A stretch of DNA of 63,471 nucleotides, the filler included, from Dugesia japonica (taxonomy: Eukaryota), in NCBI GenBank assembly GCA_001938525.1. It is 6 parts of 6 records of this genome, joined end to end, with 100 filler letters (N's around TTAATTAATTAA, not from the genome) between each part and the next. Parts side by side here need not be neighbours in the genome. Positions count along the whole stretch, not along the records: positions 19,888 to 33,950 come from MQRL01581221.1; 5 more parts are not named here. One strand, written 5' to 3'. How positions within the stretch are numbered: the stretch's first letter is position 1; each line of letters opens with the position of its first letter. Under the pieces are notes generated by a model that saw only the letters and a program-made list of their open reading frames with translations, had not been told where the DNA came from and made no database searches. The position numbers and the translations under genes were made by a program. This document shows, one piece after another, positions 1-63,471 of the stretch.

Positions 1-13500: not shown

Positions 13501-14783
13501 GTTGGCAAGAAAGTAATTGCCGATTTTTTTTAAGTAATAAAAGTCATAAAACAATATGAAACAATATATTTTTATTAAATAATGACTTGTTCATTGTTCT
13601 CAAGGACCTGTTCCCATCTTCCAGGAAGCAAACAAATTCCTCGTTCATAAAATTCCGTGGGTTTATCAGCAAAACATTGCAACAAGTCGGATTTGACATC
13701 GTCATCGTTAGTATAAGTTTTACCATTCAAGACGTTTTAATTAGAACGAAACAAATGGTAATCGAAATTTGCGAGATCAGAGCTGTAAGGTGGATGTGGC
13801 AATACGTCCCAACCAAGGTTCAATAATTTTTGCATAGTGACCAAAATGTGTGTGATTTGGCATTGTCGTGGTGAAAGACTACACCTTGACGGTTCGCCAA
13901 TTTTGGAAGTTTTTCTTGGATTGCCGTGTTCAATTTTGTCAACTGATTAATATAGATTTCAGAATTTATCCTTTGGCTGCCTGACAAAATTTTGAAATAG
14001 ACTATTCTCTGATAATCCCACCATACGTAGAGCATAGCTTTCTTTTGATGCTTATCAACCTTGGCTGACGTCTGCGCTGCTTCTTGTAACGTACACCATG
14101 ATCTTTTCCTATGGACATTGTTGTAGGATATCCATTTTTCATCGTCTGTTACTATTTGTTTCAAAAATGAACATTTGTTGTTGCGTTTCCTAAGCAAATC
14201 ACACATGTCAATACGTTGTTTGAGGTGAATTTCTTTAAGTTGATAAGGAACCCATAAATCGAGTTTTTTAAAGTATTCAATATGCTTGGTACGGCTTTTG
14301 ATGGTGCTATGGGATACGTTGAGCTTACGTTCAATGTCACGCGTTGTACTATGTCGATCCTCGTTAATTAAACTTTTTATTTCATCATCATTCACACCTA
14401 GTAGACGCCCAGCACGTTGCTCATCTTGGAGTGAAAAATCACCGCTGCGGAATTTTTCGAACCAATTCCAACATTGGCGTTCTTTTAAGGCATCTTCACC
14501 ATATACTTGACATATTTTGTTGCATGCCTGTGAAGCATTTCTTCCGTTCTTATAGTAAAATAACAAAATCTGTCGCAAATGCGTTTTCCGATCCTCCATA
14601 CTAAAGCTGATTAATAAAAGAATATATAAAGCAATTTATAAAATTAGCTTACTGATTCAAATTTGAATCCATAGATTATCTATTATTATTATATAAACAC
14701 TGATTACTTTATTTTTAATGAAGTTAAATTGAATTAAAAATGTCTTTATGTAAAATCGGCAATTACTTTCTTGACAACCCAAT
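13501..14783 (-). mobile_element. Near full-length mariner transposon (mellifera subfamily), frameshifted transposase 14599..13575
   Basis: TIRs gttggcaagaaagtaattgccgatttt (13501-13527) and aaaatcggcaattactttcttgacaacccaata (14752-14783); WVPYQL, TDDEKW, HHDNA, then shifted frame LGWDVLPHPPYSSDLANFDYHLF (DD34D). Confidence 0.93.
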
Positions 14784-17099
14784 AATAATAAAATCCGCAT
14801 TTTGCACGATAGCAAATTTATAAATACGATTTCTTTGGCCTACGGTTTATCAGGCTTTTATACCCACTCCTGGACTGCAAACCAGAAAAGACGACAATTG
14901 GAAACCATCATCCTCTTTCATTCCCAATCGTGTGGAGCTCTCATAAGACTTCCTTAGCAACTCGTCACCTTTATTTATCCAGTATTATTCAAAAAAACTT
15001 TACTTTACGGTTATTATCTTTATCTTTACTTATCTTTAAGGTTATTAAATATTATTTATTAAATTTAAAAATGATTTCTCTTTAATAAAAATTATTAAAG
15101 AAATACGATTACTTAATATTTTCGACGAATTTACAGATTGCTTAAATTAAATTTAATGCAATCGGACTAAGACAACAGAACAATGGAATAAAAATAGCAT
15201 ATGAACAGAAGACAATTGGGTCATCAAGCTCCCGTGTATATTGGTCACTACTCTAACTCATTTTATTCGCGAATACCATCATTACAATATTTGCATTTCC
15301 CTTTTACTTTAACTCGTTCGTTGAAACTCATTTTCTTTTATTTCATTTTCTCAAAATTATTTCATCGAAAAACTCATCTTTATTTCGACTGCTTAGATTT
15401 ATCTCATTTAAAAACCCATTTTTTATTTCGTTTTTCATGTTGATCTAGCTCAACTTCATATTGTTTTCAGGCTTTCAGATCAATTTAATATCATTTTTAT
15501 TCGGGTTATAAACTGTTTATTTTCATCTCTTTCTTTTAAATTGATCTCATTTACATTTAAATTTGTATCTCATTTAACATTTCCGTCTCTGTTTTTCAAA
15601 TTAATCTCATCAACAATTTTATCCTCGGGAGCGCGACTGTCCAATCTCTAAGGGTATACTCGGATCAACATAATTGTTATTTCAAATTATTATTAAGTAA
15701 CAATATAAAAATTGACTTTTTCAAATATCTTAGGTTTCTCCATAGGTTGAAATTGTGACAGTAATAAATGATAATTAAATTTTGACCGTGACGAAAATTT
15801 TTTAACTTAGTTGCAAAATGGTTTTTTAAAATTAAATGTAAAAAATTGTTTTTTTAAAATGTGTGTTTATTTTTCTGGTGCATGCGTTCTTATTTTGTTT
15901 TTTGCTACTACGACAATAAGACTGCTCATTAGCCAACCAATCATCATCGGGTATTTTAGAATCCGGACGTCTGGTTGGATGACACCCTACCATTACTTGG
16001 TGTGCACCTCTATTCTCTTTCCGGCTTTCTCATTTTTGAACACACAAACTCGTCAGTGTTTGTCACCTCATATGATCTCTGGCTAGTTTTAGTTTATTGC
16101 TATGATAAGTCTTGGTCTGACTTCAAGTGACCAACTTATTTTGTTTCTTATTTCGAATTTCATTGACATCAAGCAGATAAAGCACTGGTAACTAGACCAG
16201 ACTAATTATTAAATAATAATATCAAACGCTAATTAGCGTTATTATTTTTAGGTGAGTTTGCCACCATGTTTGTTGGGTTGTGAAAACTCATCGAATCATT
16301 AACATCAGAATTAAACTCCATAAATTTATTAATATAAAAAACTATAACATCATTATTTGGTTAATCAAACAAATTAAAATCCATGCTCCAATTGGGAATT
16401 TATTTCTAATAAATTTTAAATTTTAAATTAAAACTTTATTTAAAATACTTTGAAAATTTAAGCAAATAATTATCGGTTATCGAAATTTTAATTAAAAAAA
16501 CTTTCACAAAATTTTTAAACAAAGTATCATTTGCTACTAAAATATTTAATTTTTACTTTTAAAAATTTTTAAACTATATAAATATTTTTAAATACAAAAA
16601 TATTTGCATTAATCTTCAACTACACATAATTTTCTTAATTTTTTCGTAATAATTTATTTTATTTAAATTTCTTAATTAATTTGTGACTTACAATTTATCA
16701 AATAAGAGATTTTTAAAAAAAAATAATTCCTAATCAAAGCACAAAAATTTCGACTCGCTTTAAAACAACAATTATAATAAAGAAAAACGGGTCGTAGAGA
16801 CTCTTCTAATATATTAATAAAGTGGTTTATATTATTTCTTTAAACAAAATTTATTTTCAGCCTCCAAATTAGAGTTCTCTACGCCCAATTTTCATTTTTC
16901 TGCATTCTTACAATAATTCCATGATATTTATAATAATAATAATTACATAATAATGATAATTATTATAATATTTTTTATCATTTTTTCAACAGATTTCTTT
17001 TATTATTATTTCTCTTTCGTAACTTCCGCAATTTGTCGTTTTTTTCTTTCTTTTCTGTAATAAAACCATTTTAATTGTTTATTATTTTCTATGGGCTGC

Positions 17100-17400
17100 T
17101 GTGTTCTAGCCCTAGCATTTTGTTGGTTTTTTATCTGGGCAAACTCGACTTATATGTCCTTTTTTATGACAAGTTTAACATTCTACTACTTGTTTTGTTG
17201 GATAATTCGCTTTAGTACATCTGATCTAATGGCATGGCTAACATTTAATATTTTGTTTTTCCTTTATTTGATCTGCAATCCTACTCACTGTATGATTTAC
17301 AGGTTTCTGATAATTTCGACTAGTAACTCTCGCGTAACTTCTAACTGCATCAACTTGATCTATGTTTTTCTCTACTCGATCTAATCATATCGATGTTATT
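17100..17400 (-). pseudogene. Retrotransposon gag zinc-knuckle remnant
   Basis: Manual translation ...KC*PCH...EC*TCHKKGHISRVCPD (CCHC). Confidence 0.55.
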
Positions 17401-18767
17401 TTAATTTCTTCTATATTCTGTTGTTTCCGTAAAGTCATTTCTTCTTCAGCTTTTTGTTATCTGATTATGATAATTTATTTTCGAAATAAGAACAATTAAC
17501 TTCACACATTTTTATTACAAAAACACGATGGAAATATATTATAAACTTTTTTTAATTATAATTTATTTTGTTCATATACAAATTAATAACTAAATTTTAA
17601 GAACCATTTTAAAATCTTCGGCAAATAAAAACAATGCCCATTGTAAAATATATTAGTTTGGTTTAAAAATTTAAGAATAATAATAAATATAATAATAATA
17701 GTAATAATAATAATAAAAATAATAATAATAATGAACAATATTTTATTATTTCATAATAAAATATTTGTATTATTATTTTCCATTACTCCTTGAACCCATA
17801 AAGCATGCCAATAAAAGTTCTCGCGACGGATCTCTCCGTCACATGTTCATCAAATAACGAATAGGTCATGGAATTGAAGATAAAATTGGTGTGTTATGAT
17901 AATTTATTATTTCTCGTTGTCTACTAGCTGTCACATTAATCACTTCGATATTCATATGCAGCAGTTCTGTGATAATCATTCAGTTGGCCTGTTTGACGAT
18001 ATCGGTGAACAACATTGGCAGACTTAACATTCTTAGAAGTTATGCATGTGATTTATGCTTCAACTCCATGCCATATTCTTGTAATAACAATATTCAGTGT
18101 TAAAATTCGTGATTTGCTTAACTCTATTTTTTACAAATAAATTATTTCATTATAAGAATGAAAATATTTAATGAAGATTTTAATAGAATAATTATATTTC
18201 GTTGAGATCGACTACATATCATCTTACTTGGTCAACTGACAGTTTCATGTAACAATTATTTCTTGTATTTGGTCTAATTAGTTGGACTGGGATTTCATTG
18301 GACAATTTTTCAATAACAAATTTTCCCGTCGTACTTTTTTTTAAGAGGAAATATTTTTGGAGTTACATAATTATTTAACATGTAACAGGTTAGCAGGTTT
18401 TGTAAAAATTAATTTAATTATTATGAAGATCTCGATCCAGTTCATTGTTGATCTGAGTAATTTAGATCTATTTTATGAAAAGAATTTACATCATACACAG
18501 ACTCACTCGTTCATCTTGAATCTACAAGTTATTTGTATTTTGATTTTGAATTGTTTGCTCATATTCTCATAGGATTTTGATTTAAAGAAATTGTTTGATT
18601 GAAATACTTCACAAGATTCTCCTGTGTTCAAAAAGCAATTTGAAACTAGTACGGAAGCTCTAGTCAAAAGACTCTTTTCTCGTATGTTGGTCGAACCTTA
18701 ATATTTCAATTTGATATGTCTACCTTTGATTTATAGTTTATTTGTTTATACTCATCAATATTTTAAA

Positions 18768-18998
18768 ATGAGTAAGTTATTTGAACAAAGAATTTGTATT
18801 ACATTTTATGTAAAAAATTAAATTAATATTACAGAAACGCTTAAAATGATATAGAAAGCATGCGGTGATCAATCACTATCAAGAAAAATTGTATTCAATT
18901 AACTTGTCTTGCAAAAGAGCTTCGTAAATCAATACAAGATGCCCATCGTTCTGATCATTTATCAGCATTAATAATTGAAGAAAATGTCAAATCAAAGA
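18768..18998 (+). pseudogene. Mariner transposase N-terminal HTH fragment
   Basis: MSKLFEQRICITFYVKN...ETLKMI*KACGDQSLSRKIVF...DAHRS...EENVK, truncated at AGTAG 18999. Confidence 0.7.
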
Positions 18999-19370
18999 AG
19001 TAGATAGTTACTGACACATAACACCAGCCACCGTTGCCGACAAAGTGGTATTAAATTTTGGTGTTGGTTTTAGTGTTGAATTTAGTATTGACATTTTGAT
19101 TGGTCGATAAATTAGGGTAGAACTGGTTTTGGTTTACAGATTTTATTGATCAAAAATATTGGTGGGAAAGTAGATAGATAAGAGGACACCAGAACAAAGT
19201 AGGTCGAAGGGGGGTCTGCCGTTGCCATGGCAACCAATGTAGGTCAAGGTCGTTGCAATGGCAATCGCCTTAGAAACAGTATCGAGGTTACCATGGCAAC
19301 TGTCCTTAGCAACGGAAACTAGGTCAATGTCGTTTCTAAAAAGTAGGTCAAGGTCATTGATTACCATAAA
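18999..19370 (+). mobile_element. Putative Polinton terminal region with clustered X-box and AGGTCA motifs
   Basis: Starts AGTAGATAG; GTTGCCATGGCAAC (19221) and GTTACCATGGCAAC (19287); repeated TAGGTCA(AGGTCA). Confidence 0.45.
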
Positions 19371-21777
19371 TTGTTTTGAACTTTAATTAATTTCAATTTA
19401 AAGAGATTTCACTGCTTCACAGGAGTTCTCGAGACTCCGTCAATGACAAATCTCAAATTTTAAAGCGAAAAACTTGTTACCCCTCATAGATAAAACTGAG
19501 AAGAAGAACAGTTCTTACACCTTCTATTATAGCTAGACAGCTATAACAGATTAATTATTTTTACAATTGAAGATGATTAGATATATTTGTAAATTCTTTG
19601 ACTAAATATACATACTTGCATGAAAAAACGATTACCACTGAAAATAAATTTTTTTTTCTCTAATGTTATCAAGTTCAATGAAAAATTTAATTTTTCCATA
19701 ATTTCATTGAAACAAAAATAAAATTTCTCCGAGAAACTTTAGAAACTTGATTGTCACATTGAATGTTAAAAATAAAATATTCTATACNNNNNNNNNNNNN
19801 NNNNNNNNNNNNNNNNNNNNNNNNNNNNNNNTTAATTAATTAANNNNNNNNNNNNNNNNNNNNNNNNNNNNNNNNNNNNNNNNNNNNACTTTTGGTCCAG
19901 TCATCTTGCCTTGTCTGAATCAGGTGATAAGAGTTACAAAATAAACAACAAAAACTCTTATACGTCGGAAGTCAGACAAGGACTTTGCCTAGAAACTGAC
20001 GGAGTCATCAGAGGTCACATGAGATGACGGTCGAAATTAATCAAAATCTGAAAAGTCCAAGTTCGTGTGCAGAAACACTGAGGTATGCACACCNNNNNNN
20101 NNNNNNNNNNNNNNNNNNNNNNNNNNNNNNNNNNNNNNNNNNNNNNNNTATTCGCAGGCTAATCGAGAGCCAAACAATCTCTCTATCCAAGGTGGAATAA
20201 AACGGGTTCACACGAAGAAATCAGACAGTGTTAAAAACAAAATTTTCTTTGTTAATTTTGTCATAGCTAACATATTTTACGAATCAACTCAGTAAATTAA
20301 ATTTGTTAAAATCTACTACTTGTGGTTGAATATTATTTTTCTCAACATTGGATCCTTTGATTCCGGAACGAATAAAAGTAAATTCTATTATTCATTAATA
20401 TTTTTTATCCCATTTTAAAATTTATGTGTATGAGTGCCATTCCCCCAAACTTGAGTTTCCCAGGATGGATCCAGCTCCTGATGCATTCCGACCATTGGTT
20501 AATGTACAAGTGTTATGAGTATCTACACATTCGCANGCAGCCTGAGTTGAAAAACATGAGAGTCATCATGAGGGAAAATATGAAAAATGAATCTGGTAGA
20601 ATTACCCTCAAATTATGAGTTGGCAAGGATATGGAGTTTCATCGATCTCTGGAGCAACCGTTTGATTATTTGATTTTAAAAAATGTGTTGAGTTTTGATT
20701 CATGGGAAGTTATCNNNNNNNNNNNNNNNNNNNNNNNNNNNNNNNNNNNNNNNNNNNNNNNNNNAAAAACATGAGAGTCATCATGAGGGAAAATATGAAA
20801 AATGAATCTGGTAGAATTACCCTCAAATTATGAGTTGGGAAGGATCGGGAGTTTGATCGATCTCTGGAGCAACCGTTTGATTATTTGATTTTAAAAAACG
20901 TGTTGAGTTTTGATTCATGGGAAGTTATCGGGTCTATTTGCGTTTTTGTCGCTAAGCATTTTGTTTTTATTTATTTTTGTTATTGTCAAGCTACTTAATC
21001 TTTATGAAATTATTGTAACAAAGTAATTTTTAGTTGATTTGCCGATTTATTCATTGTTTATTTGATAATTAAGCATATTTTCTCTAATTATTCCTTATTG
21101 CATTTTAATTAAATTATTCCACATTTAAAGGGTATGAATGAATAATGCTAAAGTTAATCGCCGTTAGACGGTTGTAAGATTTGATGAAGCAAGTAATGAT
21201 AATAATAATATAATAATTTGCTTATAATTGTATTCATTTTGTTTATTCCATTTAGGTAATAATCTGAAATCATGTAAAGTATTATTTTAAAGAATAATTA
21301 TTTAACCTTAAATTTCAATAATTAATCTGACTAAATTGTTTTACATTAGTCGTTAATAATGAATACGAAAAATCCATTCTAGCATAAGGCGATGATGGGA
21401 ACGAGAAAAGATGCGTGATTAAATTCTCATCTTTCCTGGTTCGCGTCATATAACATTGGAAGCGAAATGTTAGGCCGTAGGCCGAAGAAAATTATTCTAN
21501 NNNNNNNNNNNNNNNNNNNNNNNNNNNNNNNNNNNNNNNNNNNNNNNNNTCGTTAATAATGAATACGAAAAATCCATTCTAGCATAAGCAGATGACGGGA
21601 ACGAGAAAAGATGCGTGATTAAAATCTTATCTTTCCTGGTTCGTGTCATATAACATTGGAAGCGAAATGTTAGGCCGTAGGCCGAAGAAAATTATTCTAA
21701 AATTAAAACACGATGATTGTGTCAACTTAATGTTCGTGTCATTTCACTACTTTATTTAATTGTTTCTGATTTCTTAG

Positions 21778-22185
21778 ATGGCTAAAAGTAGGCGAAATCT
21801 CAAAAGACCTCGTTATATCTGGCCCTACATTGATGAGGTAGGCCGATATTATATTGAGAGGGACGAAGTGCGGACAATGATAAGAACGGAGACAGAGAGG
21901 CATCATCATGAAATCAAGAACCTCGAAGCGAACAACGAGTCGGCCCGGTTACAACTGGCGGTCAAAAGTAATAGGATAAAAGCGTTAAAGTGCCAATTGG
22001 AACGAACCCGAGCGTCACTACAGAACCAGATAAAGCAACTCCAGGAGGAGCTATCTGGCCCTTCGCCGAAGATCGTCCAGGTTTTTTCGCTTAGTAGTGC
22101 TGCAGATGCGAACGACGAGATTGAGGAACGAGAAATAATCCGGAACCTGATGGATCAGGGCAATCCGAATGTACATAAAATTTAG
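21778..22185 (+). CDS. Coiled-coil protein of unknown function (probable retroelement accessory exon)
   Basis: 135-aa intact, GC-richer ORF preceded by a ttcttag acceptor-like site. Confidence 0.45.
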   Translation: MAKSRRNLKRPRYIWPYIDEVGRYYIERDEVRTMIRTETERHHHEIKNLEANNESARLQLAVKSNRIKALKCQLERTRASLQNQIKQLQEELSGPSPKIVQVFSLSSAADANDEIEEREIIRNLMDQGNPNVHKI

Positions 22186-22732
22186 TCATAATAAAAGTTT
22201 TCAGTGTAATTTTTGAATGGCAAAGTTCGCATTAATTGTCTTGATGATCATATGACTTAGAAAGTGTGATTTGTAAGTCACAAGTAAAGTAAAGATACTG
22301 TAAAGGCAGTAGTGTTGTCATCGAGATTCATCGTTAAAAAAATTTTTTAATTATTCTTATTTGTTTGTGTTGCAATATTTGAGCGTTCTAATTTTGTTTT
22401 CGAGATCAAAACTTGAAAATTACTGATAAATGTTGTTTTCAAGAAGTAATATGATTATGTGTGGGGTAGATGATGATAACCAGGAGAAAGATATTAAATC
22501 ATGTATTTAGGTGATTCTACTATGCGTGTGTTCTTTCTTAAATTTCAGTCGAGTATAGGTTTAGCTATAATATTGGTATTATTTATCTAATTAAATCGAT
22601 TGCAGTGTCAAACATTTTCTTAATTCTCATTATAATTTAGTGGATAAAACAACGGAAAGTAAAATCAATATGAAAGATGTGCTATCAATACAGAAAAAGT
22701 GAAAGGAGGAGCGTCGGCCACAAAGGAACGAG

Positions 22733-22969
22733 TTGTTACAGCTGAAGAGTCAAATCACCAAACATAATGGCAAATATCATCAGCTTAAAGAAAAGGAGCT
22801 AGCGTTACAGCAGGCCAACCGATTAATGGCCGAGGTAATAAAAATATATGGCGACCGCGAGGCGTCGCTATTCAATAATTTGAGGTCACTGTGGCTGCTG
22901 TATCGAGATCCACCAGAAGAGTTAAAAGTGAAGGACACCACAGTAGACCTAGATGTGGATGCATCATGA
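22733..22969 (+). CDS. Short coiled-coil ORF (probable retroelement accessory exon)
   Basis: GC-richer open frame with heptad-like pattern; no recognised family. Confidence 0.35.
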   Translation: MLQLKSQITKHNGKYHQLKEKELALQQANRLMAEVIKIYGDREASLFNNLRSLWLLYRDPPEELKVKDTTVDLDVDAS

Positions 22970-25900
22970 ATAAATAGTTATCGTTGTCATATTACTTGGT
23001 ATTCTATTTCTTATCGGTTATGTATGACCAATTTTAATTCTGTCATTATCATAAATAATTACTGAGCAAATAAGCGAGATGTTAGTTTGAATTCATGAAA
23101 GCAATGATAAAATGCGATACCGCAAAGTCGCGCTGAACCTGAGGAAAAGAGGAGCATGTAACAGAGGTGACACAAATGCTTGTGGTTTTTAGGTATGCCC
23201 CTAGACGACCTATCTGTTTACTGAATGAACACTGAAAGTGTAGAGATTTAATANNNNNNNNNNNNNNNNNNNNNNNNNNNNNNNNNNNNNNNNNNNNNNN
23301 NNNNNNNNNNNNNNNNNNNNNNNNNNNNNNNNNNNNNNNNNNNNNNNNNNNNNNNNNNNNNNNNNNNNNNNNNNNNNNNNNNNNNNNNNNNNNNNNNNNN
23401 NNNNNNNNNNNNNNNNNNNNNNNNNNNNNNNNNNNNNATAATGAAACGAGTAGAACCAATTTTATAAATGAATGAAAATGCAAAGTGCGAATTAAATTCG
23501 GAAAACGGTTAACAAATGAATGTTGATGAATTAATGAAATTCGACAATCAAATAAAGGCCGAGGAAAGATCTAATTGTGATATGCATATTTGTACAATCG
23601 GAAATGATAATACGCTGAAATGTTAGAATGGAAAATGATTAATTTTGCCAAAAGTTATTGCTGTAATTGAATAGCATTGACTATTAAAATTATGTTTCAA
23701 ATATGCGGATAAATTTCAGAGATTATGCAGTTAATTTGACGATGAGGATGGCACTCGGATCTTGTAAGATTTATAATTTGATAATATTCTTCATTTGCGC
23801 ATTAATATTTTATTAGTGTTCTTTTAACTGCGCATTAAATTTGATAATTTAATGCCCGATATTTATTGATTATTATTGTTAAGTTATAATCATTACCAGA
23901 ACTACTATAATTGATTTTCAGTAAAGAATTTGGTAAATAAATTGATTAATATTTTAGTAAGAGGCTTTTAGTAAATTTTGTAGTAATATTTCGTAAAATA
24001 GTTGAGTAAATTCTATTTAAAGAGTTTTGTTAGTAAATTTTGTGTAATATTTGAATAACAATTTTAGTGCTTGAATATTTTATTTAGATATTGTTATTAT
24101 TAGATATTTTATTTTTTAATGCTTTTTATAAGATAGATAATTTAATTTTAATTCGTATCAAAACGGTATAAATTAAAGTATTAAAATAAAATCAAAAATG
24201 GAAATGTTTTGATATTTTATTTTTTTATTATAGATAATTTAAAATCGACTCGTAAATATTAATTGTTAAAGTAAAATTAAAGTACAGTAGAAGTATTAAG
24301 TTAGTTTAGTACCTAATATTAATTAATACAGACATGCAGAGGAGTAGGAACATAGCACGCATTCAAATAAACACTGAGGAAAACAATCGATAATACATAC
24401 GAGAACTGCACGCAGAGAAGAGGAACATAACACGATACAAGCAAAACATAACTAGATCTTTACATACGAGTAGTGAAAATTTTAGAGAGGTAATAAAAGA
24501 TTGAGAGACGAATTTGTGCGAGGACGCCGATTTATTAAAAGAGGTGCGTCCGAATTGTTGTATCACGATTTGGCACGGACAGTGAGTCATTGTGTGTGTC
24601 TTTTGGTGATGCTGCAAAGAGGATGATGAACGTCAGCACACATAGTGAGATGTGCAAGCTGTGGAATGACAGGGAGTTCGAAGAGTTAGAATATTTTTCA
24701 TTCGGCAGCGAGAACATTTTACATCAAATATCAGTTAATTTTAACATAAAATGAGCTAAGGATAATAATGCCTGGTGGGTGAGAGTGGGTCATGGGAACT
24801 TGCACACACCGAGTATTGGGATCGACTTATTTTAAACATCGAATGAGTAAATGATAAATAAATGTGTAGAAAGAGGAATGTACCAAGTGATTTGGAAGTG
24901 AAGTGTGTGTGAGAGTGAAATCAGGGCTCACACGCACTGCATCTCCGGATTATGTGATATGCAGCATCAAGCAAATATATAAATAATGAATAAAATGATT
25001 ATTATTAACTAAACTACTGATGAGGAAATGACGATGGAGTGGTTTCGAATGAGCATAGTGGTGCGATTGGAAGGAGAATCTCGCAACTCTTCTCATTTGC
25101 AGTGCCTCAATTCAAGTATCACATATTGAATGAATCGACTAGTAAACAATGATCAGAGCGTGCAATTTGAGTAAAACATCAAAACCAAACTGCTGCCACT
25201 GGTCATGAAATATCTGTTGAGTAATCAGCATGGATTGTAGATAAAAGCGGAGAAAATTAGGTTGACACACCGGTCAGTTGTCTACAAAGATAACAGTAGT
25301 AGAAACTGGATGTGAGTCAACAGAAATTTGGCGTTTATGCATCAAAAGGAGCAGCATTAAAAGTGTATTAATGGTGAGGCAAGTATTAAATAAATTTTAA
25401 CATACATTTAGCAGCAGAAAATCGTAACGAGAAGCGAGTTTGGGGAGAGGGTAAATCAATAACCAGTAATAATATAGTAATAGAGGCGCAATTGAAATTG
25501 ATATGCAGCAATGAATGAGTAAATAAAAGGTAACGAGGCGAGTTATAAATTCTAAATGAGTAGAGATATGGTTAAATGTAAATGAAGCAGGTCGGAATAA
25601 AGTAGAATTGATGATGACGATAACTCAAAGGTAAATGAGCAACAAAGCGAGAACTAATGAGATTANNNNNNNNNNNNNNNNNNNNNNNNNNNNNNNNNNN
25701 NNNNNNNNNNNNNNNNNNNNNNNNNNNNNNNNNNNNNNNNNNNNNNNNNNNNNNNNNNNNNNNNNNNNNNNNNNNNNNNNNNNNNNNNNNNNNNNNNNNN
25801 NNNNNNNNNNNNNNNNNNNNNNNNNNNNNNNNNNNNNNNNNNNNNNNNNNNNNNNNNNNNNNNNNNNNNNNNNNNNNNNNNNNNNNNNNNNNNNNNNNNN

Positions 25901-26470
25901 NNNNNNNNNNNTTATTGATGAATAATGAATAATTTGAATAGTAATGATATTGTACCGATAATGGAGTAACAATAACTGAAAGTAATGAGATTAAAAGATG
26001 ATGGTTAAATGATTTTGAGACGTGAGATTGATGAGAAACTGATATAATTTACGGAGAAGAGGAGGCGACAAATGAGCTGAAAAAATTAAATGTGGTTAAT
26101 CAATGAAATCTATTTCGAGGAGAAATTGCTATGCCTTATCAAGAAGTGCAGGAGGGGTATCAGACAGTCAACACAGGGAGGCCACCCAGGTGAGTGGTAA
26201 CCGAGAACTTGATTGACAAAGGAATGGAGATGGAGACGAGGTGTAACAGTGGCGTTCTATGGTTACGGAGTCATATGAAACAATAATCAAGTATTTTGAA
26301 TATTATTGGAATTAAATGTTCAAGAGTGAAGTGATATTAGCTGTGATTAAATTGAGGGTTTCATGTGAGATAAGTAATTTTGAATTTAGAATTGAATAGG
26401 GTTGGAGATTTTATTGTGGTGATGTGGAGAGAGACAATTTCCAGCGTAACCATAGATATGTGATATATTA

Positions 26471-26870
26471 AATGTAGCAGAAGTTGGTATCTACAAATTG
26501 GAGGATCTGGAGAAGGCCAGAGAGCANNTGTTATTTCCGGTCAAACGAATTCAAATTTTATTTAATATTGTGTATGTTGCTGGAGGGGCATTTACGTCAG
26601 AGGGCAGACCGAATTATGAATTATTATTATCACCAGATCATTTTTAACAAGCAACAGCAAATGTAATGAAAAAAACGTTTTCGGACAAGAAATGGCAGGA
26701 TTATTGGGAATAATCTTCATACTGCAAATAATCAAAGTATTACTGACTCAATTATTAGCGTGTTTCGATTTATACAAAAAGGAAAGGAAAATGTCTTGGA
26801 CAATGATTATGGGATTATTCCCAGCGTGGGCTAAATTAGTAGTACTAAATAGTCATTCAAATGAATTGCA
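26471..26870 (+). pseudogene. env: Chuvirus-like glycoprotein (env) C-terminal ectodomain and TM region
   Basis: Manual translation NVAEVGIYKLEDLEKARExxLFPVKRIQILFNIV...FGQEMAGLLGIIFILQIIKVLL...SWTMIMGLFPAWAKLVVL parallels the chuvirus G pattern LAxSGIYxxxDxxxLRxxIMFP...FGxxxAGxxGIxxIxRxxK...W. Confidence 0.7.
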
Positions 26871-29800
26871 TAATACAAGGAGCTTATTGCGATATCTGAG
26901 TCAAGTGGGGGGAAGCGACAGGCAGATAGTTGAACAAATTCGTGCAATATGTGATGACATGAGAAAGCTAAAGGGAAGGAAGACATCTTATTTTGATGTA
27001 TTTAAACCATGGAAACGACAAGATAGTAGTAGTGATGATAGCGATGATGATTCTTATGGCAAACGACAAAGACGACGTGTGGTACCGAGTTACGGATCTA
27101 GAAAGCACCAGAAAGTATTCCAAGTGAATTATCAGAATCAACGATCAGATGAGAATATCGCGAAAGATAATATTTATGAGCAAGAGGGTAGAAGTGAAAT
27201 TGATTGCTATGGTTACCCACAAATGGGAGTACAAAAGTGTGAGAATAACAAACAATCTAGTAAATATCAAAGTGACGACGAAAGACAATCTAGAAAAGGA
27301 GAGAAATTAAACGGATATCGGAGTGAAGAGGAACGACAGTACAGATCCGGGAATAGGAAAGTACGGAGGAACGGCAAAGCATGGAAACAGGTATGACAAT
27401 CAAGTTGTGGAGCAGGGAATCGAGAATTAATTTACTACCCAAATGATGAATTGCAACGAATACGCAGACAACACAACTAAATTTTGCGGAATAACGGATA
27501 ACGAAATTATTGGAACCGCGCCACCCGAGGATACAAATTTTAGTATAATATCGGATAGTGAAGAGATAAAAGACAAGGATACCCGAAGCCTTGCGCCAAT
27601 GACAATGCCAGGTGGTAGAGTGATACTAAAAAAGTTGATAATTAACGGTAGAAAAATAGATTGTATGATCGATACCGGAGCGTGGAGATCAATAATCGAT
27701 GAACGAGTGTTTTATGAGGTAGATAAAGCTAGGATGCGTAAAGAAGGACTCCAAATGCTAACGGTAACCGGACAAGCCGTAAATACAGGGGGGAAGTGGA
27801 TTGTAGAATGCAATGTGAAAATGTGCAATTTATGCATCCTATGCAAGTAATGCAGAATTTAGTTTTTGATTGTATTATGGGGTTGGATATGATAGGAAGA
27901 CTATTTCCTGGAGGAAAATTGGATCTGAATTTGTGTCAACAACCAAATGGAAGTAAATTAACAAGGACTCAGACAAAATGTGTACATTGCGATAAACGAG
28001 GTCATCTATCAAGCCAATGTTGGAAAGTTGGAAATAACCCAACCTGGTGTATAAATTGTCAACGACCAAACCATACAACTAAAGAGTGTAGCAGAAAAGG
28101 CAAACATTGTGTAACTTGTGGTAAAAAGGGGCATTCCAAAATTGTATGTGAGAAATTGAATCGATGTTATGTGTGTGGTTTAATGGGGCATTTATCAAGA
28201 GATTGTTGGAGACGAGTTGAACTCAAACCAGAAATTGGAAATACAGTTAAAATTTCTCGAACAAAGAGGAAGGATTATGTGTGTTATAACTATTTGGAGG
28301 CTGGGAATCGAATACTAATAGATCTAAAAATTGATGGGAGGATATTATCAGCGTTGTTCGATACCGGAGCCACAATATCAGTATTAAATTATAATCTAAT
28401 ATCACCGACCAAGTGGGTATATATTACACAGAATAAATCAGAAATATTTTTAGCGGATGGATGGCAACGAGAAGTGTATGGCAAATTGCGATGTGAAGTT
28501 GAATATCAGGGAAGAACAGTATCGCATGAAATGACAGTAATGAACATGAGTGAGGATTGTATATTGGGAACGGATTTAATTCCCGTATTGATGAGAAATG
28601 TAGTTCTGGATATGACAACATTGAAAATATAAAATTCTAGGGAGAATTTATATGTGGAAGATAACGAAGTATATACAAACAAAAGGTTGGTGATACCAAG
28701 GAGAAGTCAAGTATTTTGTATTGCAAAAACGAGAGCAAACTGTAAAGAGGATATGATTTTTGAACCGCACGAAGGGTTCTCGAAGCGATATAAATTGCCA
28801 GCAGCGAGAGAAATAGTAAACGTGTCTGACGAAGGAAAAGTGCCAGTCAACGTACTGAATATGATAGAAGAAGATATTACTATTTATCCAAATTCCAAAA
28901 TCGGAGTATTAACCCCACTGGAAGACGAAGAGGCGGAAATGAATAATGTGTTAAATAATGATTATGAGAAATTAAAAGGAGATTGGTGAAGCGAATGTAA
29001 ATCGAGTTACCAACAAACGCAGAAGAAGTAGATCGGACGTTTAAAGTGGAATCAACCATTCTATCAGCAGCAGAAAAGGCTAAATTATTACAACTATTGG
29101 ATGAATTCAGAGATATTTTTGCGTGGACAGACAATGAATTAGGTGCGTGCGCGGTGACCAAGCACTCAATAGTGGGTAAAAAGGATGGTTCGATAAGAAT
29201 GTGCGTGGATTACAGATAAGTGAATTTGATGACAGAAAAAGTCTCTTTTCCAATGCTAGACATTCAGTTCTTATTAGATGGTTTATCTGGCTCAAAATTA
29301 TTTTCATCGATTGATCTCNGTCAAGCTTATTATCAAGTAGAGTTAAGTGAAAAGTCAAGGGATTTCTCAGCTTTTAGTACAAAGGAAGGTCAATTCAGAT
29401 TTAACCGAATGTCTTTTGGATTAGCTACAATACCTTCACTTTTCAAAAGTTAATTCACGAGTTATTGTATATCTGGACGATATTCTGGTGTACTGAAAAA
29501 CTTTGAAGGATCACGAAAAAATGTTAGAGACAGTCTTTTACAGGATCAGAAATTCCGTATTAAGAATAATCCCGGAGAAATGTAAGTTTTATCAGAAAGA
29601 AGTGTTATTCTTGGGACATACAGTTAGTGCAACTGGTATACATACTAATGAAGTTAAGATTCAGGAGAATAAGAATGCTATAGTTCCAGAATGTTCTTCA
29701 AAACTCAATTCGTTTCTCGGACTCACAAACTGCTACAAGTTTCCATAAAATATTATGCAAAGATAGCAGCTCCTGTATATGAAGCAACTTCAGGTTGCAA

Positions 29801-30270
29801 CAAACCGTTAGTTTGGACAGAAGCATACCAGAACAGTTTCAAAGCATTATGTAGTGCTCCAGTATTAGAATATCTTAGGAAAGATATGATGTTCATTTTA
29901 GAAACTGAAGCTAGTTTTGGGGCTATCAGTGCAGTCCTTAATCAATTCAAAGAGGAAAAGGAAGTGGTAATTGCATATAGATCCAGACATTTGACTGCTC
30001 ATGAAAAAGGATATTGTGACAAGGAAAGAACTATTAGCTATACACGTAGTTGCACAACAATTCTGATAATATATGTAAGGAAAGAGATTTCTAGTAAAAG
30101 CAGATCACAAAGCGATGGTATTTCTAAACAACACAAAGAAACAAATCATTCCATAAATTTCAGATGTGGATGGTGAATTTGAGAGAGTATGATTTTGGCG
30201 AAGAACACAACAATGTCAATGGGTTGTCGAGGCTAAAGGAAAGTTTATGTTCACAATGTAGTATGAAAGG
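26692..30270 (+). mobile_element. pol: Degenerate Gypsy-type polyprotein: TM/linker, aspartic protease 1, four CCHC knuckles, aspartic protease 2, RT, RNase H
   Basis: MIDTGA (~27665), CVHCDKRGHLSSQC/CINCQRPNHTTKEC/CVTCGKKGHSKIVC/CYVCGLMGHLSRDC, LFDTGA (~28355)...ILGTD, KKDGSIRMCVDY, YLDDILV, ETEASFGAISAVL, NGLSR; several frameshifts. Confidence 0.88.
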
Positions 30271-30662
30271 TATCTGGAAATTTGACATAAAATGTTTTGA
30301 TATAAAATTATTTTGACAATTTATTTGATATAAAAAAGTTACTGTCAAATCTAAACATGTGAACATTTGGATTTTTATTGAATTTATCTGATAAACAACT
30401 GTCAAATTGCAAATTTAGTTCGCTCTTATTTTGAATTTAAAAGAAATCACGAAAGTTCTAGTTTATTTGCAACAGATAGGCAAAGAGCTAAGGGATGAAG
30501 AAAACACTATTAAATAATTAATTTTTTTATTTAAAATAAATTTTATGTCTAATAAATAGCTTCTTTAAATAATATAAGTATTTATCAATTAAATTTTGTC
30601 AAAAATATTTTATGTTAAAAAAATTTTATGTCAAAAAGTTTTACGTCAAATATCTGTGGATA
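30271..30662. mobile_element. MITE-like non-autonomous element with imperfect long TIRs
   Basis: tatc..gaaatttgacataaaa..ttttga.ataaaa..ttttgacaa at the left is mirrored by ttgtcaaaa..tttatgtcaaaaa..ttttacgtcaaatatc..gata at the right; both flanking retroelement ORFs stop at its edges. Confidence 0.55.
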
Positions 30663-32300
30663 TTTGTTACAACAGTCCACTGATAGTTTATGTGCTGTTA
30701 GGAAGTCTGCCCTAATAATTGCCTGTTGGACTTCAGTAATTTTGAACGTCCACTTGTAAACTTTATTATTGATGTTGATTTTTATTTGTTTATCACCGTA
30801 TGTATTCATTGTCAAGCTGCAATTAGTTTTTTATTTGTTCTGGGGCTGTTTTTGTAGAGGTAATGGGGTAGTAATGATATAATTGACCCAGTGTCAATCG
30901 AAAAATTTGTGTTATTTGTGTGCACCATAAAAGTATGATTATTGTCACCAAATGTGGGTGCTATCATTGGTGACATTTTCAGTTTCCCTGATTTGGATTT
31001 TATGTGCATCGGTTGATGCACTTGTAGGTTTTCTCAGCGAATTTGTTATGAGAATAACACAAGTTTGTGTTTTTATTTTCGTATTTGTTGACAGATTGTG
31101 TGTGGTCCCGATTTCTTGAATGGTATCGATTTTGTGAGAAAGCACTAGAATGTGTCCTACTATTATAGTTTCTAGGATGGCTGTCACTACGTTCTCTTGT
31201 TCGACAATTACTTATTTCATTTAATTCTTCCCTGATCTTTTTGTTTTCTTTATATAAATCGTCTATTTTTGACATCAAGGATTTTATTTGCATCTCCATG
31301 CCATTGCTATTTAGATAACTTTGATCTTCAGTTCCATTCCTTTGATAATTATTTTGTTTTCTTGTGCCGAAGATTATTGGGACTATTTCCTCAGTAGATG
31401 GATAGTAGCGCACGTAGCCATCACACATTCAGTAGACCCCCCCGCCGATTAGTGATGTAATTAGTGCGATTATCTGAAATTTGATAGTTAATCTATGATG
31501 TAATTACATNNNNNNNNNNNNNNNNNATCAATTAAATTTATTATGCAATTTTTAATTGGAATTATTTTTTACAATAATTTTAATCCATCAATTAAATTTA
31601 TGATGCAATTTTTAATTGGTAATATTTTTTACAATGATTTTNNNNNNNNNNNNNNNNNNNNNNNNNNNNNNNNNNNNNNNNNNNNNNNNNNACTGATAGT
31701 TTATGTGCTGTTAGGAAGTCTGCCCTAATAATTGCCTGTTGGACTTCAGTAATTTTGAACGTCCAATTGTAAACTTTATTATTGATGTTGATTTTTATTT
31801 TTTTATCACCGTATGTATTTATTGTCAAGCTGCAATTAGTTTTCGAGAATTTCTTATTTCATTTAATTCTTCCCTGATCTTTTTGTTTTCTTTTAATAAA
31901 TCGTCTATTTTTGACATCAAGGATTTTATTTGCATCTCCATGCCATTGCTATTTAGATAACTTTGATCTTCAGTTCCGTTCCTTTGATAATTATTTTGTT
32001 TTCTTGTGCCGAAGATTATTGGGACTATTTCCTCGTTTATCTTGTTAGCAATTTCTGCCAGCGTTTCTAAATTTTATATGTTGCGGCCTGCGAAGATTCT
32101 TCTTATTTCAGGGGGCATCACTCGCATGAAAAACTCTTTTAATAACTCAATTGAGCCAGAGTTCGTAATATTTGGTTGGATATATTTCAGATTTTGTTTT
32201 AATTGTAGAAAATCGCTTGGTTTGCTATTTCCAACTTGAGTATTTTTAAGGCTAGCTTCTAGCATTTGCCGTCTATTAATTTTNTTTTTGTTGATTAAAA
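30663..32300 (-). mobile_element. gag: Gypsy (CsRn1/Kabuki-like) gag-protease remnants, two partial copies
   Basis: GNSKPSDFL, LLKEFFMRVMPPEIR, CYSHNKFAEKTYKCINRC (CHCC-type knuckle), IDTGSIISLLP, TYG...WTF...AIIRADFL. Confidence 0.75.
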
Positions 32301-32319
32301 TGTTGTATAATTTTTCCTT

Positions 32320-33721
32320 TTGGATGAGTGTACGTTACCTGGGAATGAAAATCTTTTTTTGGCGTATGTAAGATTTTTTAATGAAGACCACAAACTTCAA
32401 GAGAAAATAAATAAGAAAACTTACTGCAGAAAACTTATTTACTGTTTGTGATGGCGAATCAATTTTTGCCACTGAAAACTTTTCTTGACATGAAACATTC
32501 CTTTTAGCAACATTTTTGTCTGTGCAACTAATGGTGCATCTGTGGTAGTTGATCGCTATTGAAGACAAGAAATGAAATTTAAAAACTACGGCTTCTGGCA
32601 TTTTTACTTTTCATTGTGTAGCACTCAGACAACACTTTATAGCTAAGTAGCAAAGTGTTAATCTGCAGTTTTCGTTGGAAATTGTCATCAATGCTACAAA
32701 TAAGATCAAAAGTAATTCTATGAATGATAACCTCTTTCGTCAATTGTGAAAAATAATTATGAACAACGTAATCGACTTGTTCTTCTTCTTCGACTTGTTC
32801 GTTGGTTGTCAAAAGGCAACTACTTGGCAAGATTTACAGAATTATTTGACTCATTAACTCAATTGGTGAAATTACCCTATACAAGAAAGCTGCAAAAAAT
32901 CCGTTCAACCTCACAGTAATATTCCAAACATTCAATGATATCAATTTCACCTTTCAAGGACAGCTTGAGACGTTAATCCATTACCAAGGAAGGTAATTGT
33001 CACCTTTATTCAGAGGTTGGAATTGTACTGACAGATTGTCCTTCGGCTAGAGTTTGATTAATTTCCAATACTGAAATCAGTGAGTGAAGAAGTCCATAGT
33101 AATGACAAAGAAATTTGGTAAGCATCTGAAATCCTTGGAAACTGACATGTTAGTGCGCTTTTGGTAATTGGTTAAGTGGCAAGTACTTGCATGGATGGTT
33201 GACCCATTAAAAACAACTGTTCTTTATTCTAAAATGCAGATTCAAGAAAAAAATATTGGAATTGCAAAATGATGAGGTTGCACATGTCTTTTACAACAAA
33301 TGTAGATATATCAAAATTTGGCAGCGCAAAAAATGTTTACTCTTTATCCAAACTTACGGTAGAAATGAAATAGCTCATATTGGCATTTCCTACATTTTAT
33401 CTCGTCGAGTGTGGATTCAGTGCAGTAACTAATCTCCTCAAAGATTAAAAAAATAATCTGAATATTACTAAGAGGCATGATTTGAGACTGATTTTCATCC
33501 ACCAGAAACCAGACATTAAGTTCTTGACATCCAAACACCGAGCAAATAGTGTCATTGACTCTGAAATCTCTAACACTGTTATATCAGTCAAATAGCATTG
33601 TCTTTGTAGTAAACAGTATTTGAATTTTAATTAGTTTAGTTAATTTCAGGTGGGCAGTAGACTTATTTATAGATAAAATATAACAAGTGGGCGTTAGGCT
33701 AAAAAAGATTGATGGCCACTG
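32320..33721 (+). mobile_element. Degenerate hAT (Buster/ZBED5-SCAND3-like) transposon, transposase C-terminal two-thirds and 3' end
   Basis: DECTLPGNENLFLAYVRF, CATNGASVV, HCVALRQH, FPTFYLVECGFSAVTNL; ends ...gatggccactg followed by tactagac (nnnTAnnn-like TSD). Confidence 0.8.
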
Positions 33722-33821
33722 TACTAGACGAATGAAAGGAGAGAAGGATATTGACGGAAACAATGAAAGTGCAAAGGAAAATTTTAATATTTAATTAAGC
33801 TCGAATATAGAAAGCCAACCT

Positions 33822-33950
33822 TATTATTATTAATATTATTGATTATTATTATTATTGATTATTATTAATATTATTGATTATTATTAATAATATTATTGAT
33901 TATTAATATTATTATTAATATTATTGATTATTATTAATATTATTGATTAT
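33822..33950. repeat. (TTA/TTATTGA)n low-complexity repeat
   Basis: Direct inspection. Confidence 0.9.
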
Positions 33951-34084
33951 NNNNNNNNNNNNNNNNNNNNNNNNNNNNNNNNNNNNNNNNNNNNTTAATT
34001 AATTAANNNNNNNNNNNNNNNNNNNNNNNNNNNNNNNNNNNNNNNNNNNNTGTGCCAGTACGCTACTATCTATCTACTGATAGC

Positions 34085-34495
34085 AAGGCTGATCTTTGCA
34101 AATCCTTTATGTGAAGAGCGTTAGGGAAAGAAAAGTCAACAAACAACCTCATGCAAAAATAAGTTCTCTACAAGTAAAGATTAAAAACGTAATGATGTCC
34201 AGGAATAAAGAAGGTCTTATTAAAGCGTGCTCAAGATTTCGAGGCCAAGTTGAATCTATCATTGCAGTAAGTGGAGACATTTTTGAAAAATCTAAAAGAA
34301 AATAACTGCCTTCGTATATTTATAGGCAATAATTTATATTAAATGAATTCTATAAAACGATCAATGGTTAAGTCCAACAATTATTCTCGTAATAATTGCA
34401 ATTGTAAAACAATAATTTATATGTTTTGAATAGGTAACAATTCTGCACTGTCTTGTTTCATTTATTAAAATTTCACCAATTTATCGCGCCCACCC
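34085..34495 (+). mobile_element. Tc1/mariner-superfamily (maT/DD37D-like) transposase C-terminus and right end
   Basis: VNKQPHAKISSL...IKACSRFRGQVESIIAVSGDIFE; terminal ccaatttatcgcgcccaccc. Confidence 0.7.
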
Positions 34496-34541
34496 ATCAT
34501 ATATAAGTAATGGGTAAAAGACGAATATAATTCAAGGGGGT

Positions 34542-34915
34542 ATGCTAGGTGTCTTATGTTGAATGTCCGATCTAAAATGTAAATGTAAAATTTAAATGTC
34601 CGATCTAAAATGTAAATGTAAAATTTAAATGTCCAATCTAAAATGTAAATGTAAAATTTAAATGTCCGATCTAAAATGTAAATGTAAAATTTAAATGTCC
34701 GATCTAAATGGAAATGTAAAATTTAAATATCCGATCTAAATGTAAATATAAAATTTAAATGTCCCACCTAAAATGCTAGGTGTTTTATGTTGAATGTCCG
34801 ACCTAAAATGAAAAATTTAAATGTCCAATCTAAAATGAAAATGTAGAATTTAAATGTCCTACCTAAAATGTTTTACCTAAAATGTCCTACCTAAAATGTC
34901 CGACCTAAAATGTTA
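34542..34915. repeat. 33-bp tandem array upstream of PolB (Polinton subterminal repeat)
   Basis: Unit gtccgatctaaaatgtaaatgtaaaatttaaat repeated about 6 times, decaying into shorter cctaaaatg units. Confidence 0.9.
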
Positions 34916-35039
34916 GATGTAAAATAGACTACTCTTAAATTTTACATTCGACATTTAAGAGAAATAATAAAAAATATAATGTAAAATAAAAAATCGACCT
35001 ACTTTTAGTATGTCTATGATTAAATTAATTCTTTAGAAA

Positions 35040-38000
35040 ATGAATAGCTTAATAATAATATGTGAAAACTGTAGAAAGGTGTTTAAAAATCTGGCGGGTA
35101 AAACGGGACACGTTAGATCTAGAATTTGTTATAGAAGTGAAATAACATTTCGATGTGAAAGATGTAATCGAAGATTTAGAAATGAATATGGTTTACAAGA
35201 AAATTTAAATTCAACACGTTGTGGTAACTTAAATAATGTACCATTAAAATGTGAGATTTGTAATAAAACATTTACAAGACAAAATCTTGCCAGAGCACAT
35301 TTCAATTCTGAAAAACATAAACAAATGGTTAATAGAGCTTTATTTGAAGAATTACCAGGTGAAGAAGCAATTGATTATGATCCAGAAATTAGAGATCTTT
35401 TAAGACAATACAAAGATTATGAAATTGAATATTTTAAAGAAAGTAAAGTTTCAATGAGAAAAAATGTTAGTCAATTATACACAAATCCAATTAGAGATAT
35501 TAACATGTTTCAAAATGAAGTTAAAGGAATTATTACTAAATATTTTAAATATGGAAAAAAGATTATAATAAGTATAGAAGTAAAATGTAGATATACAAAA
35601 GAAATAAATAATGAAAATAATGAAAGAGATTTTATTTCTTATTCAAACAATAAAAGATTTACAATTCTAACTAAAATTGAAAATCGTGTTAATGAAATAT
35701 TTAATGAACTACAAAAATATATTGAAGATGAAGATCGTGAAGGCTCAGAATGGTCAATGTCACATATTGTAGATTACAAAATAGATTTAAGTAAATACCA
35801 ATTATTAATTGGTGCAACATATTGCAAATTACCATTTCAAAAACCAGGTGTAATCAACATAAAAAATAAAGATGATAAATGTTATCTTTATTCAATCTTA
35901 GCACATAAATATATAGTTGATAATCCAACACGTGTAGAAAAATATATTCCATATTTAACAGAATTAAAATATAATGGTTTTAAATTTCCTATGAATATTG
36001 ATGATATAAAAAACTTTGAGAAATTAAATACTTTAGAAATAAATGTGTTTGGTGTAAATGCTAATAAAAAACTTGAACCATTACATGTTTCACATCACAC
36101 AATAAATCCACAACCCGAAGAAAATAAATGTAATTTGTTAGTGTATAATGAGCATTTTATTTTATGTAGAGATCTAACTGTATTTTTTACATCACCAAAT
36201 AGAAACACAAATTATCCATGCATACGATGTATGAATTGTTATTACAGTGAAGAATTATTAATTAAACATCAAGAATGTTGTATTAGACCTAAAGCAAATA
36301 ACATCGTATTTCAACATGCCGATTATTATTATTTTTATAAACATTATCAGAAAAACAAAATTCCATTTATACTTCTTGGAGATTTCGAAGCTTACACAAA
36401 TTCAGATAAAAAACAAAAAGCATTATCATTAGGTGTTTATCTCAAAAGTGATTATCAAGATTTATTTCTAAGTTATTATTATGAATTTTCAGGAGAAAAT
36501 ATTTATGATGACTTTTTTTAATTTTTAGAAGAAGTTAATGAAGAATTAGAAGATATTAAAGAAAACAAATTAATAAAAGAAGTTATTGGTGAAGTTCCAG
36601 ATTTTACACCGAACACAAAATGTAGATATTGTGAAAATAAAATATGTGGAACTCCAGTTGAAGATCATAACCATTTCACAGGAGAAATTCGAGGGTGGTC
36701 ATGTAATCATTATAATGTAAATAATAAAAGTATTAAAAATTTATTTATACCATTTTATTTTCATAATGCATCAGGTTATGATAATCATTTATTTTTTAGA
36801 GAGTTATTAACAAACTTTCCATCGAAAATAAAAAGAATAATTCCACATACATCAGACAATTACATTTCATTTCAATATGAAAATATTAAATTTTTAGATT
36901 CAGCAAGATTACTTCCAAACACACCAATAGAATCAATGGGGAAATTATTAACACAATCTAATTATTATCCAATTTTAAATTCATTTAATTTAAGACCAAA
37001 GAAAGCAAGTTTTCCATATAAATATGTAAAAGGTAACAGTATAACAGAAGTTGAACAATTATTAAAATCTAACAGAATTCCAATAAAAGAAGATTTCTTT
37101 AATACATTAAATCAAAAAGAAATATCAGATGAAGATTATCAAATATTTCTAAATGACTTATGTGGAGCATATGAAAACATGTGGGAATACATGATGCATT
37201 ACATGAAACTTGATATTTTAATCCTTGCAGATTTCTTAGAAAACTTTCGTGATTCAATATTATATTGTTTAAGCAATATTATTAAATTAGATCTATGTTA
37301 TTCATATTCAGCACCAGGATATACATGGGAAACTGGAATGTTAAATGCTAATGTAAAATTAAAATATGCGAAAGCCGAAACTTATGATATTTTCTTAAAG
37401 ATTGAAGAAGGAATTAGAGGTGGATATTCTGGTGTGTTAGGTGAAAGACAAGTGTTTAGTCATGAAAATTCACAAGAAAATTTCAATGAGAACATCTCCA
37501 TGGTTTAAAAAACATGTTCACAAATTAATAGCTTTAAGAAAAGAAGCTAAAAGAAACAATAATGTTTTTGGAGATTACATTTATAAATTAATGTTAAATG
37601 CATTCTATGGAAAAACTTTAGAAAATATCAGAAATAGATGTAAGATAGAAATTGTAGATAATGACAAAGATTATCAAAAGTTCGCATCTAAAATAAATTT
37701 TAAATCAAGTAAAATCTTCACGACAAATGATAACAATGAAGCTAATGTTGCAGCAATGCATATGGTAAAAGGAAAATTAAAATATAACAAATTTCCATAT
37801 ATAGGTTTCACAATTCTTCAACATGCAAAACAAGTAATGTATAATTTTATATATGAAAAAATGCAACCTTTAATTGGACAAGATAATTATAAAATTCATT
37901 ACAGTGACACGGACTGTATCTTTACAGAAATAAATGGTAGAGATAACTTAACAAAGTTAGAAAGTTTATTAGGAAATGATTTATTTCAGATGAAAGATAA

Positions 38001-38385
38001 AATGCCTAATTCTGAAATAATTCAAGGTAATTTTATAAAAGCAAAATCTTATGAGTATAGTTATCAGGATAAAGGACAGATGAAATTTGATTCAAGAAAT
38101 AAAGGTGTAAAGAAAAATAATAAATTTTTGATGAAAGATTTTGATGAAGTATTAAAAAATCCTAAACAAATAATTTATGGAACTAATTTTTCATTAACAT
38201 CTAATTGTCATGAAATTGAAATTGTAGAGCAAAAGAAAATAGCATTAATGGGATATGATGATAAAAGAATCATAGAAGATAATGGTGTTACAACTTGGCC
38301 ACATGGAAATAAATATTATTGTGAAACATGTGAAGATTGGCATTTAAGATTAGACATGATAAATAAAACATTAAATTGTTTATAA
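35040..38385 (+). pseudogene. polB: Protein-primed PolB with N-terminal zinc fingers and endonuclease VII-like insert; one frameshift plus one internal deletion
   Basis: EGSEWS, NIKNKDDKCY, GDFEAY (ExoI), DHNHFTGEIRG, FHNASGYD (ExoII), FLDS, YMKLDIL (ExoIII), IRGGYS, KLMLNAFYGK (motif B), YSDTDC (motif C), DDKR..TWPHG; frameshift in T-run at ~36520. Confidence 0.95.
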
Positions 38386-38389
38386 TAAA

Positions 38390-38910
38390 AATGACGAACG
38401 AAGTGAGCAATCCAACAAGCGGCAGCAAAGCGAGTACAACGAGTGTAACTGAAGAAGAATTAGAAAAGATAGTAAATTCAAAGAAATGTAAATCTGTAAA
38501 GATTGACGGTAAAAATTATTACATTAGTAAAAAAGTAAAGGATGAACTAAAAAAGAAAGAGCGCAAAGGTGGTTTTGCATTTCTAGCTGTGTTCTCGGTG
38601 TGTTTTCCGGAACAGCCGGAATTGCATCTGGAATTGCAAGTACAGTAGCGAGTTCCAAAAAAGCAATTAAACATAAAAAAGAAATTGAGCAAATGGAAGG
38701 CGATGGTATTTATTTGAATCCGTGGTAAGGTTCTGCACTTCATAAATATTTAAAAATATTGATCCTAAATTTAAAGGTGTAACAAAAAAGTTTAAAAAAG
38801 GAATTCGTATACGTCACAAAAGAAATGGAATATATTTAGCTCCATATCAAAGAGGAAATGGAATAAATGAAAGTGAAGAAGATGAAACAGACGAAGATGA
38901 TGAATATTAA
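38390..38910 (+). pseudogene. pX-like core/membrane-active precursor protein
   Basis: With frameshifts: ERKGGFAFLA..LGVFSGTAGIASGIASTVASSKK...MEGDGIYLNPW...NGIYLAPYQRGNGI. Confidence 0.65.
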
Positions 38911-38936
38911 ATTTCTCATATAAGAAATCGCGAAGC

Positions 38937-39830
38937 ATGAATACAAAACAAGTTAATGAAAGAATTAAAGAATTAACAAGTCAAATTGAAGGTGAAGAAA
39001 AATATAATGATTTTTTCTGTAATAAGATTCTTGAATCAAGAGAATTACAAAATAAATTATCAATGTTACAACAACCAACAATTAGTGCAATTGAAAAAAT
39101 TTCAGAGAAACCAGAAACATTAGAAACGAGAGATTTAACAAAATTCTTTTTAAATGAAAAAGTAATTCCATTTATTCCAGAATACTCAATTGATAATATT
39201 GATGCCACCGGAAGGTTAAGTCAATCAATAATTCCTAAATTTTCTACATTTAATGTTAGTGGTATTAATAAGATAAAAAGTTTTATGGAAATAACTTTAA
39301 AAGAAAATAAAATTTATTTATTTGAAGAAGAAGGAAATAAAAATTTCTTATTCAAATAATAAGTTATACCATACACCGATATAATATTTAGAATAATTTT
39401 AAGAAATCTAGATGAAACAGAAACACCCGAAGATGTTGAGGCTTATTTAAATAAATTTATTAGTCCTATTCCAACAAATAGTGATTACTCTAATATGTTA
39501 AAAAGAAAATTTAGAAGGGTAGATATTACCGAAAAACCTAAAAGAAAAAGGAGAAGATTAGATTAGCCCATATTAGATGAGCTCAAATTAAATAAACCTG
39601 TACCATTAAATGAAACAGAAGGAGACGCTCTCAATCGTTTAAGTTTATTTGAAAAGTTAACATTATTAATTTCAGCAGAAAAATCTGGACACAATAATGT
39701 AGATGAAGAAATTAAAAAGGCATGTAAAAAATTAAAGATGGGTTCAATATCTAATAAGATTTATAAAAAATATAAAAAGAAATTTTTAAAACATAGATTT
39801 TACACAAAGCATTTTACATCTAAAGTTTAT
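38937..39830 (+). pseudogene. Conserved adintovirus/Polinton protein of unknown function
   Basis: ORF to 39359, continuing after a frameshift to LFEKLTLLISAEKSGHNNVDEEI, resembling the LxLLxAxxxAGNN C-terminal motif of this gene class. Confidence 0.55.
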
Positions 39831-39839
39831 TTATAAAAA

Positions 39840-40517
39840 ATGTCACATCAATTCTTAGAAGTTGGAAAAGAACAAGATTTAATATTAGATTTAAAATTTC
39901 CTTTAGAATTAGATTCAGAATATGAACTTGGATTAATTTGTTTTTCATGTTACAATATTATTTTTAACATAACAAATTTAAATAATAAATTTACTGTTGA
40001 CACTAAAGAATATAAAATTGAACCTGGATCAAATGAAGTAAAAGTAATTTCAGATAAATTAAAAAAATATGAAATAGAAATTTTGGCCGATACAGCAACT
40101 GCAAAATGTGAAATGAAAACAAAAAAGATATTAAGTTTTAATAATAAATCTTTCTTCCATACAATTTTAGGTTTCAATGAAAAAACTTATCAACCGGGAG
40201 ATTATTTATCAGAAAATAAAATTGACATTTCAAATATTAACACAATAAATATAACTTGTAATATTGTTAAAAGTAATTATGTAAAATCTGATATAGGTAA
40301 CACTGAACAAATTAATCTTTTATATTCATTTCCAATTAACACAGTTGGTTTAGGATATAAAATTCTTGAAAGACCAACATCAACAATTTATTCTNAAATT
40401 AATACAAACTACATTTCAAGATTAAAATTTAATGTTGTAGATGAACATTTTAAAACAATAGATTTTAACCAAGAGACAGTTACAATTTTAGTCCATTTAC
40501 ATAAATATCGACTTTAA
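39840..40517 (+). CDS. Minor capsid protein (penton, single jelly-roll)
   Basis: PLEL..YELGL..YN.IFNIT..NNKF, PGS.E, ILGF, INITCNIV, YKILERP, IDFNQETVTILVHL; intact 225 aa. Confidence 0.88.
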   Translation: MSHQFLEVGKEQDLILDLKFPLELDSEYELGLICFSCYNIIFNITNLNNKFTVDTKEYKIEPGSNEVKVISDKLKKYEIEILADTATAKCEMKTKKILSFNNKSFFHTILGFNEKTYQPGDYLSENKIDISNINTINITCNIVKSNYVKSDIGNTEQINLLYSFPINTVGLGYKILERPTSTIYSXINTNYISRLKFNVVDEHFKTIDFNQETVTILVHLHKYRL

Positions 40518-40544
40518 GAAATAGCAAAGCTGGCCTACGGACAA

Positions 40545-40979
40545 ATGACATACAATTTAATTGATTTCTTAAAAACATTTGGAATTAATACAACTACAAA
40601 TTTTGATTTATATTCAATTGCAGAATTTTTAAAAATGGATTTAGAAATTTATATGAAAAATGAAATAGGGGTGAATATAAATTTAATTTTTAATTATCAA
40701 AATTCAAATCAAAAAAGAATTCATTGGACATGTTACACTAATCATCAATACTTCGACTCTTTTGGTTTAAAACCTTTAGAACAAATTGAAAAATTTACAA
40801 AGAAATATAATGAAATTCAAGTGCAACATTTTGGTACTAACATTTGTGGTGTCTTATGTATTTATTTTTTATATAAAATCTCACATGTCGAATTTGATGG
40901 AGAAAGTGTATTTAATTTAAATACTTCACAAATGCTAAAATTAAAATGTCAGATGCATATAATGAAAATAAATTTGTAA
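40545..40979 (+). CDS. Adenain-like cysteine maturation protease
   Basis: IHWTCY (His), YFDSFG (Asp), YN..QVQ (Gln), ICGVLCIYFL (Cys). Confidence 0.92.
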   Translation: MTYNLIDFLKTFGINTTTNFDLYSIAEFLKMDLEIYMKNEIGVNINLIFNYQNSNQKRIHWTCYTNHQYFDSFGLKPLEQIEKFTKKYNEIQVQHFGTNICGVLCIYFLYKISHVEFDGESVFNLNTSQMLKLKCQMHIMKINL

Positions 40980-41860
40980 ATAAAACAGGTGACACGATAA
41001 CATGTTTAAAAATAAAAGATGAGCCTAAAGATTTAAATGATGCAGTTAATTTAAAATATGTAAAATTACTTGAAATAAAGATTGATAATATCTTAATTAA
41101 AAACTATAATAAAGAAACATTTGATAAAATAAACTATGATATTAAAAGATTAAAATCAGAACTTTTTCCATATAATAAAAGTGATTTAATAATTCGTTTA
41201 AGCAAATTAAATTATGTTGATGTTAAAAGTATAAATGTTAAACTTAAAAATTTAGATGATGATTTAGATAAGAAAACTTTTGACGAGTATATTGTTCATA
41301 TTGATAAATTAAAAATTTTAAATGAAATAATTAAAGATTTTGAATTAATAAAACCAAAACTACATAAATTTCTTATTGATAGAGTTAATGTTTTATTTAA
41401 AATTTATAAACAAACCACTTCTGATGAAACACTTAATGATTTAAGATTGTTAATTAATAATCCTTTATCATATGTTTTTATCCCTGATAATAAAATAATA
41501 TTTTCAATTTCATGTGAAAAAAATGATTTTCCACAATTTAGTTTTAAATATGTAAAGAATTTTTATTTTAGGGGAAAAGGTAAAATGGAGATTGTATTGG
41601 AAAAATATTATTTTTATCTTGAAGAAGATTTTTTAATTGTTATATATACAAAGATTAATGAAAAAATTTCTATAAATATGAATGGTTATTATGGTGGTGA
41701 CTCTGATTTAAAACTTCAAATGTTTATTAATGGTATTATAAAAAAATTTCTTTGGGAAATGGTGATTTTAAAATTTTTGAAGGTAGTGGTGAAACAAATT
41801 TAAATAATATTACTTTAAATATTGAATAAAAGTTTTATTTCCATAATTTAACTATTAAGA
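40946..41860 (+). CDS. Putative fibre/spike protein
   Basis: VNKTGDTIT and PKDLNDAVNLKYV resemble GDTMTG and PxxxxDAxNKxYV fibre-shaft motifs; helical stalk then a beta-rich domain; ORF ends 41803 after a probable frameshift. Confidence 0.55.
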
Positions 41861-41868
41861 GTTTATTA

Positions 41869-42975
41869 ATGGAAAATATTGAACAATTAAAAAAAGAATT
41901 TGAAATGATAAAATCAAAATTTCACAAAAAACATATTTACACCATTAATGTTTTATTTAAAACTTTAAATGATAAAGGTTTAAGAGAAATGTTTGATAAT
42001 TGCTTATATAAAATTTTCTTGCCGGGTGCTAATTCAATTTTATCAATTATCTGTTATGAACAACATCAAACTCGTCCATATTTTCATATTAATGATCATG
42101 TAAATAATTTTGATTTTAAAAGTAAAGGAAAAATAAAAACTAAGTTAAATATTAATTACGCTTATTTTTATCTTGAAGAACCTTTTGAAATATTTTTACA
42201 CACAACAAACATTAATGAAAAACTTTATATAAATATAGATGGTAATTGTGAAATTGAAAAATTTACATATGTCATTAAAATTAATAAAATTGCAGTATCA
42301 TTTTTATATATTAAACCTAAAGATAATAGTATTAAAATTTATAAAGAAAGCACTGAAATTAATAAAAATACAAATATAAACTATGTTCAAATAATTTTAC
42401 CAAAAGAAATTTGTTTAAAGAGTTTAACTATAAAATTGTATAGATTTAAAATTTATGATGAATTAAAAAAAGAGTTTGAAATAATAAAACCAAAACTCCA
42501 TAAAATTTTTGTTGATAGAATTAATGTTCTATTTAAAACTTTTAATAATACCGGTTCTGATGTAATACTTAAAAATATAAAAGAAATAATTGATAATTAT
42601 TTTCCCCATGTTAATGTGGCTAGTAATGAAATAATATTTTCAATTAATCCTCAACAATTTTCTGTTANNNATAAATATGTTAGTAATTTAGATTTAAAAA
42701 GAAAAGGTAAAATCATAAAAGAAATATTTTTAAATACAAACATTAATAGAAAAATTGGTATAAATATAGAAGGTGATTCTCAAATTCAAATATTTGATTA
42801 TGTCATTAGAATTAATACTATTGCAATATCTTATCAATATATGAAACCTAAAGATGATAATATAAAAATTTATCGAAAAAGCACTGAAATTAGTAAAGAC
42901 GCAAATATAAATTATATTGTAATAGGTTTGCCAGAAGAAATTAATTTAAAAAGTTTAATTATAAATTTTATATAA
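41869..42975 (+). CDS. Protein of two tandem ~185-aa domains paralogous to the C-terminal domain of the preceding ORF
   Basis: LKKEFE.IK.K.HK....INVLFK...KGK...NINxK..INIxG...KPKD..IKIY..STEI.K..NINY..I.LP.EI.LKSL.I occurs twice. Confidence 0.75.
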   Translation: MENIEQLKKEFEMIKSKFHKKHIYTINVLFKTLNDKGLREMFDNCLYKIFLPGANSILSIICYEQHQTRPYFHINDHVNNFDFKSKGKIKTKLNINYAYFYLEEPFEIFLHTTNINEKLYINIDGNCEIEKFTYVIKINKIAVSFLYIKPKDNSIKIYKESTEINKNTNINYVQIILPKEICLKSLTIKLYRFKIYDELKKEFEIIKPKLHKIFVDRINVLFKTFNNTGSDVILKNIKEIIDNYFPHVNVASNEIIFSINPQQFSVXXKYVSNLDLKRKGKIIKEIFLNTNINRKIGINIEGDSQIQIFDYVIRINTIAISYQYMKPKDDNIKIYRKSTEISKDANINYIVIGLPEEINLKSLIINFI

Positions 42976-42978
42976 GAA

Positions 42979-43573
42979 ATGGAGAGTGAAAAGTTATATC
43001 CCGACTTGAATGATTATACAATTATAGATTAAAAAAAAACTTGCGATGTCGAGAATTAGAGATTTTGAAAATGACCTTTACTATATTAAAGATAAAATTA
43101 AACATTATAAAAAAATACATAAAAGATGGGAAAGAATAGATTCGGGTATAAAATATACACAGATAATTGTTAGTGTAGGAATTGGAATAGGAGGAATTAT
43201 ATTAATCACTCCAGTTGGAGTTGCGCCTACAACAATTGGTATACCAATAATTACTGGCGCAATTTCCATGTTACCAGTAATTGGAACATTAAATTCTTCA
43301 TTAATAAATTCGAGAAAAGATAGATATGAAAAGTTAATTAAGAAACTTGAGGCTGTTAAAAATAAATTATTTCTATTTCAAGAGAAAGCTGTCAATGATG
43401 AAATTTTAACTGATGATGAATTAATGATAAGTAAAAATATGGTTAATGAAGTCCACGAACTAATAACGGCAACAAAAAATGCAAGCGCAGCGAAAAAAGA
43501 TGAAAGTTTAAAAATGTTAGTAGAAAATCAGACTAAAGTTATTAATGAAATGAAATCTAAATTAGGGATATAA
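42979..43573 (+). CDS. Two-TM Polinton/adintovirus membrane protein with N-terminal LYPDL (5' end frameshifted)
   Basis: MESEKLYPDL at 42979, then ORF 43046..43573 with a hydrophobic hairpin IIVSVGIGIGGIILITPVGVAPTTIGIPIITGAISMLPVIG and KAVNDEILTDDE. Confidence 0.65.
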
Positions 43574-43635
43574 AATTTGCCTGGTAGCATGCTACCAGCT
43601 TAGGACTAAAATTTTTATTTAAGAAATGGCAAAGC

Positions 43636-44490
43636 ATGAACGAAAGACTTAGAAAAGAAATATGTGAATTGTGTTGTAAACATTGTGCTTATAAAGTTAA
43701 TCTTTTTTTACAAACTTCACCATTAACAAGTAAATGGAATGGATTGAATAATTTAAAACAAGAATTTTGGAATGAAGTTCCTGAAGTTGAAATAAAACCT
43801 AAGGTTAAAAAAGAGAAAAAAGTTCAACGTGTAAATTTTATACAAGAAATCCAAGATGAAGATGTTGAAGTTGAAATAGAAGATATTGAAATGGGAAATA
43901 TTGAATTTTCAGATATTAAATGTGAAATGGAAATAGAAGATATTGATGATGAAAATATTATACAAGATATTGATGATGAAAATATTATACAAGAAATGGA
44001 AGAAGTTAAATGTGAAATTCAATCTGAAAATGTTGAAAATGAAATAGAAGATGAATTTATTAAAGAGTTTATAAAATCACTTAAAAATGAAATAACTCTT
44101 CCTAATTCATTTAATTTAAAAAATGTAATAACAAGTCCAGAAAATTCATTAATTACCATTGAAGAAATTTTAGAAACTATAAATGTAAATATTAAATATT
44201 GGTATAATAATTTTAATATTGGAAAAAGAATTACTTTAATTAGTTATTATCAATTAGGGTACTTTTTTAAATTGATGAAAAAAAAATTTAACAGTAATTT
44301 CGAAATAGAAGAACATTTACATAAAATTGGAATAAAATTAAAAATTAATTATGTAAATAAAATAATTAGATTTCATCGTTTCGCAAGAAATTATTTAGAT
44401 GTTTTAAAATCAGATTGGTCATTCAGAAAAATTGAAAAGAACTTTAATAAAATTAAAATATTCTTTGAAGAAAATAAATATCTAATCTAA
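43636..44490 (+). CDS. Unknown viral protein, acidic centre and basic helical C-terminus
   Basis: Intact 284-aa ORF with an in-frame 27-nt duplication (DIDDENIIQ twice). Confidence 0.6.
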   Translation: MNERLRKEICELCCKHCAYKVNLFLQTSPLTSKWNGLNNLKQEFWNEVPEVEIKPKVKKEKKVQRVNFIQEIQDEDVEVEIEDIEMGNIEFSDIKCEMEIEDIDDENIIQDIDDENIIQEMEEVKCEIQSENVENEIEDEFIKEFIKSLKNEITLPNSFNLKNVITSPENSLITIEEILETINVNIKYWYNNFNIGKRITLISYYQLGYFFKLMKKKFNSNFEIEEHLHKIGIKLKINYVNKIIRFHRFARNYLDVLKSDWSFRKIEKNFNKIKIFFEENKYLI

Positions 44491-44500
44491 CATGCAACAT

Positions 44501-44777
44501 TTAAAATAAATCATCTAACATTTCATCAGTTTCTTTATTCAAGTAAAAATAATTATATTTAGTTTTCCAGTGAAGATTTACTTCATAATCATANNNNNNN
44601 NNNNNNNNNNNNNNNNNNNNNNNNNNNNNNNNNNNNNNNNNATCTCTATCAGTTTTATTTAATTTAAAGAAGATGTAACAATTTGAATTATTTCTGATAG
44701 AGCTTTTATCTAATTGATAATATGTTTGTGAAATATAAATCACATTACAATTTGAATGTCGACCTCTTGTGAAATAA
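44501..44777 (-). CDS. A32/FtsK-like packaging ATPase, C-terminal part
   Basis: YFTRGRHSNCNVIYISQ...IRNNSN (Arg-finger and sensor motifs); N-terminus lies beyond the scaffold end. Confidence 0.85.
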
Positions 44778-44877
44778 NNNNNNNNNNNNNNNNNNNNNNN
44801 NNNNNNNNNNNNNNNNNNNNNTTAATTAATTAANNNNNNNNNNNNNNNNNNNNNNNNNNNNNNNNNNNNNNNNNNNN

Positions 44878-44950
44878 TTATGTTTGTTTTGAAAGTGTTT
44901 GAAGACTTCACTTTCTTTCTGTTTGAGATGTTCTTTAATTCTTGTACGGA
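44878..44950 (-). pseudogene. GIY-YIG endonuclease fragment (Penelope-like) abutting PolB
   Basis: RTRIKEHLKQKESEVFKHFQNKH. Confidence 0.5.
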
Positions 44951-46780
44951 ATAATATTGCTGAATCTAGAAATCTAATATTTTCATATTGAAATGAAATA
45001 TAAACTTCATGTATGTGAAGAATTATTTCTTTTACTTTATGTGGATATTTTACTAATAATTCTTTGAAAAATAAATGATTATCATATCCAGAGGAATTGT
45101 GAAAATAAAATGGAATAAATAATTTTTTTACAGATTTATGTTGCAAATTACAAATTTTATGAGCATATCCTTTGAATTCATCATTAAAAGGATCATGGTC
45201 TAATACTAGAGAATTCCTTTCGGTTAAGTATATATTTTTGTTACAATATCTTCATTTTTGTTTGTGATTAGCACTTGTTGGTGGTACATTACATGAAAAC
45301 TCTATAATTAATTAATTTTTTTTTATTATTTAGTTGATTTAAAAACTCAAAGAATTGTTGAATGAATGAATGATTTATCCATGAAATTCTTTATATTTAT
45401 TTTGAATTAAATGTGAACATTTACTCACTACATAAATTCCAAGAGATAATGGTTTTTGTTTCATTTTGTTGGTGTCTGTACAACTTTCAAAATCACCATA
45501 AACTACAAAAGCCATTTTATTTTGGTAATAATAATTTTCAAATGTATAGTATTTATGTTTTGGAAATACAGCATTACTAATTTCATGATTGATACATTCC
45601 TTTTGGTGTTTTTTTAATAAATTTTTACTATGATTCAAATTCATACACCTGATATATAAATAATTTTTATTTCTGTTTGTTGAAAACATTATTACTTACA
45701 CATTTCTTCATTTGATATAATGATTTTTATCAATCAATAAATTATTTTTATTTTCCTCTGGTTTAGGTTTAGTTTTATAATGAGAAATATATACAGGTTT
45801 CAATTTTTTTAGAGTCAGTAAATACAATTATTTGCCAATTTTTCAATTTTTTTAACGTCATCAATATTTACAGGAAATTTAAATCTATTTGTTTGAAATT
45901 CATTTAAATTAGTAATATAATTTGAAACTCAAATTGGATGATCAAGTCTATATTTTTGAGCGAATAACGAACAGTGAAAACATTTTTCATCTTTTTTTGA
46001 ACATTAATACCACATGGTTTTGAAAATGGTAATTTTTGATAAGATGAATTCCCACCAGCTGAAGATTGATATTTAGTCAATTAAATTTTAAAATCAACAA
46101 TGTCATTTAAATTCCAACCAGATTCATTTCTCTCATCACTTCAATATAACTTTGTAATTCATTTATAATATCATTTATCCATTCATTAATTTCGCTTTTT
46201 ATAATAAATTGTTCATTCTTGGAATATGAATTGAAAATTCTTTCAACTTATTCAATAATTACGTTTTTATCATAATTACAATTTACACTTGTTCGAACAT
46301 TAATCATTTTACCATAATAAAAATACTTTTTGACTATTTCAGTGATTTTAGTTTAAAATTCATTAATCATTTTGTCTTAATCATTTGTTTTTGTAGTTTT
46401 TAAACTTTTTTAGTTAATTATATTTTTTTAACTTTTTATAAATCTTGAATATTTTACGAGTTTCTGGATGATATTCAATGACTTCTTCTCCAGGAAGTTG
46501 ATCAAATAATAATTTGTTAACCATTTCTTTATGTGTCTTTGAATACAAAAGTATGGTTTTGATACAAAACATTTTATTACAGATTATCCGTTTTAAATGT
46601 ATTTTATGTGGATTTCCACAAATTGTAGCATTTAAATGTTCTTGAATATAACTTAAGAATTAAATGATTCATAGGACATCTAACTCTTCTTCTAGTTAGA
46701 ATACAGCATAGAGATCTAACATGAAATGTTAAACCTGCTTTATTTTTAAAAATCTATTTATTTTCACTAGTCATTTTAAG
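44950..46780 (-). pseudogene. polB: Decayed N-terminal half of PolB, same family as 35040..38385
   Basis: KLPFSKP, VYGDFES, HDPFNDEFKGYAHKICN, FIPFYFHNSSGYDNHLFF, FLDSA; collinear with the + strand copy. Confidence 0.88.
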
Positions 46781-46889
46781 TATAGATAATTTAGTCGGAA
46801 TGATTTCACCTATTCTAAAGAGGGTTGTTTATATTTTTAATTATTGTTTATGTTTGGTCTATATTTAGTCTATGTCCAGTTTATGTTGG

Positions 46890-47441
46890 ATCTATGTTTT
46901 AGGTTTGAAATTTAATGCTTTACTTAATTCACTATCTACTTCATTATCAATACATCCACCACTTTCATTAACACATTTTTTTGATTTTTTATTTATTGAT
47001 TTATTTGTATTTGGAATACTTGAAATGGTTTTTGATTTTATTAATGTAAAATTATTTCTTTTATAGGTTAAACTTTCTTTTTGTGGAATTTTTAGAATTT
47101 CAAAAGAATTTGTTTTAACATTAAAAATATAATCACCATAATAATTTTTATTTTATTGTTAAGACTTTTCATCAAAAGAATATTTTACTCGAAGAAATCG
47201 TTTTCTCTCAGTTTTCAAATTTAATTCTCTTAAATTGTTATTTAATGTTCGAATACTTATGCCCATTTCCTTGGCAATATTAGAATCTTTGAAATTTGGA
47301 TCTTTCAAAACAAGCTATTGATACTTAGCTGCTAAACAAATCTTTTGAGATTTATTTAACAACCTTGAATCAAAGTTATTTAAACAATTAATATAATCAA
47401 CTACATTTTCACACAAATCTTTTTTTGCTTTCTTTAGTCAT
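46890..47441 (-). pseudogene. HTH-containing viral ORF remnant
   Basis: Manual translation DPNFKDSNIAKEMGISIRTLNNNLRELN. Confidence 0.5.
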
Positions 47442-48158
47442 TTTTCTTAAGTAATAAAATAAGAAACTATGTAAAGAACTATGTTTAAATATGGAATAAT
47501 AATAATAATTATACAAAATATAATTGTGAAATATATAATTAAATTTATTTCATGTTCAAATTTTTTATTTAAATTATCAATATATTTTATAAAACCATTT
47601 ATTTCTTTTGTTTATTTCTATAATCATTTACTTTAATATTCTTTAATAATTAATTTGATTCATTTAAACAATGATGTATATAATTTACAATTGTTTTGAT
47701 AATTTCATGATAATCCAATGACTTCAGTTCCAGAATCACAACTTTTTCATTGGCAAAAAGATTGACACACAGTGGCTTGTATTTGGTGACTTTTAATGCA
47801 CGCAAAAATTTCGGTTCGAACCAACAACCCAATACACTGCTCAATTTTATATAAATTCACTCCCCGTCCAAGATCACATGTTACAGTAATTGATTGAATA
47901 CCATTTATTTGGGTATTGAGATTTTTGCAAGTGATTTGTTTATCCATGATCGCTTTTGCATCCCATTATTCGACATTTTCCCGATTCAAAAACAATTACT
48001 GAATAATCTTTCATTTTAATTACATATTGCATGGGTTTCTTACAGGTATTAAATTGAAGGTCCAAAAGTAAATCAATTAGATGAGCTCTGTAATTAATAT
48101 TTGATAAGATTGTTTAGTGACGAATGAGCAAAAAAATAATTTCTATGGTTTCTGTAAA

Positions 48159-48732
48159 ATGTTACTACAAAACAACGCGGGTTTTCAATAGTCGGTCCTA
48201 GTGGAAGCGGCAAAACATTATTTGTTCGCAAATTACTACAAAGCAAATTGTTTCGAATAAAGTTCAAAAATATTTATTGGCATCAAGGTGGTGGAGGTGA
48301 AGCCGGCTTGACTAATGGTTAATTTTCCTAGTTGAGAAAGAATACGATGATTGATGGATTCGATGATGATTGGTTAAAGAGATTAAATACTGGGAGTGTT
48401 ATTGTAATTGAGGCAATAAGGAGGCTGATTTTAATAATCTGTTTACAATAACTGCTTATCATGGTAATGTAACTGTCGTCTTCATTACGTACACGTAATC
48501 TAAATTTCCATTATTTGGTTTTATTGCAAAATCAGATCAAACTGTGATTGACTATATTTCTCGTCAAGAATTTCCTCAACATATCGAATTTTTATCAGAT
48601 ACATTTTGAAATGTTATTACAAAATCACGTAAGTATTTATTTATTGATTTTACACAACAATATACTGATGATGAACTAGTACAAACCCATATATTCAATT
48701 TGGAAGAAATAACAGTTTACAAACAAAATTAA
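48159..48732 (+). pseudogene. Polinton packaging ATPase (second element class)
   Basis: Walker A IVGPSGSGKT at ~48188-48217, VIVIE Walker B remnant, HGNVTVVFIT, YLFIDF; many stops. Confidence 0.8.
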
Positions 48733-48754
48733 TACCTAATAAAAGAAACAAGAA

Positions 48755-49224
48755 ATGAATCGATATAAAAAAGTTGTCATAAAACAAACATGTGGTAGGG
48801 CTGATAATTTGAGACGATTTCCCGAAGTATTCCATACTTTAAGGCAATTTTAATGGCTCCCTCAAATTCTCGATGGCAAATTATGCAATCTATGTTGGCA
48901 TTTGTAATGAATGATTTCATTAATGTTTTGAAACAAATTATTTTCAGCCAAGTCGATGTAGGTCACAAAACTGGAAAATATCGATGGAAAAAGTATCAAG
49001 AAGCTCTTGTAGATATGGCAAATGCAATAAATTTGGAAGCAAAGAAATTAATATTAGAAAGACAGTTTCCTATACAACATGAAAAAAAAACAAAAGCAAA
49101 AAAATGTTTATTATAGACAAAATGAAGATGGATTTTTTTGGCTGCCCTTTTACCAATTCTACGTTTTTTGGGAAAGGTGGCTGCAACTGGTGCAATTAGG
49201 GCTGCTACAAAGAAAATTATTTAA
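48755..49224 (+). pseudogene. PW/pX-like small Polinton protein(s)
   Basis: Ends ...DGFFLAALLPILRFLGKVAATGAI. Confidence 0.5.
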
Positions 49225-49334
49225 TCTGTATAAATAATTTAGATTCTTTTTGATATTGCAATAAAAATGGGTGTTGCCCATAATATTCCAGACATTTTAC
49301 TAAATATTCGTTGTTGTATTTTCGTGATCAAGTT

Positions 49335-50358
49335 GATGGAACAACTATGGTAAAACCCAAAAAATCCAGTTGTATACGCCGGTATTTCAAAGTTTGCAAA
49401 TGCTGCAAACGATTCGGTGAAAGAGACGAAGAAATGGTTAGGTAATCAGTTGGCGTATAGTTTGAATGGACCAATGAGAAAACAGGTTTTAAGACGGAAA
49501 TATATTGTTGCTGGTGTTAATAGACTATGGCGAATGAACTTGATGGAAATGATTCCATATGTAAGCATAAATTATGATTATCGATATATTTTGACATGTA
49601 TTGATGTATTTAGTCGATTTGTGAGTGTGAATCCAGTAAAACGGAAATCTGGTATAAATATGTTGTTGGCGTTGACGGTAATGTTTAAAGATGTTCATCC
49701 AAAAGCTACTTAAACCGATTTGGGTAAAGAGTTTTACAATACCCAGGTCAAATCATTACTAAAACAATATTGTATAATGCACTATTCAATATTTTCTCAG
49801 TACAAGGCCGCTCTAGTTGAGCGATTTAATCGAAAACTACGCACACGATTAAGTAAGTTCTTCACCAAACAAGGTTTTAAAAAATGGATACATGTTTTTT
49901 CCAAAAATGATTTATGCATACAACCATTCTAAGCTTAGAAGTATTGGAGGACAAACCCCTGAAGATGTAAAAGATGATGATAATGATTATACACATTATT
50001 TCATCAATAAAAAACCAAAACCAAAATATAAAATTGGACAACAAATACGGATTTCTCGAATAAGTACTACGCCATTCATCAAAAACTTTGATAATTATTG
50101 GAGTGATGAAGTCTTTCAAATCTTGGAAACCAACACGAGACAAACCCCAGTCATATTTATAATACGTGATGAAGATGGTAATATTATTCAAGGGACATTT
50201 TATGAGCAGGAATTGCAAATCTTACCGGAAAAAACAAGTATATACCAAATCAAATCAATTCTCAAACTAAAGGTCAAGGTTAATATAAACAATATCTAGT
50301 TGAATGGCATGAATATTCAAAGCCTACGAGGATTCAAGCATCTCAAATTCAATAATAA
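49335..50358 (+). pseudogene. int: Polinton retroviral-like integrase with chromodomain
   Basis: YRYILTCIDVFSRF, TDLGKEFYN, KAALVERFNR, YNHS..RSIG..P, KYKIGQQIRIS, WSDEVF, GTFYEQELQ, YLVEW. Confidence 0.92.

Positions 50359-63471: not shown

What the first reader, a model, noticed from the sequence alone, without database searches (positions are those of the whole stretch)
26471..29170. Chuvirus-like fusion glycoprotein placed upstream of, and running into, a Gypsy-type protease/nucleocapsid/pol polyprotein
Seen: a frame at 26471 reads AEVGIYKLEDLEKARE..LFPVKR, then FGQEMAGLLGIIFILQIIKVLL...SWTMIMGLFPAWAKLVVL. The same ORF (26692..27396) continues past the TM region into a charged linker, followed on the same strand by protease, knuckles and the RT N-terminus. 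Known: this pattern matches the C-terminus of Chuviridae glycoproteins (class III, gB-like), which BEL/Pao elements have captured in insects. env normally lies 3' of pol as a separate ORF. Inference: an env-first enveloped Gypsy-like retroelement with one giant polyprotein, possibly related to the giant planarian Burro elements. This is the best candidate here for an undescribed system.
Basis: partly seen in the sequence, partly recalled or inferred. Interest (0 to 1): 0.85.

Follow-up and report, generated by a model that had tools for sequence, protein, structure and literature searches.

The report
Two-protease envelope retrotransposon, broken copy
This is a broken, likely patched-together copy of a virus-like jumping gene that carries a remnant of a membrane-fusion gene ahead of two protease genes with four zinc knuckles between them; the fusion gene inside one giant protein is already known from flatworm elements, but the doubled protease, which likely helps cut the protein free of the membrane, turned up in none of our paper searches.

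Summary
26462-26990 is the C-terminal quarter of a chuvirus-type fusion glycoprotein (Pfam PF24664 across a frameshift; 36-52% identical to intact relatives). It runs on the same strand into protease 1, four CCHC knuckles, protease 2, a dUTPase-like region and the start of RT. Searches found 17 long natural proteins with this Env; 14 hold Env, protease, RT and integrase in one ORF. Their order is Gag-Env-Pol, not env-first: 13 of 17 have knuckles before Env, none after. 13 of 17 have two or more proteases, with C2H2 fingers or ankyrins between them in 5. So the window's knuckles likely fill that slot. Env inside a Gypsy polyprotein is in print for planarian Burro and flatworm GAG-ENV-POL errantiviruses. 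The window copy is dead: no Gag, most of Env and integrase missing. Its RT/RNase H from 29169 belongs to another Gypsy lineage (AU p=5e-5). The family is very abundant in two DNA runs. New here: multiple catalytic-looking proteases, and a knuckle array between two of them. Verdict: new variant of a known kind, moderate interest.

The parts
24200..26461 (.). High-copy sequence upstream, unassigned (possibly LTR/leader of this family or another repeat); holds a 246-N gap
   Evidence: Summed contig depth rises from 58-119 at 23926-24168 to 2,000-45,000 (edge approximate). No Pfam, Env or Gag remains found; stops in all + frames.
26462..26680 (+). Env remnant, piece 1 (end of ectodomain); holds NN and a stop; frameshift to piece 2
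   Evidence: PF24664 472-541 E 4.5e-4; own profile E 1.4e-18; 35-52% identity to relatives
26677..26990 (+). Env remnant, piece 2: TM helix (~26701-26757) and cytosolic tail
   Evidence: PF24664 546-605 E 8e-4; own profile E 5.3e-17; P0005 43% over 93 aa; hydropathy
26991..27478 (+). Charged linker, in frame with Env up to the stop at 27394-27396; other copies depart from this one at 27478
   Evidence: ORF 26620-27396; divergent contigs span 27141-27469, three of four listed without gaps; 12 contigs have loose ends behind 27478
27620..27906 (+). Retropepsin 1 (DTG at 27671-27679; IMGLD motif), split by a frameshift near 27790
   Evidence: gag-asp_proteas E 7.7e-5; both halves match relatives' proteases; motifs
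27979..28206 (+). Four CCHC zinc knuckles, in one ORF with the C-half of protease 1 and with protease 2
   Evidence: Four CX2CX4HX4C matches; ORF 27742-28632; divergent contigs span 27829-28077 and 27902-28142
28306..28593 (+). Retropepsin 2 (DTG at 28360-28368; ILGTD motif)
   Evidence: gag-asp_proteas E 9.8e-9, RVP E 2.6e-8; with the dUTPase-like region it groups with the Env clade (FastTree 0.978)
28680..28930 (+). dUTPase-like region (assigned by position and homology); separated from protease 2 by a stop that the laid contigs do not share
   Evidence: No Pfam hit itself; 28% over 206 aa to the PR-to-RT region of P0153; the like region of P0129 hits Pfam dUTPase at E 0.005
29001..29168 (+). 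N-terminal helices of RT, ending at a junction where about 50 residues of RT are missing
   Evidence: 47% over 36 aa to P0006; translation
29169..30180 (+). RT and RNase H of a different Ty3/Gypsy lineage, broken; no integrase follows
   Evidence: RVT_1, RT_RNaseH; groups with the window's two other Gypsy RTs (SH-aLRT 97), outside the Env clade, AU p=5e-5; depth falls here

Best explanation
This is a dead, likely chimeric copy of an abundant Burro-like Ty3/Gypsy element whose intact form would make one Gag-Env-Pol polyprotein, with a chuvirus-type fusion protein followed by two proteases that flank four zinc knuckles. Shown: the domains and their order in the window; the one-ORF Gag-Env-protease(s)-dUTPase-RT-RNase H-integrase order in natural relatives; catalytic motifs in the extra proteases; the foreign RT beyond 29169. 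Inferred: the polyprotein threads the ER membrane (Gag in the cytosol, internal signal, Env in the lumen, TM helix, Pol back in the cytosol), so Pol is born tethered to the Env tail. Retropepsins work as dimers (established knowledge). A second protease in the same chain would likely let the chain cut Pol free of the membrane without waiting for capsid assembly, and the knuckles released between the two would likely bind the element's RNA. The stretch between the proteases is a variable slot (C2H2 fingers, ankyrins, here CCHC knuckles). This copy lost Gag, three quarters of Env and integrase, and was joined at ~29170 to RT/RNase H of another Gypsy family by deletion, template switch or mis-assembly.
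For: Env identity; an AlphaFold model of relative P0043 (pLDDT 55) has chuvirus-type glycoproteins as top Foldseek hits, best E 2.4e-13 but TM-scores 0.1. One ORF in nature: 14 of 17 long Env proteins hold Env, protease, RT, RNase H and integrase; short P0003 and P0005 also join Env tail to protease. Gag first: CCHC before Env in 13 of 17, after Env in 0 of 17; Retrotrans_gag in P0165, Ty3_capsid and weak Bcl-2 in P0156, ubiquitin/SUMO-like and ankyrins in P0157, the same extras as Burro. Two or more proteases after Env in 13 of 17; C2H2 between them in 4, ankyrins in 1; D-T/S-G kept in 46 of 47 relatives' protease domains and both of the window's. Topology: a hydrophobic stretch at the Env end in 15 of 17, just before Env in 8 of 17 at the threshold used. 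Family, not chance neighbours: summed contig depth 12,900-69,600 (X1) and 6,100-20,700 (X4) in every bin of 26113-29271 against 58 and 119 in the flank; divergent contigs join protease 1 to the knuckles; protease 2-dUTPase groups with the Env clade. Chimera; depth drops to 5,800 and 4,100 after 29271.
Against: No contig spans Env to protease 1, and 12 contigs leave the window's sequence at 27478, so that link is not shown for other copies of this family. No intact member of this family was found; the nearest relatives are only 35-52% identical in Env. None of the 17 relatives has CCHC knuckles between proteases. The knuckles are spaced like Gag knuckles, and the best overall hit P0002 has Gag knuckles close before a half protease, so they may be a true nucleocapsid. 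The protease tree is poorly resolved and the window's two proteases join on long branches. All three window RTs are decayed and AT-rich, which could pull them together in the tree. The Gag profile was weak: it did not list the window's own four knuckles among its best 15 hits. Nothing about cleavage or pairing was tested.
Confidence: 0.7

Rival explanations
1. The family is truly Env-first: Env, then a capsid domain lost from this copy at 27478, then protease 1 inserted inside Gag, nucleocapsid knuckles, protease 2 and Pol.
For: No Gag remains upstream; 24200-26460 looks non-coding. Other copies depart at 27478. Knuckles directly before protease 2 is the usual Gag-Pol order. ENV-GAG-POL exists in two mites (PMC13524379).
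Against: 13 of 17 relatives have knuckles before Env, none after. The slot between proteases holds non-Gag cargo in 5 relatives. No capsid trace in the linker ORFs.
Confidence: 0.13
2. Env-linker and protease 1-knuckles-protease 2 come from two different elements joined at 27478 in this copy only (nesting plus deletion, or mis-assembly).
For: Loose ends at 27478; no spanning contig. The copy has another junction at 29170, and the assembly is gappy with duplications beside gaps.
Against: Both sides have similar very high depth in two runs, lie on one strand in the order seen in relatives, and protease 2-dUTPase belongs with the Env clade.
Confidence: 0.1
3. The whole stretch including the RT is one recombinant family: an Env-protease module captured by a different RT lineage.
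For: All parts are on one strand in Pol order; the break falls inside RT, where a template switch could occur.
Against: Depth falls about four-fold and many low-depth contigs replace few high-depth ones past 29250; about 50 RT residues are missing at the joint; contigs and RNA reads of the RT part have other sequence before ~29175.
Confidence: 0.07

Closest known systems
Burro (GYPSM1) giant Gypsy elements of dugesiid planarians (PMC6431247, section 7 read whole)
   Same: Env with hits to mononegavirus glycoproteins in frame between Gag and protease; dUTPase-like region between protease and RT; the relatives found here carry the same extras (SUMO-like, Bcl-2-like, ankyrin).
   Different: That text names one protease and puts the CCHC knuckles in the N-terminal Gag; its figure could not be seen. 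Here two proteases flank four knuckles. BIR, MATH, size, LTRs and host could not be checked for the window's family.
GAG-ENV-POL errantiviruses with HSV/gB-type Env, Platyhelminthes C1a (PMC13524379; abstract, sections 5 part 1, 14, 22, passages, rows of supplements 1 and 2 seen)
   Same: Ty3/Gypsy, gB-type Env before pol. Six S. mediterranea elements are listed. By eye their Env N-terminal parts share the YQExD..REC motif region with the relatives found here (YQE[S/A]D in 13 of 17); the bryozoan and nematode rows seen do not.
   Different: The paper treats GAG, ENV and POL as ORFs; 'fused', 'in-frame' and 'single ORF' occur 0 times and 'protease' once in the main text. The window lacks the Env part given in the supplement, so the link is through relatives.
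BEL/Pao elements with chuvirus glycoprotein in mosquitoes (PMC7642597, search listing only; cited in PMC13524379)
   Same: Same Env family (PF24664).
   Different: BEL/Pao, not Ty3/Gypsy; Env position 3' of pol is recalled, not checked here.

Membership tests
Ty3/Gypsy errantivirus with gB/chuvirus-type Env | Env of the PF24664 family | tested here: met
   C-terminal quarter only
Ty3/Gypsy errantivirus with gB/chuvirus-type Env | Class III (gB-like) fold of Env | tested here: inconclusive
   Low-confidence model of relative P0043; hits chuvirus G models; the PDB list shown held only proteases. gB-likeness rests on PMC13524379.
Ty3/Gypsy errantivirus with gB/chuvirus-type Env | Ty3/Gypsy pol in the order PR-RT-RH-IN | tested here: inconclusive
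   Met in 14 relatives. In the window integrase is absent and RT/RH beyond 29169 is foreign.
GAG-ENV-POL flatworm clade / Burro-like | Env upstream of protease | tested here: met
GAG-ENV-POL flatworm clade / Burro-like | Gag upstream of Env | tested here: inconclusive
   No Gag found in this copy (weak profile); knuckles upstream in 13 of 17 relatives
GAG-ENV-POL flatworm clade / Burro-like | One uninterrupted Env-Pol ORF | tested here: inconclusive
   Broken in this copy; some breaks are not shared by other copies; met in 14 of 17 relatives
GAG-ENV-POL flatworm clade / Burro-like | dUTPase-like region between protease and RT | tested here: met
   By homology and position; no direct Pfam hit
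GAG-ENV-POL flatworm clade / Burro-like | RT inside the Env clade | tested here: not met
   RT from 29169 rejected from the clade, AU p=5e-5; read as a foreign piece, the family's own RT is unseen
Burro in the strict sense | Over 25 kb, multi-kb LTRs, BIR/Bcl-2/MATH extras | not testable with these tools
   No genome held; no LTR pair in the window
Burro in the strict sense | Planarian host | not tested
BEL/Pao with chuvirus G | BEL/Pao-type protease and RT | tested here: not met
   Pfam hits are gag-asp_proteas/RVP, RVT_1, RT_RNaseH; the Env relatives have Gypsy-type pol

The most novel reading that the evidence does not exclude
These elements are enveloped retroelements built as one membrane-crossing polyprotein that carries its own single-chain protease pair: protease 1 and protease 2 fold together, the route by which pepsin-like enzymes are thought to have arisen, to cut Pol off the Env tail. 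In this family the nucleocapsid knuckles have moved between the two proteases. Relatives add a second, Ig-like membrane protein after integrase that could be the receptor-binding partner of the fusogen.
Probability: 0.2. Interest if true: 0.75.

Novelty: new variant of a known kind. Interest (0 to 1): 0.42.

Why it matters
The headline (Env inside a Gypsy polyprotein) is in print. What is added: two to four proteases with intact catalytic motifs are the rule in this clade (13 of 17), with a swappable slot between them. Retroviral proteases normally exist once per chain and are switched on by dimerising during assembly, so a natural tandem pair would be a different way to time processing, and it can be tested with small soluble fragments. 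The relatives also give 14 natural one-ORF sequences for asking how an element sets Gag:Env:Pol ratios without frameshift or splicing.

Tried and rejected
No whole genome is held, so copies could not be read in context. Word-indexed protein searches for close relatives: 1 weak hit of 826 candidates, 0 of 207; weak evidence. Viral-contig scan: no match. PDB by sequence: nothing for the Env piece, only proteases for P0043. Atlas: Env piece scored 0.81 and 0.77 to PF24664 clusters (lead only); knuckle-protease ORF gave generic clusters. Env or Gag remains in 22000-26460: none above noise. LTR pair: none. Expression: no RNA holder listed; 371 and 41 reads laid from about a quarter of two RNA runs, 3 and 0 at 99% or better, so only relatives are seen and strand cannot be read safely. 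Earlier scan findings: none. A complex prediction of protease 1 with protease 2 was not run: it would tend to pass by likeness to solved dimers. Paper searches for multiple proteases: 'two protease domains'+'retrotransposon' 1 unrelated paper; 'second protease'+gypsy 0; 'duplicated protease' 0; these are exact-phrase searches. Grohme 2018 and Lee 2026 (Burro papers) were not held, and figures of the papers read could not be seen; they may show the second protease. Trees: RT rows needed 200 aligned positions; P0077 and P0037 were dropped as long branches (kept, same result).

Full report
1. Observation. The peptides are present. Pfam PF24664 hits two neighbouring frames in order, profile 472-541 (E 4.5e-4) and 546-605 (E 8e-4). 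Each is under the curated cut-off, but a profile of 8 natural relatives scores them at E 1.4e-18 and 5.3e-17, with the next hit in the window at E 2.8. Only profile positions 475-616 of 629 survive. Downstream on the + strand lie a charged linker, protease 1 (frameshifted), four CCHC knuckles, protease 2, a dUTPase-like region, RT with about 50 residues missing at ~29170, and RNase H to ~30180. No integrase, Gag or LTR pair was found for this copy.

2. A family, not chance neighbours. No genome is held. Contigs of two DNA runs from two studies pile on every bin of 26113-29271 at summed depth 12,900-69,600 (X1) and 6,100-20,700 (X4), against 58 and 119 in the flank at 23926-24168. This is not a copy number, but it marks an abundant repeat covering Env tail, both proteases and the knuckles alike. 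Divergent contigs span 27829-28077 and 27902-28142, joining protease 1 to the knuckles in other copies. The stop after protease 2 is not shared by the laid contigs, and some contigs differ in length at the protease 1 frameshift. Against: no listed piece spans Env to protease 1, and 12 contigs leave the window's sequence at 27478.

3. Intact relatives. A phmmer search of 1.84 billion representatives gave 554 hits, the best 150 listed; 11 of the 154 proteins then held carried Env. A search with the Env of P0153 found 16 proteins of 2,099-4,057 aa among 3,392 candidates. Of these 17, 14 hold Env, protease, dUTPase-like region, RT, RNase H and integrase in one ORF. CCHC knuckles lie before Env in 13 and after it in none. 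Two or more proteases follow Env in 13, and 8 of the 14 with integrase have a further protease behind it. Between the first two proteases sit C2H2 fingers (4 proteins) or ankyrins (1); ubiquitin/SUMO-like and weak Bcl-2 hits lie before Env. D-T/S-G is kept in 46 of 47 relatives' protease domains. Pre-dUTPase proteases cluster (2 changes against 14.1 shuffled), the extras are scattered, and the tree is weak. A low-confidence model of P0043 matches chuvirus-type glycoproteins first. Hosts of these relatives are unnamed.

4. The copy is likely chimeric. Protease 2-dUTPase groups with the Env clade (FastTree 0.978, 49 rows). RT/RNase H from 29169 is 37-42% identical to Env-clade RTs, which are 63-85% identical to P0153, and 48% to the Gypsy remnant at 12-13 kb. 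It groups with the window's other two RTs (SH-aLRT 97), and forcing it into the Env clade is rejected (AU p=5e-5; same grouping). Depth falls at the same place. Shared decay and AT bias could add to the grouping.

5. How it likely works. Inferred from hydropathy and domain order: Gag stays cytosolic, an internal signal opens Env into the ER lumen, the TM helix returns the chain to the cytosol, and Pol is made tethered to the Env tail. Retropepsins are dimers (established knowledge), so a second protease in the chain would likely allow early release of Pol. The knuckles would likely bind RNA, as a relocated or duplicated nucleocapsid or as cargo. None of this was tested. Confidence in identity and architecture is about 0.7; in intrachain pairing about 0.2-0.3.

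6. What is known. PMC6431247 (section 7 read) reports env in frame between gag and protease in Burro, with hits to mononegavirus glycoproteins and a dUTPase-like region before RT. PMC13524379 (parts read) reports GAG-ENV-POL gypsy elements with gB-type Env in flatworms, nematodes and bryozoans and ENV-GAG-POL in two mites; supplement 1 lists nine flatworm elements, six from S. mediterranea. By eye, the relatives found here share Env motifs with those six and not with the bryozoan or nematode rows seen. The window's family works like Burro and is likely of that clade; strict membership is untested. Three phrase searches found no paper on multiple proteases, but two Burro papers and all figures could not be seen.

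7. Verdict. Real and well spotted, mostly known. New variant: tandem proteases, with a CCHC array between them in this family. Interest 0.42.

Noticed in passing
Relatives P0153, P0155, P0157-P0159, P0161-P0163, P0009, P0165, P0166; P0167: Behind integrase, 11 of 14 full polyproteins have two further hydrophobic stretches enclosing 120-400 aa; P0167 has an Ig-like domain there. This looks like a second membrane protein at the end of the polyprotein.
   Followed up: partly
P0009 (HBK71150.1): A 2,627-aa Env-Pol retroelement polyprotein is filed as a hypothetical protein of a Flavobacteriaceae MAG; likely animal DNA in a bacterial bin.
   Followed up: no
window 10649-13093 (-), knuckle at 17136-17213 (-): Decayed Gypsy element (RT, RNase H, integrase) of the lineage that gave the RT at 29169; interrupted upstream by the mariner.
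   Followed up: partly
window 59176-61076 (+): Third decayed Gypsy: knuckles, protease, RT; no Env hit.
   Followed up: partly
window 13820-14635 (-): Mariner-like transposase remnant (recognised from the translation, not searched).
   Followed up: no
window 35037-44490 (+), 44826-45998 (-), 49354-50299 (+), 62166-62853: Polinton-like pieces: type B DNA polymerase with C2H2 fingers and endonuclease VII, several unnamed ORFs, an integrase-like remnant, and partial repeats of the polymerase.
   Followed up: no
window 1-375 and 4402-4767: Inverted repeat of about 370 bases, 91-96% matched, around 4 kb; may be terminal repeats of a DNA element.
   Followed up: no
window 20550-20929, 21350-21699, 30679-32034; gaps at 9078, 19788, 33951, 44778: Near-identical duplications beside N gaps and a repeated 12-base linker inside gaps: signs of a short-read scaffold.
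   Followed up: no
window 25870-26841: The few RNA reads over the Env part lie almost all with the first mate on +, which in most stranded libraries means antisense RNA; library type unknown.
   Followed up: no

What the first reader, a model, noticed from the sequence alone, without database searches (positions are those of the whole stretch)
34506..44777. Largely intact endogenous adintovirus-like Polinton with most of a virion morphogenesis module
Seen: tightly packed ZnF-PolB, pX-like, conserved unknown, penton, adenain with all catalytic residues, fibre-like genes, a 2-TM protein, an unknown ORF and a convergent packaging ATPase; few disablements. Hexon and integrase are absent, but the scaffold ends inside the ATPase. 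Two further decayed copies in other scaffolds indicate a multi-copy family. Inference: a relatively recently active dsDNA virus lineage of this host, probably unnamed.
Basis: partly seen in the sequence, partly recalled or inferred. Interest (0 to 1): 0.7.

Follow-up and report, generated by a model that had tools for sequence, protein, structure and literature searches.

The report
Broken copy of abundant Polinton provirus
This is one recently broken copy of a very abundant Polinton (Maverick), a known kind of virus-like DNA element that sits in animal genomes, so it is ordinary apart from a variable repeat gene of unknown job.

Summary
The gene cluster is real. The penton is confirmed by fold (mavirus penton, Z 11.0). 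Protease, packaging ATPase and the 2-TM gene (a SLATT homologue) match complete Polinton-like viruses in IMG/VR that also carry a double-jelly-roll capsid gene and, in one case, an integrase and terminal repeats. But the copy is not 'largely intact' in function. PolB has a stop codon and lacks about 130-150 codons, including polymerase motif A, which 59 of 65 full-length relatives carry there. The pX-like, conserved-unknown and first fibre-like genes are also broken. Four in-frame stops suggest only about 0.6% decay, so the copy is young but dead. About 58,000 contig pieces from each of two DNA runs lie on it, so the family has hundreds of diverged genomic copies or more. One RNA run shows almost no transcription. 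The host is probably a planarian (recalled 18S likeness, untested). There, Polintons with capsid, penton, ATPase and protease are already catalogued, so it may be a known repeat family. Hexon and integrase probably lie past the scaffold end. Verdict: new or already catalogued member of a known kind; low interest.

The parts
34506..35039 (.). Putative left end: an AG-starting motif one base off the usual (AGT)2 end, then a 33-bp and 14-bp tandem array. Terminus not confirmed.
   Evidence: Sequence, repeats, end motifs of Mavericks. The array is an exact, single-copy-depth match in two DNA runs and is far less covered than the genes, so it is not a family-wide terminal repeat at 85% likeness.
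35040..38385 (+). [quoted passage not shown] Broken: stop at 36519; motif A region missing and frame change near 37458.
   Evidence: Pfam; 65 of 65 full-length relatives have 95-194 residues (median 137) at the junction, 59 of 65 with motif A; Cys281 and His372 kept in 64 of 65, exonuclease motifs kept.
38391..38910 (+). pX-like small core protein gene, in three frames
   Evidence: Frames. Only a 9-residue match to the pX-type gene of locus L017 (pairwise E 0.003); no profile or Pfam hit. The label rests mostly on motifs read by eye.
38937..39836 (+). Conserved Polinton protein of unknown function, 3 in-frame stops
   Evidence: Read through with X. Weak profile match of the C-terminus to the homologue in L005-type viruses (E 0.04).
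39840..40517 (+). [quoted passage not shown]
   Evidence: Model pLDDT 74.8; mavirus penton Z 11.0, rmsd 2.5, 117 aligned; PBCV-1 and Sputnik chains next; viral minor capsid proteins E 1e-11; sequence hits in 10 of 24 loci.
40545..40979 (+). Adenain-type cysteine protease, open frame, catalytic motifs present
   Evidence: Sequence; hits in 7 of 24 loci; profile E 8e-16; the L017 homologue hits Peptidase_C5 at E 3e-4, just under the cut-off.
40946..42975 (+). Two ORFs holding three copies of an about 185-residue repeat domain, the first with a fibre-like N-terminal motif; frame change near 41750; poorly shared across the family
   Evidence: Repeats 42-51% identical; no fold (pLDDT 39.7); no Pfam or PHROG family at E 0.001, no Atlas hit over 0.80; depth 1,000-8,500 against 7,000-65,000 on core genes, and joints that skip or repeat whole units.
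43046..43573 (+). SLATT-like two-transmembrane protein, open frame
   Evidence: Atlas 0.87-0.89 to SLATT clusters; NCBIfam SLATT_4 E 0.007 and SLATT_1 E 0.011, both under cut-off; homologues in L005 and L017 (E 2e-7, 1e-5); hydropathy.
43636..44490 (+). Unknown acidic ORF, open frame; optional, absent from some copies
   Evidence: No homologue among 2642 candidates; depth 192-1,559 and a joint 43555 to 44502 in 2 contigs of X2 and 1 of X4.
44501..44777 (-). C-terminal part of an A32/FtsK-type packaging ATPase, cut by the scaffold end
   Evidence: Hits in 10 of 24 loci; profile E 1e-10; the L005 homologue hits Pox_A32.

Best explanation
An integrated, defective copy of a high-copy Polinton/Maverick family of the endonuclease-VII-PolB type (probably 'Alpha' adintovirus class, now Eupolintoviridae) in an AT-rich animal genome, probably a planarian. 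How the family works (inferred from known Polintons): an excised linear copy is replicated by its protein-primed PolB, whose vOTU domain releases the terminal protein; an rve integrase inserts it; hexon, penton, ATPase and protease can build and mature a particle; fibre-like and SLATT genes are variable accessory genes, perhaps for attachment and membrane effects. Shown for this copy: it cannot replicate by itself, since its polymerase lacks motif A and has a stop, and it is nearly silent in the one raw RNA run examined. Hexon, integrase and the right end most likely lie beyond the scaffold end (inferred).
For: Gene identities. The same gene set (PolB, protease, penton, ATPase, SLATT, pX-type, conserved unknown, fibre-type) occurs in IMG/VR loci L005 and L017 together with a double-jelly-roll capsid gene (PF21738); L005 also has an rve-chromo integrase and long inverted repeats. 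Lesions. Genomic and multi-copy: 57,638 and 58,064 contig pieces laid in two DNA runs of different studies, 9% and 8% at 99% or more identity and 46% at 90-95%; exact single-copy pieces at depth 7-18 in both runs. Youth. Flatworm Polintons are known to be numerous (748 integrase-linked pPolB loci in 8 of 73 genomes) and are piRNA targets in a planarian.
Against: Hexon, integrase, second terminal repeat and target-site duplication were not seen; no genome was held. Host identity is recalled, not tested. The Alpha label is indirect. The pX and conserved-unknown labels are weak statistically. The missing motif A stretch was not checked against reads: no listed contig spans that junction, so an assembly error is not excluded. 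RNA evidence is one raw run, a quarter read.
Confidence: 0.82

Rival explanations
1. It is simply a copy of an already catalogued planarian repeat (Polinton-1_SM, Polinton-2_SM or the two shorter entries). This is a sharper form of the best explanation and removes all novelty.
For: Two entries of 14,867 and 15,944 bp have capsid, penton, ATPase and protease. The 10.3 kb held here plus the missing genes would give about that size (inference; L005 spans about 15.4 kb between its end motifs). A family this abundant is unlikely to have been missed by repeat libraries.
Against: No sequence comparison was possible; the host species is not established; the window holds several distinct Polinton subfamilies.
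Confidence: 0.5
2. The family has lost the capsid gene and spreads only as a self-synthesising transposon.
For: No capsid gene in 10.3 kb. Very high copy number fits spread inside the genome. One listed planarian entry has no capsid mark.
Against: Penton, protease and SLATT frames are open and lie in the best-covered parts. In the survey read, elements without capsid tended to lose protease and ATPase too. Relatives with this gene set carry a capsid gene. The scaffold ends inside the module.
Confidence: 0.12
3. The DNA comes from a free, replicating virus or a contaminant co-assembled with the host.
For: Very high depth; dense coding; no host gene on the scaffold.
Against: Many nonsense and frameshift lesions. 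The fibre-region frame change lies in exact-match contigs at single-copy depth in two runs ten years apart. Copies are spread over 85-100% identity, not clonal. A very common repeat lies just upstream (34333-34409).
Confidence: 0.04

Closest known systems
Alpha-class adintoviruses (Eupolintoviridae, formerly Adintoviridae), especially the Hydra and Stylophora maps with SLATT (PMC8502044; rename in PMC12451622)
   Same: PolB with OTU-type Cys/His and a PF03175 match, adenain, penton, FtsK-type ATPase, pX-type gene, fibre, SLATT accessory gene. Insect Mavericks close to bidnavirus PolB also show the endonuclease VII domain.
   Different: PolB at most 30% (N-part) and 48% (best local C-part match) identical to anything found, on a long branch. 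Hexon and integrase not seen. A tandem 185-residue repeat and an acidic ORF have no match.
Polinton-like viruses in IMG/VR loci L005 and L017
   Same: Homologous PolB, penton, protease, ATPase and SLATT; similar pX-type, conserved unknown and fibre-type genes.
   Different: Different gene order (ATPase, penton, pX, SLATT, unknown, capsid, PolB, protease, fibres on one strand), open frames, under 30% PolB identity; fibre C-termini unrelated.
Repbase Polintons of Schmidtea mediterranea (Polinton-1_SM, Polinton-2_SM, Polinton1_SM, Polinton2_SM; Table S1 of PMC4028283)
   Same: Probably the same host group; penton and ATPase in all four, protease in two; expected size fits.
   Different: Unknown: their sequences could not be compared.

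Membership tests
Polinton/Maverick | [quoted passage not shown] | tested here: met
   PF03175 above cut-off on the C-terminal piece; 3156 relatives; the gene is broken.
Polinton/Maverick | Retrovirus-like (rve) integrase | tested here: inconclusive
   A profile finds none in this scaffold but finds one in the next scaffold's other module; the scaffold is truncated.
Polinton/Maverick | A32/FtsK packaging ATPase | tested here: met
   C-terminal part, profile E 1e-10; the Walker A part lies beyond the scaffold.
Polinton/Maverick | Adenain-type cysteine protease | tested here: met
   Profile E 8e-16; catalytic motifs in the sequence.
Polinton/Maverick | Single jelly-roll penton | tested here: met
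Polinton/Maverick | [quoted passage not shown] | tested here: inconclusive
   A 5-sequence profile finds none in the window; the scaffold ends inside the module.
Polinton/Maverick | Terminal inverted repeats with AG-type ends and 6-bp target-site duplication | not testable with these tools
   Only one end can be in the scaffold; no long inverted repeat inside it; no genome held.
Eupolintoviridae (Adintoviridae) | PolB with N-terminal OTU-like domain | tested here: inconclusive
   A Cys and a His upstream of the exonuclease are kept in 64 of 65 relatives, as described for vOTU; no fold was run, and a profile search of solved structures gave no OTU.
Eupolintoviridae (Adintoviridae) | Animal host | tested here: inconclusive
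   Eukaryotic 18S fragment at 57540-57957; planarian likeness is recalled; the window is a set of separate scaffolds.
Alpha-class adintovirus | PF03175-type PolB clustering with the Alpha exemplars | tested here: inconclusive
   PF03175 and endonuclease VII matches as in Spodoptera Mavericks; Spodoptera maps stand in the Alpha panel (equating the two is my inference). No named exemplar was available for the tree.
Repbase Polinton-x_SM | High nucleotide identity to the family sequence | not testable with these tools
   Repbase is not held; supplement searches for short peptides found no planarian rows.

The most novel reading that the evidence does not exclude
An undescribed, planarian-specific eupolintovirus lineage that expanded to hundreds of copies, still has members able to form particles, and carries a new tandem repeat domain behind a fibre-like start whose number and sequence vary between copies, as a receptor-binding module under diversifying pressure would.
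Probability: 0.12. Interest if true: 0.6.

Novelty: new member of a known kind. Interest (0 to 1): 0.25.

Why it matters
Little on its own: degraded Polintons are common in animal genomes (96% of vertebrate loci are defective) and flatworm Polintons are already counted and catalogued. It would matter more if close copies proved complete and particle-forming, because particles of integrated animal Polintons have rarely been seen and planarians are a tractable host in which Polintons are under piRNA control. The unmatched repeat domain is the only part without a known counterpart.

Tried and rejected
No genome was held, so the locus could not be extended. Names for the nearest proteins could not be looked up. 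No listed holder of the stretch is on record as RNA; this blank is no evidence. The repeat domain gave a model too poor to search and no Atlas hit above 0.80. Pfam, PHROGs, NCBIfam and solved-structure sequence searches did not name the penton, protease, fibre-like ORFs or the acidic ORF. Penton and protease scans of viral contigs returned no loci; the penton scan of metagenomes gave 4 short contigs. A by-eye likeness of the acidic ORF to an L005 ORF was not supported; nor was a pairwise match of the conserved unknown to an L004 ORF. The PolB tree is the quick tree only, 46 rows chosen by identity from 144, all but one unnamed; it shows a long branch and places nothing taxonomically. I considered that the capsid-like piece and integrase of the next scaffold belong to this element and rejected it: their ATPase and protease are of another lineage, and none of this element's morphogenesis genes matches there. 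Three look-ups in earlier findings returned nothing. Paper searches 'adintovirus' + 'flatworm' gave 0; planarian genus names gave 0 in the adintovirus paper's supplement, which was cut when stored; 0 in two further papers or supplements.
Full report
Setting. The window is six small scaffolds joined by N spacers; the finding fills the fourth, 34051-44777, at 23% G+C. The other scaffolds hold Gypsy and mariner remnants, more Polinton pieces and an 18S rRNA fragment. No whole genome was held.

What is there. From 35040 to 44777, 97% of bases lie in the genes listed. PolB shows C2H2 fingers, an endonuclease VII-like insert and PF03175. The penton model (pLDDT 74.8, 4-sequence alignment) matches the mavirus penton best (Z 11.0, rmsd 2.5, 117 aligned; 4 of 48,161 chains reached Z 8) and viral minor capsid proteins. 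A PolB scan of IMG/VR gave 20 loci. Against the 24 loci held, the penton hit 10, the ATPase piece 10, the protease 7 and the 2-TM protein 2; the pX pieces, conserved unknown, fibre-like ORFs and acidic ORF hit 0. Profiles from those loci found the protease (E 8e-16), the ATPase (E 1e-10, positions 148-191 of 249), SLATT (E 0.005) and, weakly, the conserved unknown (E 0.04); they found no capsid gene anywhere in the window and no integrase in this scaffold. The 2-TM protein is SLATT-like by the Atlas (0.87-0.89, a lead) and NCBIfam (under cut-off); SLATT is already drawn on adintovirus maps from Hydra and Stylophora.

How intact it is. PolB has an in-frame stop at 36519. Between its second and third pieces there is no room for the palm's first part: all 65 full-length relatives have 95-194 residues there (median 137), 59 of 65 with motif A, and no such motif lies in frame in this scaffold. 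The decayed relative in the last scaffold keeps about 470 bases at that place. Exonuclease motifs and a Cys/His pair that fits the vOTU domain are kept (vOTU as described in passages of PMC11071308). The pX-like gene is in three frames (label mostly by eye), the conserved unknown has 3 stops, and the first fibre-like ORF changes frame near 41750. Penton, protease, SLATT, the second repeat ORF and the acidic ORF are open. Four in-frame stops in 8,604 coding bases, with 6.5-7.6% of single changes giving a stop, imply 0.6-0.7% change since selection ended (95% range 0.2-1.8%). So the copy is young but cannot replicate itself.

Copy number and expression. Twelve of 24 listed runs hold part of the stretch, none half of its words. 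I laid 4 of the 24 at 85% likeness. The two DNA runs, from different studies and years, gave 57,638 and 58,064 pieces with nearly the same profile; 9% and 8% were 99% or more alike and 46% were 90-95% alike. Exact pieces of this copy had depth 7-18, including ones across the fibre-region frame change, so the locus and that break are real. Summed depth is not a copy number, but at one penton position 30 contigs average about 990, roughly 100 times the single-copy depth, so hundreds of copies or more is a fair inference. Core genes are covered 7,000-65,000 deep; the repeat ORFs 1,000-8,500 and the acidic ORF 192-1,559, and a joint from 43555 to 44502 shows copies without the acidic ORF. Joints that skip or repeat whole units suggest the repeat number varies, though misplacement between repeats can mimic this. 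In the raw RNA run (a quarter read) 1,974 of 13.6 million reads lay on the stretch, 99% ran on into unlike sequence, and depth per strand over the genes was 2.4 or less except 9 on the low-complexity acidic stretch. The fourth run (RNA by guess, contigs) roughly follows the DNA profile and may hold DNA.

Mechanism. Shown: gene content, lesions, genomic multi-copy state, near silence in one run. Inferred from known Polintons (PMC8502044 parts 1-4 of 6; PMC4028283 part 1 of 4): protein-primed replication of an excised linear copy, integration by an rve integrase, and optional packaging into a double-jelly-roll particle by the ATPase with maturation by the protease. Loci L005 and L017 show what a whole member looks like: the same gene set plus a capsid gene (PF21738), and in L005 an rve-chromo integrase and long inverted repeats around about 15.4 kb. 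L017 showed no integrase hit in the stretch held. I therefore expect hexon, integrase and right end beyond the scaffold. The putative left end at 34506 is one base off the usual motif (passages of PMC8097293) and is unconfirmed.

Host and prior description. The 18S fragment is eukaryotic; its likeness to dugesiid planarians is recalled and comes from no call. The low G+C and a large Gypsy with a membrane segment, protease and dUTPase-like part before RT (read by eye; compare section 7 of PMC6431247) fit but do not prove it. If so, the kind is well recorded: four S. mediterranea Polintons, two with capsid, penton, ATPase and protease (whole Table S1 of PMC4028283); 748 integrase-linked pPolB loci in 8 of 73 flatworm genomes (supplement of PMC10748475, one summary row and 30 of 748 rows seen; whether they are this PolB type is not shown); Maverick expansion in Dugesia (passages); Polintons as piRNA targets (passages of PMC8532177). 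I found no paper holding both 'adintovirus' and 'flatworm' and no planarian name in the adintovirus paper's supplement, which was cut when stored and may hide such rows. So it may be unnamed as a virus yet catalogued as a repeat. Protein searches found no close relative: PolB N-part 24-35%, C-part 29-48%, penton 34-41%, acidic ORF none. The family Adintoviridae is now Eupolintoviridae (passages). Alpha class is likely but indirect (passages of PMC5803895).

Against my reading. Capsid gene, integrase and termini were not seen; the motif A loss was not checked in reads; the host is a guess; two gene labels are weak; names of the nearest proteins could not be obtained.

Verdict. Real, correctly recognised in kind, overstated in intactness, and of a well-known class. 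The repeat domain with no match is the only open point. Interest 0.25.

Noticed in passing
window 44949-53060: A decayed PolB of the finding's type on the minus strand lies back to back with a second, different Polinton module on the plus strand: ATPase start (48161), integrase (49417-50287, profile E 1e-33), protease (52222-52551, E 3e-7) and a possible capsid-gene start (51815-52117, recalled motif only; no Pfam or profile hit). Either a nested insertion or a natural polymerase/virion-module swap.
   Followed up: partly
window 61250-63151: Decayed C-half of a related PolB (+) followed directly by a SLATT-like piece on the minus strand: a different gene order from the finding.
   Followed up: partly
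window 57540-57957: A 3' fragment of 18S rRNA (Rfam 288 bits) lies between tandem arrays of 28-134 bp and 31 bp, outside any rDNA unit seen.
   Followed up: partly
window 7800-9077: Short, repeated C-terminal pieces of a family B polymerase of yet another Polinton-like type on the minus strand, between N gaps (label by eye).
   Followed up: no
window 26620-30176: Large decayed Gypsy element with a membrane segment, two protease-like motifs, several zinc knuckles, a dUTPase-like stretch and RT, resembling the description of planarian Burro elements (by eye).
   Followed up: no
window 13820-14599: Mariner transposase ORF of 259 aa inside or beside a Gypsy remnant (Pfam HTH_48 and Transposase_1).
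   Followed up: partly
window 34333-34409: A very common short repeat (bin depth about 500,000 in DNA runs, also in RNA reads) just upstream of the element.
   Followed up: no
L005 543-15927; L017 1-16535: Apparently complete Polinton-like viruses in IMG/VR with open frames, capsid gene and SLATT; L005 has an integrase and long inverted repeats, L017 showed no integrase hit in the stretch held.
   Followed up: partly
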